The position numbers were made by a program, and so were the translations under genes. The notes below the pieces were generated by a model, which was not told the DNA's origin, did no database searches, and saw only the letters and a list, made by a program, of their open reading frames with translations. Below, in pieces: positions 1-59,207 of a stretch of 59,207 bases of DNA. The stretch spans positions 1 to 59,207 of the forward strand of contig JANXPZ010000130.1 of NCBI GenBank assembly GCA_025357055.1, in the 5' to 3' direction. Positions within the stretch are counted from its first letter, which is position 1; every line of letters starts with the position of its first letter. Source of the stretch: Candidatus Eiseniibacteriota bacterium (lineage in GTDB: Bacteria; Eisenbacteria; RBG-16-71-46).

Positions 1-1
1 C

Positions 2-2122
2 AACGGCTCGATCGCGCTGTCGAACCTGCTGCCGGCCGCCGACGGCAACCTGTCGGTCTCGAACGGCGACCGGATCACGGCGAGCTACGTCGACGCGACC
101 TACTCCGCCACGCTCACCACGCAGGCGACGGTCAGCATCGACCCTCCGATCATCACCAACGTGCGCGCGACGTCGCAGGGCGTGACCGGCACGCTGGTGA
201 GCTGGACCACCGATCGCAGCGCGAACTCGCGCGTGTACTGGGGCGCGACGCCCGCGCTGGAGCTGGGTTCCGTCAGCGCCGGCGATTTCGCGTTCGCGCA
301 CGGGGTGCTGCTGACCGGGCTGGCGCCGGGGCAGACGTACTTCTACGACGTCGAGTCCGTCGGCCTCACCGGCGGCAGCGCGCGAGACGACCTCGGCGGG
401 GCGCACCGCCTGTTCACCGCGAAGGGCCAGGGCGACATCCTGCTGCTGCTGGGAGCCGCGGACTTCCCGCGCGCTTCGACGTGGACCGCGGCGCTGAACG
501 CGCTCGGCTACGACTACGACGTATGGAGCGGTGCCACCGCCGACGCGGCCAGCGTGGGCGACCTGGCGGCCGGCCTGCGTTCGTACAAGGCGGTGCTGTG
601 GCAGGTGGGCAACAACACCTACCCCGGCTTCTCCGACTCGCAGCGCGCGTCGATCGACTCGCTGCTCGCCGGCGGTGGCCGTCTGATGGTGACGGGCCAC
701 GACATCGGCTGGGGCCTGGTGGATCCGACATCGCCCGGCTACACGGCCGAGCGTGCCGCGTGGGTGCAGTCGTCGCTGCGCGTGCGCTACAAGCTCGATC
801 CCACGCTGTTCGACCGCACGGACGGATTCGCGGGCGACCCGGTCTCGGGCACGTACACGACCGGCCCGAGCTACGAGGCGTGGGGCGCGAATGGCCAGTC
901 GGGTGATGAGATCGGCACGTTCTTCGATCCGGCCGTCAACTCCGCGGGGCTGTGGAAGGACAACTACACCCCCGACACCTGCGCGATCCGCTGGGAGGCC
1001 GTGGCCCCCGGCGGCAGCGCGGCGAGCGCGTTCTGGGGCGGGCAGCCGAGCCGCCTGCTCGCCTACTTCTTCGAGTTCACGGGCATGGTCTCGCCGGCGG
1101 CGACGCCGTCCGCGACCCGCAACGACATCCTCGACCGCTCGATCCAGTGGCTGCTGGGCCGCAATCGCCCCGCGGTCACGATCACCTCGCCGAACGGCGG
1201 CGAGGTGCTGACCACGACCACCGTGGACCTGACGTGGAGCGAGACGGTGAGCCCGGGCCTGGGTGTGGGCGCGCGCACGATCGAGTACTCGCTCGACGGG
1301 GGCGACTCGTGGATCACGCTCACCACCAACGCGGGCGGGAGCCCGTACGCGTGGAACACGGCCGGCGTCCCGAACTCCGCGGACCTCAGGATCCGCGTGC
1401 GGGTCGTCGACGACGGCACCCCGGCGCTGTCGGGCGCGGACGTGTCGGATGCCGGCTGCCGGCTGCAGCGCGCGGGCGCGGACACGCAGGGTCCGGTGAT
1501 CGTGCCCGGCTCGATCCGGTCCACGCCGAATCCCCTCGTGATCGCGAGCCCCGCCACGCTGTCCGCGCGCGGGACGGACGTCCGGACGGGCGGGGCGAAC
1601 ATCGCCGCCGCGGAGTACTCGATCGGAGTCAGCCCGGCGGTCGCGGGCAGCGGCACGGCGATGACGAGCACGTTCGACTCGGCCACGGTGAACCTGGGTG
1701 CGGCCCTCAACACGAGCCTGATCGCTAGCGGCGATCGCACGATCTGGGTGCGCGCGCAGGACGCCAGCGGCAACTGGGGAGCCGCGAGCGCGTTCGCGGT
1801 GCGCGTGAACGGCACCGACCTGGTCTCGGTGGACGAGACCCCGAAGGTCACGTTCCTCGCCCCCGCAGCACCCAACCCGTCCGCCGGGGCGCTGCGACTG
1901 CGCTTCGGGTTCGCGCGCCCGAGCGTCGCCGACCTGGCGATCTTCGATGCCGCGGGCCGCCGCGTACGCACGGTGGCGAGCGGTCCCTACGGCCCGGGCA
2001 GGTATTCGATCTCGTGGGACGGTCGGGATGCCTCCGGCGGCCCGGCGGCGCCCGGCCTGTACTTCGTGCGCCTCAGGGCCGACGACGCCACATTGGAGCG
2101 GCGCATCGTCCGGCTGAACTGA
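2..2122 (+). CDS. 5'-truncated large secreted multidomain protein (FN3-like, alpha/beta and Ig-like domains, C-terminal FlgD/T9SS-type-A-like sorting domain)
   Basis: Frame is open from base 2, so the gene starts upstream of the window. C-terminus APNPSAG..LAIFDAAGRRVRT..WDGRDASG..PGLYFVRL..RRIVRLN is a typical FlgD-Ig/T9SS CTD. No catalytic domain is visible in the window. Confidence 0.8.
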   Translation, partial: NGSIALSNLLPAADGNLSVSNGDRITASYVDATYSATLTTQATVSIDPPIITNVRATSQGVTGTLVSWTTDRSANSRVYWGATPALELGSVSAGDFAFAHGVLLTGLAPGQTYFYDVESVGLTGGSARDDLGGAHRLFTAKGQGDILLLLGAADFPRASTWTAALNALGYDYDVWSGATADAASVGDLAAGLRSYKAVLWQVGNNTYPGFSDSQRASIDSLLAGGGRLMVTGHDIGWGLVDPTSPGYTAERAAWVQSSLRVRYKLDPTLFDRTDGFAGDPVSGTYTTGPSYEAWGANGQSGDEIGTFFDPAVNSAGLWKDNYTPDTCAIRWEAVAPGGSAASAFWGGQPSRLLAYFFEFTGMVSPAATPSATRNDILDRSIQWLLGRNRPAVTITSPNGGEVLTTTTVDLTWSETVSPGLGVGARTIEYSLDGGDSWITLTTNAGGSPYAWNTAGVPNSADLRIRVRVVDDGTPALSGADVSDAGCRLQRAGADTQGPVIVPGSIRSTPNPLVIASPATLSARGTDVRTGGANIAAAEYSIGVSPAVAGSGTAMTSTFDSATVNLGAALNTSLIASGDRTIWVRAQDASGNWGAASAFAVRVNGTDLVSVDETPKVTFLAPAAPNPSAGALRLRFGFARPSVADLAIFDAAGRRVRTVASGPYGPGRYSISWDGRDASGGPAAPGLYFVRLRADDATLERRIVRLN

Positions 2123-2225
2123 TCCATCGGGGCGGCCGGGGCTCGGCGGGCGCGCACGCGACGCCCGGGCCCCGGTACGAGCCCGAAGGCTCCAGGTCCG
2201 GGTGGCGGACCCGGCTGCGGACGGC

Positions 2226-3131
2226 CTACTGCTCCTCGGGATCGTACGGCACGCCGACCGCGCGCGGGGCCACGGCGCGGCCGATGAAGCCTGCCAGTGC
2301 GAGCATCGTGACCAGGTAGGGCATCATCTGCAGCAGCTCGTTGGGGAAGCGCGAGCCCTGCAGGGTGATCTGCAGCGCTTCGGCGGCGCCGAACAGCAGG
2401 CACGCCGCGGCCGCTCCGAACGGGGACCACTTGCCCACGATCATCGCAGCCAGGGCGATGTAGCCCCGCCCGCCGGTCATGCCGTCGGTGAACGAGTGCT
2501 GTTCACTGGCCAGCCACGCCCCGGCGAGCCCTGCCAGGGCGCCCGAGGCGAGCACGCCGGCGATGCGGTAGGCGCTCACCGAGAGCCCCAGCGTGGCCGC
2601 CGCCTCGGGCCGCTCGCCGATGCTGCGCAGGCGCAGTCCGAAGACCGAACGGAAGAGCAGCCACTGTCCGCCCAGCACCAGGGCCACGGTGATCATCACC
2701 AGCGGCGTGGCGAGGACCTGGCCGATGCCCGGCAGGTTCACGAGGCCGGCCAGGTCCCAGGTCGGCAGGCCCACCACGCGCGAGGAGTTCGACGACGAGT
2801 GGAAGACCTGCGTGAGCACGAACTTGGTCAGCCCGGCGGCGAGCAGGTTGATGCCGAGGCCGCTGGTGATCTGGTCCGCGCGGGCCACGACCGTGACCAG
2901 CGCGTGCAGAGCCCCGGTCGCGATGCCGGCGGCGAGCGCCGCGGCCACGCCCATCCAGGCGTTCCCGGTGAAGTGGGCCCCGAGCACGTAGGCCAGGGCG
3001 CCGTTCAGCATCATGCCCTCGAGCGCGATGTTGACCACGCCCCCGCGCTCGTTGATGGAGGCGCCCAGCGCGGCGAGCGTGTAGGGCACGCTGATGCGCA
3101 GCGTGGCGGCGAGGAACAGGAGCAGGATCAC
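2226..3131 (-). CDS. Nucleoside/simple-sugar ABC transporter permease (NupC/YufQ-like)
   Basis: Motifs ERGGVVNIALEGMML, FGLRLRSIGERPEAA and GRGYIALAAMIVGKW. Start set at GTG 3131; the longer ORF extension runs through a repeat region. Confidence 0.9.
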   Translation of the reverse strand: MILLLFLAATLRISVPYTLAALGASINERGGVVNIALEGMMLNGALAYVLGAHFTGNAWMGVAAALAAGIATGALHALVTVVARADQITSGLGINLLAAGLTKFVLTQVFHSSSNSSRVVGLPTWDLAGLVNLPGIGQVLATPLVMITVALVLGGQWLLFRSVFGLRLRSIGERPEAAATLGLSVSAYRIAGVLASGALAGLAGAWLASEQHSFTDGMTGGRGYIALAAMIVGKWSPFGAAAACLLFGAAEALQITLQGSRFPNELLQMMPYLVTMLALAGFIGRAVAPRAVGVPYDPEEQ

Positions 3132-3224
3132 GCCCGCAGTCCAGCACGCCGCGCAAGGGCGGTCAAGCGGACGTGCCAGGAAGTGAGCGGAAGAGCATCG
3201 CCGATGGCCCCACGTGAGTACGGT

Positions 3225-3411
3225 GGTCCGGTGAGGTGGCGGGGAGCCCGCAGCGAGGGTCCGGGCCCTGGCTGACGCAGGATGCGGCAGCCAGGGAATT
3301 GCCCGGGAGCGAGCACGGCCAGGATGGCCGCGCGCAGCGGCCTCGCGGAGGGCTCCCCGCCACCTCACCGGACCGCCCTCCGAAGCGGGCTCCCCGCCGC
3401 CTCACCGGACC
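3225..3411. repeat. 25-bp perfect inverted repeat (3225-3249 / 3350-3374) enclosing internal hairpins, plus a third near-identical copy at 3387-3411
   Basis: GGTCCGGTGAGGTGGCGGGGAGCCC and its exact reverse complement are read directly; the third copy has one mismatch. Confidence 0.9.
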
Positions 3412-3445
3412 GCTACGCCAGACCGTTGTGGGCTTCCCGCGCCGC

Positions 3446-3910
3446 TCAGTTCCGGGCCGCGAGCAGCTCCTCGCTGATCAGCAGCGCGGCCTCGCGCACG
3501 GCGCACTCGACCGGGAAGGAGAGCCGCGTGCCGAGGCCGAAGTCCGTCCCCTCGATGCCGAAGATCACGAGCGAGGGGGGCAGCTGGTCCAGCGAGCGGG
3601 CCAGCTCGACCGCCTCGGCCAGGCCCAGGCCATGCGAGGAGCCGCGGAAGAGCTCGGCGTTCAGCGGGCCCCGCGAGGCGTCCAGGCGCCGCACCGTCCC
3701 GGCGGGTGAGCCGGAGGACATGGCGTCCACCACCACGACCACGGGCTCGCCCTGCCAGGCCTCGATCAGCGCGGCCGCACCTCCGGCGCACTCGATCACC
3801 CGGGCCTGCGGCCACAGCAATGCCCGCACCAGCCGGGCGGCACGCACGCCCGCGGCATCGTCGCAGCGGCCCTCGTGGCCGACGCCGATCAGCAGCGGCG
3901 CGTCCGTCAT
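3446..3910 (-). CDS. Hydrogenase maturation endopeptidase (HycI/HybD family)
   Basis: [26 protein letters not shown] and IFGIEG motifs; ATGA overlap with the large-subunit stop. Confidence 0.88.
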
Positions 3911-5229
3911 CCCTCCACCCGGCGCAGCTTCAGGAAGTGCGTCGCACACGAGATGCAGGGGTCGTAGTTGCGCACCGCCTGCTCGCACTGCCAGGTGAGT
4001 GTCGCGTCGTCCAGCCCGAGCCGGGCCTCGATGAACTTCCAGAGATCGTCCTCGATGGATCTCTGGTTCTGCGAAGTCGGCGGGATGATCCTCGCCTCGG
4101 CGATGCTGCCGTCCGCCGCGATGCGATAGCGATGGACCAGCAGCCCGCGCGGGGCCTCGGTCGCGCCCACGCCCGTGCCGGCGCGAGGCTCGACCGGGAC
4201 CGCTGGCGCGTCCGGCGGCTCGTACGTGGCGACGATGCGCAGCGCCTCCTCGACCGCCCACAGCGTCTCGACCGAGCGCACCAGGATGCCGTGGAACGGA
4301 TTGCGGCACACCGGGCCCAGGCCCGCGTCGCGCGCGGCCTGCTGGGCGGCGGGCGTGAGGCGGTCGAAGTTGAGGCTGTAGCGGGCGAGCGGGCCGACCA
4401 GGTAGGGCTTCAACGCGCCGGGATCGCCCTCCTGCGGCGCGCGCTTCGCGCCACGCAGCGCGTTCGAGTGCTGGGCGTGCTCCTCGGTGAAGTGCCGTTC
4501 GTACTCGGACGCCGGGATCTCGAGCCCCAGGCTCGAGACGATCCGTCCCTCGTTGATCGGATACTCCAGCGGATGGCGCAGCGCGACGAACTCGTAGTCG
4601 CGCTCGAACTCGGGGAACTCGAAGCCCTTCACCCAGTCCAGCATGGCGAGCGCCTGCTCGCGGGCGCGCTCGAGCGGCTCGACCAGGGCGTGCAGTTCGC
4701 GCTTCGTCGGTGTGCGGTAGAAGCCGCCCACGCGCACGTTGATGGGGTGGATCTCGCGTCCGCCCAGCAGCGCCACGATGGCGTTGCCGGTCTTCTTGAG
4801 CGCCAGCCCGTTCGTCACGTGGCCGGCGTGGTCCTTCGCCATGTGGACGGCGCTCGGATACCCCAGGAAATCGGGGGCGTGGAGCATGACCACGTGCAGG
4901 GCGTGGCTCTCGATCCACTCGCCGCAGTAGAGCAGGCGCCGCAGTTCGCGCAGCGGGCCGTCGACGGTCACTCCGCAGGCGGCCTCCATGGCGTGGACGG
5001 AGCTCATCTGGTAGGCCACCGGGCAGATGCCGCAGATGCGGGCGGTGATGTCGGGTGCCTCGGTGAACCGGCGTCCGCGCAGGAACGCCTCGAACAGGCG
5101 CGGCGGCTCGAAGATGCGGAACTTCACGTCGGTCACGCGGCCATTGCGCACGCGCACTTCCAGCCCGCCCTCGCCCTCGACGCGGGCCAGCATCGCCACC
5201 TTGATGTTGCGGCTCCTACGGTCGCTCAT
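3907..5229 (-). CDS. hydA: Group 3b [NiFe]-hydrogenase (sulfhydrogenase-type) large/alpha subunit
   Basis: ARVEGEG, L1 RICGIC, EAPRG and L2 [10 protein letters not shown] followed by a short cleavable C-terminal tail. Confidence 0.93.
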
Positions 5230-6025
5230 GGGACTCGCTCGCATCGTGCTCATGCAGTTCGCTCGCCTTGCGGAAGGCCTCGGCGCCGCAGGTGAAGGTG
5301 CGGAAGAGCCGCATCAGCTCCTCGTGAGAATGACCGTGGCCCTGGAGCACCGCGCTCAGGGAGCCGGTGTTGGCGCTGCCGCGCAGGGGACCGAAGCACC
5401 CGAAGCAGCCGCGCCCGTAGGAAGGACACAGGGCCCCGCAGCCGGTGCGCGTCACGGGGCCGAGGCAGGCCTCGCCGCGGGCCACCGTCAGGCACACCAC
5501 GCCGCGCCGCTTGCAGTCCATGCAGACCGCGTGGCTGGGCAGGAACGGGCGACGTCCGCTGATGAACGCCAGCACCACCTCGAGCAGCTGGTGCTTGTTC
5601 ACCGGGCAGCCCTGCAGCTCGTAGTCCACCTTGACGTGGTGCGAGATGGGCGTGGAGGTCTTGAGCGTCTGGATCCAGTCCGGCGTGGGGTAGACCAGGG
5701 GCACCCAGCTGCCGACCTCGGCGAAATTGCGCAGCGCCTGGATCCCGCCGGCGGTGGCGCAGGCGCCGATGCTGACGAGCACCTTCGAGTCGCGGCGCAC
5801 GGCGTGGATGCGCTCGGCGTCGTGCGGGGTGGTGATCGAGCCCTCGACCAGGGTGAGGTCGTAGGGGCCCCTCAGCACCGCCCGCGACGCCTCCGGGAAG
5901 TTGGCGATCTCCACGGCGCCGGCGACGGCGAGCAGCTCGTCCTCGCAGTCGAGGATGCTCAGCTGGCAGCCGTCGCACGAGGCGAACTTGATGACGGCGA
6001 GGCGGGGCTTGCGCGGGGCGGCCAC
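5216..6025 (-). CDS. hydD: Group 3b [NiFe]-hydrogenase small/delta subunit
   Basis: [52 protein letters not shown]. Confidence 0.92.
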
Positions 6026-6026
6026 C

Positions 6027-6899
6027 TCACACCTCCCGGATGCCGAGCAGCGGCGCCACCCGGTCGTAGCGGAACACCGGCCCGTCCTTGCAGACGAACA
6101 GCGGGCCGAACTGGCAGTGGCCGCAGAAGCCGACCCCGCACTTCATGTTCCGCTCCATCGAGACCCAGACGCTCTCGTCGGGCACGCCGTGGCGCTCCAG
6201 CTCGCGCTGGGTGAAGTGCATCATGATCTCGGGGCCGCAGATGAAGGCCACGGTGTTCGCCGGGTCGAACTGGGCCCGCGGGACGAGCGTCGTGACCACG
6301 CCCACGCGGCCGTGCCAGTCGGCTCCGGCGCGGTCCACGGTCACCTCGACGCTCACGTCGAAGCGGCCGCGCCAGGTCTCGATCTCCTTCGCGAACAGGA
6401 TGTCCTGGGGACTGCGGGCGCCGTACAGCAGGTTCACCCGCCCGAAGCGCTCGCGGTGCTCGAGCATGTGGCAGAGCGCCGGGCGCAGCGGCGCCAGGCC
6501 GATGCCGCCCGCCACGAGCAGCACGTCGCGCCCTTCGGCCAGGCCCACGGGCCAGGGCTTGCCGAAGGGGCCGCGCAGCCCGAGCACGTCGCCGCGCTTG
6601 AGGGTCCGCAGGGTCTTGGTCACGCGACCCGCCGCGCGGATGGTGTGCACGACCCGGTCCACCGTGCCCGAGCACCCGCTCATCGAGAGCGCCGCTTCGC
6701 CCACGCCCGGCGCGAAGAGCATGTTGAACTGCCCCGCCTCGAACGTGAACGGCGGGCCCGCCTCGACCGGGGCCAGCGTCAGCTTGAAGGCGTCGTGGGT
6801 CTCGGGCTCGGTGCGGACGACGCGCCAGGGCGCCGGCTGCATCGGGTCCGTTCGCGTCACGTTCGGGGTGGGGGCTGCGGCCGCGGCCCGTTCACTCAT
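6027..6899 (-). CDS. hydG: Group 3b hydrogenase gamma subunit (FAD/NAD(P)-binding, [2Fe-2S])
   Basis: [50 protein letters not shown]. Confidence 0.92.
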
Positions 6900-7365
6900 G
6901 TTCGCCGTCGTGGTCGCCGTAGAGGTCCAGGAGCTGGATGCTCATCGCCTCGAGCCGGCGCAGGATGAGCTGCGAGAAGCGCTGCATCAGCTCGTAGCCG
7001 AGCTCGGGGTCGTTCGCGAACTTCCCGCGCAGGCACTTGCCGTCGAACATCAGCACGCGCGTGGAGGTGACGGCGTGGATGTCGAAGCGCAGCTGGTAGG
7101 GCGGCACGAGCCACGACCAGCCGACGGCGTCGTTCTCGCCGATGGTCTGGACGGTGAGCTGCCCGCGGCCGGGGGCGTGGATCTCGAGCGCCACCCGGCC
7201 CTGCCGGATGATCCAGAACCGGTCGGCCGGTCCGCCGACGCGACCCATGAACTCACCGGCCTCGAAGCGCGCGTTCGCCGCGCAGCCGGTGATGATCTGG
7301 ATGTGCTCGGGCTTCAGCCCCTTGAAGAGCGGCAGCTCCGACACGATGGGTTCAAGCGTTTCCAC
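6892..7365 (-). CDS. Stand-alone cyclic-nucleotide-binding (Crp-like, no HTH) domain protein
   Basis: LPLFKGL, FWIIRQGRVAL and GWSWLVPPY fit a cNMP beta-barrel; 157 aa is too short to include an HTH. Overlaps both neighbours. Confidence 0.85.
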   Translation of the reverse strand: METLEPIVSELPLFKGLKPEHIQIITGCAANARFEAGEFMGRVGGPADRFWIIRQGRVALEIHAPGRGQLTVQTIGENDAVGWSWLVPPYQLRFDIHAVTSTRVLMFDGKCLRGKFANDPELGYELMQRFSQLILRRLEAMSIQLLDLYGDHDGEHE

Positions 7366-8512
7366 GTGATCCCTCCTTCCCGCGCTGGTCTTGACGCAGG
7401 GCGCGGGCTTCCTCGGTGATGTCGATCCCGGCCGGGCACCAGGTGATGCACCGGCCGCATCCGACGCAGCCCGACGAACCGAACTGCTCGTGCCAGGAGC
7501 CGAGCTTGTGGGTGAGCCACTGGCGGTAGCGCGAGCGGCTGGACGACCGCACGTTCCCGCCGTGGATGTAGGTGAAGTCCACCGAGAAGCAGGAGTCCCA
7601 GCGTCGCACCCGGCGACTCAGGCCGGCCGCGAGGTCGGTGAAGTCCTCGGTCGTGACGCAGAAGCAGGTCGGACAGACCGAGGTGCAGTTGCCGCACGCC
7701 AGGCAGCGCGCGGCGGTCACGTCCCAGTGCGGGTGCTCCGGGTTCCGCGCGAGCAGGGCGGGCAGGCCCTCGGTCTCGAGCGTGCGGCCCATCCCCGCGG
7801 TGGCGCGCGCCACGGCCGCCTGCACCGCGCCGGACTCGGCCGCCGTGGTGTCGGTGGCAGGCAGTTCGGCGAGGATCTCGCCGCCGCGCTCGCTGGCGGC
7901 CTCCGCCACGAACAGGTGACGACCGTCCTCGAGCAGCTCGGTCAGGACCAGGTCGTGCCCCGAGCGGACCTCGGGACCGGTGCCCATCGAGGCGCAGAAG
8001 CAGGTGCGGCCTGCACGGCCGCACTGCACCGCGATCAGCAGGGCGCCCTCGCGCCGCGCCCGGTAGACCGGGTCGGTCGGGGTGCCGCCGAGCAGGACGC
8101 GGTCCTGCACCGCGATGGCCGCCAGCTCGCAGGCGCGCAGACCGAAAAAAGCCAGTCGCGTGGGCTGCGGCACGCACTCCAGCAGTCGCAGGGCGGGGCC
8201 CTCGCGTCGCGCGTTCAGCAGCGTGACCGCCGCCGGATGCAGCGAGGCCTTGGGCGAAGCCGGCCCCACGGTCCAGTCGAAGAGCGCCGGTCCGTCGGAG
8301 CGGACCAGGCGGTAGCGCCCGGCCTCCTGCTCGTCGGTCCAGCCGGCAGGCAGTTCGTCCGGGGTCGAGAGCTCGTCCCAGACGATGGCGCCGTCGCGGG
8401 CCACCGGTCCCATGACCGTGTAGCCGCGGGCGCGCAGGACCTCGAAGAGCCGGTGCAGGTCCTTCCGCTCGATGGTGGACTGCCGTGTCGCCGCTGCCGG
8501 GCGTTGTTGCAT
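7352..8512 (-). CDS. hydB: Group 3b hydrogenase beta subunit (4Fe-4S, AsrA-like)
   Basis: [59 protein letters not shown] before ATG 8512. Confidence 0.92.
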
Positions 8513-8602
8513 GGGTTCCTCGGGCTCGTGCGGGGGCAATGCCGCCACCCCCACGCGAGCACCTTCTGCCCCGCGTCGGGAAGCGGCCAAACTCGCAACA
8601 AA

Positions 8603-8617
8603 GGCACAACCTGTGCC
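8603..8617. promoter_or_regulatory. Palindrome GGCACA-acc-TGTGCC upstream of the hydrogenase operon; also fits sigma-54 GG-N10-GC spacing
   Basis: Read directly about 90 nt upstream of hydB; function is inferred. Confidence 0.35.
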
Positions 8618-8917
8618 GTTCGCGCGCCCGCCTGCAGGTCGCGCCAGCGGAGGGGCGGGAACCCACAAGTCCCGGTGTTCCAACGGACGCCGGGTCGGGC
8701 AGGGTCCGCCCGGGATACCGGGCCGGGCCCGCTCCTGACGCCCGTGGCCGGGCCGGGCGGCAGGGCATGACGCGGCTGACAGGCCGCCATCGAGCCGGGC
8801 GTGCCTTTCGAGGACCGCGCTCGCGGGCCAGGGTGATGGGCGAGCGAAACGTCGGTACGGGCCTGCTCGATGACCGCCTGCGCGCCGGCGAGGAACCGGC
8901 GCAGCCCGGCCCGTCTC

Positions 8918-10639
8918 TCAGGCCGGGTCGCTCGAATCCGACGGCTCTTCCTCGAAGGCGCGCTCCGGGCTGGCAGGCCTGCGGGTCCGCTCGGGCCGGG
9001 CGGGCCAGAACACGCTGGTCCCCGAATCGGCGAGGATCAACGCGAGGGCCACGGCGGGCAGGCTCGCCGCGCCCGGATGGATCAGGTAGCGCGGCTCCCA
9101 GCGGGGGCCGAACTTGTCCTTGAAGTCGTGGACCCCCTTGAAACTGTAGAAACGGTTCACGTGCTCGAAGATGAAGCCCAGGGCCCGTTCGACCGCGGGG
9201 GAGTCCGGGTGGCCGCCGACCAGCGCCAGGGCGCTGAGGCCCAGGTTGAAGGAGTCGTAGCCGCGCTCGCGGGCCCAGCGGAACAACTCGATGAACAGGA
9301 AGTCCATGGTGCCGCTCTCGACGTCGCGCCGGTAGCGCATCAGGTCCACGGTCAGCTCGTTGCGCCGGTACTCGGTGACGACGTTGGCGAAGGCGCGGAT
9401 GCCCCCCGCGGGGCTGATCACCGTCATCACCGGGTCCGGCCGCAGGTAGTCCTCGTCGAACCAGCCCAGGGAGAAGCGCTTCTCGGTGCCGCGCATGGTG
9501 GCCAGCCACTCGTCGCTCACCTCCCGCAGTTCGACCAGCAACGCATCGTCGAGCGGCGGTTCCACGACGACGGCGCGCGCCCCGGCGCGCTGGAGGCGGC
9601 TCACGGCGCCGCGCAACCGTTTCATCGAGTGCCCCTCGAGGCTGAAGGTCTTCAGGTCCACGATGGCCTCGTGCCCGATGCACAGCGCTTCGAGGCCGGC
9701 TGCGCGATAGTCCTCGAGCCGGTCGGGGAAGGTCTGGTAGAAGACCGCGCGCCAGTCGTTGCGGGCGCAGAACTGGACGAACCCGGCGATGGCGGCCGCG
9801 GCGTCCTGCGGTGGCCCGATGGGGTCGCCGAGGGACAGGGCCACGCGGTTCTTGACCACGAAGGGGACCACCGAACCGCCCGGCGTGAAGTGGAACGACT
9901 TGTCCTCCATCAGGGCCAGGCGGGCGAGCGAGGAGCATCCATGGGCCTCGACGATGCGCAGCGCGCGCTCGCGCTCGCTGGCGGTGGCGGGGCGCCGCAG
10001 GAGCACGGGGCGGACGATCAGGAAGAGCGCCAGGCCGCCGCTCGCCGCGCTGACCCCGTAGATCGAGTTCGCGAACCAGCGGCCGAAGTGCGTGACCGGC
10101 TGGAGCCCGGGGTCGTAGAGCTGGGTGAACATGACCACCGTCTGGCGCAGCGCCGCCCAGAATCCGAAGTTCACGCTGAAGTGGTGATCGAGCAGGTAGA
10201 AGCCGGTCACCCCGTAGAGCAGGGTGAACGTCAGCGCGCCCAGCAGCACCCACAGTCCCTGCCGCACCGAGGGCGGATCGGACCGGGCCTGGAAATGGTG
10301 CCGCTGGGAGAACAGGAAGACCGCCAGCGCGGTCGCCACGGCCGCCTCCTCGAAGTCGAGGCCCTTGACGACGTGGCTCGCCACCGAGAGGACGAGCACG
10401 GCCTCGGTCAGCAGCCAGGCTGCGCGCTTGCGCCGCGCGAGGTTGACGGCCAGCAGCAGCAGCGCGAACCCTGCCAGCGCGGCGGCGAGGTGGCCGCCGT
10501 GCCGCAGGAAGAGCGGGGACCACGAGGAGATCTGCTGGACCCGGGCGGGTTCCGACGGCGTCACGCCCGAGAGGAGGTTGACGAACCCCATCGCGGTGGT
10601 GAGGGCCGCCGCGGTCCGGACCGCGCCCCTGCCCCTCAT
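8918..10639 (-). CDS. Phosphatidylglycerol aminoacyl(lysyl)transferase-domain protein (MprF C-terminal/DUF2156 with membrane region)
   Basis: N-terminal TM helices (LARRKRAAW, KGLDFEEA), then LGDPIG, EKRFSLG, VDLMRY, GTMDFLF, FNLGLSAL and FKDKFGPRWEPRYL. Confidence 0.88.
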   Translation of the reverse strand: MRGRGAVRTAAALTTAMGFVNLLSGVTPSEPARVQQISSWSPLFLRHGGHLAAALAGFALLLLAVNLARRKRAAWLLTEAVLVLSVASHVVKGLDFEEAAVATALAVFLFSQRHHFQARSDPPSVRQGLWVLLGALTFTLLYGVTGFYLLDHHFSVNFGFWAALRQTVVMFTQLYDPGLQPVTHFGRWFANSIYGVSAASGGLALFLIVRPVLLRRPATASERERALRIVEAHGCSSLARLALMEDKSFHFTPGGSVVPFVVKNRVALSLGDPIGPPQDAAAAIAGFVQFCARNDWRAVFYQTFPDRLEDYRAAGLEALCIGHEAIVDLKTFSLEGHSMKRLRGAVSRLQRAGARAVVVEPPLDDALLVELREVSDEWLATMRGTEKRFSLGWFDEDYLRPDPVMTVISPAGGIRAFANVVTEYRRNELTVDLMRYRRDVESGTMDFLFIELFRWARERGYDSFNLGLSALALVGGHPDSPAVERALGFIFEHVNRFYSFKGVHDFKDKFGPRWEPRYLIHPGAASLPAVALALILADSGTSVFWPARPERTRRPASPERAFEEEPSDSSDPA

Positions 10640-11669
10640 CGCGCCTCCGGGCGCAGCGAGCGGAGGCGCCGCAACAGCAGGAACCCGATGAAGGTCGGGA
10701 GCCAGAAGGTGAGCCCGCGGAAGGACAGCACGATGAGGGTCGCCGGCTCGGCGTGCACGCCGAGCGAGGTGTAGACCAGCGTCATCACGCCCTCGACCAC
10801 GCCGATCCCCTGCGGAACGGGCGAGAGCAGCCAGCTCAGGATGCCGAAGGCGTAGCCCGCCACGACCACGCCCGGCCGCAGGGCCTCGCGGAAGGCGAGG
10901 AACAGCGCGCCCAGGCTCGCCACGTCCAGCACGGTCATGGTGAGCGCGAGCGCGAGCAGGCGGAGCGGCCCGCCCGGCCGCGCGTGCAGCGCCTGCGCGA
11001 CCTCCACGAACTCGCCGGCCGTGCGCGCGGCCCAGTCCGGGGCGAGCGGGCTCGACAGTCGCAGGGCCCGGGCCACGGCGGCCGTCGCACCCGCCGTCCC
11101 GCGCAACAGGGCGTCGAGTGCGCGTGGCAGCCAGAGCCCCAGCGCCAGCAGCAGGACCAGGGCGAGGATCATCGCCACGAGCGCGGCGGCGCCCCAGACC
11201 TCGAGGCTCTGCAGCTCGTGGCGCGCCGCCAGGTACGGCAGGCTCCCGAGCAGCACCAGCGCGAGCGCCGAGAGGATGGCGGTCATCGCCAGCAGCAGGC
11301 CGGCCGCGGCGCGGGCCGGCGACTCGCCGCGGCGCGCCGCATCGTCCATGAAGAGCGCCGCGCCGGCTGCGCCGCCGCTCGGCACCACGACGTTGGCGAA
11401 CATCGAGCCGAGCAGCACGGCAAGGACCTCGCGGAAGCGGCTGCGCATGCCCACCACGCCGAAGGCCGCGTGGCAGAGCGCGGCGTAGACCAGGTAGTAG
11501 ACGCCCTGCAGGACCGCCGCCGCCGCCACCCAGGGCCAGCGGCCCAGCGCCAGCGTGCGGGCCAGTTCGTCCAGCTCGGTGCGGCGCGCGATGATCACCC
11601 AGAGGAAGGCGACCACGGCGAGCGGGAGGATCCAGCGGCGCACGTCCCCTGCCTTTCCGGTGGGCCGGC

Positions 11670-11673
<4 letters not shown>
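10636..11673 (-). CDS. Lysylphosphatidylglycerol synthase TM/flippase-like membrane protein (UPF0104)
   Basis: Multi-TM protein with ANVVVPSGG, PVPQGIGVVEG and FRGLTFWLP; overlaps both neighbours by 4 nt. Start may be GTG 11643. Confidence 0.82.
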
Positions 11674-12709
<1,036 letters not shown>

Positions 12710-12713
<4 letters not shown>

Positions 12714-14242
12714 GGCGCGACCGCTCCCCGCCGGCCGGTCATGTGCAGCCCCAGCGTGCGCTCGTCGGTCTCGGCCGGCCGCGTCTCATGGACCAGGCGC
12801 CCCTCGTACATCACGAAGATGCGATCCGAGAGCGCCAGGATCTCGGACAGTTCCGAGGAGACCAGCAGCACCGCGCGCCCGGCGTCGCGCTCGCGCAGCA
12901 GCCTCTGGTGGAGGAACGCGATCGCCCCGAGGTCCACGCCGCGCGTGGGGTGGGCGGCCAGCACCACCGCCGCGCCGCGGCTCAGCTCGCGCGCGGCGAT
13001 GAGCTTCTGCTGGTTGCCGCCCGAGAGCTGGCGCGCCTGCCGCCCGGGCTCGGGCGGCCGCACGTCGTACTCGGCCAGCACCCCGGCGGCCCGGGCCTCG
13101 AGCGCGCGGCGCGGCAGCAGCGGCCCGTGGCCCGCGTCCGGTTCGCGCTGGCGGCCCAGCACCAGGTTCTCGGCCAGCGTCATCTCGGGCACCAGCCCGC
13201 GGCGCAGCCGGTCGCTGGGGATGTGCGCGAGGCCCGCGGCCGCCCGCCCGCGCGCCGTGAGCGCCGTGCAGTCGCGGTCCGCGATGAGGATGTCGCCGTG
13301 CTGCGCGCGCCGCAGTCCCGCCAGGCACTCGACCAGCTCGTGCTGGCCGTTCCCCTCGACGCCCGCCAGGCCGACGATCTCGCCCGAGTGCACCTCGAAG
13401 GAGGCGCGCTTCACCGCCTGCAGTCCCCGGTCGTCGAGCACGTCGAGCAGGCGCACCCGCAGCAGCGGGACGCACTCCTCGTGGTGCGCGCGGGCGTGCA
13501 GCGGCGGGATGGCGTGCCCCACCATGAGCTCGGCCATGCGCTCGACCGGATGCTCCGCGATCGCGCCGCCGCCCACCACGCGGCCCGCGCGCATCACCGT
13601 GACGCGCTGCGCCAGGGCGGTCACCTCGGCCAGCTTGTGGGTGATCAGCACGATGGTCGTGCCCTGCGCCTGCAACTCGCGCAGCACGCGGAAGAGGTCG
13701 TCCACCTCCTGCGGCGTGAGCACCGCCGTGGGCTCGTCCAGGATGAGCACCCGCGCGCCGTGGTAGAGCGCCTTGAGGATCTCGACCCGCTGCTGCGCCC
13801 CGACCGAGAGCGTCTCGATGCGCGCGCCCGGGTCCACGGGCAGACCGTGGCGTGCGGCCAGCGCGGCCACCTCGCGCTCGGCCGCGGCCGGGCTGTAGCT
13901 CCCGAGGGCGCCGAGCGGCTCGCGGCCGAGCGTGACGTTCTCCGCCACGGTGAGCGAGTCCACCAGCATGAAGTGCTGGTGCACCATGCCGAGCCCGAGC
14001 CGCATCGCGGCCGCCGGGCTGTGGATGCGCACGGCCCGGCCTGCGACTTCGATGGTGCCCGAGTCGGGCTGGAGCAGGCCGTAGAGGACGCGCATCAACG
14101 TGCTCTTGCCGGCGCCGTTCTCGCCCACGAGGCCGTGGATCTCGCCGGGCGCCAGCTCGAGGGAGACGTCGTCGTTCGCCACCACCGGCCCGAAGCGGCG
14201 GGTGATGTGGCGCAGCGAGATGGGCGGAGCGGACTCAATCAT
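12710..14242 (-). CDS. Nucleoside/sugar ABC transporter ATP-binding protein with two ABC domains (NupA/YufO-like)
   Basis: Walker A GENGAGKST, MVHQHFML, LILDEPT, LSGGNQQK, PTRGVD. Confidence 0.93.
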
Positions 14243-14251
14243 GGAGCGTGG

Positions 14252-14257
14252 AGCCTA
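14252..14257 (-). promoter_or_regulatory. Putative -10 box (TAGGCT) 9 nt upstream of the ABC ATPase ATG; no SD
   Basis: Read directly; same spacing as at tdk, udk and rpiB. Confidence 0.4.
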
Positions 14258-14464
14258 GCCGGGGTGGCGGGAGGCGTCCAGCACGGGCGGGGCGCGGGGC
14301 ACGGCGACGCCGGGCGCGCTCCGGGCGGGCTTGCGGGTGAGTGCCGCCATCCATGAGGGGCAGGCTCGCGGGAGAAACCGGGGGGCCTGCGGGGTAGGAG
14401 GGTGGGGCGCATGCGCCGCTGAGCATCCGCCCGCGCCCGGTCGCGGCACGGAACGCGGGCGACC

Positions 14465-14473
14465 TGTTATAGT
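14465..14473 (+). promoter_or_regulatory. Putative extended -10 promoter (TGTTATAGT) for the gene at 14555
   Basis: AT-rich TGnTATAGT in a very GC-rich intergenic region. Confidence 0.45.
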
Positions 14474-14554
14474 CACACGTCGTCGGGCTCCGGGATCCGC
14501 CCTGCCGGGTGGACGAGTCGCCGGAGTCGCCTCCGTCCTCCGGGAGACGCTCGC

Positions 14555-15328
14555 TTGAGACTGCTGAGAATACGGCCCACCCTCTGCGTGGTGTTGCTCC
14601 TGTCCGCCGCTCCGGTCCGCGCCGCCGGCCTCAACCTGGCGTGGGACAAGTGCCTCTCGGAAGGTGGAGCCAGTTCGAAGACGTTCTCCTGCGGCACCAA
14701 CGTGGGCTATGCCGACATCGTCGGCTCGTTCATCCCGAGCCAGCCGCACCCGCTGTTCGTGGGCTTCGAGGTGAAGCTGGACGTGCAGTCGCAGACGCGG
14801 ACGCTCCCGGCCTGGTGGCAGCTCTTCAACCCCGGCTCGTGCCGTGAGACCGCCTTCGAGCTGGTGTTCGACTTCAAGACCATGCCGAAGTCATCCTGTG
14901 ACGACCCCTTCGAGGCGACCGCCTATGGCGGGGTGGGCTACTACGCCACACCCTCCAACCCGTCGCTCAGCTACCAGGGCGGGCCCAATACGGCACGCAT
15001 GTTCCTGGGCGCCGCGCTCATGTATTCGAAGAACCTGTCGCCCGGGACGGAGTACTACGCCTTCCGTCTGCGCCTCACCTACGATTCGAGCACCGGGGGC
15101 AGTGCGTGCGAGGGCTGCAGCACGCCGGTCTGCCTGACGCTGGCGGAGGTGGCGGTCTACGACGAATCGGCGGAGCCGCTCAACGACCAGCTTTCGCATC
15201 CGCCCGAGCCGGAGATCATCTCCCAGCAGGCACAGAACGTCATGATCGGCTGGCAGGACGCCGGCTCCGGTTGCCAGTCGGCGGTGAAGAACAAGACCTG
15301 GGGCCAGCTGAAGAGCCTGTACCGCTGA
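14555..15328 (+). CDS. Secreted Cys-containing hypothetical protein with C-terminal KTWGQLKSLYR motif
   Basis: Signal peptide (..LLLSAAPVRA|A), GLNLAWDKC, CEGCSTPVC, C-terminal TWGxxKxxYR; coding-like codon usage. Confidence 0.82.
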   Translation: MRLLRIRPTLCVVLLLSAAPVRAAGLNLAWDKCLSEGGASSKTFSCGTNVGYADIVGSFIPSQPHPLFVGFEVKLDVQSQTRTLPAWWQLFNPGSCRETAFELVFDFKTMPKSSCDDPFEATAYGGVGYYATPSNPSLSYQGGPNTARMFLGAALMYSKNLSPGTEYYAFRLRLTYDSSTGGSACEGCSTPVCLTLAEVAVYDESAEPLNDQLSHPPEPEIISQQAQNVMIGWQDAGSGCQSAVKNKTWGQLKSLYR

Positions 15329-15465
15329 GCGTCAGCCGGCGAACGTCCCCCAGGGCTCCGGCGGGACGAGGCCGGCGGGGATGAGGACGCGCGACGCCGG
15401 ACCGCCGAACGCTCCCTGTGTGCATCCGCCCCGTGGTCCGCAGGGACGGTGGTCGCCGCCGTGGC

Positions 15466-16347
15466 TCAGGCCGGCTCGCGTCCGACGGACTCCCACGTGA
15501 TGCGCACGTTCTCCCGGTGGACGTCGTCCATGGGATACGCGGCCCCCTTGCCGAGGTAGTCCATCGCCGCGAGCCGCGCCTGCGTCTCATCGAGCGGGAG
15601 ACCGGCGCGATGCGCCTCGCGCACGCCGGTCTCCATCGTGTCGAGGTAGCGCAGGTCGCGCCGCACGCGCGCGTGCGCCTCCCCGGCGCCACGCGCGATC
15701 GATCCGTGCCCGGGCACGAGCGTGTCGATCCGCCCGCAGGAGATGAGCAGGTCGATCCGCGTCAGCGTGTGCCGGTAGTGCGCGGGCTCCCGGTCGAGCC
15801 AGGGGATCTCGAGGTCCGAGAGCAGGTCGGCCGCGAACAGCAGGCGGCGGTCCTCGAGGTGGACCGTGATCTGGCTGTCGCAGTGACCCGGCGCCTCGCG
15901 CAGCACCAGCCGCCATGGCCCGAACGCGAGCGCGGACACGTCCCGGCCGAGCGACCGGTCGTCTTCGACCACGAGATCGGGCTCGAAAGGCTGGAAGCCG
16001 CGACTCCACGCCTCGCCGGACCGGGCCGCGTGTCCGGTCGCCTCGGCGAGGATCGCGCCGGCGTCGCGCCGCAGCTCGGCCCCGAGCCCGGCCTGTCCCA
16101 CCGTGCCGGCCTGCGGCCACCAGGGCCGGCCGAGCACGTGGTCCCAGTGCGAGTGGGTGAAGACGATGGAGACGGTCGGCGTCCCGGCCGCGCGCACGGC
16201 GGCCGCGAGGTCGTCGAGTTCCGAGGGCAGCACGCCCGGGTCCACGAGCACCGCGTGCTCGCGGTCGAGCAGCAGCGCGCTGTTCATCCAGCACACGCGG
16301 CTCTGCCGCACCTGCACGCCGCCACCGAGATCGGTCCAGGGAGTCAC
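15466..16347 (-). CDS. MBL-fold metallo-hydrolase
   Basis: VLVDPG, THSHWDH, APGHC, FAADLL and VPGHG metal-ligand motifs. Confidence 0.88.
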   Translation of the reverse strand: MTPWTDLGGGVQVRQSRVCWMNSALLLDREHAVLVDPGVLPSELDDLAAAVRAAGTPTVSIVFTHSHWDHVLGRPWWPQAGTVGQAGLGAELRRDAGAILAEATGHAARSGEAWSRGFQPFEPDLVVEDDRSLGRDVSALAFGPWRLVLREAPGHCDSQITVHLEDRRLLFAADLLSDLEIPWLDREPAHYRHTLTRIDLLISCGRIDTLVPGHGSIARGAGEAHARVRRDLRYLDTMETGVREAHRAGLPLDETQARLAAMDYLGKGAAYPMDDVHRENVRITWESVGREPA

Positions 16348-16382
16348 GCGAGCCTCAACGCGCCGGAGCCACCACCGGCGCG

Positions 16383-17414
16383 CTACTGCACCGGCACGAC
16401 GATCCGTCCCGCCACGATCTCGGCCTTGAACGCATCCACCTTCGCCTTCACGCCGTCGGGGATGAGCGCCTTGTTCTGGTCGTCGTAGACCCAGCCCACG
16501 CCGTCCTCCTTGAGGCCGAACTCACGGATGCCGCCCTGCCAGCGGCCCTCCTTGAGCTCCCGGATCGAGTCGAAGACCGAGGTCTCCACGCGCTTCACCA
16601 TCGACGTCAGGATGAAGCCCGGCGCCTCGGCCTGCTGGTCCGAGTCCACGCCGATGGCGAGCTTGCCCTTCTCGCGCGCCGCCTCGAACACGCCCAGGCC
16701 GGTCGAGCCCGAGGCGTGGAAGATGATGTCGGCTCCCTGGTTGTACTCCGCCAGGCCCAGTTCCTTGCCCTTGGTCGGGTCCTTGAAGGCCGTGCCCGTC
16801 GTGCCCGCGTATTTCACGATCAGCTCGACCTTCGGGTTCGCCGCCTTCACGCCCGCGCGGTAGCCCGCCTCGAACTTCTTGATGAGCGGGATCTCCATGC
16901 CGCCGACGAAGCCCACCTTGCCGGTCTTCGTGAGGAGCGCCGCGAGCGCGCCGACCAGGAACGAGCCTTCCTGCTCCTTGAACTCGAGTGCGACGAGGTT
17001 GGGCGGGAGCGCCTGGCCTTCCTTCAGCGTGTAGTCTACGCAGGCGAACTTGACCTCCGGGAACTCCTGCGCGAGCCCGTAGATGTCGTCGGTGAAGAGG
17101 AAGCCCACACCGAAGACCAGCTGCGAGCCGCCGGCGGCGAGTTGGCGCATCTGGGCCTCGCGGTCCGAGCCCTCGCCCGTCTCGAGCGTCGTGAAGGTGA
17201 TGCCCAACTCCTTCTGCGCGCGCTCGAGCCCGGCGTAGGCGGCGTCGTTGAAGGACTTGTCGCCGCGCCCGCCCACGTCGAACACCAGGCCGACCTTGAG
17301 CGCGCCGGCCGCGGCGGCCGGCGGGGCCGGCTTCTCAGCCGGCTTTGCGCACCCCGCGGCGAGGACGACGACGGCGAGCAGGGCGAGGACGCGCGGCAAC
17401 GGGGACAACCTCAT
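16383..17414 (-). CDS. BMP-family ABC substrate-binding lipoprotein (nucleoside-binding, PnrA/TmpC-like)
   Basis: Lipobox [50 protein letters not shown]. Confidence 0.92.
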
Positions 17415-18021
17415 CGGAACCTCCGGGTGGGGGCGGCTCATCGGGCGCGACCGCGCGGCGGCCCAGCTCGTAGCAGCGGCGGCAGCGAGCCTCGTAGAGA
17501 TCGGCGCCCCCCACCACGACGCGGGCCGTGCGGCGCTTCTTGCGGTAGCTGCGGTTGGCGGGGTTGCCGCACACCACGCAGATGGCGAGCGTCTTGGTGA
17601 TGTATTCGGCGATGGCGAGCAGTTGCGGCATGGGCTCGAAAGGCTTGCCGAGGTAGTCCTGGTCGAGCCCGGCCACGATCACGCGCTTACCGCGCCGGGC
17701 CAGGCGCTCGCAGACCTTGACCAGGTCGGGGCCGAGGAACTGGCCCTCGTCGATGCCGATGACCTGGGCCTCGTGGGCGTAGCGGAGCACGTCCTTCGCG
17801 GTCTTGACCGCGCGCGAGGGGATGCGCAGCTCCGAGTGAGACACGAGCTGATCGCGTCCGAAACGGTCGTCGATCGAGGGCTTGAAGATGGCGACCCGCT
17901 GGCGGGCGATCTGGGCGCGGCGCAGGCGGCGGATGAGCTCCTCCGTCTTGCCGCTGTACATGCTTCCGACGATCACTTCGATCCAGCCGGAGTTGACGAA
18001 TGCCTGGGTGGGTTCGGTCAT
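17335..18021 (-). CDS. tdk: Thymidine kinase (type II)
   Basis: P-loop [21 protein letters not shown] and Zn motifs AICVVCG / YEARCRRC; low-complexity tail overlaps the BMP gene. Confidence 0.94.
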
Positions 18022-18030
18022 GGCGCACGG

Positions 18031-18059
18031 ACGCTAACCAGCGCGGCGGGTGCTGTCAA
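18031..18059 (-). promoter_or_regulatory. Sigma-70-like promoter of tdk (TTGACA-17-TAGCGT), ATG 9 nt downstream
   Basis: Perfect -35 and 17-nt spacer read on the minus strand. Confidence 0.6.
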
Positions 18060-18088
18060 CGCCACCCCCGACCGGGCGCCGGGCGTGT

Positions 18089-18139
18089 CTTGATGCTCCC
18101 TTGATGCGCACGGCCCGACTCTTGAGCCACCCCTGACCG
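18089..18139 (+). promoter_or_regulatory. Helically phased direct repeats (CTTGATGC x2, CTTGAGCC, CCTGACCG) upstream of the kdp operon; candidate KdpE site
   Basis: Repeat starts at 18089, 18100, 18121 and 18132; OmpR-family regulators bind tandem direct repeats. Confidence 0.5.
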
Positions 18140-18180
18140 CTCGCCGGGCTCTAATGGGGCGGGTGGAAAGGGAGGCTCGC

Positions 18181-18267
18181 ATGCAGGATCTGGGTCTGAT
18201 CGTGCTCGTGATCGTGTTCTTCGCGCTCTCGCTGGCGTTCGTCCGCCTGTGCGCGCGGCTGCGCTGA
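18181..18267 (+). CDS. 28-aa hydrophobic membrane peptide upstream of kdpF
   Basis: GGAGG RBS; MQDLGLIVLVIVFFALSLAFVRLCARLR, single TM; below the ORF-track cutoff. Confidence 0.75.
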   Translation: MQDLGLIVLVIVFFALSLAFVRLCARLR

Positions 18268-18274
18268 GGCGGCC

Positions 18275-18364
18275 ATGAACGTCCTCTACGCGGTGGGCGC
18301 GATCATCACGATCGCGCTGTTCGTCTACCTGGTCTTCGCGATGCTGCGGCCGGAGCGGTTCTGA
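18275..18364 (+). CDS. kdpF: K+-transporting ATPase subunit F
   Basis: [29 protein letters not shown] with the YL..A...PERF signature; TGATG coupling to kdpA. Confidence 0.9.
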
Positions 18365-20112
18365 TGACCACCCATGCGGTGATCGAGCTGGTGGCCTTCC
18401 TGGCTGTGCTGCTGACGCTCGGGCCGCCGTTGGGCGGCTATGTCGCGCGAGTCCTCGATGGCCGTCCGACCTGGATGGGGCGGGTGCTCGGACCCTTCGA
18501 GCGCGTCGTCTACCGCCTCGCGGGCGTGCAACCGGAGGTCGAGTCCGGCTGGCGGCGCTACGCCCTGGGCATGCTGCTCCTCAACTTCGCCGGTCTGCTG
18601 TCGCTCTACGCGCTGCAGCGGCTCCAGGCGGTGCTGCCACTGAACCCGCAGCACCTGCCGGCGGTGTCGCCGTACCTCTCCTTCAACACCGCGGTGAGCT
18701 TCGCCACGAACACCAACTGGCAGAGCTACTCGGGCGAGACCACGCTGAGCTACCTGGTCCAGATGGCTGGACTCACCGTGCAGAACTTCCTCTCGGCCGC
18801 CAGCGGCATCGCGGTCCTGGCCGCGCTCATCCGCGGGCTGGCGCGGCACTCGGCCGGCACGATCGGCAACTTCTGGGTGGACCTCACGCGCGTGACGCTC
18901 TACGTGCTGCTGCCGCTCGCGGCCGTGCTCACGCTGGCGCTGGTCTCGCAGGGCGTGGTGCAGACGCTGGCGCCCACGCACGCGGTCGCGCTGGTGCAGC
19001 CGGTCACGGGCGCGGGCGGCGGCACCGTCACGGTGCAGCACATCGCAGTCGGTCCGGCGGCCGCGCAGGTCGCCATCAAGCAGCTCGGCACCAATGGCGG
19101 CGGCTTCTACAACACCAACTCGGCCCACCCGCTCGAGAACCCCACCCCGCTCTCGAACTTCCTCGAGCTGCTGGCCATCCTGCTCATCCCGGTGGCGCTG
19201 TGCTTCGCCTTCGGCGAGATGGTCGCCGACCGGCGCCAGGGCTGGGCGGTGTTCGCGGCCATGGGGCTGCTGTTCCTGCTGTTCGTGGTCACCTGCCTCG
19301 TGAGCGAGCAGGCCGGGAACCCGCGAATCGCCGCCCTGGGCGTGGACCTGCGCGCCGGCGCGCTGCAGCCGGGTGGGAACATGGAGGGCAAGGAGGCCCG
19401 CTTCGGCATCGCCGGCTCGGCCATCTGGGCGACCGCGACCACCGCGGCCTCGAACGGCTCGGTCAACGCCATGCACGATTCCTTCATGCCGCTCGGCGGC
19501 CTGGTCCCGATGCTGCTGATGCAGCTCGGCGAGGTGGTCTTCGGCGGCGTCGGCTCCGGGCTCTACGGCATGCTGATGTTCGTGATCGCGGCGGTCTTCA
19601 TCTCCGGCCTCATGGTCGGGCGCACGCCCGAGTACCTGGGCAAGAAGATCGGGGCCTTCGAGATGAAGATGGCCTCGCTGGTCATCCTGATCCCGCCGCT
19701 GACGGTAAAGATCGGCACTGCCATCGCGGTCAGCGCCGCCGCCGGCCGGGCCGGGGTGCTGAACCCCGGCGCCCACGGGTTCAGCGAGGTCCTCTACGCG
19801 TTCTCCTCGGTGGCCAACAACAACGGCAGCGCGTTCGCGGGACTGACCACGAACACGCCGTTCTACGATCTGGCGCTGGGGCTGGCCATGCTGGTCGGCC
19901 GGTACTGGCTCGCCGTGCCGACGCTGGCCATTGCCGGCTCGCTGGCCGCGAAGAAGAAGCTGCCGGCCGGCGCGGGCACGCTGCCCACCCACACTCCGCT
20001 GTTCGTCCTGCTCCTCGTGGCCACCGTCCTGGTGGTCGGCGCACTGGCCCTGTTCCCGGCCCTGGCGCTCGGTCCCATCGTCGAGCACCTGATGGTCGCG
20101 GGCGCGCGCTGA
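18364..20112 (+). CDS. kdpA: K+-transporting ATPase subunit A
   Basis: [32 protein letters not shown]. Confidence 0.96.
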
Positions 20113-20132
20113 CGCGCAGGAGGATCGCAGCG

Positions 20133-22202
20133 ATGTCGAAGCCCAAGGCGCCGCCCCTGTTCGAGCCGCAGATCGTCCGCCGCGCGGCGCTCGATGCGTT
20201 CCGCAAGCTCGATCCGCGCGTCCAGTTCCGCAACCCGGTCATGTTCGTCGTGCTGGTGACCGCGCTCCTGACCACGGTGCTGGGCATCGAGGCGCTGCGC
20301 GGGCACGGCGAGGCCCCGGCGGGCTTCATCCTCGGCGTGTCGATGTGGCTGTGGTTCACGGTGCTGTTCGCCAACTTCGCCGAGGCCATGGCCGAGGGCC
20401 GCGGCAAGGCCCAGGCCGAGGCGCTGCGCAGGGCCCGGGGCGACGTCTTCGCCAAGAAGCTCGTGGACCCCGCCGAGCGCATGGGGTTCTGGGCCGTGCC
20501 CGCGTCCACCCTGCGCAAGGGCGACTTCGTGGTGGTCGCGGCGGGGGACGTCATCCCCTGCGACGCCGAGGTGATCGAGGGCGTGGCCTCGGTGGACGAG
20601 AGCGTCATCACCGGGGAGAGCGCGCCGGTCATCCGCGAGAGCGGCGGCGATCGCAGCGCGGTCACCGGCGGGACCCGCATCCTCTCCGACTGGCTCGTGC
20701 TGCGCGTCAGCGCCGACCCGGGCGAGACCTTCCTCGACCGCATGATCGGCCTGATCGAGGGCGCGAAGCGGCAGAAGACGCCGAACGAGGTCGCGCTCGC
20801 CATCCTGCTGGCCGCCCTGACGCTGATCTTCCTGGTGACGACCGCCACGTTGCTGCCGTTCTCGCTGTACAGCGTGCGCGTCGCCGGGTCGGGCACGCCG
20901 ATCACGGTGACGGCGCTGAGCGCGCTGCTGGTCTGCCTGATCCCGACCACCATCGGCGGCCTGCTCTCGGCCATCGGCATCGCCGGCATGGACCGGCTCA
21001 TCCGCGACAACGTCCTGGCGCTCTCGGGGCGCGCGGTCGAGGCGGCCGGCGACGTGGACGTGCTCCTGCTCGACAAGACCGGGACCATCACGCTCGGCAA
21101 CCGCCAGGCCACCGAGCTGGTCCCGGCCCCCGGCGTGAGCATCGAGCGGCTGGCGGACGCGGCGCAACTGGCCTCGCTCGCGGACGAGACGCCCGAGGGG
21201 CGCAGCATCGTCGTGCTCGCCAAGGAGCGTTACGGACTGCGCGAGCGCGACCTGCATGCGCTGGGCGCCGCCTTCATCCCGTTCAGCGCCCGCACCCGCA
21301 TGAGTGGTGTGAACCTGGACGGCCGCGCGGTGCGCAAGGGTGCCACGGATGCGATCGAGGGCTTCGTGAAGGAGCACGGCGGCGTGATGCCCGCCGCGGT
21401 CCGCGGTGCGGTGGACGCCATCGCGCGCGCCGGCTCGACGCCGCTGGTGGTGGCCGAGGACGGCGTCGTGCTGGGCGCGATCCAGCTGAAGGACGTGGTC
21501 AAGGGCGGCATCCGCGAGCGCTTCGCCGAACTGCGCCGGATGGGGATCAAGACCGTGATGATCACCGGTGACAACCCGCTCACGGCCGCCGCCATCGCCG
21601 CGGAGGCGGGCGTGGACGATTTCCTGGCCGAGGCCACGCCCGAGGCCAAGCTCGAGTTGATCCGCCAGCAGCAGGCGGGTGGGCGGCTGGTGGCGATGAC
21701 CGGCGACGGGACCAACGACGCGCCCGCGCTGGCGCAGGCCGACGTCGCGGTGGCCATGAACTCCGGCACGCAGGCCGCCAAGGAGGCCGGGAACATGGTG
21801 GACCTCGACTCGAACCCGACCAAGCTGATCGAGATCGTCGAGACCGGCAAGCAGTTGCTGATGACGCGCGGCGCGCTGACCACATTCAGCATCTCGAACG
21901 ACGTCGCCAAGTACTTCGCCATCGTCCCCGCGGCCTTCGTCGGCACCTATCCGGCGCTCGCGGCGCTCAACGTCATGCGCCTGGCGACGCCCAACAGCGC
22001 CATCCTCTCGGCGGTCATCTTCAACGCGCTGGTCATCATCGCGCTCGTCCCGCTGGCGCTGCGCGGCGTGCGCTACCGTCCGCTGGGCGCCGCGACGGTG
22101 CTTCGCAACCACCTGCTGATCTACGGCCTGGGCGGCCTGGTCGCCCCGTTCCTGGGGATCAAGGCCATCGACCTGGTCCTGGTCGCGCTCCGCCTCACCT
22201 AG
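20133..22202 (+). CDS. kdpB: K+-transporting P-type ATPase subunit B
   Basis: [38 protein letters not shown] before ATG 20133. Confidence 0.96.
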
Positions 22203-22211
22203 AGGTCCGAC

Positions 22212-22802
22212 ATGCGTACCGAGTCCCGTCCCGCGCTCGTCCTGCTGCTGATCTTCACCGTGCTCACCGGAGGGGTCTACCCGCTCGTCCTGACCGGTGT
22301 GGCGAAGCTCGTCTTCCCGCGCCAGGCGGAGGGCAGCCTGATCGTGCACGACGGGCGCGCGGTCGGCTCGCGCCTGGTCGGTCAGCCGTTCTCGGCGCCG
22401 CGCTACTTCTGGGGGCGGCTATCGGCCACGACGCCGGTCCCGTTCGACGCCTCCGCCTCCTCCGGCTCGAACCTGGGGCCGCTCCACCCGGCGCTGTTCG
22501 ACGCGGCGCGGGCCCGCATCGCGGCGCTGCGGGCAGCCGACCCCACGGCGCGCGGGCCCGTGCCCGTGGACCTGGTCACCGCCTCGGGCAGCGGACTCGA
22601 TCCGCACGTCAGCCCGGCCGCGGCCGAGTACCAGGTGGCCCGCGTGGCCCGGGCGCGAGGCCTGTCCCCCGCGGAGGTCCGGGCGATCGTCAGCCGTCAC
22701 ACGGAGGGCCGCAGCTTCGGCCTCCTGGGCGAGCCGCGCGTGAACGTGCTCGAGACCAACCTGGCGCTGGACGACCTTGCCCGGCCGGGCGCGGCGCGCT
22801 GA
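22212..22802 (+). CDS. kdpC: K+-transporting ATPase subunit C
   Basis: [36 protein letters not shown]. Confidence 0.95.
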
Positions 22803-22901
22803 ACGTCGCCGGTCCGGCCCGGCGGGGCGCTGTGCTAGGCTCGTGACACGCGGCACGGCGTGGGGGCCGGACCCCCGCCCGTCCCGCGCGGAAGGCCCCG
22901 C

Positions 22902-25634
22902 ATGAACGAGCAGCGTCCCGACCCCGATGAGCTCCTGCGCCGCATCCGCGAGCAGGAGGAGCGCGAGCGCCGCGCCAAGCTCAAGATCTTCTTCGGCGCC
23001 TCGGCCGGTGTCGGCAAGACCTACGCGATGCTGGTCGAGGCGCACGAACGCCGCCGCGCCGGAGTGGACGTCGCGGTGGGCCTGGTCGAGACCCACGGGC
23101 GCGCCGAGACTGCCGCGCTGCTCGAGGGGCTGGACGTCCTGCCTTCGCGCCCGGTCGAGTACCGTGGCGCCACGCTGCGCGAATTCGATCTGGACGCGGC
23201 GCTGGCCCGCCGTCCGGGCCTGCTGCTGCTGGACGAGCTGGCGCACACCAACGCGCCGGGCTCCCGGCACGCCAAGCGCTGGCTGGACGTCGAGGAGTTG
23301 CTCGCCGCGGGCATCGACGTCCACACGACCCTGAACGTCCAGCACGTCGAGAGCCTCTACGACGTGGTCGCCCAGATCACCGGCGTGGCGGTGCGGGAGC
23401 TCGTGCCCGATTCGATCCTCGAGCGCGCGGACGAGATCGAGCTGGTGGACCTGCCGCCCGACGATCTGCTCCAGCGCCTGCGCGAGGGGCGCGTCTACAT
23501 CCCCGAGCAGGCCGCGCGCGCGGCGGAGCACTTCTTCAAGAAGGGGAACCTGATCGCGCTGCGGGAGCTGGCCCTGCGCGTGACCGCCCAGCGTGTGGAC
23601 CAGCAGATGGAGTCCTACCGCCGCGAGCACGCCATTCGCGACACGTGGGCCGTGGGCGGGCGCATCCTGGTGGGCCTGGGGGAGCCGAGGGCGGGCTTGC
23701 GCCTGATCCGCGCGGCCAGCCGGATGGCGGCGCGGCTGCAGGCCGAATGGCTGGTGGTGCACGTCGAGACCCCGGGCGAGTTCGCGCCCTCGGGCGCCGC
23801 GCGCGACCACCTCGTGGACCTGATGGGCTACGCCGAGGAGTTGGGCGCCGAGACCGCGATGCTCACCGGCACGCGCGTCACCGATCAGATGCTCGCCTAC
23901 GCCCGGGAGCGGAACGTCTCGCGCATCATCGTGGGCAAGCCGTCGCGCGCGCGCTGGCTCCGGCTCCTGCGCGGCTCGCTGGTGGAGGCGCTGCTGTCCG
24001 GCAGCGGCGGGATCGACGTCTTCGTCATGAGCGGCGAGCGCGCGGAGGACGAGAGGCCGGCCGGCCCCGCGCCCGCGCGGGCGCCCTCGCTTCACGCCTC
24101 GGGCTACGCGCAGAGCCTGCTGGCCGTCGCGCTCTGCACGGGCATCGCCTGGATCGTGCACCTGCGGCTGCCCCCGGCCAACCTGCCGATGATCTACCTG
24201 CTCGGCATCATGGCGGTGGCGATGCGCCTGGGCCGCGGCCCGGCCGTGCTGGCCTCGGTGCTGAGCGTGGCCGCCTTCGACTTCTTCTTCGTGCCGCCGA
24301 TCCTGGCGATGCACGTCTCGGACACGAAGTACCTGCTGACCTTCGCCGGCATGCTGGTCGTGGGGCTGGTCATCAGCACCATGGCGTCGCGCCTGCGCCA
24401 GCAGGCGGACTCGGCCCGGGAGCGCGAGCACCGGACCGCGGCGCTCTACATGCTCAGCCGCGAGTTGTCGGGCCTGCGCGGGACGCGGGAGCTGCTGCGC
24501 GCAGCGCTGCGGCGGGTGGCGGACGTGCTGGGATGCCGCGGCGTGATCCTCCTGCCCGACGACTCGGGCGCGCTCGCGGTCTCCGCGGGCGAGGCGTCGG
24601 TGCTGGGCGAGGCCGGCCACGACCAGGGCGTGGCCCAGTGGGTCCTCGACCACGCACAGCCCGCGGGAGCGGGCACGTCCACGCTGCCGGCGGCGGGCGC
24701 CCTGTTCCTGCCCCTGCTCGGGGCGAGCCAGACCGTGGGCGTGCTCGGTCTGGTGCCGGGCGATCCGGGGCGCGCGCTGACCCGTGACCGCCTCCGGCTG
24801 GCCGAGACCTTCGCCTCGCAGGTGGCGCTCAGCCTCGAGCGCGCGCAACTCGCCGAGCAGGCCGAGCGCACGCACGTGCTGGTCGAGTCCGAGCGCACGC
24901 GCAGCCTGCTCCTGAGCAGCGTCTCGCACGACCTGCGCACGCCGCTCTCGGTCATCACCGGTGCGACCAGCAGCCTGCTGGCCGACGGCGCGCCGTTGTC
25001 CGCACCGCTGCGCCGGGAGCTGGTGGAGACCATCGCCGAGGAGGCCCAGCGCCTGAACCGGCTGGTCGGCAACCTGCTCGACATGACGCGGCTCGAGTCG
25101 GGCGCGATGCCGGTGCGGTGGGAGTGGCACTCGCTCGAAGAGGTCGTGGGCTCCGCCCTGGGGCGGCTCGAGTCGCGCCTGCGGGGCCGGGAAGTGGTCG
25201 TGCGACTGGCGCCGGGCCTGCCGCTGGTCCAGCTCGACGACGTCCTGATCGAGCAGGTGCTCTTCAACCTGGTCGAGAACGCGCTCAAGTACACTCCAGC
25301 CGGCAGCCCGATCGAGATCGGCGCGGCGCTCGGTGATGGAGCGCTGCGCATCGAGGTGGCCGACCGTGGCCCGGGGCTGCCGCCGGGGCAGGAGGAGAGT
25401 GTGTTCGAGAAGTTCTACCGGGGCCGGCGCGAGGGGGACCCGAGCGGCGTGGGCCTGGGCCTGAGCATCTGCCGCGGCATCATCGAGGCGCACGGGGGCA
25501 CCATCTCGGCGGAGGGCCGTGAGGGCGGTGGGGCGTTGTTCCGGGTGATGTTGCCGCAGCGGGAACAACCGCCGACCGTGGTGCCGGAGAAGGAGCCCGG
25601 CCCGGGCGCCGTCGCGGGCCAGGAGCCGTCGTGA
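22902..25634 (+). CDS. kdpD: Sensor histidine kinase KdpD
   Basis: RPDPD, GASAGVGKTY, DELAHTN, Usp domain, 4 TM, GAF, SHDLRTPL, NLVENALKY, GLGLSIC. Confidence 0.95.
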   Translation: MNEQRPDPDELLRRIREQEERERRAKLKIFFGASAGVGKTYAMLVEAHERRRAGVDVAVGLVETHGRAETAALLEGLDVLPSRPVEYRGATLREFDLDAALARRPGLLLLDELAHTNAPGSRHAKRWLDVEELLAAGIDVHTTLNVQHVESLYDVVAQITGVAVRELVPDSILERADEIELVDLPPDDLLQRLREGRVYIPEQAARAAEHFFKKGNLIALRELALRVTAQRVDQQMESYRREHAIRDTWAVGGRILVGLGEPRAGLRLIRAASRMAARLQAEWLVVHVETPGEFAPSGAARDHLVDLMGYAEELGAETAMLTGTRVTDQMLAYARERNVSRIIVGKPSRARWLRLLRGSLVEALLSGSGGIDVFVMSGERAEDERPAGPAPARAPSLHASGYAQSLLAVALCTGIAWIVHLRLPPANLPMIYLLGIMAVAMRLGRGPAVLASVLSVAAFDFFFVPPILAMHVSDTKYLLTFAGMLVVGLVISTMASRLRQQADSAREREHRTAALYMLSRELSGLRGTRELLRAALRRVADVLGCRGVILLPDDSGALAVSAGEASVLGEAGHDQGVAQWVLDHAQPAGAGTSTLPAAGALFLPLLGASQTVGVLGLVPGDPGRALTRDRLRLAETFASQVALSLERAQLAEQAERTHVLVESERTRSLLLSSVSHDLRTPLSVITGATSSLLADGAPLSAPLRRELVETIAEEAQRLNRLVGNLLDMTRLESGAMPVRWEWHSLEEVVGSALGRLESRLRGREVVVRLAPGLPLVQLDDVLIEQVLFNLVENALKYTPAGSPIEIGAALGDGALRIEVADRGPGLPPGQEESVFEKFYRGRREGDPSGVGLGLSICRGIIEAHGGTISAEGREGGGALFRVMLPQREQPPTVVPEKEPGPGAVAGQEPS

Positions 25635-26347
25635 CCGACTCCGAGCCGAAGGAGGGGCTGGCCCCGCTGGTCCTGGTCGTCGAAGACGAGGTCTCCATGG
25701 TGCGCCTGCTCAAGGCGGCGCTCGGCAGCCAGGGTTTTCGCGTGGTCGAGGCCTCGAGCGGCCAGGAGGCGCTGCGCCAGGCGGCCACGCGCTCCCCCGA
25801 CCTGGTCGTGCTCGATCTCGGCCTGCCCGACCTGGACGGGCTCGAGGTCACGCGCCGGCTGCGCGAGTGGTCCGCCGTGCCTATCATCGTGGTCTCGGCG
25901 CGCGGCCAGGAGGGCGACAAGATCAAGGCCCTCGACGCGGGCGCGGACGACTACGTCACCAAGCCCTTCGCGGTCGGTGAGCTGTTGGCGCGCATGCGGG
26001 TCGCGCTGCGGCACGCGGCCCGGACCGCGCAGGAGCCGGGCGACACCGAGATGACGGTGGGCGGACTGCGGGTGGACCGGCTGCGCCGGCAGGTGTTCGT
26101 GGACGAGGCCGAGGTCCGACTGACGCCGATCGAGTACCGGTTGCTCTCGGCGCTCGCCCAGTATCCCGGCCGGGTGCTGACCCACGAGCACCTGCTGCGA
26201 CAGGTCTGGGGACCGGGCTACACGCAGCAGCGCCACTATCTGCGCGTCTACATGGCGCAGTTGCGGCACAAGCTCGAGCCAGACCCGTCGCGGCCACGCT
26301 ACCTGCTGACCGAGCCCGGGGTCGGCTACCGCCTGCGCGATTCCTGA
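25631..26347 (+). CDS. kdpE: OmpR-family response regulator KdpE
   Basis: VVEDE, LDLGLPD, GADDYVTKPF, YLRVYMAQLRHKLE, TEPGVGYR. Confidence 0.95.
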   Translation: MTDSEPKEGLAPLVLVVEDEVSMVRLLKAALGSQGFRVVEASSGQEALRQAATRSPDLVVLDLGLPDLDGLEVTRRLREWSAVPIIVVSARGQEGDKIKALDAGADDYVTKPFAVGELLARMRVALRHAARTAQEPGDTEMTVGGLRVDRLRRQVFVDEAEVRLTPIEYRLLSALAQYPGRVLTHEHLLRQVWGPGYTQQRHYLRVYMAQLRHKLEPDPSRPRYLLTEPGVGYRLRDS

Positions 26348-26551
26348 GGGGCCGCAGCCCGGCCGGTGTCCGGCCGGACCGTCGACTTTGGTAGCATCGC
26401 GGCCGTTCTGCAGGTAGGATGCCGCTGAACTGCCACGCGCCGGAACCAGGACCTCTCGTCGGGGCGCGTACGGAATGCGACCATCGCCACCGAAGCCCCT
26501 CCGGCCCCGGTGCGCACACATGAAGAGCATGTGATCACAGGGAGGAACCCG

Positions 26552-28651
26552 ATGAGTGACCTTTCCTACGGACGGGACAGGCTCGGCGATGCGGAGGCGT
26601 CCACTCGCCTCGAGTGGCTGGTGACCAACGGCATCGGAGGCTTCGCCTCGGGCACGGTGAGCGGGGCCCTGACCCGGCGCTACCACGGTCTGCTCGTCGC
26701 GTCGCTCAAGCCGCCGGTCGGCCGCACCCTGTTGCTCGCCAAGCTGGCCGAGAGCCTCGATGTGGGCGGGGCCTGGGTGGACCTCGACGAGAACCGCTGG
26801 GCGAGCGGGACCACCTCGCCCTCCGGCAACCTGCACCTCGAGTCCTTCCGGCTCGACGAGACCGTGCCGGTGTGGACCTGGGCCATCGGGGATACGCGCC
26901 TCGAGAAGCGCGTCTGGATGGAGCACGGCGAGAACACGACCTTCATCGAGTACCGCCTGGCCTCGGCCAGCGCTCCGGCGCGGCTCTACCTGCGGGCCCT
27001 GGTCAACCACCGCGACGCCCATGAGACCAACTCGAACGGCGCCTGGACCGCGCGCGTCGAGCCTTCCGCGGGCGGGGTCTGCATCGAGGCCTGGGACGGC
27101 GCCACGCCGTTGTGGCTGTTCGCCCCCGGGGCCGAGGTGCGGCCGGTGAACGACTGGTACCGCGGCTTCCAGCTCTCGCTCGAGGCCGAGCGCGGGCTCG
27201 ATTGCGTCGAGGACCACCTGTGCGCGGCCGAGATCATCGCCACGCTCAATCCGGGCGAGGCCATCGTGATCACGGCCAGCACGCGCCGCAGCGCCGGCCG
27301 CGACGCCGGCACGCCGCTGGCGCGGGCCTTCTCGCTGCAGCGGCGGCGCGCACACGAGAAGAGCCTGCTCGACGCCTGGCGCAAGGCGCAGCCGAAGGCC
27401 TCGCGCACCGCGCCCGAGTGGGTGCGACGGCTGGTGCTGGCCGCCGACCAGTTCGTGGTCGAGCGCGCCATCCCGGGCGAACCGCAGGGCCGCAGCATCA
27501 TCGCCGGGTATCCGTGGTTCAGCGACTGGGGGCGCGACACCATGATCGCGCTGCCCGGCCTGGCGCTGGCGACCGGGCGGCCGGAGCTGGCGCGCACCAT
27601 CCTCTCCACCTTCGCGCGCTTCGTGGACCAGGGGATGCTGCCCAACTACTTCCCCGACCAGGGCGAGCCGCCCACCTACAACACCGTGGACGCGGCACTC
27701 TGGTTCTTCCAGGCGGTGCGCTCGTACGTCGAGACCACCGGGGACCTCAAGTTCCTGACCGAGGTCTACCCCACGCTCGAGGACATCGGCGCCTGGTACG
27801 AGCGCGGCACGCGCTACGGCATCCACATGGACACGGCGGACAGCCTCATCGCCGCGGGCGACGACGGGGTGCAGCTCACCTGGATGGACGCCAAGGTGGA
27901 CGACTGGGTGGTCACGCCGCGCCGGGGCAAGCCGGTGGAGGTGAACGCGCTCTGGTACAACGCGCTCGCTGCCATGGTGATGTTCGCGAACCGGCTCAAG
28001 CTGCCGGCCGACGCGCACGAGCGGCGCATGCGTGAGATCGAGATGTCGTTCCAGCGCTTCTGGAACCCCGAGACCGGCTGCCTCTTCGACGTGCTCGACG
28101 GCCCCGAGGGGAACGACCCGGCGATCCGCCCCAACCAGTTGCTCGCCGTCTCGCTGCCGGCCAGCCCGCTCACGCACGAGCAGCAGCGCGCGGTGCTCGA
28201 GACCTGCGGAACGCAGCTGCTGACCTCGCACGGGCTGCGCAGCCTGGCGCCCGGCGATTCGCGCTTCCACGGCGTCTACACCGGGGACCGGCGCCAGCGG
28301 GATGGCGCCTATCATCAGGGCACGGTCTGGACCTGGCTGCTGCCGCACTTCGCGCTGGCGCACGCCCGCGTGCACGGGCGGAAGGAGGAGGCCCTCGCGT
28401 TCCTCGAGCCGCTGGGAGAGCTGATCGGAGCCTGCGGCGTGGGCTCGTTGCCCGAGATCGCCGACGGCGCGGCGCCGTTCACGCCGCGCGGCTGCATCGC
28501 GCAGGCCTGGTCGGTGGGAGAGACGCTGCGCGCGTGGCACGCGCTCACGGTGGCCCGCCCGGTGACGGCGAAGACCGCCCGGACCCCGGCCCGCGCGAAG
28601 TCGCGCGCCCGGACGACGACGCGACCCAGGGCGCTGGCGCGCTCCCGGTAG
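26552..28651 (+). CDS. Amylo-alpha-1,6-glucosidase / glycogen debranching enzyme (GDE N + C domains)
   Basis: EWLVTNGIGGFASGT, RRYHGLL, AGYPWFSDWGRDTMI, LTWMDAK, YHQGTVW, GCIAQAWS. GGAGG RBS. Confidence 0.92.
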   Translation: MSDLSYGRDRLGDAEASTRLEWLVTNGIGGFASGTVSGALTRRYHGLLVASLKPPVGRTLLLAKLAESLDVGGAWVDLDENRWASGTTSPSGNLHLESFRLDETVPVWTWAIGDTRLEKRVWMEHGENTTFIEYRLASASAPARLYLRALVNHRDAHETNSNGAWTARVEPSAGGVCIEAWDGATPLWLFAPGAEVRPVNDWYRGFQLSLEAERGLDCVEDHLCAAEIIATLNPGEAIVITASTRRSAGRDAGTPLARAFSLQRRRAHEKSLLDAWRKAQPKASRTAPEWVRRLVLAADQFVVERAIPGEPQGRSIIAGYPWFSDWGRDTMIALPGLALATGRPELARTILSTFARFVDQGMLPNYFPDQGEPPTYNTVDAALWFFQAVRSYVETTGDLKFLTEVYPTLEDIGAWYERGTRYGIHMDTADSLIAAGDDGVQLTWMDAKVDDWVVTPRRGKPVEVNALWYNALAAMVMFANRLKLPADAHERRMREIEMSFQRFWNPETGCLFDVLDGPEGNDPAIRPNQLLAVSLPASPLTHEQQRAVLETCGTQLLTSHGLRSLAPGDSRFHGVYTGDRRQRDGAYHQGTVWTWLLPHFALAHARVHGRKEEALAFLEPLGELIGACGVGSLPEIADGAAPFTPRGCIAQAWSVGETLRAWHALTVARPVTAKTARTPARAKSRARTTTRPRALARSR

Positions 28652-28792
28652 GGTCGCGTCGCGCGAACGCGGAACAAGGCGGGCCGGTCGGGCACCGCGG
28701 CGGCGAAGCCGCCGAGGTCAGGGCCGGCCCGCTTCGCCTTCGGGCGCGCGGGCATCGCGCCGGGTCGGTACGTTCCCATCGTGGTCCGGCAA

Positions 28793-28863
28793 GGGGTAGC
28801 CGGTGATGGTGGTGGGCGAGCGCATGGTGCCTCTGCTCGCCCACCACCATCACTGGCTACCCC
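28793..28863. repeat. Long hairpin A: 29-bp arms (one G.T pair), 13-nt loop GCATGGTGCCTCT
   Basis: Arms 28793-28821 and 28835-28863 checked base by base. Confidence 0.92.
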
Positions 28864-28867
28864 ACGA

Positions 28868-28915
28868 CCTCGGCACCTCTTCAGCACCGCCACCTCGGCA
28901 CTATTCCCTCGGCAC
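28868..28915 (+). repeat. Short direct repeats CCTCGGCAC (x3 plus one variant)
   Basis: Copies at 28868, 28893 and 28907; variant CTTCAGCAC at 28879. Confidence 0.7.
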
Positions 28916-29018
28916 CGCTTTCTGCGGGTTGCCGGATGCCCGGGCGCGTGTTAGTGGTCCGTGACGTGTCTGGATCCCTTCGCATCTGTCGCACCGCGCC
29001 TCTGATCCGGGTCCCGGG

Positions 29019-31007
29019 ATGCTGCTGATCCTCGCCGGCCTGGGGCTGCTCGTGCTCGGCGCCATCGCCTCCCTGATGGCCGCACGCTCGCCGCGCCGGG
29101 CCACGCTCCTGGGCGTGGGCGGCACCATCGCCGGCTGCGCCTGCGCCCTGGTCCCGGTCGTGCGCGTCCTGCTCGGCCACGCCCCCGAGAGCCTGCGGCT
29201 GCCCTGGAGCGTCCCCTTCGGTGTCTTCGCACTTGGCCTGGACGGGCTCTCGGGCTTCTTCCTGCTGCCCATCCTCGCGCTCTCGGCGCTCGCCGCGCTC
29301 TACGGGAGCGAATATCTCGGCGCCTTCCGCGGGCGCGTGGTCCCCGCGCGGGCCTGGCCCTTCTTCGCGCTGCTCGTCGCGGCCATGGCGCTGGTGGTGC
29401 TGGCGCGCAACGGCGTGCTGTTCCTGGTGGCGTGGGAGATCATGTCGCTGGCGGCCTACTTCCTGGTGGTGCTCGAGGACGAGACCCCGGCGGTGCGCTC
29501 CGCGGGCTGGACGTATCTCGTCGCCACGCACCTGGGCACGGCCTTCCTGATCGTGATGTTCGTGGTGCTGGGACATGAGGCGGGCTCGCTCGACTTCGAG
29601 CGCTTCGGCGCCGCCCTGCCGCTCGCCGCCCCGCTGGCCGGCCTGGTCTTCGTCCTCGCGATGATCGGCTTCGGCACCAAGGCCGGCTTCATGCCCCTGC
29701 ACGTCTGGCTGCCCGAGGCGCATCCGGCCGCACCCAGCCACGTCTCCGCCGTGATGTCGGGGGTGATGATCAAGCTCGGCATCTACGGCCTGCTGCGCAC
29801 GCTCACGTTCCTGGGCCCGCCGCCGGCCTGGTGGGGCTGGACGCTGGTGGCCGTCGGACTGACCTCGGGCGTGCTCGGCGTGCTCTTCGCCCTGGCCCAG
29901 CACGACCTCAAGCGGCTGCTGGCCTACTGCAGTGTCGAGAACATCGGGATCATCGCCCTGGGGATCGGCGGGGGTCTGCTCGGCGTGCACCACGGGTCGG
30001 CGGCGCTGGCCGTGCTGGGCTTCGCCGGGGCGCTGCTGCACGTCGTGAACCACGCCCTGTTCAAGGGCCTGCTCTTCCTCGGCGCGGGCGCGGTCGTGCA
30101 CGCCACCGGCACGCGCGAGATGGACCAGCTCGGCGGACTCCTGAAGCGCATGCCGTGGACCGGCTCGCTGTTCGTGGTCGGAGCCGCGGCGATCTGCGGC
30201 CTGCCGCCGCTCAACGGCTTCGCCAGCGAGTTCCTCGTGTTCCTCGGGGCGTACCAGGGCGTGCTGCACCCCGCGGCGGCGGTGGCGGGGCCCGCGCTCG
30301 CCGTGCTGGCCGGGCTCGCGCTCATCGGTGGCCTGGCGGCGGCGTGCTTCGCCAAGGTCATCGGCGTTGTGTTCCTGGGCGAGGCCCGCAGCGGGCACGT
30401 CGCGCAGGCGCACGACCCGGGCACGGCGATGACGCTGCCCATGGTGGTGCTGGCGTCGGGCTGCGTGCTGGTGGGCCTCGCGCCCGTCCTGCTGGTGGGG
30501 CGCATGGGCGGCGCGCTCGAGCCGCTGACGCGGCTGCCGGCGGTGGCGATCGAGCTGGCGCTGGCGCCCGCGTTGCTGCCGCTCCAGTGGATCACGCTCG
30601 CGGCGGCCGTGCTGCTCGCCCTGGTCGGGACGCTCTCGATCTGGCGGCGCCGGCGCCTCGCCGGCCGGCCGGTGCGCGAGGCGCTCACCTGGGATTGCGG
30701 TTACGCCCGGCCCACGCCGCGCATGCAATACACCGGCTCGTCTTTCGTGCGGCCGCTCACGCGGCTCTTCGGCGGGTTCCTGCGCACGCGCACCACGCGG
30801 GTCGCGCCCGTCGGTCCCTTCCCCGGGCCGGCGGCGCTCGCCACCGCGACGCCGGACGTCTTCCGCGACGCGCTCTTCCGCCCCGCGTTCCGCATGGCCT
30901 CCGGGACGCTGGCGAAGCTGCGCTGGCTGCAGCACGGGCGGGTGCAGCTCTACGTCCTCTACATCCTGCTCACGCTGGTCGTGCTGCTGGTGTGGAAGCT
31001 GAGATGA
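29019..31007 (+). CDS. hyfB: Hydrogenase-4 component B-like antiporter-type membrane subunit (Ehr complex)
   Basis: FLVAWEIMS, KAGFMPLHVWLPEAHPAAPSHVSA, LKRLLAYCSVEN, GLPPLNGFASE, TWDCGY. Confidence 0.88.
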   Translation: MLLILAGLGLLVLGAIASLMAARSPRRATLLGVGGTIAGCACALVPVVRVLLGHAPESLRLPWSVPFGVFALGLDGLSGFFLLPILALSALAALYGSEYLGAFRGRVVPARAWPFFALLVAAMALVVLARNGVLFLVAWEIMSLAAYFLVVLEDETPAVRSAGWTYLVATHLGTAFLIVMFVVLGHEAGSLDFERFGAALPLAAPLAGLVFVLAMIGFGTKAGFMPLHVWLPEAHPAAPSHVSAVMSGVMIKLGIYGLLRTLTFLGPPPAWWGWTLVAVGLTSGVLGVLFALAQHDLKRLLAYCSVENIGIIALGIGGGLLGVHHGSAALAVLGFAGALLHVVNHALFKGLLFLGAGAVVHATGTREMDQLGGLLKRMPWTGSLFVVGAAAICGLPPLNGFASEFLVFLGAYQGVLHPAAAVAGPALAVLAGLALIGGLAAACFAKVIGVVFLGEARSGHVAQAHDPGTAMTLPMVVLASGCVLVGLAPVLLVGRMGGALEPLTRLPAVAIELALAPALLPLQWITLAAAVLLALVGTLSIWRRRRLAGRPVREALTWDCGYARPTPRMQYTGSSFVRPLTRLFGGFLRTRTTRVAPVGPFPGPAALATATPDVFRDALFRPAFRMASGTLAKLRWLQHGRVQLYVLYILLTLVVLLVWKLR

Positions 31008-31927
31008 CCGCGCTCGCCGCGCTGCCGCCGCTCTGCGCGCTGGTGCTCGCGCCCCTGCTGCCCGGGATCATCACCCGCACGCGCTGCTGGCTCACCGGGC
31101 GCCGGGGCCCGCCGCTGCTGCAGACTTACACGGACATCGGCAAGCTGCTGGCGAAGGGCGCAGTCTACAGCCGCACCACCACCGCGGTGTTCCGCGCCGG
31201 CCCGCTGGTGGGCCTCGCCGCGGTCGTGACGGCCGCGGCGATGGTGCCCTTCGGCACCGCGGCCGCGCCGCTGGCGTTCCCCGGCGACCTCATCCTGCTC
31301 TGCGGCCTGCTGGCGCTGATGCGCTTCGCCACCGTGCTCGCCGCGCTCGACACCGGCTCGGCCTTCGAGGGCATGGGCGCCAGCCGCGAGGTGCAGTTCG
31401 CCGCCCTCGCCGAGCCCGCGCTGGTGCTGGCGCTGGCGGTGGTCGTGCGCAGCACCGGGAACCTGTCCCTCAGCGGCGCCTTCGGCGCGCTGACGTCCGC
31501 CGCCTGGGCGAGCGAGGGCGCGGCCCTGGTGCTGGTGCTCGGCACGCTGTTCGTGGTCTACCTGACCGAGAACGCCCGCGTGCCGGTGGACGACCCGGGC
31601 ACGCACCTCGAACTGACCATGATCCACGAGGTCATGGTGCTCGACCACGGCGGGCCCGACCTCGGGCTCATCCACTACGCCGCCGCGCTCAAGCTGTGGG
31701 TGCTGGGCGCGCTGCTGGTCGGCGTCGCGCTGCCGGTGCAGGACCTCATGCCCTGGGCGGGGCTGCTCGTCGCGCTCGCGGGGATGCTCGTGCTGGCGGT
31801 GCTGGTCGGTGTGGTGGAGACGGTGATGGCGCGGCTGAAGCTGCTGCGCGTGCCGCAACTGCTGGTCGGCGCGACCGCGCTCGCGGTGCTGGCGGTGGTG
31901 CTGGTGATGCGGGGCCGGGTCGGATGA
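31004..31927 (+). CDS. hyfC: Hydrogenase-4 component C / NuoH-like membrane subunit
   Basis: GRRGPPLLQ, DTGSAFEGMGASRE, ENARVPVDDP.THLELTMIHEVM; ATGA overlap. Confidence 0.9.
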   Translation: MTALAALPPLCALVLAPLLPGIITRTRCWLTGRRGPPLLQTYTDIGKLLAKGAVYSRTTTAVFRAGPLVGLAAVVTAAAMVPFGTAAAPLAFPGDLILLCGLLALMRFATVLAALDTGSAFEGMGASREVQFAALAEPALVLALAVVVRSTGNLSLSGAFGALTSAAWASEGAALVLVLGTLFVVYLTENARVPVDDPGTHLELTMIHEVMVLDHGGPDLGLIHYAAALKLWVLGALLVGVALPVQDLMPWAGLLVALAGMLVLAVLVGVVETVMARLKLLRVPQLLVGATALAVLAVVLVMRGRVG

Positions 31928-32105
31928 ACGAGGGCCGCGGGATGAAGGACTCGGCCGCGTCGGGCCCTGCTCGCGGCCACGGGGCTCGAGGCGGTGGCGT
32001 GCGCCTTCGTCAAGATCGGCATGCTCTGGATGCGCCGGTCGTGAGGTCGCCTGCCATGCACGGGACGCCATCGGGGCCGGGGCTGAGAGCCGACAGGAGC
32101 CACCC

Positions 32106-32783
32106 ATGCAACTGACCCTCCGCGAAGCGACCACCTACCTCGGGGTCAACGAGGACACGGTGCGGCGCTGGATCAAGAGCCGTGGGCTGCCGGCGCACCG
32201 CGTGAACGAGCGGCTCATGCTCAACGCGATCGAGCTCTGGGAGTGGGCGACCGAGAACGGCGTCGCGGTCTCGCGCGACCTGCTCGAGCGGGAGCGCGGC
32301 TCGCCCGAGTCGGTCCCACCGCTCGGCGACATGCTCGAGGCCGGGGGCATCCACCACGACGTCGGCGGCGAGGACCGCTCGGCGGTGCTGCGCGAGGTGG
32401 TGGCGCGCCTGCCGCTGCCGCCCGGCACGGATCGCGCGTTCGTCGAGGCGGTGCTCGAAGCCCGCGAGGCGATGGGCTCGACCGGGATCGGCGCCGGCAT
32501 CGCCATCCCGCACGTGCGCAACCCGCTGCTGCTGGGCGCGGGCGAGCCGCGCGTGATGCTCTGCCTGCTGCGCCACCCGATCGAGTTCGACGCGGTGGAC
32601 GGGCTGCCGGTCTACGCGCTCTTCACCGTGGTCAGCTCCACGGTGCCGGCGCACCTGAAGATCCTCGCGCGGCTGGGCTTCGCGCTCCACGACCCGGAAC
32701 TGCGCGGGCTGCTGCGGGACCGCGCCCCGGCCGCCGACCTCCTGTCGCGCGTGCGCGCGATCGACGCGCCGAAGGGGGGCTGA
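32106..32783 (+). CDS. Excisionase-type HTH fused to a PTS EIIA (PtsN/fructose-type) domain
   Basis: LTLREATTYLGVNEDTVRRWIK..LPA (HTH_17-like), then RE.MGSTGIG.GIAIPH (phospho-His), DG.PV and HLKILA. AGGAG RBS. Confidence 0.88.
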   Translation: MQLTLREATTYLGVNEDTVRRWIKSRGLPAHRVNERLMLNAIELWEWATENGVAVSRDLLERERGSPESVPPLGDMLEAGGIHHDVGGEDRSAVLREVVARLPLPPGTDRAFVEAVLEAREAMGSTGIGAGIAIPHVRNPLLLGAGEPRVMLCLLRHPIEFDAVDGLPVYALFTVVSSTVPAHLKILARLGFALHDPELRGLLRDRAPAADLLSRVRAIDAPKGG

Positions 32784-32785
32784 GC

Positions 32786-33427
32786 ATGGAACGGCTCGGC
32801 GACGCGCTCCTGCTGCTGGTGCTGCTCACGGACCTCGCGCTGCTGGTCACCGACCGGCTGAGCGGCTCCATCCGGCTGGTCGCGCTCCAGGGCGTGCTGC
32901 TCGGGCTGGCGCCGCTCACCCTGGCGCACGGCGCCTCGCTCCACCTGGCCGCCATCGTGGCCGGGACGATCGCCATCAAGGCGGTGGTGCTGCCGCGCAT
33001 CCTGCTGTGGGCGATCCGTGAGGCGGAGGTGCGGCACGAGCGCCAGCCCTCGATCGGCCATCTGCCCTCGCTGCTGCTGGGGCTGGCGGTCACGGGCATC
33101 GCCTTCCTCGTCGCGGCCCGCCTGCCGGCGCTGCCGGGGAACTCGCTGCCGCTGCTGATCCCGGTCGCGCTGTCCACGCTGATGATCGGCTTCCTGCTGC
33201 TCACCAGCCGGCGCAAGGCGCTCTCGCAGGTGCTGGGCTACCTGGTGCTCGAGAACGGGATCTACCTCTTCGGGCTCACGCTGGCCGACCGCCTGCCGCT
33301 GCTGGTCGAGATGGGCGTGCTGCTGGACGTGTTCGTGGGCGCGTTGATCATGGGTCTCGTGGTCTTCCAGATCCAGCGCGAGCTCGAGACGCTCGACTCG
33401 CGCGAACTGTCGCAGCTCACCGACTGA
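32786..33427 (+). CDS. hyfE: Hydrogenase-4 component E-like membrane subunit
   Basis: ALQG, IKAVVLP, SQVLGYLVLENGIY, EMGVLLDV. Confidence 0.87.
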   Translation: MERLGDALLLLVLLTDLALLVTDRLSGSIRLVALQGVLLGLAPLTLAHGASLHLAAIVAGTIAIKAVVLPRILLWAIREAEVRHERQPSIGHLPSLLLGLAVTGIAFLVAARLPALPGNSLPLLIPVALSTLMIGFLLLTSRRKALSQVLGYLVLENGIYLFGLTLADRLPLLVEMGVLLDVFVGALIMGLVVFQIQRELETLDSRELSQLTD

Positions 33428-34869
33428 TGCTCCTGCCCGCGCTGGTCCTGGTCCCGCTGCTCGGCGCGCTCGCCGCGTACCTCGACCGCTCGACCGCACG
33501 GCGCTCGCTCTGGATCGTCGTCTGCGCCGTGCTCCACTTCGGCCTGGTGGCGCTGGCCTGGTGCCTGCGGCCGGCGCCCGCGGGCCCCGGCTGGCTGGCG
33601 TTCGATCCGCTCGGCGGGCTGGTGCTCACGCTCACGAGTGTCGTGTTCCTCGCGGTCGCGCTCTACTCGGTGGGCTACCAGCGCCACGAGCGGCTGCGCG
33701 GGGGGCGGGCGTACGCGAGCTGCCTGCTCGCCTTCCTGGCCGCCGCGACGGTGATCACGCTGACCCGGCACTTCGGGCTGCTCTGGGTGGCGATGGAAGC
33801 CACCACGCTCGCGACCGCGCCGCTCATCTACGATCCCGCGGACCGTCGCTCGCTCGAGGCGGTCTGGAAGTACCTGGTGGTCTGCTCCGTGGGCATCGCG
33901 GTCGCGCTGCTCGGCATCTTCTTCCTCGCCACCGCGCAGATCGCGGGGGGTGCCGCCACCGGGCGCCCGCTCCTGCTGGAGGACCTGCTGGCCGCGGGCC
34001 CGCTCCTGCACCCGGCCTGGCTGCGGGGCTCGTTCGTCTTCGTGCTCATCGGCTTCGGCACCAAGATGGGCCTGGCCCCGATGCACACCTGGCTGCCCGA
34101 CGCGCACGGCGAGGCGCCCTCGCCGATCTCGGCGCTGCTCTCGGGGGCGCTGCTGAACCTGGCGTTCCTGGCGATCCTGCGGGAGCTGGCGGTGCTGCGG
34201 GCGGCGGGCCAGGGTGACTTCGCGGGACCGCTGCTGGTGGGCTTCGGACTGTTCTCCGTCGCGGTGGCGGCCGCGTTCCTGTTCGGGCAGGGCAACTACA
34301 AGCGCATGCTGGCCTACTCGAGCGTGGAGCACATGGGGATCCTCGCGGTGGGCGCGGGGCTCGCCGGGGTCGCGACCTACGGCGCGTTGCTGCACGTGCT
34401 GAGCGCCTCGCTCGCCAAGGCGTTGCTCTTCCTGGTCGCGGGCAACGTGTGGCAGGCCACCGGCACCAAGCGCACGCGCGAGGTCACGGGCCTGGCGCGC
34501 CGGCTGCCGGTGAGCGCCGCACTGCTGGTCGCGGGGTTCCTGGCCATCAGCGGCTCGCCGCCCTTCGGCCCGTTCCTGAGCGAGTTCACCCTGCTCACGG
34601 GCGCGGTGCGCTCGGGTGCCACCGGCACGGTCGTGGCGCTGCTGACGCTGCAGGCGCTGATCTTCATCTCGATGGGCTCGGCCGTGCTCGGCATGGTGCT
34701 GGGGCGCCCGGCCGCGGGGACCACGCCCGCGCCGCGTGAGAGCCTCTGGCTGGTCGCGCCGCCGGCGGCGCTGCTCGCGCTCGTGCTGCTGCTGGGCGTC
34801 TGGCTCCCGGAGGGCCTGCGGCAGGCGCTGGCCGCGGCCGCCGTGGGGATCGGGGGCACGGCGCCATGA
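33427..34869 (+). CDS. hyfF: Hydrogenase-4 component F-like antiporter-type membrane subunit
   Basis: LWVAMEATTL, SLEAVWKY, GTKMGLAPMHTWLPDAHGEAPSP, KRMLAYSSVEHMG. Confidence 0.9.
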   Translation: MLLPALVLVPLLGALAAYLDRSTARRSLWIVVCAVLHFGLVALAWCLRPAPAGPGWLAFDPLGGLVLTLTSVVFLAVALYSVGYQRHERLRGGRAYASCLLAFLAAATVITLTRHFGLLWVAMEATTLATAPLIYDPADRRSLEAVWKYLVVCSVGIAVALLGIFFLATAQIAGGAATGRPLLLEDLLAAGPLLHPAWLRGSFVFVLIGFGTKMGLAPMHTWLPDAHGEAPSPISALLSGALLNLAFLAILRELAVLRAAGQGDFAGPLLVGFGLFSVAVAAAFLFGQGNYKRMLAYSSVEHMGILAVGAGLAGVATYGALLHVLSASLAKALLFLVAGNVWQATGTKRTREVTGLARRLPVSAALLVAGFLAISGSPPFGPFLSEFTLLTGAVRSGATGTVVALLTLQALIFISMGSAVLGMVLGRPAAGTTPAPRESLWLVAPPAALLALVLLLGVWLPEGLRQALAAAAVGIGGTAP

Positions 34870-36380
34870 GACTTCCCGGGCCCGAGGGCTTCCGCAACCG
34901 GCGCAGCATCCCGTGGGCGGAGGTGCCGTGCCGCGAGGTGGAGGAGTTCCGCGCCGAGGTCGCGGGCGCGATCGCCGAAGGGGCGCGGCTGGTCTCGTTC
35001 TTCGGCATGCCCGAGGACGACGCGCGCACGCGCCTGGTCGCCGTGCTCGCCGACGACGATCGGGCGACGCTCGGGGTGAGCAGCGCGGTGGTCGGTGCGG
35101 GCTATCCCGCGCTGACGCCCGAATGCCCGCAGGCCCACCTCTTCGAGCGTGAGATCGCCGAGCAGTGCGGCGTCATGCCCGAGGGACACCCGTGGCTCAA
35201 GCCGGTGCGCCGCCACCCGCCCGACCACCTGCCGTCCGCGCGGCGCGCGGCGGAGGCGGATCGCGAGGCCTACCCGTTCTTCCAGGTGACGGGGGAGGAG
35301 GTGCACGAGGTGGCGGTGGGGCCGGTGCACGCGGGCATCATCGAGCCCGGGCACTTCCGCTTCCAGGCCCACGGCGAGGACGTGCTGTTCCTCGAGATCG
35401 TGCTGGGCTACCAGCACCGCGGGGTCGAGCGCCTGCTCGAGACGCTGCCGCCCGCGCAGGCCATGCTGGTCGCGGAGTCCATCGCCGGCGACACGGCGAT
35501 CGGCCACGCCGAGGCGTTCTGCGGCGCGTTCGAGGCGCTGTCGCGCTGCCGCAAGCCGCCGCGGTCGCAGTCGGTGCGCGGTTGCGCGCTGGAGCTCGAG
35601 CGGCTGGCGAACCACATCGGTGACCTGGGCGCGCTCGCCGGCGACGTGGCCTTCACCCCGACGGCCGCGATCTGCGGGCGCGTGCGCGGCGACGTGCTCA
35701 ACCTGCTGCTGGCGCTCTCGGGCAACCGCTTCGGGCGTGGCCTGGTGCGCCCGGGCGGCGTGGGATTCGATCTGACGGCGGCGCTGGCCGGGGAGCTGCG
35801 CGCGCGCCTCACCGCGATCGCCGCGGAGTTCGAGCAGGCGGCGGGGCTCTTCTTCGGGAGCGAGTCGGTGCAGGGGCGGATCGAGGGCACGGGCGTGGTG
35901 CCGGCCGCGAGCTGCCGGGAGCTGGGCTTCGTCGGCCCCACGGCCCGCGCCTCGGGCGTGGCGCGCGACGTGCGCCAGGACCATCCCTGGGGCCTCTATC
36001 GCTTCGCCCACATCCCCACCGCGATCGAGACCACGGGCGACGTCGCGGGGCGCGCGATGGTGCGCGTGATCGAGGCGCGGCGCTCCTTCGGGTTCCTGCA
36101 GGAGCAGCTGGCGGCGCTGCCGTGGGGCGGCGAGCTGCGCGTCATTCCCGGAGCGCTGGTGCCCGGCGAACTGGTGGTGGCCCTGGCGGAGGGCTGGCGC
36201 GGCGAGATCGCGCACGTCGCCGTGACCGACGAGGGCGGGCGCGTGCGGCGCTGGAAGGTCACGGACCCGTCGTTCCACGACTGGACCGCGCTGGCCGTGG
36301 CGATGGCCGGCACGCCCATCTCGGACTTCCCGCTCTGCAACAAGAGCTTCAACCTGTCGTACGCCGGCCATGACCTGTAG
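34866..36380 (+). CDS. ehrL: HycE/HyfG-like (NuoC+D) large subunit lacking NiFe-binding cysteines (Ehr large subunit)
   Basis: VGPVHAGIIEPGHFRF, LGYQHRG and EGWRGE are present. ESIAGD replaces RxCGxC and PLCNKSFNLSY replaces DPCxxC. Confidence 0.88.
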   Translation: MRLPGPEGFRNRRSIPWAEVPCREVEEFRAEVAGAIAEGARLVSFFGMPEDDARTRLVAVLADDDRATLGVSSAVVGAGYPALTPECPQAHLFEREIAEQCGVMPEGHPWLKPVRRHPPDHLPSARRAAEADREAYPFFQVTGEEVHEVAVGPVHAGIIEPGHFRFQAHGEDVLFLEIVLGYQHRGVERLLETLPPAQAMLVAESIAGDTAIGHAEAFCGAFEALSRCRKPPRSQSVRGCALELERLANHIGDLGALAGDVAFTPTAAICGRVRGDVLNLLLALSGNRFGRGLVRPGGVGFDLTAALAGELRARLTAIAAEFEQAAGLFFGSESVQGRIEGTGVVPAASCRELGFVGPTARASGVARDVRQDHPWGLYRFAHIPTAIETTGDVAGRAMVRVIEARRSFGFLQEQLAALPWGGELRVIPGALVPGELVVALAEGWRGEIAHVAVTDEGGRVRRWKVTDPSFHDWTALAVAMAGTPISDFPLCNKSFNLSYAGHDL

Positions 36381-36455
36381 ACGCGGAGGAACTGCGGACG
36401 TCCTGCGTCGCGGGCCGGGAGCGCGAAGGGCGCGGTGTGCGCAGCGGGGGTCGTC

Positions 36456-37229
36456 ATGTTGAAGTACCTGCTCGGCCGGCTGCGCCGGGGCAGCCACACG
36501 CTGCCCTACCCGCGCACGGTCCCCACGCTGCCCGAACGCTACCGCGGCCGGCCGGTGCTCGATCGCACGCTCTGTCCGGACGGTTGCAGGGCCTGTGCGG
36601 CCGCGGCGCCCACCGGCTTCCTGCGGCTGGACGCCGGCGGCGTGCCCGCGCTGGACCTGGGCGCCTGCCGCTTCAGCCCGGAGGAGTCCGCTGCGTGCCC
36701 GGCCAGCGCGATCCGCTTCAGCGGTGAGCACCGCATGGCCACCTCCGCGCGCGAAGCGCTCGTCACACCGACGGGCGAGGTCGAGCTGGCGCACGCGCTG
36801 GAGGCTTCGGCGCGCCGGCTCTTCGGGCGCTCGCTCCGGTTGCGCTCGGTGGTGGCGGGCAGTTGCGGAGGCTGCGAGCCGGACATCGCGGTGCTGGGCA
36901 CCGTGGTCTTCGACCTCGCGCGCTTCGGCATCCAGTTCGTGGCCTCGCCGCGACACGCGGACGGCATCGTCGTCACGGGCGTGGTCAACCCGAACATGCG
37001 CCTGGCGCTCGAGAAGACCTGGCAGGCCGTGCCCGAGCCACGGCTCGTCATCGCGGTGGGCGCCTGCGCCCTCTCGGGCGGGCCGTTCGCGGCGAGCCTG
37101 CAGGGCGGGACGGGCGTGCCGGCGGAACTGCCGGTGGACCTGTGCGTGCCGGGCTGCCCGCCCCATCCGCTCACGCTGCTGGACGGGCTGCTGCGCCTGC
37201 TGGGCAGGCTCGAACGTGGAGAGCGCTGA
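36456..37229 (+). CDS. ehrS: Degenerate ferredoxin domain fused to a NuoB/HyfI-like Fe-S small subunit
   Basis: YRGRP, partial Cys motifs (CPDGCRAC..; GACRF..ACP), then GSCGGCE, SPRHAD, GACA and PGCPPHP. Confidence 0.85.
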   Translation: MLKYLLGRLRRGSHTLPYPRTVPTLPERYRGRPVLDRTLCPDGCRACAAAAPTGFLRLDAGGVPALDLGACRFSPEESAACPASAIRFSGEHRMATSAREALVTPTGEVELAHALEASARRLFGRSLRLRSVVAGSCGGCEPDIAVLGTVVFDLARFGIQFVASPRHADGIVVTGVVNPNMRLALEKTWQAVPEPRLVIAVGACALSGGPFAASLQGGTGVPAELPVDLCVPGCPPHPLTLLDGLLRLLGRLERGER

Positions 37230-37241
37230 GGCAGCGCCCGC

Positions 37242-37889
37242 TCAGCGCGTCGTGACCACCTCGACGCCGCGCTCGCGCAGCAACTCGCGGATCTTGGTCT
37301 TCACCAGGTCGATGGCCACCTTGTTGTGGCCGCCCTCGGGGATGATGACGTCGGCCCAGCGCTTCGACGGCTCCACGAACTGCATGTGCATGGGCCGCAC
37401 GCTCTCCTCGTACTGACGGATGATGCTGTCCACCGAGCGTCCGCGCTCCACCAGGTCGCGCCGCAGGCGCCGGATGAAGCGCACGTCGGCGTCCGCGTCG
37501 ATGAACAGCTTGATGTCCATCAGCTCGCGCAGCTCGGCGTCGGTGAAGATGAGGATGCCCTCGAGCACGATGATGAGGTGCTCGCCGATGTGGCGGGTCT
37601 CGTCCAGACGGCGGTGGTCGGTGTAGTCGTAGATGGGCTGTTCGATCGATTCCCCCGACAGCAGCTCGCGGATGTGGCGCGTGAGCAGTCCGTTGTCGAA
37701 GGCGTCGGGATGATCGAAGTTGCGGGATTCGCGGTCGAGGAAGGGGATGTTCTCGAGGTTCTTGTAGTAGGAGTCCTGGTCGATGATGACGACTCTTCCG
37801 GACCCCAGGTCGCGCACGATGTTCCGCGCGACCAGTGTCTTGCCGGAACCCGACCCCCCGGCGATCCCGATGAGGATTCGTCGCACCAT
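37242..37889 (-). CDS. udk: Uridine kinase
   Basis: IAGGSGSGKT, QDSYY, NFDHPDAFD, LEGIL, RRLRRDLVERGR, FVEPSK..AD.IIP. Confidence 0.95.
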   Translation of the reverse strand: MVRRILIGIAGGSGSGKTLVARNIVRDLGSGRVVIIDQDSYYKNLENIPFLDRESRNFDHPDAFDNGLLTRHIRELLSGESIEQPIYDYTDHRRLDETRHIGEHLIIVLEGILIFTDAELRELMDIKLFIDADADVRFIRRLRRDLVERGRSVDSIIRQYEESVRPMHMQFVEPSKRWADVIIPEGGHNKVAIDLVKTKIRELLRERGVEVVTTR

Positions 37890-37898
37890 CGGGACCGC

Positions 37899-37928
37899 AA
37901 GTTAGCATCCGGCTCGCGTGGGGGTCAA
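37899..37928 (-). promoter_or_regulatory. Sigma-70-like promoter of udk (TTGACC-18-TAACTT with TGn), ATG 9 nt downstream
   Basis: Read on the minus strand; no SD. Confidence 0.5.
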
Positions 37929-37965
37929 CGAGCCGCCGCCGGCGCCGGGTGGCCGGACTGGCGCG

Positions 37966-39321
37966 TCAGGGCTTCGGCAAGAGGAGCAGGGTCGCCCGGT
38001 GCCTCGGATCCCGCAGCCAGTTCGCCCAGAAGGCGAACTCCGGCGACACGCCGACGTCGAAGCGGCGGCGGTATTCGGCCCAGAACACCTCGTTCCCCCA
38101 GAGCGCCTGGGAGGCGAGCGAGGTGCAGAGGAAGGTGAGCGCCGCCGGGTCGCGCCGCACGCCGTCGAGGAGCGCCCGGGGCATCGGCCCGCCCATCATC
38201 CAGAGCAGGTTGTGGCGGATGCTGCCGTAGTTCTCGCGTTCGATGATCCCGGCGCGCAGCTCCTCGACGGCCCCTTGCAGGACCCCCTCGGTGCTCCGGG
38301 GGTCGGGGGCTGACAGCGGGAGGGTGGGCGGGTAGAAGCGCGCGAAGCCGGGATCCTCCAGCAGCGAGTACTGGAAGCGCGTGGTGAGCGGGGCGGCGGG
38401 CGGGCCCCAGGACTGCTTGACGAACCCGCCCAGCACGAGCAGGGCCATGTGGAACGACGGGTGGAGGGTGTCCGAGAGCGCCGGCGCCATGAGGCCCACG
38501 ACGGCCACCGGCGCGTCCGTTCCGGACGGTCTGCGAACGACCGTGACCGAGTCGAGACGCGAAGCCGGGAGGGCGGGGAGGCGCTCGCCCGCGGGCAGGG
38601 CGCCGAACTCGCTGTCGATGATAGATCGCAGGTCCAGGCCCGAGAGGTCGCCGGCCAGCACGAGCACGCCGTTCGCCGGGACGTAGGCCCGGGCGATGGC
38701 CTGCTGCACGCTGGCGGGTGTCTCGCGGTCCAGGCCCCTGGCCGCGGCCAGCGCGGCGATGGCCTCCTGGTCCAGGCCGCGGGCATACTCGCGCACCTGC
38801 CAGTAGAGGGTCTGGTCCGCGGTGCCGGAGTATCTCTCTCCCAGCGTCCGGCGCACCGTCACGAGCGCGGCTTGAAGGTCTGCGTCCGTCACCGTCACCC
38901 CGCGCATCCGCCCGGCGATCTGGTGCAGCACCCCGGGGAATTGAGCGGTCGTGGCGGTCTCGCTGAACAGGGTCTGGCGGCGGCTCACGCGCATGCTCCA
39001 GCCCTGCGGCCGAAGGCTCTCCATCTCGTCGCGCGTGCGCTCGGGAGTGTCGCCTGCCGGGGCGGTGAAGGCCACCTCGGCCAGCAGCGAAGCCAGTCCG
39101 GGCCGGTCGGCGGGATCGTGATCCTGCCCGATACGGTAGCCCCAGGCGATGGAGATCGCGCGGGCGCCGGACACGTCGCGCGCCACGACCTCGAGGCCGT
39201 TGGGCAGCGTCCAGCGCTCCACGGTCGTGCCGTCCTCGAGCGGGAGAGGCTCGGCCAGGGTGGTCCGCGCCGCGAACAGCGCGCACAGGATCAGCAGGGT
39301 GCGGATCGCATTTCGGCTCAC
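37966..39321 (-). CDS. Secreted peptidase M16 (insulinase)-like protein, probably inactive
   Basis: Signal peptide, TLPNGLEV, DP..RPGLASLLAEV (HxxEH absent), YVPAN.VLVLAGD. GGAG RBS before GTG 39321. Confidence 0.72.
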   Translation of the reverse strand: MSRNAIRTLLILCALFAARTTLAEPLPLEDGTTVERWTLPNGLEVVARDVSGARAISIAWGYRIGQDHDPADRPGLASLLAEVAFTAPAGDTPERTRDEMESLRPQGWSMRVSRRQTLFSETATTAQFPGVLHQIAGRMRGVTVTDADLQAALVTVRRTLGERYSGTADQTLYWQVREYARGLDQEAIAALAAARGLDRETPASVQQAIARAYVPANGVLVLAGDLSGLDLRSIIDSEFGALPAGERLPALPASRLDSVTVVRRPSGTDAPVAVVGLMAPALSDTLHPSFHMALLVLGGFVKQSWGPPAAPLTTRFQYSLLEDPGFARFYPPTLPLSAPDPRSTEGVLQGAVEELRAGIIERENYGSIRHNLLWMMGGPMPRALLDGVRRDPAALTFLCTSLASQALWGNEVFWAEYRRRFDVGVSPEFAFWANWLRDPRHRATLLLLPKP

Positions 39322-39473
39322 TTGGACTCCTCGGCTGGGACGGCCCGGGCCGCCAGGACGATCGTGGACGCGTCCCCATTCTAGAGGCTCGGGGCGCATC
39401 GCGCATCCCGGGCGGGGATCCGCGGCCGCCCCTGGTACGCGTCCGGTGTCGCGCGCCAGGCCGCGCCGTGCGC

Positions 39474-39502
39474 TTGACCCCTCCGGTCGCGCTCCCTAGA
39501 CT
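39474..39502 (+). promoter_or_regulatory. Sigma-70-like promoter of rpiB-add (TTGACC-17-TAGACT), ATG 9 nt downstream
   Basis: Read directly; no SD. Confidence 0.55.
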
Positions 39503-39511
39503 CGCGTTCCC

Positions 39512-40087
39512 ATGCACGAATACGACGAGTCCGAGGTCCGCCGCCTGGTACGCGAGGCCGTGGACCGCTCGCTGGGCCCGGTGCCCGCCCCCGCCGCGCG
39601 ACCTGCGAGCCCCGCGAGCCCGTCCCCCTCGATCCGCCGGGTCGCCCTCGGCTCCGATCATGGCGGATTCGAGCTCAAGGAGGTGCTCCGTCAGTACATC
39701 GCGGAGGAGCTGGGCTGGGAGGTCCACGACTGCGGCACGCACTCCACCGACACGGTGGACTATCCCGACTACGCCGCCGCGGTGGCACGCGAGGTCGCGG
39801 CCGGCCGTTGCAGCCTCGGCATCGTGGTGGACGCGGCGGGCATCGGCTCGGCGATGGCGGCGAACAAGATCGCCGGCGTGCGCTGTGCCGTGGGCCACGA
39901 CGACCGCACCGTGCTCAACAGTCGCGAGCACAACGACGCCAACATGCTCTCGCTCGGCGCGCGCATCGTGAACCGCGGGCTCGCGCAGCGGCTCGCGCGC
40001 CTGTTCCTCACGACTCCCTTCGCCGGCGGTCGCCACGAGCGCCGGGTGCAGAAGATCATGGCGCTCGAGCGCGGCTCCGGCCGGTAG
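39512..40087 (+). CDS. rpiB: Ribose-5-phosphate isomerase B family protein with an N-terminal extension
   Basis: LGSDHGG, VDYPDYA, GIGSAMAANKIAGVR, SREHNDANML, FAGGRHERRV. The usual CGTG reads DAAG. Confidence 0.88.
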   Translation: MHEYDESEVRRLVREAVDRSLGPVPAPAARPASPASPSPSIRRVALGSDHGGFELKEVLRQYIAEELGWEVHDCGTHSTDTVDYPDYAAAVAREVAAGRCSLGIVVDAAGIGSAMAANKIAGVRCAVGHDDRTVLNSREHNDANMLSLGARIVNRGLAQRLARLFLTTPFAGGRHERRVQKIMALERGSGR

Positions 40088-40125
40088 CGGCGCCCCGGAC
40101 CCGACACCCCGACCCCCCGAGGCCC

Positions 40126-41202
40126 ATGCGAATCACCGAGCGAGTCATCCGGCGGCTGCCCAAGACCGACCTGCACTGCCACCTCGACGGCTGCCTGCGC
40201 CCGAGCACCGTCCTCGAGCTGGCCCAGGCGCAGGACGTGAAGCTCCCGACCTACAGCCTGACGCAGCTGACCAAGGTGCTGAAGGCGGGCAAGCGCACGC
40301 GCAATCTCGGTGAGTACCTCAAGATCTTCGACCTCACGCTGGCCGTGATGCAGGAGAAGGAGGCGCTCTACCGGATCGCCTACGAGCTGGCCGAGGACGC
40401 CGCTGCGGAGAACGTCTGCCACCTCGAGGTGCGCTATTCGCCGATCCTGCACCGCAAGCGGAAGCTCAGCTTCGAGGACATCGTGGACACGGTCATCGCC
40501 GGTCTGCACGACGCGGGCAGCAAGTTCGGCATGACCACGGGCGTGATCATCTGCGGGATCCGCTCGATGGACCCGAAGTTCTCGCTGGCGCTGGCCGAGC
40601 TGGCCGTGGCCTACAAGGGCAAGGGCGTGCTGGCCTTCGATCTGGCGGGGCAGGAGAAGGACTATCCGGCCAAGGCGCACCGCGCGGCGTTCGAGCTGAT
40701 CCTGAAGAACAACATCAACTCGACCGTGCACGCGGGCGAGGCGTTCGGCCCGGCCTCGATCTCGCAGGCGCTCCACTACTGCGGGGCGCACCGCATCGGG
40801 CACGGCACGCTGCTGCTCCAGGACCGCGACCTGATGCAGTACGTCAACGACCACCGCATCCCGCTCGAGATGTGCCTGACCTCGAACCTGCAGACCGGCG
40901 CGGTGCAGAACATCAAGGAGCATCCGCTCGGCATGTACTTCCGCCAGGGCCTGCGCGTCACGGTGAACACCGACAACCGGCTCATGTCGGACACCACCGT
41001 GACGGACGAGATCAAGCTCGCAGCCAGCGCGTTCCGCCTCAGTCCTTACGAGGTCAAGCGGCTCATCATCAACGGCTTCAAGAGCTCCTTCCTGCCCTAC
41101 GCCGCCAAGGCGCGCCGTCTGCGCGAGGTGAACCTCGAGACGGACCGGATCTTCATGGAGGAGTTCCCGGACGAGTACGATCGGCGCCTGACGAGCTTCT
41201 GA
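40126..41202 (+). CDS. add: Adenosine deaminase
   Basis: LPKTDLHCHLDG, FDLAG.E, TVHAGE, RIGHG, LEMCLTSN, VNTDN. Confidence 0.93.
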   Translation: MRITERVIRRLPKTDLHCHLDGCLRPSTVLELAQAQDVKLPTYSLTQLTKVLKAGKRTRNLGEYLKIFDLTLAVMQEKEALYRIAYELAEDAAAENVCHLEVRYSPILHRKRKLSFEDIVDTVIAGLHDAGSKFGMTTGVIICGIRSMDPKFSLALAELAVAYKGKGVLAFDLAGQEKDYPAKAHRAAFELILKNNINSTVHAGEAFGPASISQALHYCGAHRIGHGTLLLQDRDLMQYVNDHRIPLEMCLTSNLQTGAVQNIKEHPLGMYFRQGLRVTVNTDNRLMSDTTVTDEIKLAASAFRLSPYEVKRLIINGFKSSFLPYAAKARRLREVNLETDRIFMEEFPDEYDRRLTSF

Positions 41203-41238
41203 GGGCTCCCGCTCGCGGGCCCGGTGCGCCCGGCCCGC

Positions 41239-41308
41239 CGGGGAGTCTGAACCGGCCAGGGCCGAGCAAGGCGCCATACGCTCGGCCCTGGCCGGTTCAG
41301 ACTCCCCG
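41239..41308. repeat. Long hairpin B: perfect 29-bp arms, 12-nt loop AAGGCGCCATAC
   Basis: Arms 41239-41267 and 41280-41308 are exact reverse complements. Confidence 0.93.
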
Positions 41309-41358
41309 ACTACGCTTGCCGGGTGACAGAGCCAGCCGAACCCTCCGCACGCCGAAGA

Positions 41359-41432
41359 GCTGAGCCCCTGCCATACGGGAAGGTCGAGCGTACGGCGCCT
41401 TGCTCGGCCTTCCCGTATGGCAGGGGCTCAGC
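41359..41432. repeat. Long hairpin C: 31-bp arms (one T.G pair), 12-nt loop GTACGGCGCCTT
   Basis: Arms 41359-41389 and 41402-41432; the loop is the reverse complement of the hairpin B loop with one change. Confidence 0.93.
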
Positions 41433-41441
41433 GGGCCTCTT

Positions 41442-41517
41442 CCGGGCACTCTGCGGCGCGTCCGCGGCTCAGCGGGGCGATCCCGGGCACTTCGGAGCTG
41501 CGTCCGCGGCTCAGCGG
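41442..41517. repeat. Imperfect tandem duplication (CCGGGCACT..GCGTCCGCGGCTCAGCGG) including the stop codon of the DUF4337-like gene
   Basis: 18-bp exact core at 41458-41475 and 41500-41517. Confidence 0.75.
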
Positions 41518-42050
41518 CCGAACAGCAGGAACCCGTTGGCGAAGTACCAGATCCCGATCGAGCCGGACACGAGGCCGAGCAGCCAGAGCGGTTTCTTCTT
41601 GAGCAGCGCGGCCACGGACGAGAGCAGGATGGCGACCTGCAGGTAGATGACCGCCATCCCGAAGGTCTGGGAGTGTACGGTCGCGTCGTCGCGCACGGCC
41701 TCGAAGCGCTTCGCCTCGGCCTGGATCTCCGCCTTCTCCTTCTCGTAGCGCGCGAGCTTCTCGCGATAGCCAGCGAGGCGCTTCTCGACCTGGTCCCGCA
41801 CCGCCACCGTCCGCCGTCCGCCGTCCGCCTGCTGTCCCAGCTCGAGCTCCTCCTTCTGGATCTCGTAGAGGTAGCCCTTGATGCTCTTGGACTGGTAGTA
41901 GGCCCACTGGTTGGCGGCCTTCGTCTGGCTGAGCACGGAGCGCGTCGAGTACGAGCCGCCCTTGAAGGTCGAGAGCGTGGCGCACACCGCCAGGATCACG
42001 GTGGTGAGCGCCAGCCAGTTGAGCCAGGGTTCCTTCTTCTCGTCGGCCAT
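41511..42050 (-). CDS. DUF4337-like membrane protein
   Basis: ALTTVILAVCA TM, AANQWAYYQSKSIK, coiled coil, LQVAILLSS and a further TM. Confidence 0.75.
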   Translation of the reverse strand: MADEKKEPWLNWLALTTVILAVCATLSTFKGGSYSTRSVLSQTKAANQWAYYQSKSIKGYLYEIQKEELELGQQADGGRRTVAVRDQVEKRLAGYREKLARYEKEKAEIQAEAKRFEAVRDDATVHSQTFGMAVIYLQVAILLSSVAALLKKKPLWLLGLVSGSIGIWYFANGFLLFGR

Positions 42051-42064
42051 GGGTCCGTTCCTGG

Positions 42065-44305
42065 CTAGGTCCGCGCGACGGCGTCGGCCCAGCGGTTGAA
42101 AAGCCGCAGCGCGCGGTCGGCGGTGCGGAAGGTGGGCACGCCGCCCTGCTCGAGCACGGCGGCCATCGGGTCGTAGAGGTCGCCGGCGTCCACCACCGCG
42201 ACCCAGGGCTTGGTGGTCGCGTGATAGAGCCGCACCAGGCGGTTCGCGATCGAGTCCTCGCGGGTCAGGTCCTCGCCGTGGGCCCCGCCCTTCACCAGCG
42301 TGTTGAGCGCCATGGTCATGGGCACGCAGCCGACTAGTCCCGCGTCCACGCCCTCGTCGGCCAGCACGGCCCGCGCGATCTCCTCGTAGTCGCCGTCGCC
42401 GACGATGGGCGTGAGGTCCATCGGGTCCTGCACGCTGACGATCTCGGCGATGCGCGCGCGCTTCAGCACCTCGCCGAGCGCGCCGACCGTGGCGGGGGAG
42501 AAGCCGGCGAGCGTGAACGCGCCCAGGTTGTCGGCGATGGCCACGCACTCGAAGCCGGCGTTGGAGAGCGCGCCGAGCCGCCGTCCCGCGGGGCGCCGTC
42601 TGCCGAGCGCGACGAACAGGCGCACCAGGTCCTCGAAGTCCTCGAGCGTGTCGGCCAGCACGATGCCCGCGGCCCCGGCCAGTCGCCGGGTCACCGCGTA
42701 GTCGCCGGCGACCGAGGCGGTGTGGCTCGCGGCCGCGGCTGCGCCGGCGCTGGTGCGCCCGGCGCGGTAGAGGATGACCGTGCGCCCGCCCGCCACGATC
42801 CGGCGCGCGGTCTCGAGGAAGCGCAGCCCGTCGAGCGGGCGGAAGCCCTCGAGGTAGACGGCGAAGATCTCGACCGCCGGGTCGTCCTGGAGGAAGTCCA
42901 GGTAGTCGGCCGCGGTCAGGTCCATCTGGTTGCCGATGGTCAGGATGACGCGCGGATTCAGCGTCGCGAGCTTGTTCGCCTTCGAGACCGCGAAGGCGCC
43001 GCTGCCGGCGATGAACGCCACCGGGCTCTCGGCGCCGCGCCCGAGCGGCAGCTTGTGGTCGGGGATGAAGAGCGTGTTGTAGCGCCCCGGCACCGAGCGC
43101 ACGCCCAGGCAGTTGCCGCCGTTGATGACGGGGCCGCCCCAGGCGGTGGCGCGCGAGTCGGCGATGGCCTGGCGCATGCGGGCGACCAGCGGCTCGCTGC
43201 CGGACTTCTCCTCGAGCCCCCCCGGGATGAGGATGACGCTCTCGGCGCGCTGGCCCTCGGCGATCGCGGCGATGGCCTCGGGGGCCTGCGCGGCGGAGAT
43301 GCTGAGGATGAGCAGGTCCTGCCGCGCGGGCAGGGCCTCGAGCGACGGCACGCACTTCACCCCGTCGATCTGCTCGCTGCCCGGCTTGACGATGGTGATG
43401 TCCGCGGCGGGGAAGCCGTCGGCGAGCAGATTGCGCAGGATCTGCCGCCCGGGGTTCATGCCTTTCTCCGACACGCCCATCACCGCGGCGGTGCGCGGCT
43501 GCAGCAGCCGCCCGATCTTCGCCACCGGGCGCGCCGCCGGCAGGACGGGCGCGGGCGGCCCGAGCTTGAGCAGGGCGTCGAGCGCGACGAAGCGCCCGTC
43601 GGCGAGCACCAGCGGGTTGACCTCGAACTCGGCGATCGGGTCGGGCACGAACGCCACGGCCAGTTCGAGGAAGCGGCCGACGATCTCCGCGAGCCGGGCC
43701 AGCGGCACGAGCGCCGGGCGGCCGCGTCGCGGCTCGGTCACGAGCCGCACGACCGCCACCCTCGAGAGTGCGCGCTCGATCTCCCCGGCGCCGGTGAGAG
43801 CGGGCGAGAGCAGCGCGAGCGAGCGGTCCTCGCGGATGCTCTGCGCCAGGAACTCGGTGTGGATGCCGCCCGCGCCCAGCGTGACGACCGGGCCGAAGTC
43901 GGCGGTCCAGCGCATGCCGAGCAGCAGCTCGTGGCCGGGCTCCGCTTGGTGGGGGACGAATTCCATCAGCAGGAAGCCGTCCACGTCCTGCCCGGCGAAG
44001 CGCTGTTCCATCCCGGCGAGGCCGGCGCGCAGGGCGTCGGGCGTGTTGTCGAGGATGGCGACGCCGCTGGCCTCGGTCTTGTGGAGGATCCCCGGCGAGA
44101 CCACCTTGAGCACCGCGCGCGCGCCGGGGAAGGGCGGCGATCCCAGGCGCGCCGCATCCGCCGACCCCGCGAGCAGGATCCGCCGCGGGACGGGGATGCC
44201 GGCGGCCTCGAGCAGGTCCATGCCCTCGGGCTCGGTCAGCACGCCCGCGGCGCGATGGCGGGCGTTCGCGAGCAGGCTCGCGATCCGTGGCCGGTCGAGG
44301 CTCAC
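42065..44305 (-). CDS. ADP-forming acyl/acetate-CoA ligase, fused in beta(ATP-grasp)-alpha order
   Basis: N-terminal LKVVSP.ILHKTE.SGV, FGPVV, EFEVNPL and ALDAL; C-terminal GGNCLG, YLEG, phospho-His ASHTAS and SNAG. Confidence 0.88.
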   Translation of the reverse strand: MSLDRPRIASLLANARHRAAGVLTEPEGMDLLEAAGIPVPRRILLAGSADAARLGSPPFPGARAVLKVVSPGILHKTEASGVAILDNTPDALRAGLAGMEQRFAGQDVDGFLLMEFVPHQAEPGHELLLGMRWTADFGPVVTLGAGGIHTEFLAQSIREDRSLALLSPALTGAGEIERALSRVAVVRLVTEPRRGRPALVPLARLAEIVGRFLELAVAFVPDPIAEFEVNPLVLADGRFVALDALLKLGPPAPVLPAARPVAKIGRLLQPRTAAVMGVSEKGMNPGRQILRNLLADGFPAADITIVKPGSEQIDGVKCVPSLEALPARQDLLILSISAAQAPEAIAAIAEGQRAESVILIPGGLEEKSGSEPLVARMRQAIADSRATAWGGPVINGGNCLGVRSVPGRYNTLFIPDHKLPLGRGAESPVAFIAGSGAFAVSKANKLATLNPRVILTIGNQMDLTAADYLDFLQDDPAVEIFAVYLEGFRPLDGLRFLETARRIVAGGRTVILYRAGRTSAGAAAAASHTASVAGDYAVTRRLAGAAGIVLADTLEDFEDLVRLFVALGRRRPAGRRLGALSNAGFECVAIADNLGAFTLAGFSPATVGALGEVLKRARIAEIVSVQDPMDLTPIVGDGDYEEIARAVLADEGVDAGLVGCVPMTMALNTLVKGGAHGEDLTREDSIANRLVRLYHATTKPWVAVVDAGDLYDPMAAVLEQGGVPTFRTADRALRLFNRWADAVART

Positions 44306-44874
44306 GCGGAGACCCTCCAGCCCGCCTCGAAGGCGGCGAAGTTCATCTCCAGCGCTCGCTCGCCCTTCGCCTCGAAGGTCTGACGGATGGCGCCGTCGAA
44401 CGACTCGCGCCGGAGCGGCAGCAGGTGCGCCGCGGCGCCGACCATGACGGTGTTCCTGCTCAGCACGTCGCCGGCCTCGCGCGCGAGACGCTCGGCCTCG
44501 ACCAGCACGGCGCGCGGCAGGCGCCGCAGCCGGGCGAGGATCTCCTCCTTCGGCGGGTAGTCCGGGATGTTGATGAACGGATCCACCGACGTGACCACGG
44601 TGGCGGTGGGCGAGAGGTACGCCAGGTAGCGCAGGCTCTCGAGCGGCTCCATCGAGAGGATCAGGTCGGCCGTGCCGAGCGGGATCAGGTCGCTCGCGAT
44701 GACCTGGTCGGAGAGCCGCAGGTGGGAGAGCACCGCGCCGCCGCGTTGCGCCATCCCGTGCACCTCGGACTGCTTGACGTGAAGGCCCTCGGCCACGGCG
44801 GCCCGGCCGATCAACGCGGCCAGCGACAGCACGCCCTGCCCCCCCACACCCGCCAGCATGATGTCGATCTTCAT
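44302..44874 (-). CDS. iorB: Indolepyruvate:ferredoxin oxidoreductase beta subunit
   Basis: AGVGGQG, SEVHGMAQRGGAV.SHLR, EPLESLR, NTVMVGA, N..AF..G. Confidence 0.92.
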   Translation of the reverse strand: MKIDIMLAGVGGQGVLSLAALIGRAAVAEGLHVKQSEVHGMAQRGGAVLSHLRLSDQVIASDLIPLGTADLILSMEPLESLRYLAYLSPTATVVTSVDPFINIPDYPPKEEILARLRRLPRAVLVEAERLAREAGDVLSRNTVMVGAAAHLLPLRRESFDGAIRQTFEAKGERALEMNFAAFEAGWRVSA

Positions 44875-46487
44875 GACGGCTTCACCTCCACGAGCTTGCG
44901 CCTGCGGCGCGCGGTCTCCAGGCACTCGCGCACGGCGATCACCACCGACAGGCCCGGGTGCGCGAACTCGCCGCGCAGCAGCTCGGCGATCTGCGGCACC
45001 CGGCGCGGCAGGACCTCGACCACGTGCAGGTGTCCGGGATCCACGCCCAGCCCCAGCACGATGTCCTTCAGGCGCGCCGACGGCGCGATGGACTCCTGCC
45101 CGCCGGTCATGGCCGTGGTCTCGTTGTCGAGGATGATCAATGTCATGTCGGCGTCCTCGTGCACCGCGTCGAGCAGTGGCGTGAGTCCCGAATGCAGGAA
45201 CGTGCTGTCCCCGATGACCGCCACGGCCGGGCGGAAGCCGGCCTCGGAGGCGCCCTTGGCCATGCCCACCGAGGCGCCCATGCAGACGCACGATTCGATG
45301 GCGTCGTAGGGCGGCAGGGCGCCCAGCGTGTAGCAGCCGATGTCGGCGGTCACGGTGCTCTGGGCCTGGCCCGCGAGCGCCTGCTTGAGCGCGTGGTACA
45401 TGTGGCCGTGGGAGCAGCCCTGGCAGAGCTGCGGCGGCCGCGTCGGGAGCGCCAGGTCGCCCGGGTTCGTGAGGGGCCGGGCCGGCAGTCCCAGCGCCGG
45501 ACGCACGTTGTCGGGCGTCAGTTCGCCCTCGAGCGGCACCTCGCCCGTCAGCTTCCCGAGGATGGGCAGCGGCGTGTCGAGCAGCCCGCGCAGCAGGCGC
45601 TCGACCAGCGGATAGCCCTCCTCGAACACCAGCAGCCGCTTCACCTGCCCCGCCAGCCGGCGGATCAGGGCGAGCGGGAGCGGGTAGGCGCCGATGTGCA
45701 GGTGCGATGGACGGCTCGCGAGTTCGCGCGCGTTCTCCTCGAAGTAGTTGCGCGCCAGTCCGGTGGTGATCACGCCCAGCTCGCGGTCGTCCGGGTTGAG
45801 CGTGAGCCGGTTCCAGCGGCAGTCCTCGCTCCAGGCGACCATCTCCTGCTGGCGGCCGAGCAGGTCGTGCCACTGGCGCCGGGCGTGGCTCGGCAGCAGG
45901 ATCCACGACTGCGGCCGCAGGGCCTTGCGCACCGGGTTCTCGGGCCGCGGCTCGGCGGCCACCTCGATGGCGGTGCGGCTGTGCGCGAGCCGGGTCACCA
46001 GCCGCAGCATCACGGGAACGGCGAAACGCTCGGAGAGGTCGAAGGCTGCGGCGGTCATGTCGTAGGCCTCCTGCTGCGTGGCGGGCTCCAGGCACAGGAC
46101 CCGCGCGAAATCGGCGTAGAAGCGGCTGTCCTGCTCGTTCTGCGAGGAGTGCATGCCCGGGTCGTCGGCGACCGCGACCACCAGCCCGCCGTGCGTGCCC
46201 ACCAGCGCCGCGTTGACGAACGGGTCGGCGGCGACGTTGAGGCCGACGTGCTTCATCGAGACCAGTGCCCGCCGGCCGACGAAGCAGGCGCCGAGCGCCT
46301 CCTCCATCGCGGTCTTCTCGTTGGCGCACCAGGCCGCGAACGGGCGGCCGTGCCTGCGGCGGAACTCGAGCAGGTACTCGAGGATCTCGGTCGCTGGCGT
46401 GCCCGGATAGGCGTACGCCGAGGACACCCCGGCGTGCACCGCGCCGAGCGCGACACATTCGTCTCCCAACAGGATCCTGCGGGGCAT
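44871..46487 (-). CDS. iorA: Indolepyruvate:ferredoxin oxidoreductase alpha subunit (no C-terminal ferredoxin domain)
   Basis: AYPGTPATEI, NEKTA, MKHVGLNVAADP, DDPGMHSSQNEQD, RPP.LC.GC.H, DIGCYTL, TPP motif GDSTF..DN.TTAMTGGQ. Confidence 0.93.
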   Translation of the reverse strand: MPRRILLGDECVALGAVHAGVSSAYAYPGTPATEILEYLLEFRRRHGRPFAAWCANEKTAMEEALGACFVGRRALVSMKHVGLNVAADPFVNAALVGTHGGLVVAVADDPGMHSSQNEQDSRFYADFARVLCLEPATQQEAYDMTAAAFDLSERFAVPVMLRLVTRLAHSRTAIEVAAEPRPENPVRKALRPQSWILLPSHARRQWHDLLGRQQEMVAWSEDCRWNRLTLNPDDRELGVITTGLARNYFEENARELASRPSHLHIGAYPLPLALIRRLAGQVKRLLVFEEGYPLVERLLRGLLDTPLPILGKLTGEVPLEGELTPDNVRPALGLPARPLTNPGDLALPTRPPQLCQGCSHGHMYHALKQALAGQAQSTVTADIGCYTLGALPPYDAIESCVCMGASVGMAKGASEAGFRPAVAVIGDSTFLHSGLTPLLDAVHEDADMTLIILDNETTAMTGGQESIAPSARLKDIVLGLGVDPGHLHVVEVLPRRVPQIAELLRGEFAHPGLSVVIAVRECLETARRRRKLVEVKPS

Positions 46488-46600
46488 GGAACCTCCGAGC
46501 GGGTGTCGCAGGGTCCGCCGTGCTCGCCGGCCCGCGCTGCCGGCCGCGGAATGCCGCAGCGCAAGCGGACGAGACCACTCACGGACCCCCGGTGGATCGA

Positions 46601-46730
46601 CCGCGGTATCCTAACGGACCGGGGACGCCAGCAGAAGGAGCCGGGCGGGCGGGTTCGCGGCCGGGGCGCACCCCGACTGGCTCGAGGGGCCGTCTTATGG
46701 GGCCCGCGGGCCCGTGGTATCCTCACGGAC
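46601..46730 (+). repeat. 19-bp imperfect direct repeat CCG(C/T)GGTATCCT(A/C)ACGGAC in the divergent intergenic region
   Basis: Copies at 46601-46619 and 46712-46730; partial CTCACGGAC at 46578. Confidence 0.7.
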
Positions 46731-46819
46731 GGCTCGAGTTCATCCGTTCACCATGCGTCCGCATCCCCGTCGGGGACCCGGGCATGCATCCGTCGATCCG
46801 TCTTGCGGGGACCGGTCCC

Positions 46820-48811
46820 ATGGCATCACGCGCGTTCTCTTCGTTCCGCGTCTCGCGGAGTGCCGCCCCGGCGCTGGCCGTGCTCGCGGCCCTGACCTGG
46901 CTGGTGGCCGGCGTGTCGCCGGCGTTCGCGCTGAAGGTGGCGACCTGGAACCTCACCGGCTACCCGCCCGCGGACATCTCCACGCGGCAGCCCCACCTGC
47001 GCATCGTGCTCGCCGCGCTCGATCCCGACGTCATCGCCGTGCAGGAACTCGCGACCGCGGCCGGGCGCGATTCATTCCTCACCAACGTGCTCAACGTCGT
47101 GCAGCCCGGGCAGTGGTCGGCGACGAACTACTTCGCCACCTGCCAGAGTGCCATCTTCTACAAACCGGCGAAGGCCACGCTCACCTTCGGGGGCTCCGCG
47201 ATCCCCACCGGCGGGCCGCGGGACGTGCTCGCCGTGCGGCTCAGGCACGCGGGCTACGCGTCGAAGCTGGCGGAGATCCGGCTCTACTCGGTCCACTTCA
47301 AGGCGGGCGATGTCGCGGCCGACGTCACGGCCCGCGCTCTCGAGTGCGCGAGTCTGCGGAACAACATGAATTCCGCGACCACCGCCGTGACGTCCAACTA
47401 CCTGGTCTGCGGGGACACGAACGTCTACGGGAGCACCGAGGGCGGCTACCAGCGGCTCACCGAGAGCCAGGCCGACAACGACGGCCGCTGCTTCGACCCG
47501 CTGACGATGCCCGGGACGTGGAACCAGTACGCCTACGCCGCGTACCACACGCAGTCGACCTGCAGCAGCGGCTGCCCGGCCGGCTGGGCCGGCGGCGGCC
47601 TGGATGACCGTTTCGACCTGTTCCTCACCTCACCCACGCTGCAGGACGGCGAGGGGCTGGACCTGGTCCCGGGTGGCTACGTCGCGTACGGCAACGACGC
47701 CCAGCACTACAATGCGAGCATCAACGGGGGCGTCAACTACGCCGTGGGCATGGACGTCGCCACCGCGCTGTTCTTCTCGTCCGACCACCTGCCGGTGATG
47801 GTGACGCTCCAGGCGCCGGCGAAGGTGCTGGCCGCCTCGAGGCTCGATTTCGGCACGGTCATCGTGGGCGCGACCGCGGAGCAGCCGCTCACCGTGACGA
47901 ACGGGGCGGCCGTGCCGGCGGACGAACTCAGCTACTCGCTCGTGGCGCCCGCGGGCTTTGCGGCTCCCGCCGGCCCGTTCGCCGCGAACGCGGGCGCGGC
48001 CGGCAACGTCCACGCCGCCTCCATGGTCACCACCGATCCCGGCGTGAAGAACGGCGTCCTGACCGTGTCCTGCGACGATCCGGACTCGACGGCGAAGCCG
48101 ACGCAGCTCTCGGGCACGGTGCTGGCGCACGCCGCGGCGTCGCTCGACTCCGCGAACGTCACGACCCAGGCCACCCTCGATTTCGGCACGCACGCCCCGG
48201 GCGACTTCGCCGATCTTCCGGTGAGGGTCCACAACGCCGGGTGGGGCGCCCTGCAGGCGAAGCTCGAGCTGACCGGCGGGGTCATCAGCGGCGGGAACGG
48301 CCGCTTCTCGATGGTGGGCGGCTTCGAGCCGGCGGAGATCGCGGGTGTCGCACGCGCCTACGCCCTGCGCTTCGACGGCGCCGGCGCCACCGCCGACTCG
48401 CTCTACGAGGCCACGCTGGTCCTCTCCGGAACCGATGAGCCGCTTCCCGGCGCCTCGCCCGCGGCCGACCTCGTCGTGACGCTGCGCGCGCGCACGCTGC
48501 CGGGCGACACGGGCGTGGTCACCCCGCTCCCCGAGCGGATCGCGTTCCATCCGCCGAGCCCGAACCCGTTCCGCGGGACGACCACGCTGCGGTTCGACCT
48601 GCAGCGCGAGGCCGAAGTCTCGCTCGAGCTGTTCGACCTCTCGGGCCGGCGCGTGGCCACCATCCTGAAGGGGACTCAGCCGGCGGGCAGGCACGAGCTG
48701 CCGTGGAGTCCGGTGGCGCTGGGCCGCGGCCCGCTCCAAGCGGGGCTCTACTTCGTGAACTTCCGCACGGGCGGCTTCAGCCAGACCCGGCGGGTCGTGC
48801 TGGTGCCGTGA
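46820..48811 (+). CDS. Secreted endonuclease/exonuclease/phosphatase (DNase I-like) family protein with Ig-like domains and a T9SS/FlgD-like CTD
   Basis: Signal peptide (..SPAFA), TWNL, DVIAVQE, VHFKA, GDTN, RFD and SDHLPV; CTD PNPF..LFDLSGRRVAT..GLYFV..RRVVLVP. Start may be 46784. Confidence 0.87.
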   Translation: MASRAFSSFRVSRSAAPALAVLAALTWLVAGVSPAFALKVATWNLTGYPPADISTRQPHLRIVLAALDPDVIAVQELATAAGRDSFLTNVLNVVQPGQWSATNYFATCQSAIFYKPAKATLTFGGSAIPTGGPRDVLAVRLRHAGYASKLAEIRLYSVHFKAGDVAADVTARALECASLRNNMNSATTAVTSNYLVCGDTNVYGSTEGGYQRLTESQADNDGRCFDPLTMPGTWNQYAYAAYHTQSTCSSGCPAGWAGGGLDDRFDLFLTSPTLQDGEGLDLVPGGYVAYGNDAQHYNASINGGVNYAVGMDVATALFFSSDHLPVMVTLQAPAKVLAASRLDFGTVIVGATAEQPLTVTNGAAVPADELSYSLVAPAGFAAPAGPFAANAGAAGNVHAASMVTTDPGVKNGVLTVSCDDPDSTAKPTQLSGTVLAHAAASLDSANVTTQATLDFGTHAPGDFADLPVRVHNAGWGALQAKLELTGGVISGGNGRFSMVGGFEPAEIAGVARAYALRFDGAGATADSLYEATLVLSGTDEPLPGASPAADLVVTLRARTLPGDTGVVTPLPERIAFHPPSPNPFRGTTTLRFDLQREAEVSLELFDLSGRRVATILKGTQPAGRHELPWSPVALGRGPLQAGLYFVNFRTGGFSQTRRVVLVP

Positions 48812-48882
48812 CGGGGGCGGAGCTCCCGGTCGCATTCGGCGAGAGCATGGCGGAATCGCGGGGAGACAACGAGTGAACCCCT

Positions 48883-48912
48883 TTGACAACGTCCTGTCGG
48901 GGAGGGTAGGGT
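48883..48912 (+). promoter_or_regulatory. Sigma-70-like promoter of the TBDR operon (TTGACA-18-TAGGGT)
   Basis: Perfect -35; the in-frame TTG at 48922 lies 9 nt after the -10. Confidence 0.5.
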
Positions 48913-48921
48913 ACAGGCACT

Positions 48922-51771
48922 TTGAATTCACTCCCTATGCATAGAGCCGCGTTCGTTCCCGTCCTCGCCTCCCTTTTCCTGACGTTCTGCGCTTCTTCCG
49001 CGCTCGCGCAGGCGAAGGGCAGTATTTCCGGCCGGGTCGTGGACCAGAGGACGAACCACGCCATCCCCTTCGCCAACGTGGCCGTGGTCGGCGCGCAGCG
49101 CGGCGGGCTCACGGACTCCGAAGGCCAGTACCTGCTCACGGGCATCCCCGTCGGGACCTACGAGCTGAGCGTGCGCTTCCTCGGCTACCGCCCCGGAAAC
49201 CGGACCGGCGTGATCGTCACGGCCGGCAAGTCCGTGGTCGTCAATTTCGAGCTCTCCGAGGTCGTGGTGCAGGAGGTGAAGACGGTCGAAGTGACCGCCG
49301 AGCGCCGCCTGGTCGAGGTCAAGCAGGGCACCACGGTCCGCAGCACCAACGCCAGCGAGATCCGCAACCTGCCGGTCCAGACCATCGGGGACGTCCTGCA
49401 GCGGCAGGCCGGCATCAGCACCGAGGGGGACCAGATCCACATCCGTGGCGGGCGCGCCGACGAGACGGTCTTCGTCATCAACGGCGTCACCAACCGCGAT
49501 CTCGTGACCGGGCAGTCCACGGCCGGCCAGATCAACGCCCGCTCGGTCGCCGAGGTGAACGTCGCCACCGGCGCCTACGACGTGCGCTACGGGAACGCGC
49601 TCTCCGGCGTGGTCGAGGTCAAGCTGAAGGAAGGTGGAGACCAGATGACGGGGGGCATCACGACGACGGCGGGAAGCTATGGCGGCCGCGCGTTCCAGCT
49701 CGTGGTCGGCGGCCCCGACCCGGTCTGGAGCCCGCTGCTGCACCTCGCCGGTCTGCCGGGCAAGGTGACGTCGATCCTCGACTTCTCGTGCAGCCTGTAC
49801 GACACCCGCTACCGCTACCTGAGCCCGGTGAAGAACGATTTCTACTCGAACACCATCGAGCCGGTCTTCGTCCCTTCCGAGACCTACCGGCTCACGTCGA
49901 GCTACGAGGACAGCTTCCTCGGCCGGCGCTTCAAGTACGGGGACATGTTCGGGCCCTCCGCGGACAACCGCTGGGCGCTGCGCTACGGCCTGACCTGGAA
50001 GCCGAGCGTCCGCGACAAGTGGGAGATGGATTTCTCGAAGCGCATCGCGATCGACCAGGGCTTCAGCCGCACGTTCATCACGGCCACCGGCGACCAGGGC
50101 GATCCGACCTACCCGTGGCGCTGGGCGCACCGGATCCAGCACGCGCCGACGATCTTCGAGGACAACGTCCAGAGCTCGGTGTCCTGGCGGCGGTCCCTGG
50201 ACGCCACCGGCTTCACGGAGCTGCACTTCTCGCGGTACTTCTTCGCCCAGCGCCAGGACGTGATGGGCAAGATGTGGTGGGACTTCCAGGGCGACACCAG
50301 TCTCTACCAGGCGCCGGACGACCTCGTCTTCCCCCGTGGCGACCCGCGCCGCTCGGACTATTTCTACGACACCGGCGACAACAACACCTGGCAGGACCGC
50401 CGCACGACCACCTACCAGCTCCAGGGCAACTACCTGCAGCGCTTCAAGCGGCACGAGGTGGAACTGGGCTTCGACCACCAGTCCCAGTCGGTCCAGTACG
50501 TGACCATCGAGGACCCCTGGACCGAGGACCAGAACCGTCTGGGCGCGGCCCACGACGTGTGGTCCGTGCATCCGTGGGTGGGGAACCTCTACGCGCGTGA
50601 CCGGCTCGACTACGAGGGGTTCACCGGCAACGTCGGGATCCGGGCCGATTACTGGTTCCTGGGCCGCGAGGCCGAGGCCGCCATCGCGGACCCCACCAAC
50701 CCGAACCTGACCTCCGAGACCCGGGAGCTGTTCTACGACGAGACGCGCTCGTTCTTCGGCCGGCGCTACAAGCTGAAGCTGTCGCCGCGCGTGATCGTGG
50801 CCCACCCGATCACCCAGAACAGCAGCTTCTTCTTCAACTACGGGCAGTTCACCCAGAACCCGTCGTACCGCTACGTCTACTCGCGGCTCACCTCGATCTC
50901 GAGCGAGTCGTTCCCGCTGCTGGGGAACCCCAACCTCAATCCGCAGGTCTCGGTCAACTACGAGCTCGGCGCCAAGCACATGTTCCTGCCCACCGCCGCC
51001 GCCAACCTGACCTTCTTCGTCAAGGACACCTACGACTACCCGGCCTCGACCCTGTTCACCGGAGGCGAGGCTGCCGCCGGAGAGGTCCCGAAGCCCGTCT
51101 TCGTGTATCTGAACGGGCACTTCGCCCGGTCGCGGGGGTTCGAGCTCGAGATCGAGAAGCGGCGCAGCCACAACTGGTCGGGCAAGATCATCTACACCTA
51201 CCAGCAGACCAAGGGGAAGAGCAGCGATCCCAACGAGCAGAAGATCGTCCAGCAGACCGGCGGCAACGCCGCCGACACCCGGCTCTCCGAGACCTTCGTG
51301 TCCTGGAACCGGCCGCACAAGCTCGCGGTCATCTTCGACGCGCGCTTCGACAAGACGGCCCCCTGGAGCTGGGTGCGGAACAGCGGGCTGAACCTCTACA
51401 TCCAGGGCTATTCCGGACGCTCCTACACGCCCCAGGACACGCTCACCACGCAGGCGGGCGAGCCCAACTCGAAGAACGGGCCGTTCCAGATCACCACGGA
51501 CCTGCGCATGAACCGGTCGCTGCACATGTTCTCGAAGCGTCTCGACCTCAGCGTGGTCGGCATCAACATCTTCAGCAACCGGCTCATCAGCCGCATCGAT
51601 CCCATGACCGGCCGGGGCCGGGTGTGGGGTGTCGGGTCGTACAATCCGCAGAATCCGGGCTTCCCGCAGGACCCCGTCTCGGTCGCCTATCTCAAGCAGT
51701 CCACCACCGACGATCCATCCAACTACGGTGACGGCGTCCAGTGGAGATTCTCGCTCGACTATGACTTCTAA
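48922..51771 (+). CDS. TonB-dependent outer-membrane receptor with an N-terminal carboxypeptidase-regulatory-like domain
   Basis: Signal peptide, GSISGRVVD..IPFANV, plug (IHIRGGR..E, YGNALSGVV), LGNPNLNPQ.SVNYELG, terminal FSLDYDF. Start is 48922 (TTG) or 48937 (ATG). Confidence 0.9.
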   Translation: MNSLPMHRAAFVPVLASLFLTFCASSALAQAKGSISGRVVDQRTNHAIPFANVAVVGAQRGGLTDSEGQYLLTGIPVGTYELSVRFLGYRPGNRTGVIVTAGKSVVVNFELSEVVVQEVKTVEVTAERRLVEVKQGTTVRSTNASEIRNLPVQTIGDVLQRQAGISTEGDQIHIRGGRADETVFVINGVTNRDLVTGQSTAGQINARSVAEVNVATGAYDVRYGNALSGVVEVKLKEGGDQMTGGITTTAGSYGGRAFQLVVGGPDPVWSPLLHLAGLPGKVTSILDFSCSLYDTRYRYLSPVKNDFYSNTIEPVFVPSETYRLTSSYEDSFLGRRFKYGDMFGPSADNRWALRYGLTWKPSVRDKWEMDFSKRIAIDQGFSRTFITATGDQGDPTYPWRWAHRIQHAPTIFEDNVQSSVSWRRSLDATGFTELHFSRYFFAQRQDVMGKMWWDFQGDTSLYQAPDDLVFPRGDPRRSDYFYDTGDNNTWQDRRTTTYQLQGNYLQRFKRHEVELGFDHQSQSVQYVTIEDPWTEDQNRLGAAHDVWSVHPWVGNLYARDRLDYEGFTGNVGIRADYWFLGREAEAAIADPTNPNLTSETRELFYDETRSFFGRRYKLKLSPRVIVAHPITQNSSFFFNYGQFTQNPSYRYVYSRLTSISSESFPLLGNPNLNPQVSVNYELGAKHMFLPTAAANLTFFVKDTYDYPASTLFTGGEAAAGEVPKPVFVYLNGHFARSRGFELEIEKRRSHNWSGKIIYTYQQTKGKSSDPNEQKIVQQTGGNAADTRLSETFVSWNRPHKLAVIFDARFDKTAPWSWVRNSGLNLYIQGYSGRSYTPQDTLTTQAGEPNSKNGPFQITTDLRMNRSLHMFSKRLDLSVVGINIFSNRLISRIDPMTGRGRVWGVGSYNPQNPGFPQDPVSVAYLKQSTTDDPSNYGDGVQWRFSLDYDF

Positions 51772-52765
51772 CCTGAAGAGAGCCGCTTCGGCGCTGGGGA
51801 TCGCGGGCCTCCTGCTCGGCGTGGGGGTCGCGCATGCCCAGTTCGATCTGGGCAGCCAGCGCGCGGGCACGTCCTCGGGAGCGTTCCTGAAGATCGGCGT
51901 GGGGGCACGGGCCGTGGGCATGGGGGAGGCCTTCGTCGCGGTGGCGAACGACCCCTCCACGATCGTCTGGAACCCCGCCGGGCTTGCGTCCATCCTTCGC
52001 CAGGAAGTGCAATTCTCGCACGCGGCGTGGCCGGGCGACATCACGTACGACTACCTCGTCTACGTGATGCCGTCGCGCCGCCTGGGCGGCTCGCTCGCGA
52101 TCCAGCTGGGCATGCTCGGGACGCAGATGGACCAGACCGACGAGTACCATCCCTTCGGCACGGGGACCACCTTCTCCTACAGCGATTTCGTGGCGGGTGT
52201 GGCCTACGGGCGGCGCTGGACGGACAAGCTCCTGATCGGCGCCGGGATCAAGTACGTGCGCGAGGACCTCGGCTCCCAGGTCGGCGGGCCGGTCAGTTCG
52301 ACCACGCTGGTGGACCTTGGCTCGATCTACTACCTGGGCTACGGCAGCGTGCGGATCGCGACCTCGCTCAGCAACTTCGGGCCCGAGATGGCCCCCGGCG
52401 GCACGTACCTTTCCCCGTACTCGGGGGAGACGCGCAGCTACGACGGCTTCGACCCGCCCATCCAGTTCCGCTACGGGCTCGCGTTCGAGGCGTTCGAGAA
52501 TCCGCGACAGCGGCTCACGGTCTCGACCGAGATCCTGCAGCCCGCCGACAACTCGCAGCGCATCAAGGCCGGGCTCGAGTGGGTCTGGCAGCGGCGTTTC
52601 GCGCTGCGCAGCGGGTACAACTTCAACGCCGACGTCATGCGCTTCTCCGCCGGGGCCGGGGTCGTGCTCCCGATGAGCCTGACGCAGGGCTCGTTCGACT
52701 ACACCTTCACCGACGGTGGCCCGCTGGGCAGCGTGAACCGCATGTCGCTCGGGTTCCGGTTCTGA
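51761..52765 (+). CDS. porV: PorV/PorQ (UPF0164)-family outer-membrane beta-barrel
   Basis: FLKIGVGARAVGMGEAFVAVANDPSTIVWNPAGLA signature, FALRSGY, terminal SLGFRF. Confidence 0.85.
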   Translation: MTSNLKRAASALGIAGLLLGVGVAHAQFDLGSQRAGTSSGAFLKIGVGARAVGMGEAFVAVANDPSTIVWNPAGLASILRQEVQFSHAAWPGDITYDYLVYVMPSRRLGGSLAIQLGMLGTQMDQTDEYHPFGTGTTFSYSDFVAGVAYGRRWTDKLLIGAGIKYVREDLGSQVGGPVSSTTLVDLGSIYYLGYGSVRIATSLSNFGPEMAPGGTYLSPYSGETRSYDGFDPPIQFRYGLAFEAFENPRQRLTVSTEILQPADNSQRIKAGLEWVWQRRFALRSGYNFNADVMRFSAGAGVVLPMSLTQGSFDYTFTDGGPLGSVNRMSLGFRF

Positions 52766-53943
52766 TGGCCGCCCGCGCACGCCATCGGCTGGCACTCGCC
52801 CTGCTCGCGGCGGCCGCCCTCGGGGGGCTGGCCGTCGGGTGCGGCACGACGTTCAAGCTTCCCACCGAGATCCGCGGGAGCAGCAGCACCGCCCAACAGG
52901 GCACGTATCAGAAGATCGACACCTGGCGCGGGATGACCAACATCCAGGACATCCTGCTCACCTCGGGCGGCGAGCTGTTCATGGTCTTCCAGGATCCCCT
53001 GACCCGGACCGGCCAGGTGCGCCAGTTCCCGCAGTCGAACAAGGTGCCGCTCTCCACGAACTTCCCGGGACTGCTCAATCCCACCGCCATCTGTTCCGGG
53101 GCGAACCGGGTCTTCGTGCTGGACCAGGGCGACACGAGCGCCGCGCGCATCACTCTCCCGGACTCGTGTCAGTACGTCGCGGAGCTCAACGCGGACGTGG
53201 ATTCGACCAGGCTGCCGCTCTATGGTTTCAAGCGGCCGATCGCGAACATCGCGGCCTACTGGCACGTGCGCGAGTACCTGCTGGACGGGACCCCGGTGGA
53301 CGCCTTCACCGACACGAGCTTCGCGTGGGTCAACGGAGTGGCGGCCGACGCCCTGGGCCGGGTCTATGTGTCGGGTGTGATCCTCTACGCCAGCGTGGAC
53401 CCCTTCCAGAGTGCGGTGACATACATCGACTTTCGCTCGCGGATCCGGCGCTACGTGCGTGGGACCGGAGACCGCTTCGTGGTCGGCGGCCAGTGGCGCC
53501 GGGATCCGACGTACGTGATCCTCGATGGCACCGGGTTCGGCTCGACCAAGGACCCGCGCGGGATGCAGTGGGCCGACGCGCAGGGCCCGGCACTCACCTT
53601 CGCCGACCGGGGCAACGATCAGGTGCAGAAGTTCGGTGACCCCGCCGGAGGTGCCTCGTCGTACAAGCTGGACTTCGGCGGATCGGGGCCGGACAGCATG
53701 CTGCTCTCGCAGCCGGTCGACGTGGCCGTGGACTCCGCGGGCTACCTCTACATGGTGGATGCCGGGAACTCGCGGGTGCTGCGTTACGATCCCGACGGCA
53801 GATTCGTCCAGCGGGTGGACTGGAACGTGGGAGAGGTCCTGGTCCCGCTCACGGGCCCGGTGTCCGTCGCGGCGGACAACCGGCAGGTGTACATCGCCAA
53901 TCGCGGCGCTGCCGAGGTGCTGCGTTACCGGAGGCGGGATTGA
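52765..53943 (+). CDS. NHL-repeat beta-propeller lipoprotein
   Basis: Lipobox LAVGC; repeats NPTAI..VFVLDQG, PRGM..FADRGNDQVQKF and PVDVAVDSAGYLYMVDAGNSRVLRY. Confidence 0.8.
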   Translation: MAARARHRLALALLAAAALGGLAVGCGTTFKLPTEIRGSSSTAQQGTYQKIDTWRGMTNIQDILLTSGGELFMVFQDPLTRTGQVRQFPQSNKVPLSTNFPGLLNPTAICSGANRVFVLDQGDTSAARITLPDSCQYVAELNADVDSTRLPLYGFKRPIANIAAYWHVREYLLDGTPVDAFTDTSFAWVNGVAADALGRVYVSGVILYASVDPFQSAVTYIDFRSRIRRYVRGTGDRFVVGGQWRRDPTYVILDGTGFGSTKDPRGMQWADAQGPALTFADRGNDQVQKFGDPAGGASSYKLDFGGSGPDSMLLSQPVDVAVDSAGYLYMVDAGNSRVLRYDPDGRFVQRVDWNVGEVLVPLTGPVSVAADNRQVYIANRGAAEVLRYRRRD

Positions 53944-55976
53944 GAAGAGCGATGAGTCTGGCGGTGGCCCTGGTGCTGTGGACGAGTGTGGCCGCGGCGG
54001 TGGAGCGTGAGCCCGCGCCCGCGCTGGGCCCCTCTTCCGTCTTCGAGCGCATCGTCCCCGACTCGGCCCGGTTCGACCAGGAGATCCAGGCGGGGAACGC
54101 GATCGCGATGACCATGACCAACTACGGCTTCTACGGCAACAACTTCTTCCGGCGCGAGGCGTCCTTCGAGTACCCGACCAACCGGGGCTACGAGCACCTG
54201 GTCCGCGGGGGGCTGTGGATCGGGGCGCAGGCCACGGACGAACACGGCGAGTTCACCGGCGTGGCGTGCGGCGCCGTGGACGCTAACCAGGGGCCGAACA
54301 GCACCCTGGCGAGCGAGTTTACGCCGTCCGGGCTGGACATCCTCAAGCGGTCCACGCTGTCCACGAGCCCGTTCTACGATCCCCTTCGGGCGATCAGCGA
54401 ACTGGACTTCGTCTCGGGTTTCAACGATTTCAGCCCCGTTGTCGTGGCCGGCGGCGAAGCCCATCGCCCCATGAACATCGAAGTCCAGCATGAGACCTAC
54501 CAGTGGAACTTCGCTGAATTCGCGAACATCCTCTTCGTGCACCTGAAGGTGACCAACCGCGGTCCGCTGCTCAAGAACATGTATGTCGGCTTCTACGCCG
54601 AGCTGGCGAGCGGCTGCAAGAAGTGCTACGTGAACTGGCCTCCCGGCGCGAGTGATGCCGGCGGCATGGGGGGCTACTACGACAAGAAGTGGATCGCCTT
54701 CGACGACTCGCTGGGCCTGATGCGCGAGCATTACTGCGCGGGCTTCGCGGCGCCTCCGGCGGACCCGGTGAGCGGCTGCGCCGCCCACATCGAGCCGTAC
54801 TGGGTGGGGATCAAGCACCTGGGCACGCGCGGCCTGGCAGAGGACACGACGACCCGCAAGCTCTCGTTCTCGGCGTGGAGCTGGCTGCCCGGCAGCCCCT
54901 TCCGCGACGAGGATGTCGAGCGTTACGCGCTCATGAGCACGGGGCTCATCCAGCCGATCGCCGGGGACTCCCTGATGCCGAGGACCGGCGATCCAGTCAC
55001 GATCTTCAGTGTCGGGCCGTTCCCGCTGATCTATCGGGACAGCACCGTCACCGTGGATTTCGCCTTCGTGGGGGGCTCGGGGGGCGCGGGAGGCGCCGAT
55101 CCACGCGGCATCCAACTCAACTCGAAGTTCGCGCAGTTCGCCTACGACCACAACTACGTCCTGCCGGTCCCGCCCCCTTCGCCGCGCTTCGAGGTGGTCG
55201 CGCGGGAGCAGGCGCTCGATTTCTACTGGGACAACGAGTCGCAGAGCGCCTACGACGTGACGAGCCAGCCTCCCAACGACTTCCAAGGATACCGGGTGTA
55301 CATCGGTGAGGATCCGGACACCATGGCGTTGGTCGCCCAGTTCGACGTCGCCGGCGACACCGCCAGCTTCAACACCGGCTTCGACGCGATCACCATCGCC
55401 CCGACACTCGTGGACACCCTGACGGCGAACTACAAGTTCACGGTCCGCGGGCTGAAGGACGGGTTCAAGTACTACTGCGCCGTGACCGCCTTCGACCTTG
55501 GAAATAGCCAGATCACCTCGCTCGAGAGTGGCCGGTCCCAGAACCAGCGCATCGCCATACCGGGAACCCAGCCGGGTGAGCGGCCGGATTCGAAGCCGAC
55601 GGTCTTCCCGAATCCCTACCGGGTCGAGGCCCGCTGGGACCAGGGGAGCAACGTGCGCGACCACTATCTGTGGTTCGCGAACCTCCCCGAGCGCTGCACG
55701 ATCCGGATCTACACGCTGGCGGGCGACCTCCTGCTCGAGAAGGAATTCGACGGCGCCACCTACCATGGCGAGGGGGCCCGTGGCATCTACGATCCCTCCG
55801 CGTCGCTCGGCAAGCCGACGCTCTCGGGCGCCTCGTTCGGATGGAACCTGATTACGCGCCAGGGGCAGGCCATCGCGACCGGGCTCTACCTGTACTCGGT
55901 GGAAGACCACGCATCCGGCAACAAGCGCCACGTCGGCAAGTTCCTGGTGATCAAGTCCGACCGGGAGGGGCAGTGA
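53940..55976 (+). CDS. Secreted protein with a T9SS-like C-terminal domain, function unknown
   Basis: Signal peptide, MTNYG, SFEYP..L..GGLWIG, FN3-like FQGYRVY..YYCAVTAFD, CTD VFPNPY..IRIYTLAGDL..WNL..GLYLYSV..GKFLVIK. Start may be ATG 53952. Confidence 0.8.
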   Translation: MRRAMSLAVALVLWTSVAAAVEREPAPALGPSSVFERIVPDSARFDQEIQAGNAIAMTMTNYGFYGNNFFRREASFEYPTNRGYEHLVRGGLWIGAQATDEHGEFTGVACGAVDANQGPNSTLASEFTPSGLDILKRSTLSTSPFYDPLRAISELDFVSGFNDFSPVVVAGGEAHRPMNIEVQHETYQWNFAEFANILFVHLKVTNRGPLLKNMYVGFYAELASGCKKCYVNWPPGASDAGGMGGYYDKKWIAFDDSLGLMREHYCAGFAAPPADPVSGCAAHIEPYWVGIKHLGTRGLAEDTTTRKLSFSAWSWLPGSPFRDEDVERYALMSTGLIQPIAGDSLMPRTGDPVTIFSVGPFPLIYRDSTVTVDFAFVGGSGGAGGADPRGIQLNSKFAQFAYDHNYVLPVPPPSPRFEVVAREQALDFYWDNESQSAYDVTSQPPNDFQGYRVYIGEDPDTMALVAQFDVAGDTASFNTGFDAITIAPTLVDTLTANYKFTVRGLKDGFKYYCAVTAFDLGNSQITSLESGRSQNQRIAIPGTQPGERPDSKPTVFPNPYRVEARWDQGSNVRDHYLWFANLPERCTIRIYTLAGDLLLEKEFDGATYHGEGARGIYDPSASLGKPTLSGASFGWNLITRQGQAIATGLYLYSVEDHASGNKRHVGKFLVIKSDREGQ

Positions 55977-57487
55977 TGCGCGCGCGCGGGATCCTGGCTG
56001 CGTCGATCGTGGTCGTCCTGGCCCTCGGTGGGCTCGCCGGCTGCTCGAAGAAGCTGCGTCCGATCCAGAACCTGCCGCCCGAGACCTATGTCTTCATCCA
56101 GGGGTCGGTGGACGTCGTGAACCATCGGGTGCACCTGTACTGGTTCGGCACCGACCCCGATGGCAGCGTCGCCAGCTACAAGTATCGCTGGGTCTACCCA
56201 CCCCCGGCTTCACAGGATCCTGCCTGGGTCACGATCCTCGATGAGCATGGCTCACTGCGCACCGATTCGATGTTCACGGTCTTCACCGGGGACTCGGGGG
56301 AGGTGACCCCGCGTTTCGAGATCTACGCCATCGACAACGAGGGCCTGGCCGATCCCACCCCGGCGGTGCAGCGTTTCCTGCTCAGCAACCTCGCCCCGCA
56401 GGTGATCTTCACCGACCCGCTGGGGCTCGCGGATTCGACCTACGCCTCCGCCACCGTGAGCTGGACGACCATCGACCCGGACGGCGGCGGGCCGGGCCTG
56501 CACTACCGGATCTGGCTGGCCGGCAACGAAGCCAGCTACGACTCGACGAGCGAGCAGACCTTCACCGTTCCGAGTTCCCGTTTTCTCCGTAACGGCGTGT
56601 ATGAGTCCCGCCGCTGCTCTCTCTACGTGCAGGCGGTGGACGACGGGGGTCGCAGGGGAGAGCCGGTGCTGATGAACTGGTACGTGCGGGCTCCGGCGGC
56701 GGTGCTCGAGAACAACCAGGGCCGGCTGCTCATCGTTGATGACCTGCCGCGCACGGGGGCGAACAAGCCGCTGTTCGACGCCTTCTACAAGAGCGTCGCC
56801 GATCTGCTTCCGAACGGCAATCTGGACTACGACGTGCTGCGGCTCTATGCCAATCCCAACATCTTCCGCAGCGGACGCGACGTCGCCCAAACCTTCCGGC
56901 AGTTCAAGGCGGTGCTCTGGTACCGCGGTGGTGAGACCACCGTCTCGCCGTTGCTCCAGGCATACCAGGACAGCATCGGCGCCTACCTGGATTCGGGTGG
57001 GAATCTCTACGTGGACGGTCTCTACCTGACCGAGGGCCTGAACGCTCCAGGCGCCTTCCGCGAGGATTTCGTGAGCCGTTACCTGGGGAGCGCCGGGTTT
57101 GTGAATTGCTTCACCAGACTCGGCTCCTCGGGACCCGTGGACTCGACTGCGGGCTGGAGCAATCGCGTCAACAGCCGTTTCCGCTCCTCCCGTTACGGGG
57201 AGGCATTCGGCGCCACCGCGTCTCCTTCCGCGCTAGTAAGCACGAGCGGCGGGATACGGGTCTTCGCCGTCGCCGACACCAACTCTGTGGCGCTCTGGGC
57301 CATGGACGGCCAGTTGATTCCTGCCAACACGGGCTTCGAAGCGCCTGTCGGGCTAACCGTTCCGCAGGGCACGGGTGGCCGGATCACCGTGCTGAGCATG
57401 CCGGTCCGTTACGCCGCCCCCGCGGTGGCCTCCCGCCTCCTGCGGCGGATGCTCCACGACTTCGGGATCGGCATCCCCCTGCCCTGA
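55976..57487 (+). CDS. Lipoprotein with Ig-like domains and a C-terminal alpha/beta domain, function unknown
   Basis: Lipobox LAGC, PPET, W.GTDPDG.V..Y.Y, AIDNEG..DPTPA, LLIVDD..KAVLWY; TGATG coupling. Confidence 0.8.
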   Translation: MRARGILAASIVVVLALGGLAGCSKKLRPIQNLPPETYVFIQGSVDVVNHRVHLYWFGTDPDGSVASYKYRWVYPPPASQDPAWVTILDEHGSLRTDSMFTVFTGDSGEVTPRFEIYAIDNEGLADPTPAVQRFLLSNLAPQVIFTDPLGLADSTYASATVSWTTIDPDGGGPGLHYRIWLAGNEASYDSTSEQTFTVPSSRFLRNGVYESRRCSLYVQAVDDGGRRGEPVLMNWYVRAPAAVLENNQGRLLIVDDLPRTGANKPLFDAFYKSVADLLPNGNLDYDVLRLYANPNIFRSGRDVAQTFRQFKAVLWYRGGETTVSPLLQAYQDSIGAYLDSGGNLYVDGLYLTEGLNAPGAFREDFVSRYLGSAGFVNCFTRLGSSGPVDSTAGWSNRVNSRFRSSRYGEAFGATASPSALVSTSGGIRVFAVADTNSVALWAMDGQLIPANTGFEAPVGLTVPQGTGGRITVLSMPVRYAAPAVASRLLRRMLHDFGIGIPLP

Positions 57488-57566
57488 TGGGGCTTGGCAG
57501 TCCGCCGCCCGCCCCGCAGTGGCGGGCACGGTCCCTGCCTACGCCGCCCTCTGATGCCGTTTTCAG

Positions 57567-57595
57567 TTGAGTCCTGGCGCCCCGGTGGTTATAGT
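57567..57595 (+). promoter_or_regulatory. Sigma-70-like promoter (TTGAGT-17-TATAGT) with an approximately 180-nt leader
   Basis: Near-consensus boxes with a 17-nt spacer in GC-rich DNA. Confidence 0.6.
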
Positions 57596-57779
57596 TATGC
57601 CATTCCTTGTAGTCGGCTCCGGGGACCGTCACTCGGCGTGACAGCCTGGGACGAGCCTGGAGCGACCGGGGAGAGGCCCGCACCCTCGGGATTACACCTG
57701 CTGGAGGAGGGACAACGACCGCGAAGCAGTTCATGCCTCCCACACCTCGACCACCGCATCAGGAAAGAGAGGGGTCAAA

Positions 57780-59207
57780 ATGAGTCGCGTTGTTAGAACG
57801 CTGTTCGCCGTCACGCTCCTGGCGTTCGTTGCCTCCACTGCCTCCGCTGTAGACACGTATCCGCCGGGGCCGTCCTATCGCTCCTGTCCGGACAGCGTGA
57901 CCATGTTCCAGGTCCAGCAGGCCGACACCACCCTGAATCCGTGCTACCCCGCCATCGCTGACACGGTTCGCGGCATCAAGGGGATCGTCACCGGCTTCCG
58001 GCTCCGTTCCACGGGCCGCATCTACATGCAGAACTCGAACGGGTCCGACTACAACGCGCTCCAGATCTACACCGTCGGGCACACGGAGAGCCAGGGCATC
58101 GCCATCGGCGACAGCATCTCGGTCGCCGGCCTCTCGCAGGCGTACCAGGGCGAGAGCCAGGTCCAGGGCACGCTCGGCACTTCGCTGACCGTCCGCAAGA
58201 TCAGCAGCGGCAATGCGCTCCCGCCCTTCCACGTCGGCACCACGTCCGAATTCAAGTGGGCCCCCGCTGCGGGCGCTGGAAGCGCATTCGCCCATTGCAA
58301 TCCGTTGGAAGGGGCACTGGTCAGGATCAATGGCCCGCTCAAGGTCGCCCGCGTTCAGGCCGGCGCCGGCCTGTACAGCCCCACCAACTGGCTGCTCGTC
58401 AATTCCGGCGGCTCCGCCCCTGGCGACAGCATCGTCGTCGATGGCTACCAGCTCCCGATCCTCAACATCAACGCGCCGCCACTCGGTGCGCAGGTCGACT
58501 GGGTCCAGGGCATCCTGCGCCGGGCCACCAACAGCGGCGTCGACTGCTGGCTGGTCTCCCTGCGTGACGTGAACGACCAGCAGGTCGCCTCTCCTCCCGG
58601 CCTGTCGGAGGCCTACCCCATCGCTGAGAACCAGATCCGGCTCCACTTCGACAAGAACGTGGACGTTGCGACCGCGCAGAACGCCGCGAACTACACGCTG
58701 GGCTCCGCCATCGGCGGCTCCTCCGTGGATCTCGCCACGGTCGTCGGCGGTGCCGGCAACGTCGTGGATCTGACCATCACGGAGACCCTGCCGCGGCTCT
58801 CGCTCGAATCGATCCAGGCCGAACAGATCGGCGCGGCGACCTGCCCGACCTGCCTCTCGTCGCAGCAGTCGTCGAGCTTCATCCTCGGCGTGCTCTCGGT
58901 CGCCGAGGTCCAGGCACCGCTGGCGGATTCGCTGGGTGGCGTGCCTTGCCTCGACAAGTCACGGTTCGCGCAGGGCGGCTCCTCCTGGGGCTCGCGGCTG
59001 ACGGTGCGCGGTGTCTTCGTCAAGCAGTACGGCACCCTCTACTTCATGGAGGATGCGGCGGGTGGTCAGCGCAGTGGCGTCGCCGCCTACAACGTGCCCT
59101 TCGGGATGACGGCCGGTCACCAGTACCTGCTGGCCTGCCGCGTCCAGGAGTTCTACGGCATGACCGAGTTGTCCAACCCCGCGGCCCTCATCGACGAGGG
59201 TGTGGTC
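57780..59207 (+). CDS. 3'-truncated secreted protein with repeated OB-fold-like modules (absent from the ORF track because it runs off the window)
   Basis: GAGAGG RBS; signal peptide MSRVVRTLFAVTLLAFVASTASA; modules GIVTG..IYMQ..GDSISVAG..YQGESQV and RGV..YFMED..SGV..VQEFYGMTEL resemble YhcR/ExeM-type OB folds. Confidence 0.8.
   Translation, partial: MSRVVRTLFAVTLLAFVASTASAVDTYPPGPSYRSCPDSVTMFQVQQADTTLNPCYPAIADTVRGIKGIVTGFRLRSTGRIYMQNSNGSDYNALQIYTVGHTESQGIAIGDSISVAGLSQAYQGESQVQGTLGTSLTVRKISSGNALPPFHVGTTSEFKWAPAAGAGSAFAHCNPLEGALVRINGPLKVARVQAGAGLYSPTNWLLVNSGGSAPGDSIVVDGYQLPILNINAPPLGAQVDWVQGILRRATNSGVDCWLVSLRDVNDQQVASPPGLSEAYPIAENQIRLHFDKNVDVATAQNAANYTLGSAIGGSSVDLATVVGGAGNVVDLTITETLPRLSLESIQAEQIGAATCPTCLSSQQSSSFILGVLSVAEVQAPLADSLGGVPCLDKSRFAQGGSSWGSRLTVRGVFVKQYGTLYFMEDAAGGQRSGVAAYNVPFGMTAGHQYLLACRVQEFYGMTELSNPAALIDEGVV

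Follow-up and report, generated by a model that had tools for sequence, protein, structure and literature searches.

The three long hairpins in the window, by which we mean the whole 59,207-nt stretch of DNA analysed here, are real and belong to a repeat family that has so far been found only in genomes of uncultured Eisenbacteria. We put at roughly even probability the explanation that these hairpins are lineage-specific interspersed palindromic elements of Candidatus Eisenbacteria, REP-like or miniature-mobile-like in kind. By analogy, the family appears closest to the REP-type palindromic repeats of other bacteria; the element is probably mobile, and its apex is best read as the recognition determinant. 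The first-pass annotation of this DNA had described a dispersed family with a fixed apex and covarying arms, and this description stands: the family is represented at 37 Eisenbacteria loci, and 25 of the 30 stem pairs in the family alignment are changed on both sides.

The hairpins of the window and their family

All three window copies are intergenic and lie at the coordinates that the first-pass annotation had given; they share an apex whose search pattern occurs three times in the window and never in 100 dinucleotide-preserving shuffles. They are the only stems of at least 20 bp in the window, the next longest having 18 bp, and on either strand their predicted folds have energies between -67 and -76 kcal/mol (z between -10.5 and -12.6; Table 1). 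Copies 2 and 3 form an inverted pair between convergent genes, with their 5' ends toward each other, and copy 2 belongs to the GTAG-tag subfamily, its tag (plus-strand 41309-41314) lying immediately beyond the stem's 5' base. With its filters off, the covariance model R1 recovered only these three copies from the window, the next best hit scoring 19.8 bits inside kdpD. Two other candidates were rejected: 17616-17638, an apex-only match in coding sequence (9.6 bits), and the palindrome at 3222-3411, which is without the apex and has no counterpart in any locus.

Table 1. Positions of the hairpins, their neighbouring genes and the empty site in the window
Feature	Position	Strand	Remarks
Hairpin copy 1	28793..28863	+	Type A arms, G-rich 5' arm; arms 28793-28821/28835-28863, 29 nt, 97% complementary; model R1 87.8 bits on +, 55.1 on -; MFE -68.7 kcal/mol, z -10.8
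Copy 1 apex	28817-28839	+	Identical to the majority apex of Eisenbacteria copies
Hairpin copy 2	41239..41308	-	Apex reads on the minus strand, 41263-41284; arms 41239-41267/41280-41308, 29 nt, 100% complementary; model R1 78.5 bits on -, 57.0 on +; MFE -75.9 kcal/mol, z -12.6
Hairpin copy 3	41359..41432	+	Apex 41385-41406; arms 41359-41389/41402-41432, 31 nt, 97% complementary; model R1 72.0 bits on +, 51.2 on -; MFE -72.3 kcal/mol, z -12.2
Glycogen-debranching-enzyme gene	26429-28648	+	One neighbour of hairpin 1
Mrp/Nuo-type antiporter gene	28965-31004	+	Other neighbour of hairpin 1
Adenosine deaminase gene	39478-41199	+	Flanks hairpins 2 and 3, convergent with the DUF4337 gene
DUF4337 gene	41514-42068	-	Flanks hairpins 2 and 3, convergent with the adenosine deaminase gene
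Empty site	37227..37244		12 nt separating the stop codons of a convergent gene pair

A single scan of 185,579 species genomes, which used the exact apex pattern only, returned 44 loci. Candidatus Eisenbacteria or Eisenbacteria-like MAGs account for 37 of them (36 are labelled Candidatus Eisenbacteria, and L036 was included as an orthologue of one of these); the 37 loci hold 42 apex matches, 36 with complementary arms of at least 14 bp, that is, full hairpins. Throughout about 150 kb of locus flanks, every hairpin with a stem of at least 20 bp bears the family apex. The element had been called undescribed, and our searches agree: the whole window had no match in Rfam 15 at gathering thresholds, and a literature search found no paper describing this hairpin family. 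In E-value mode, positions 41150-41530 matched nothing but generic models of microRNA-precursor hairpins, with scores of 15-38 bits that fell far short of their cut-offs of 59-124, and distant blastn searches of plasmid and phage collections with hairpin 1 gave only chance matches of 26-38 nt (E 0.06-0.7).

At the foot of the element lies a short base, in many cases asymmetric, which carries a purine-rich 5' tag or an internal loop; above it come a main stem of 14-26 bp whose middle is free to vary and a fixed apex stem of 5-6 bp. Across the family the arms measure 14-27 bp besides this apex stem; in the window the units measure 70-74 nt with arms of 29-31 bp. The 8-10 bp directly below the apex form a hypervariable stretch. 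As judged by eye, an unpaired A stands beside the stem in 24 of 39 copies and a G-N-A-G-like tag is present in about half. The apical loop of 11-13 nt has an invariant GGYGCC core, much of the apparent apex invariance being forced by the exact search pattern. A small pattern-independent sample comprises four extra full-length copies with variant apexes (one with a single change, two with 2-3 changes and one that lacks 5 nt of the loop); several half copies, likewise free of search-pattern bias, have an apex with 0-2 changes. The left arms of copies other than type B average 48% identity, against 38% when shuffled, and some pairs reach 75-100%. Outer stems are only partly conserved across the family, and subfamilies have a common outer-stem consensus and purine-rich 5' tags; the C-rich 3' tails are also common across genomes. 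The earlier statement that the arms differ strongly is true of the three window copies but has to be tempered for the family as a whole, in which subfamilies are recognisable.

The reverse complement of the majority loop resembles a ribosome-binding site followed by ATG; since ATA or GTA stands at that place in window copies 2 and 3, the idea of a Shine-Dalgarno sequence with a start codon was dropped. By eye, the loop and internal loop fitted none of the consensus sequences of a sigma-54 promoter, a K-turn or a CsrA site.

Arm covariation, and mobility or host selection as possible explanations

Paired cells make up 90.9% of the family alignment. In shuffles the figure is 61.7%, and none of 500 came up to that of the family; sliding the partner brings it to about 40%. 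Non-Watson-Crick pairs account for 6% of the 856 core pairs, with G.T outnumbering A.C by 23 to 11 on the apex-sense strand, an excess that is a weak sign of constraint at the level of a strand-specific RNA or of a single strand. Among three orthologous pairs of copies, 19 of 59 stem base pairs carry compensated changes and 3 uncompensated ones; 12 of the 19 are transversion-type, with no route through a G.T intermediate. The compensated rate per pair in these three comparisons (0.27-0.36) is at or above the distance at 4-fold sites (0.21-0.32), which under strong GC3 bias underestimate neutral divergence. Compensation at about the synonymous rate points to homogenisation of the arms by template switching, a reading that rests on the three orthologous pairs; the arm changes might also have come from a second insertion at the site or from ectopic conversion there. 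The first-pass proposal that arms are homogenised by fold-back copying fits these figures, and template switching is documented to homogenise inverted-repeat arms and invert spacers in the cases described in two earlier papers (PMC8604942; PMC8794818).

The mechanism that we propose has the element spreading within genomes by means of a putative trans-acting enzyme that would read the apex and the base, its substrate most plausibly being the folded single strand. Judging from the rates, the arms would stay perfectly complementary in situ through template switching within the palindrome, so that a mutation arising in either arm would end up compensated in the other; pairing would therefore survive while the stem drifted at about the neutral rate, and the whole element could be inverted. 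For the host, the likely side effect would be a 3' RNA hairpin, double-stranded and very stable whichever way the copy is oriented, which might act as an exonuclease barrier, an RNase III substrate or a terminator lacking a U-tract. A more specific form of this proposal, which we consider unlikely, is a new miniature mobile element in which the apical loop of the folded single strand would be recognised, and perhaps nicked, by an enzyme new to such repeats, with a self-templating stem drifting neutrally as a perfect duplex. A bolder version would give the hypervariable stretch below the apex a use of its own, such as supplying a repertoire of processed double-stranded RNAs.

Somewhat unlikely, in our estimate, is that the element does not move at all and is a structured element under host selection, with a lineage-specific protein binding the loop as RNA or as cruciform DNA. 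The long stem would then be a terminator, 3'-end stabiliser or RNase III site, and the arm variation ordinary compensatory evolution. Most copies are old, to judge from the mean arm identity of 48%, and the near-invariance of their apex could equally mean host-level selection on each copy; the apex is kept in the window and in no fewer than five species-level genomes, among which flanking intergenic DNA is barely alignable, and type B copies retain an asymmetric internal loop between variable stems. The excess of G.T over A.C favours host selection too, as does the position of the copies, which start a few to tens of nucleotides past stop codons. According to a crude GC3-based gene caller, 19 of 46 matches lie in convergent, 18 in co-directional and 5 in divergent contexts, with 4 undetermined. 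A strand bias relative to replication was rejected, as copy strand showed no link with local GC skew (Mann-Whitney p 0.99, 35 loci).

Several observations count against host selection. Orientation to the upstream gene is variable, with 11 sense and 7 antisense copies in co-directional contexts and hence no orientation rule with respect to transcription. Between the orthologues L027 and L036, the whole element is inverted at the same site inside one operon, between a binding-protein gene and a permease gene. Presence and absence differ, with few sites common to related genomes: only 2 of the 11 loci of OY970178.1 have a pattern-matching orthologue in CAVQXP01. The same composite, one half copy plus one full copy with 100% identical arms, stands at two places about 356 kb apart in one genome (L017 and L023). 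The hairpins have no U-tract. Population-genetic theory holds that selection on two independent mutations gives compensation far below the synonymous rate, and the compensated substitutions seen here, at about that rate, are far above the expectation.

The interest of the family lies in a multi-copy palindrome whose recognition sequence is split from its structure, the loop being fixed, the stem sequence free and the pairing perfect. If more sites confirm the rate result, the family would lend itself well to measurements of intra-palindrome template switching in bacteria and would bear on the old compensatory-evolution problem of how long stems remain perfect. For Candidatus Eisenbacteria, which as a phylum is known from metagenomes only, it provides a first marker of the repeat-element kind and a handle for finding the putative loop-reading protein. 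Should it be merely another REP-like family, it would still have annotation value, marking gene ends and hot spots of rearrangement and IS insertion.

Neighbouring insertion sequences and the empty site

The hairpins might instead be the ends, relics or dedicated targets of an IS of the IS110 or IS256 family, which we judge very improbable. Transposase genes adjoin 2 of the 37 loci: at L002 an IS256-family transposase (PF00872) lies a few nucleotides or less from the stem base, and at L019 an IS110-family transposase (PF01548 and PF02371) begins about 235 nt from the hairpin. Insertion of IS110-family elements into REPs is on record (PMC1525189, PMC12288879). However, the two neighbouring IS are from different families, and no transposase was found within 2 kb at the other 35 loci or at the window copies. 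The orthologue of L002, L005, has the hairpin without the IS; the hairpin is therefore either older than the IS or unconnected with it. The neighbours of the copies are housekeeping genes. No Y1/HUH transposase domain was detected in the 31 window ORFs or in 122 ORFs within 2 kb of copies, which for the window bears out the earlier remark that it holds no cognate enzyme.

The first-pass annotation had also raised the possibility that arms derive from pre-existing target sequence, and had called for a comparison of empty and filled sites in relatives. One such pair was available, the empty site of the window and its orthologous site in L010 (OY970178.1), where about 195 nt comprise one half copy and one full copy; L010 positions 1-1908 and 2118-4023 align to window positions 35266-37227 and 37239-39144 at 87% identity. 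This single comparison shows no recognisable target-site duplication or precise insertion boundary, and about 100 nt are extra beyond the element.

Mobility of the apex alone, with one arm being pre-existing target DNA and the other a fold-back copy of it, would account for the unrelated look of the arms of the three window copies and for half copies made of the 5' arm and apex (L010, L012, L017 and L023). It is nonetheless improbable in the extreme. Nothing at the window's empty site, the one testable site, resembles either arm of the filled L010, and across genomes the arms, which travel with the apex, have subfamily consensus sequences, 5' tags and 3' tails in common. The half copy in L010 repeats the last ~15 nt of the upstream gene and is therefore a local tandem duplication, not a precursor; tandem half copies including flanking host DNA occur in L010 and L012. 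Moreover, L035, a deletion chimera of two L013 copies whose arms no longer pair, was not rebuilt into a palindrome. Chimeric reads can produce perfect palindromes, but the chance of an assembly or amplification artefact is negligible given that the family is present in at least five independent assemblies, one a complete chromosome, with diverged arms at orthologous sites and degenerate copies.

Comparison with known systems

The GTAG-tagged REPs, as described in one survey, are units of 20-40 bp with a stem of 6-13 bp and, in more than 90% of members, an unpaired terminal GTAG or close variant; they are intergenic, mostly after genes, between unidirectional or convergent ORFs, and have a cognate Y1/HUH transposase (RAYT) gene that is typically flanked by repeats (PMC3733652). 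The Eisenbacteria hairpins resemble the REPs and BIMEs of that account in being multi-copy intergenic palindromes mainly behind genes in co-directional or convergent contexts, in subfamilies distinguished by complementary stem changes, in the unpaired purine-rich tag at one end, and in inverted dimers, in clusters repeated together with flanking DNA and in IS inserted alongside (PMC3733652). They differ in a longer stem (25-32 bp overall), in having their maximum of conservation in the 22-23 nt apex where REPs have it in stem and tag, and in a degenerate tag, 6 of 39 copies having a strict GTAG at the stem base or adjoining it. Inverted pairs of hairpins are also a feature of REPINs, but the partners in REPINs are described as near-identical and folding together (PMC3116915, PMC3337134), whereas the partners here (window copies 2 and 3, L003, L041) have unrelated arms, and identity with REPINs was rejected; the 5' ends face each other in five of five inverted pairs. 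Copy number is modest, the two best-sampled genomes containing 14 and 22 exact matches to the apex, and no RAYT gene was seen within 2 kb of any copy. The contrast with REPs drawn in the first-pass annotation was overstated, given that position after genes, inverted dimers, reiterated clusters and adjacent IS are all in common.

MITEs end in conserved terminal inverted repeats, with a target-site duplication on either side; in the hairpins the outer stems are conserved only in part, and the one empty/filled comparison showed no recognisable duplication. Integron attC sites combine conserved outer R and L boxes and a variable centre with adjoining cassettes and an integrase; the hairpins show the opposite conservation pattern, housekeeping neighbours and no integrase among the window ORFs and those within 2 kb of copies, and are not attC sites. 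Nor are they canonical intrinsic terminators, in which a GC-rich hairpin is directly followed by a U-tract: there were no terminator-like sites around either locus, and the 3' tails are C-rich. The rolling-circle Rep origins of geminiviruses and circoviruses have a nonanucleotide hairpin loop in which an HUH enzyme nicks; they likewise set a conserved loop on a lineage-variable stem, but occur once per replicon rather than dozens of times per chromosome, and no Rep gene was seen beside the Eisenbacteria copies.

Short inverted repeats shaped by template switching, as treated in the two papers on that process, have perfect arms despite divergence, multi-base compensated changes and inter-arm inversion, all as here; theirs is a general mutational process and not an element, and leaves the conserved apex and the dispersal unexplained (PMC8604942, PMC8794818). 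TRIT of Mycobacterium tuberculosis and the Correia repeats of Neisseria, dispersed 3'-UTR hairpins proposed as RNase III substrates, offer a precedent for host selection; they are conserved over their whole length (PMC13714241). All three are lineage-specific dispersed hairpins in high-copy families without canonical U-tract termination (PMC13714241), and, while RNase III-processed repeats are transcribed and have paired cleavage sites in the stem, the predicted fold of the Eisenbacteria hairpins supplies just the prerequisite of a perfect duplex of at least 29 bp on either strand.

A hairpin family of Eisenbacteria

The three hairpins of the window are members of a family with a restricted distribution. 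An inverted-repeat search recovered all three with the coordinates and arm lengths that the first-pass annotation had read from the sequence alone (see table), and the apex pattern that it had described has exactly three matches in the window against none in 100 dinucleotide-preserving shuffles. Across the family the apex is a stem of 5-6 bp with a loop of 11-13 nt. A looser apex 14-mer with two mismatches allowed is at chance level in the window (16 matches vs 17.3 expected). In a scan for near-perfect hairpins these are the only stems of at least 20 bp in 59 kb, and each strand of the three copies folds into a single long hairpin (-67 to -76 kcal/mol, z -10.5 to -12.6).

A single scan with the exact apex pattern of a genome collection covering 185,579 species, to which the window does not belong, returned 44 loci (numbered with the prefix L below). 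Of these, 36 are labelled Candidatus Eisenbacteria (MAGs OY970178.1, CAVQXP01, JAXDBZ01 and CAVZLN01), and L036, labelled "uncultured bacterium", is orthologous to an Eisenbacteria-labelled locus, giving 37 Eisenbacteria or Eisenbacteria-like loci. The other seven (Thiocapsa, three orthologous ones from Phenylobacterium, Actinomycetota, Acidobacteriota and one uncultured bacterium) are without long complementary arms and are taken as chance or unrelated matches; the Phenylobacterium MAG loci (L011, L016 and L038) are 93-95% identical to one another, and their 23-mer fitting the apex pattern may be a chance match or a distant relative. The 37 loci hold 42 apex matches, 36 of them with complementary arms of at least 14 bp, the remainder being two tandem half copies (a 5' arm and apex without a complete 3' arm) in L012, one chimera (L035) and three arm-poor apexes. 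The arm-poor apexes, with complementary arms of 1-4 bp, may be what is left of copies that decayed or were rearranged. In roughly 150 kb of locus flanks every hairpin with a stem of at least 20 bp bears the family apex. One segment of the window is 87% identical to L010 of OY970178.1, indicating that the window comes from a relative of the organisms that carry these loci.

In the window, a covariance model built from 39 copies (R1) recovers no copies besides the three (72-88 bits; next best 19.8 bits); among the loci it detects four more full-length copies (in L024, L015, L017 and L034), whose apexes have 1-3 bases changed or a 5-nt deletion. Such a model and a search for further copies had been proposed as checks in the first-pass annotation; the pattern scan extends the family beyond the window, to 36 full hairpins in 37 loci, and the model adds the four with variant apexes. 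No Rfam family matches the hairpins, and a search of open-access papers and bioRxiv for Eisenbacteria palindromes and for REPs with a conserved loop and variable stem found no published description of such a family.

Coordinates of the hairpins and of other features in the window and at the matched loci
Feature	Position	Strand	Remarks
Window copy 1	28793-28863	+	arms 29 nt, 97% complementary
Window copy 2	41239-41308	-	arms 29 nt, 100% complementary
Window copy 3	41359-41432	+	arms 31 nt, 97% complementary
Window, second palindrome	3222-3411		arms 37 nt, 92% complementary; 82-nt centre containing two small hairpins
Window, third copy of that palindrome's right arm	3385-3411
Window, segment aligned with L010	35266-39144
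Window, long ORFs	14423-15325, 37969-39495, 53640-55973, 57642-59204		coding-type GC3; no Pfam at E <= 1e-5
L012, tandem array	1950-2220
L010, one and a half copies	1905-2055
L004, arm-poor apex	1994-2015
L022, arm-poor apex	2001-2023
L037, arm-poor apex	2001-2023
L002, insert	660-1975		1.3 kb, IS256-family transposase (Mutator-type, PF00872)
L019, transposase gene	557-2046		IS110 family (PF01548 + PF02371)

The second, different palindrome of the window is flanked by a branched-chain amino-acid permease gene and by a gene on the minus strand that ends near 3448. The region around it (3215-3425) folds at -152 kcal/mol (z -8.9), and it has no Rfam match, no family apex and no match among the fetched loci. 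Apart from the long ORFs listed, the rest of the window is of housekeeping type: kdpA/kdpC/kdpD/kdpE, hydrogenase/Mrp-type complex genes, ABC transporters, an MprF-like lysyltransferase and a TonB-dependent receptor.

Anatomy, pairing and compensated change

An apex-anchored alignment of 39 copies showed that the arms are related and fall into three types. Most copies are of type A: their 5' arm is rich in G and has a recognisable consensus in its outer part, about 8-10 bp in the middle are hypervariable, and the apex is adjoined by GGG or GGC. In type B (L007, L008, L015 with a second copy, L020, L027, L032, L033 and L036) the outer stem measures 11 bp and the inner stem, which varies, 14 bp; the two are separated by a conserved internal loop that is asymmetric, with 5 nt in the 5' strand and 3 nt in the 3' strand. 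Type C (window copy 2, L029, L034 and L042) carries GTAG immediately outside the 5' base. A strict GTAG stands at the stem base of 6 of the 39 copies, an unpaired A directly before the stem in 24 (counted by eye), and the 3' tail is C-rich and partly conserved. Since apex orientation goes with these asymmetric ends, the whole unit has polarity. Left arms outside type B have a mean identity of 48% vs 38% when shuffled, with some pairs at 75-88% and those of L017 and L023, from one genome, identical. Hence the statement that the outer arms differ strongly between copies holds for the three window copies but needs qualifying family-wide, where the arms share a type consensus. That the apex hardly varies among the 36 copies is a consequence of searching with the exact pattern; in a sample free of this bias (the four variant-apex copies and several half copies with 0-2 changes) the apex changes far less than the arms. 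The loop hexamer GGTGCC is retained in the three model-found copies without the deletion, and is GGCGCC in window copies 2 and 3.

The two arms covary. Standard pairs make up 90.9% of the cells of the alignment, as against 61.7% in shuffles, none of 500 of which reaches the observed value, and about 40% when the partner is slid by 1-3 columns; changes on both sides occur in 25 of 30 pairs (316 cells). The core stems comprise 856 pairs: 805 Watson-Crick, 23 G.T, 11 A.C and 17 other mismatches. The rarity of G.T fits a palindrome kept as DNA on both strands better than a wobble-tolerant RNA stem, and the surplus of G.T over A.C (23:11) hints weakly at a preferred strand.

To follow how the arms stay complementary, we compared them position by position in three orthologous pairs with both sites filled. 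Among 59 stem base pairs, 37 are identical, 19 compensated (changed on both sides and paired in both genomes) and 3 otherwise different; 12 of the 19 compensated changes are of transversion type (e.g., C:G to G:C), without a wobble intermediate. Change per pair amounts to 0.27, 0.35 and 0.36, next to 4-fold-degenerate distances of 0.21, 0.21-0.22 and 0.32 in the flanking genes, which GC3 bias makes underestimates. By population-genetic theory, two independent mutations whose mismatched intermediate is selected against are expected to be fixed far more slowly than changes at neutral sites. Copying of one arm from the other predicts a roughly neutral per-site rate, which matches the one observed. 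Template switching between short inverted-repeat arms is documented (PMC8604942, PMC8794818) as homogenising arms, producing multi-base compensated changes and inverting the spacer. The three pairs thus suggest that the arms are homogenised by template switching, and fold-back homogenisation, one half of the first-pass interpretation, fits the compensated rate. Replacement of a copy by another at the same site is also a possible source of the compensated changes.

Turnover and genomic position

All-against-all blastn of the loci and the window provided five orthologous comparisons, in which gain or loss, inversion and duplication of copies were observed. Two stop codons that stand 12 nt apart in the window are separated in L010 by about 195 nt, made up of a half copy (5' arm and most of the apex), a full copy and about 70 further nt. 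The final ~15 nt of the upstream gene recur in diverged form ahead of the half copy, which is therefore a local tandem duplication; the empty window site contains nothing similar to either L010 arm. L013 has two tandem copies, and L035 a single apex flanked by the first copy's 5' arm and the second copy's 3' arm, unpaired: L035 is a deletion between two such tandem copies. In L027 and L036 the entire unit, including the internal loop, is inverted at the same spot between a binding-protein gene and a permease gene, an inversion for which template switching would account. L018 and L031 are both filled, with an additional degenerate apex fragment upstream in L031, as are L002 and L005, of which L002 alone has a transposase-bearing insert, whose distance from the hairpin's 5' base is at most a few nt. 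In L019, an intact hairpin lies about 235 nt from the start of an IS110-family gene, the far end of which adjoins the stop codon of a gene for Lon protease; in this IS family the non-coding leader is the place of the bridge RNA.

L012 is a tandem array with units of about 85 nt (spacer, 5' arm, apex and 6 nt of the 3' arm), and L017 and L023, about 356 kb apart, share a composite of a half copy and a full copy. The half copies of L010, L012, L017 and L023 always consist of 5' arm and apex and lie 5' of a full copy, with breakpoints at varied positions inside or just past the apex. Among the CAVQXP01 loci, pattern-matching orthologues exist for only 2 of the 11 loci of OY970178.1. These observations as a whole show that sites turn over, that copies are duplicated to distant places and that the element tends to rearrange at its apex.

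By GC3 frame plots and Pfam all three window copies are intergenic. Copy 1 is preceded, 142 nt away, by a glycogen-debranching-enzyme gene and followed by an Mrp/Nuo-type antiporter gene of the same strand. An adenosine deaminase gene and a DUF4337 gene converge on copies 2 and 3, which begin 37 and 79 nt past the respective stop codons. Neither a U-tract terminator nor a sigma-70 pattern accompanies the window copies. By a crude GC3-based gene caller, 46 matches comprise 19 in convergent, 18 in co-directional, 5 in divergent and 4 in undetermined contexts; against an expectation of about 1:2:1 for convergent, co-directional and divergent intergenic classes, this is an excess behind gene ends. 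Copies stand behind genes in either orientation (11 sense and 7 antisense in co-directional contexts), and their strand is unrelated to local GC skew. In each of the five inverted pairs (window, L003, L041, L015 and L034) the 5' ends face each other (two-sided p about 0.06).

Nature of the element and its relation to known repeats

We give about an even chance to the hairpins being a family of palindromic elements of Eisenbacteria that is REP-like and probably mobile. On this model a trans-acting protein would read the apex and base, template switching would homogenise the arms, and the effect on the host would be that of a very stable 3' hairpin. Retention of the apex in copies with drifted stems could reflect replicative selection, as proposed for REPINs, or selection at the level of the host. 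The latter is the core of the main rival, a purely host-selected protein-binding hairpin, which is weakened by the free orientation of the copies, the turnover of their sites and the rate of compensated change, and which we consider possible but rather unlikely. IS insertions adjoin REPs (PMC1525189, PMC12288879), as they do the present family; it is improbable that the hairpins are themselves IS ends or IS targets. The other half of the first-pass interpretation, that the arms were copied from target DNA, is contradicted at the single testable site (window/L010) and by the arm consensus, and is very improbable. The finding is real, beyond chance, and the probability of an assembly or amplification artefact is very low.

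The closest described kind is the REP/BIME group, including the GTAG- and CGTC-tagged repeats (PMC3733652). Our family has the genomic habit of these repeats and, like them, sub-families distinguished by complementary changes in the stem, a purine-rich tag at one end, dimers in inverted orientation, and clusters that are reiterated along with the DNA beside them; GTAG-REPs are defined there as 20-40 bp long, with stems of 6-13 bp and a GTAG tag in >90%. The present units are longer and rarely carry the strict tag, and their best-conserved part is a large apex and not the stem. No RAYT gene was seen near the copies, among 122 flanking ORFs and the 31 window ORFs, the latter in line with the first-pass remark that the window holds no cognate enzyme. 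For these reasons we do not file the family as a member of the GTAG-REPs. The general category, interspersed palindromic repeats behind genes, is already familiar; notable to specialists are the inverted conservation pattern and the compensated stem evolution at a neutral rate. Like the TRIT and Correia repeats (PMC13714241), the family is a lineage-specific dispersed 3' hairpin, known here from DNA alone, and it appears to work like a GTAG-REP though outside that definition.

Follow-up and report, generated by a model that had tools for sequence, protein, structure and literature searches.

A five-gene operon of a Candidatus Eiseniibacteriota bacterium looks like an undescribed outer-membrane machine, comprising a TonB-dependent receptor (G1), a PorV/PorQ-family barrel (G2), two lipoproteins (G3 and G5), and a secreted protein (G4) with a tail resembling the C-terminal domains (CTDs) of type IX secretion system (T9SS) proteins. 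Quite possibly, the five genes specify a single outer-membrane assembly around a TonB-dependent transporter, with G4 tethered via G2. Direct observations comprise gene content, operon structure, conservation, folds, family scores, and the recurrence of a receptor, barrel, and G4-family trio in a second phylum; G4-G2 tethering is plausible. The constituents are uncharacterised families of known kinds.

Operon structure and genomic context

At 48922-57487 on the forward strand of the window (the whole 59,207-nt stretch that was analysed), five co-directional ORFs were read from the sequence, each adjoining or overlapping the next and all with high third-position GC. The first-pass annotation had described five genes with overlapping starts and stops here, and the coordinates and TGATG junctions bear this out.

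46880..48811, + strand: upstream neighbour; secreted protein whose N-terminus weakly resembles exonuclease III and which also has a choice-of-anchor D domain and a T9SS type A CTD
48883..48912, + strand: promoter-like element, TTGACA-N18-TAGGGT, immediately 5′ of G1, read by eye
48922 (TTG) or 48937 (ATG) to 51771, + strand: G1, TonB-dependent receptor
51761-52765, + strand: G2, PorV/PorQ-family barrel; ATG 11 nt inside G1
52765-53943, + strand: G3, NHL lipoprotein; TGATG 1-nt overlap with G2
53940 (TTG, 4-nt overlap) or 53952 (ATG) to 55976, + strand: G4, secreted protein
55976-57487, + strand: G5, second lipoprotein; TGATG 1-nt overlap with G4
57780..59207 (cut by the window end), + strand: downstream neighbour; T9SS type A cargo that has a domain like the N-terminus of ExeM/NucH

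The TTG start of G4 has a GGAGG 5 nt upstream. The promoter-like pair at 48883..48912 is absent from the output of a consensus promoter scan; by eye, a TTGAC-N17/18-TAGGGT-like pair was found 5′ of the receptor gene in nine of the 12 sources listed (the window, L001, L002, L008, L005, L013, L033, L019, and L047). The consensus scan gave a promoter-like site at 57567-57595, between G5 and the 57780 gene, which is probably its own transcription unit.

Pfam searches (E ≤ 0.001) found no SusD or T9SS core family among the 38 other predicted proteins of the window, five of which were also run against NCBIfam with no such match, and no SusD family in the five operon proteins. Within the window there is no sprA/sov, gldKLMN/porKLMN, or porU, and near the operon no tonB/exbBD, regulator, or riboswitch. 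The earlier statement that the window holds neither susD nor core T9SS genes therefore stands. Type A CTDs above the TIGR04183 cutoff are present in three window proteins (35.0 bits, 26.7 bits, and a third via its orthologues).

The full five-gene order occurs in 45 of 66 related Eisenbacteria loci; the other 21 are interrupted because a contig ends or gene calls are fragmented, and no locus contradicts it, so the gene order is conserved, a point on which the earlier proposal had staked itself. Median gene gaps in these loci are 5.5, -1, -4, and -1 nt, no unexplained gene lies inside the operon in any of them, and the arrangement is far above chance expectation. The cassette is single-copy and sits in a syntenic housekeeping, core-genome region, which, together with a receptor identity of 58-86% over the sampled loci, makes it unlike variable nutrient loci.

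The secreted enzymes that flank the cassette vary between lineages. The upstream protein (TIGR04183 35.0 bits, cutoff 23; choice_anch_D 45.4 bits; xth E 0.009) belongs to a cluster of five, from the window and four other loci, that is confined to the window's clade, and a G4 paralog fills the slot upstream of the receptor in 21 of 42 evaluable loci. The 57780 gene is the downstream neighbour in all 36 evaluable loci, at a median gap of 355 nt; its full-length orthologues score 34.6, 23.3, and 23.7 bits against TIGR04183 (cutoff 23) and match ExeM_NucH over its first ~130 positions (E 4e-10 to 3e-6).

The receptor, the barrel, and the lipoproteins

G1 begins with a signal peptide, followed by a CarboxypepD_reg N-terminal extension, a TonB-box-like VEVTAERR, a plug, and a PF14905-type barrel. 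Its plug (37.9 bits, cutoff 23.9) and beta-barrel (OMP_b-brl_3, 33.8 bits, cutoff 27) both exceed their Pfam family cutoffs, which identifies it as a TonB-dependent receptor. The N-terminal extension and the plug are separated by a conserved VEVTAERRLVEV stretch, a putative TonB box. The N-terminal region is conserved among orthologues, and mean column identity is 67% over 39 sequences (38 orthologues plus the window protein). Membership in the SusC/RagA family was rejected, as TIGR04056 gave 31.9 bits against a cutoff of 368.25 and matched the N-terminal 184 positions only.

G2 belongs to the PorV/PorQ family, with 173.6 bits against NF033709 (cutoff 90) over residues 39-334. Its best equivalog is PorQ (NF033711), at 69.9 bits, below the cutoff of 220, and PorV2 follows at 58.5 bits, below 325. 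PorV proper (NF033710) was rejected at 56.4 bits against a cutoff of 250, on a scale where a Phocaeicola PorV-family ORF scores 206.6 bits; a score so far below the equivalog cutoff makes G2 unlike the canonical PorV shuttle. PorV of known structure (PDB 6h3i) was matched at E 7.9e-5, and at 6.9e-8 with a profile. Mean column identity is again 67%, over 43 sequences (42 orthologues plus the window protein).

G3 carries the lipobox LAVGC and an NHL repeat (Pfam, 36.1 bits). G5 has a lipobox, and its AlphaFold2 model (pLDDT 90.3, pTM 0.81), whose Foldseek matches are tandem FN3 domains, shows two FN3 domains with an alpha/beta domain at the C-terminus; no known family was found for it in Pfam or NCBIfam. 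Among named Atlas look-alikes, G5 comes nearest to DUF4960 proteins (score 0.90), which is no more than a lead. Proteins with DUF4960 are components of polysaccharide utilisation loci. Surface lipoproteins of Bacteroidota are described as having at least two acidic residues right after the lipid-anchor cysteine (PMC12578637), a Bacteroidota rule that may not hold in Eisenbacteria. At least two acidic residues at +2 to +7 were found in one of 28 G3 cluster members with a recognised lipobox, and the acidic signal after the cysteine in none of 54 G5 cluster members. Lacking a Bacteroidota-type surface-export signal, G3 and G5 are more likely to lie on the periplasmic face.

The secreted protein G4 and its tail

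G4 is a 678-aa protein with a signal peptide and no Pfam family found. Its AlphaFold2 model (pLDDT 85.7, pTM 0.83) has a beta-super-sandwich at ~40-400, an FN3 domain at ~410-520, and a divergent PorZ-like CTD of seven strands at ~545-670, with no propeller. The top Foldseek match was PorZ (5m11, E 7e-7), followed by the N-terminal sandwiches of GH116 and GH94; at TM 0.13 and rmsd 29 Å, the likeness to 5m11 is local at best. The modelled beta-super-sandwich is a fold typical of carbohydrate-handling proteins.

The first-pass annotation had named the operon's products as a TonB-dependent receptor, a PorV-family barrel, an NHL lipoprotein, a T9SS-like CTD protein, and a second lipoprotein. The other four identities hold, with the barrel placed in PorV/PorQ, but the G4 tail departs from a standard type A CTD. 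TIGR04183 (cutoff 23 bits) gave no match to it at E ≤ 0.1, and at E ≤ 0.01 matched only four of 42 G4-family members. The tail aligned with the organism's own canonical CTDs at an hhalign probability of 85% (E 6e-6) with two insertions, and the NCBIfam PorZ C-terminus matched it in 30 of the 42 members (best E 7.9e-9). Assignment of G4 as PorZ was rejected, NF052228 giving 15.4 bits against a cutoff of 260 over the last ~87 model positions only, with no two propellers. The G4 family occurs in lineages with T9SS-type CTDs.

Tail identity exceeds body identity both among 54 orthologues (median 70% vs 48%) and in 20 in-locus paralog pairs (63.5% vs 47.8%), and both paralogs retain an invariant ...GKFL[IV][IV]KSDRE terminus. 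Mean pairwise distances are 0.31 for the barrel, 0.32 for the G4 tail, and 0.35 for the receptor, against 0.45-0.57 for the remaining parts. From sequence comparison, such slow evolution of the tail is as would be expected of a retained docking domain. Co-phylogeny of barrel and cargo had been suggested earlier as a check; the partial correlation of distances is only 0.27 for barrel and tail, no higher than the 0.28 for barrel and NHL lipoprotein.

A related cassette in Rhodothermus marinus

On plasmid pRMAR01 of Rhodothermus marinus DSM 4252, one cassette (RMAR_RS14125 to RMAR_RS14100) encodes homologues of the receptor, the barrel, and G4. The receptor is 24% identical to G1 over 915 aligned columns, essentially full length (E 2e-47), the barrel matches G2 at 31% identity (E 2e-39), and the G4 homologue aligns at an hhalign probability of 100% (E 1e-42) and reaches 40% identity in its tail. 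As in Eisenbacteria, the genes are tightly spaced on one strand, the receptor has CarboxypepD_reg, Plug, and PF14905 domains, the barrel belongs to the same family (NF033709, 215.9 bits) with PorQ as its best equivalog, and T9SS type A cargo proteins flank the cassette. The R. marinus cassette differs in order (receptor, G4 homologue, barrel), in the length of the G4 homologue (1132 aa vs 678 aa, annotated as hypothetical), in its propeller, an FG-GAP protein bearing a type A CTD whereas that of Eisenbacteria is an NHL lipoprotein, and in lacking G5. Downstream of it lie genes for an Amidase_2 protein whose end is CTD-like and for a class A beta-lactamase-like hydrolase. Since G4 is well conserved although the flanking enzymes vary by lineage (nuclease-like vs amidase), it is unlikely to be a specificity element.

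The chromosome of R. marinus is listed as encoding PorQ (Rmar_0435), PorU/PorV (Rmar_0953/0954), and Sov (Rmar_2258) (PMC7323717). Because chromosomal PorQ and PorV are listed for this strain, the pRMAR01 barrel is an extra paralog, which, with the low PorV score of G2, agrees with the earlier claim of a dedicated barrel. The further claim of a SusCD alternative in non-Bacteroidota lineages was too strong: Rhodothermota has the module, the labels that Atlas look-alikes carry most often are Bacteroidota or Ignavibacteriota, and SusC/SusD families are described from all FCB phyla examined except Chlorobiota (PMC12611786). In a listing of R. marinus-type G4 relatives, the 119 matches other than the query show 61-77% identity, and several lie on contigs >1 Mb.

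Comparison with known systems

SusCD utilisomes and BtuB-BtuG type receptor-lipoprotein complexes of Bacteroidota likewise have a TonB-dependent receptor, bearing an N-terminal extension, encoded beside accessory envelope proteins. The Eisenbacteria operon differs in having no SusD, a receptor outside the SusC family, lipoproteins without the acidic surface-export signal, and a candidate surface part that is no lipoprotein but a CTD protein carried by a PorQ-like barrel.

In the T9SS attachment complex of P. gingivalis, the CTD of PorZ is described as retained on PorQ as an anchor (PMC10202324, PMC10947112). Here too a PorV/PorQ-family barrel is paired with a candidate surface protein, G2 being closest to PorQ and the G4 tail closest to PorZ. 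However, both score far under the equivalog cutoffs, the G4 body is a beta-super-sandwich with FN3 where PorZ has propellers, and the genes for G2 and G4 share a transcription unit with those for a TonB-dependent receptor and two lipoproteins. PorP/SprF-like barrels are likewise described as dedicated and encoded beside a type B CTD protein held on the surface (PMC9143113, PMC10202324), much as G2 adjoins the gene for a candidate surface-held protein; yet G2 belongs to the PorV/PorQ family, the G4 tail aligns with type A and PorZ-like CTDs, and a receptor, absent from PorP/SprF pairs as described, is present. For PorQ-PorZ and PorP/SprF, it has already been published that an uncleaved CTD is held by a cognate PorV-like barrel (PMC10202324).

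PorF (PG0534) is a TonB-dependent-receptor-like barrel described as needed for T9SS function, with partners unknown (PMC5445135, PMC8754138, PMC12704123), and porF, porQ, and porZ mutants of P. gingivalis W50 are reported to share beige colonies and a loss of ~90% of gingipain activity (PMC12704123). PorF has a CarboxypepD_reg-like start (PMC7323717), similar to that of G1. The published accounts cited do not report porF next to porQ or porZ, whereas the G1 gene adjoins G2.

Proposed model and alternatives

In the proposed assembly, G4 would pass the inner membrane by Sec, and its CTD-like tail would take it to the cell surface, presumably by a T9SS-type route. There G4 would stay uncleaved, its tail docking on the PorQ-like G2 as PorZ does on PorQ, and the beta-super-sandwich and FN3 arm would be placed beside G1. 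G1 may then spend TonB energy to carry a captured ligand across the outer membrane, with G3 and G5 on the periplasmic face, for example near the N-terminal extension of G1. The earlier idea that G4 serves as a substrate-capturing lid on the receptor is conjectural. In favour of the model are the tight, conserved operon, the above-cutoff plug and barrel matches of G1 with its TonB-box-like stretch, the closeness of G2 to PorQ, the PorZ-like and slowly evolving G4 tail, the R. marinus trio with its type A cargo on the flanks, and the published retention of the PorZ CTD on PorQ (PMC10202324). Against it count the missing TIGR04183 match of G4, the at best local Foldseek likeness to PorZ, the low partial correlation of barrel and tail, the single-copy housekeeping setting with a conserved receptor, the conservation of G4 beside differing flanking enzymes, and the lack of tonB/exbBD, regulator, or riboswitch near the operon.

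A serious rival, though a somewhat unlikely one, is that the cassette is instead type IX sorting machinery, a relative of PorF, PorQ, and PorZ in which the receptor and the G4/G2 pair handle glycan or lipopolysaccharide for the processing or attachment of CTD cargo. Such a role would fit the T9SS requirement for PorF (PMC5445135, PMC8754138, PMC12704123), the common phenotype of the W50 mutants (PMC12704123), the closeness of G2 to PorQ and of the G4 tail to PorZ, the highly conserved, single-copy cassette in its core-genome setting, the identity among the listed R. marinus-type G4 relatives, and the way the G4 family tracks lineages carrying T9SS-type CTDs. The CarboxypepD_reg-like N-terminus of PorF (PMC7323717), similar to that of G1, also favours it, but many Bacteroidota receptors have this extension; moreover, the G4 body has no PorZ propellers and the PorZ model reaches the tail only. 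In R. marinus DSM 4252 the plasmid-borne cassette exists besides chromosomal PorQ, PorU, PorV, and Sov and is thus not the sole attachment set.

An operon with no tethered complex, in which G2 is a FadL-like channel for a hydrophobic compound or a generic barrel and the G4 tail a cleaved secretion signal, is improbable. PorV has been called a FadL homologue (PMC12578637), and G2 has weak Toluene_X (16.3 bits) and UPF0164 matches in Pfam. However, the PorV/PorQ family score of G2 is 173.6 bits, slower evolution than in the mature protein, or an invariant terminus kept in both paralogs, is not what one expects of a cleaved signal, and the trio recurs in a second phylum. Myxococcus Oar, a receptor with the domain order CarboxypepD_reg, plug, and barrel, is reported to work outward, and G1 has the same order with no uptake partner (binding protein or regulator) near the operon. 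An outward-working G1, exporting G4 or a neighbouring protein with G2 as acceptor, is nevertheless very improbable, since the CTD-type tail of G4 indicates a T9SS-type route and the type A CTD proteins common in the window imply a separate export system.

Beyond the tethered uptake assembly, it is conceivable, though unlikely, that the operon is an ancient FCB-wide module, kept here as one transcription unit and represented in P. gingivalis by the scattered PorF, PorQ, and PorZ; its parts would then be a receptor powered by TonB, a barrel of the PorQ type, and a surface protein that binds glycans and is held by an uncleaved PorZ-type tail. Were this so, TonB-dependent transport would be mechanistically coupled to type IX surface sorting, and the partner and role of PorF would become testable in the cultivable Rhodothermus marinus.

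Organization of the operon

Five consecutive genes are arranged on one strand at positions 48922-57487, with reading frames chosen by third-position G+C. They encode an outer-membrane receptor, a barrel, a secreted protein and two lipoproteins, as follows.

48922-57487, forward strand, operon of G1 to G5, in the order below
G1, forward strand, TonB-dependent receptor of 949 aa with a signal peptide, a CarboxypepD_reg extension, a Plug domain and a PF14905 barrel
G2, forward strand, barrel of 334 aa matching the PorV/PorQ family model at 173.6 bits (cutoff 90)
G3, forward strand, lipoprotein with NHL repeats
G4, 53940-55976, forward strand, secreted protein of 678 aa with no Pfam family and a divergent PorZ-like C-terminal domain (CTD), here called the tail
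G5, forward strand, second lipoprotein, with no family

The genes are tightly packed: the ATG start of G2 lies 11 nt within G1, a TGATG junction joins both G2/G3 and G4/G5, and G3 and G4 overlap by 4 nt if a TTG is the start of G4, with GGAGG 5 nt upstream of that TTG. The receptor scored only 31.9 bits against the SusC/RagA model (cutoff 368), and G2 fell under every equivalog cutoff, including those of PorQ (69.9 bits against 220), PorV2 (58.5 against 325) and PorV (56.4 against 250). BamG, a FadL-like BAM subunit (PMC12611786, PMC12578637), was set aside as an identity for G2 because of the PorV/PorQ family match. No SusD, TonB/ExbBD or T9SS core families were found among the 38 other predicted proteins of the window, which include a hydrogenase, Kdp, an Mrp/Nuo-like complex and pyruvate:ferredoxin oxidoreductase. 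Since Rfam matched nothing within 46000-59207, a riboswitch-controlled vitamin importer was also dropped.

The G+C content of the operon is 66-70% (0.656-0.696 across 48000-58000), compared with ~72% for the window and 0.70-0.75 elsewhere within it. Outer-membrane protein composition is a likelier cause than recent transfer; the dip occurs despite phylum-wide synteny of the locus.

Other features of the window include an MprF-like lysyl-phosphatidylglycerol synthase split into two adjacent, overlapping genes at 8918-11643, of which 10636-11643 encodes the transmembrane region and 8918-10639 the C-terminal transferase plus a lysyl-tRNA-synthetase-type transmembrane segment. A gene with HTH_17 and PTS EIIA-2 domains (32106-32783) lies within the Mrp/Nuo-like membrane-complex cluster (29019-37229). 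Genes for a Bmp/PnrA-type binding protein, an ABC ATPase and a permease at 11670-17441, with a second permease at 2226-3131, suggest by their annotation that this part of the genome also encodes a nucleoside importer of the inner membrane.

Conservation of the cassette

A genome scan with a narrower G4 alignment returned 323 coding matches, the best 80 of which yielded 66 loci. Because of that narrower query nearly all of the loci come from one phylum, and because the 243 weaker matches were not included, a single Rhodothermus record is the basis for conservation of the cassette outside that phylum. The loci are titled Candidatus Eisenbacteria in 41 of 66 cases and carry other names in four, which are probably due to binning errors. 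Contigs titled Limnocylindria, Methylomirabilota and Polyangiaceae (loci L020, L051, L035 and L063) hold an Eisenbacteria-type cassette; the last three loci also show Eisenbacteria housekeeping synteny, and L020 is too short (3.4 kb) to do so.

Gene calling and clustering recovered the complete order of receptor, barrel, NHL lipoprotein, G4 and G5 in 45 of the 66 loci; the remaining 21 are cut at contig ends or by fragmented calls, and none contradicts the order. Median intergenic gaps from the receptor through G5 are 5.5, -1, -4 and -1 nt, followed by 355 nt to the next gene, which belongs to the same family in all 36 evaluable loci. In 9 of 12 sources inspected, a TTGAC-N17/18-TAGGGT pair lies ahead of the receptor gene. 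The wider neighborhood consists of ordinary housekeeping genes whose synteny is conserved (rpiB, add for adenosine deaminase, lipB, nadA and lipA, and genes encoding a thioesterase and an E2 acyltransferase). The cassette is therefore a core-genome element, inherited vertically and present as a single copy.

The position ahead of the receptor gene is filled by a G4 paralog in half of the evaluable loci (21/42). This paralog begins a median of 21.5 nt after add (22 loci, e.g., L033, 1815-4830), with rpiB just before, and may be co-transcribed with these nucleoside-salvage genes. Only in the window and its clade (L001, L002, L008 and L014) is the receptor preceded instead by a secreted protein (46880-48811 in the window) that combines a weakly exonuclease III-like N-terminus with a choice-of-anchor D domain and a type A CTD. 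The conserved CTD protein downstream (57780-59207) has ExeM/NucH N-terminal-like domains of OB type, with no nuclease domain detected in it, and is tandem-duplicated in L002 (13814-15859 and 15932-18007). Another type A CTD protein is encoded by a partial gene at 2-2122 (TIGR04183, 26.7 bits); besides a purple-acid-phosphatase N-terminal-like domain it contains a stretch similar by eye to the alpha/beta domain of G5.

The tail and body of G4

The type A CTDs of this organism are ~80 residues long, and the TIGR04183 model is passed in three window proteins or their orthologues but not by the final ~125 residues of G4. Profile alignment by hhalign relates this tail to the ordinary CTDs (probability 85%, E 6e-6) with two insertions. 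Of 42 G4-family members, drawn from several phyla, 30 have tails that match the NCBIfam PorZ model (best E 7.9e-9), compared with four for TIGR04183 and one for the PorU model, and a PDB profile search with G4 gave PorZ (5m11) as its sole, weak match (E 0.62).

The tail is also the better conserved part of the protein, with a median identity of 70% versus 48% for the body across 54 orthologues and of 63.5% versus 47.8% across 20 same-locus paralog pairs, and its C-terminal end, ...GKFL[IV][IV]KSDRE, is almost invariant. By mean pairwise distance, the barrel (0.31), tail (0.32) and receptor (0.35) evolve slowly, and the G4 body (0.45), NHL protein (0.51) and G5 (0.57) faster. Correlations of the distance matrices are confounded by shared descent, and their partial values are weak, the highest being that of the NHL protein with the G4 body (0.53). 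Such conservation of the tail would be expected of a retained docking domain, not of a cleaved signal. The CTD of Porphyromonas gingivalis PorZ is described as retained and bound to PorQ, and a proposal by reviewers is that retained CTDs are protected by cognate PorV-like barrels (PMC10202324).

The structural model of G4 is confident (pLDDT 85.7, pTM 0.83) and contains a large beta-sandwich at ~40-400, an FN3 domain at ~410-520 and a seven-strand tail, in agreement with the 3+4 sandwich described for T9SS CTDs (PMC11285876). Foldseek placed PorZ on top (E 7e-7), with a TM of 0.13 that makes the match local only, followed by the N-terminal sandwiches of GH116 beta-glucosidases, GH94 phosphorylases and related enzymes (probability 1.00, TM ~0.26, ~410-430 aligned columns). 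Because the catalytic barrel of these enzymes is missing, modeled G4 resembles a binding module without catalytic function, perhaps one that handles carbohydrate. Pfam at E <= 5 returned no family for the N-terminal domain in the 42 members, and PDB sequence searches found nothing for G4 or the upstream and downstream proteins and FN3 only for G5, whose model (pLDDT 90.3) has two FN3 domains and an alpha/beta domain, with FN3 arrays dominating its Foldseek matches. Neither lipoprotein carries the acidic export signal reported to mark surface lipoproteins of Bacteroidota (PMC12578637), which was present in 1 of 28 NHL proteins and 0 of 54 G5 proteins.

A related cassette in Rhodothermus and the range of the families

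A tblastn search of plasmids with G4 matched one record, pRMAR01 of Rhodothermus marinus DSM 4252, in which the following genes lie on one strand with tight junctions.

Gene 1, FG-GAP propeller protein with a type A CTD
Gene 2, TonB-dependent receptor with the same three Pfam domains as G1
Gene 3, hypothetical protein of 1132 aa, the G4 homologue
Gene 4, PorV/PorQ-family protein (215.9 bits; PorQ 95.8)
Gene 5, Amidase_2 protein with a CTD-resembling end
Gene 6, class A beta-lactamase-like hydrolase

The plasmid receptor is 24% identical to G1 over essentially its whole length (915 aligned columns, E 2e-47) and the barrel 31% identical to G2 (E 2e-39). The 1132-aa protein matches the G4 profile with a probability of 100% (E 1e-42), and its tail is 40% identical to that of G4, including FANLPxRCTIRIYTLAG and GKFxVIK. 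As chromosomal PorQ, PorU, PorV and Sov homologues are reported in the same strain (Rmar_0435, 0953, 0954 and 2258; PMC7323717), the plasmid barrel is an additional, dedicated paralog. Elsewhere, in Phocaeicola massiliensis (OY725976.1, locus L068), an unannotated subtilisin-like protease at 6085-8897 with a weak CTD-like end (TIGR04183 E 0.008) directly precedes a PorV-family gene (PorV model 206.6 bits, cutoff 250), a possible further pair of cargo and dedicated barrel judging from sequence.

The G4 and G5 families are large, with every member labeled hypothetical, and their named members include Eisenbacteria and Rhodothermales. Among 8000 scored candidates, 600 are relatives of G4 at E <= 0.001; the best 120 of these are 49-89% identical, and the two with an organism-named source are both Candidatus Eisenbacteria. 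At the same threshold, 1930 representatives (50% clustering) match G4 and the Rhodothermus form has 4122 relatives; among the matches listed for the latter (119, query excluded), identities are 61-77%, all named proteins are hypothetical and several lie on contigs >1 Mb. Named members with a shorter form of G4 come from WOR-3, Hydrothermia, KSB1, Gemmatimonadales, Cloacimonetes, Ignavibacteria, Calditrichales and Krumholzibacteriota. One Rhodothermus-type relative (P0499) bears the precomputed label PF27730, which the Pfam scans here never returned; this recent family may already cover part of the G4 family.

Possible functions of the module

Receptor, PorQ-like barrel and the protein with a PorZ-like tail form a real module that recurs. 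The first-pass annotation proposed that the CTD protein acts as a lid on the receptor, as an alternative to SusCD in FCB lineages outside Bacteroidota. The lid role is conjectural, and the contrast with Bacteroidota is overstated: the module is not restricted to lineages outside that group in the broad sense, as the trio also occurs in Rhodothermus, and most FCB phyla are reported to have SusCD families (PMC12611786). The best fit, tentatively preferred at somewhat below even odds, is a TonB-dependent transporter whose surface arm would be held in place by the barrel. The secreted proteins on its flanks vary by lineage, being nuclease-like in the window and of peptidoglycan type in Rhodothermus, while G4 is conserved, and G4 may therefore not be the specificity determinant.

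The main rival, that the module serves type IX sorting itself, is rather unlikely but draws on P. gingivalis PorF, a TonB-dependent receptor-like protein whose mutant in strain W50 is reported to resemble porQ and porZ mutants (PMC12704123), and a core-genome, single-copy, slowly evolving cassette fits such a housekeeping role. Nucleic-acid scavenging is only a lead: the ExeM/NucH-like and exonuclease III-like neighbors and the upstream rpiB, add and uridine kinase genes point to it, yet the entire region keeps its synteny together with unrelated housekeeping genes and the Rhodothermus cassette has peptidoglycan-type enzymes instead.

TonB-dependent transporters with surface partners and PorV-like barrels holding CTD proteins are already known singly. 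The literature search yielded no account of the two combined in a single conserved operon, nor did it turn up work on T9SS in Eisenbacteria or on TonB receptors accompanied by PorV-like or PorQ-like barrels. Assigning the module a function would bring annotation to thousands of genes, and it could uncover either a third means of giving a TonB receptor an arm for binding at the surface or a connection of TonB transport with type IX sorting.
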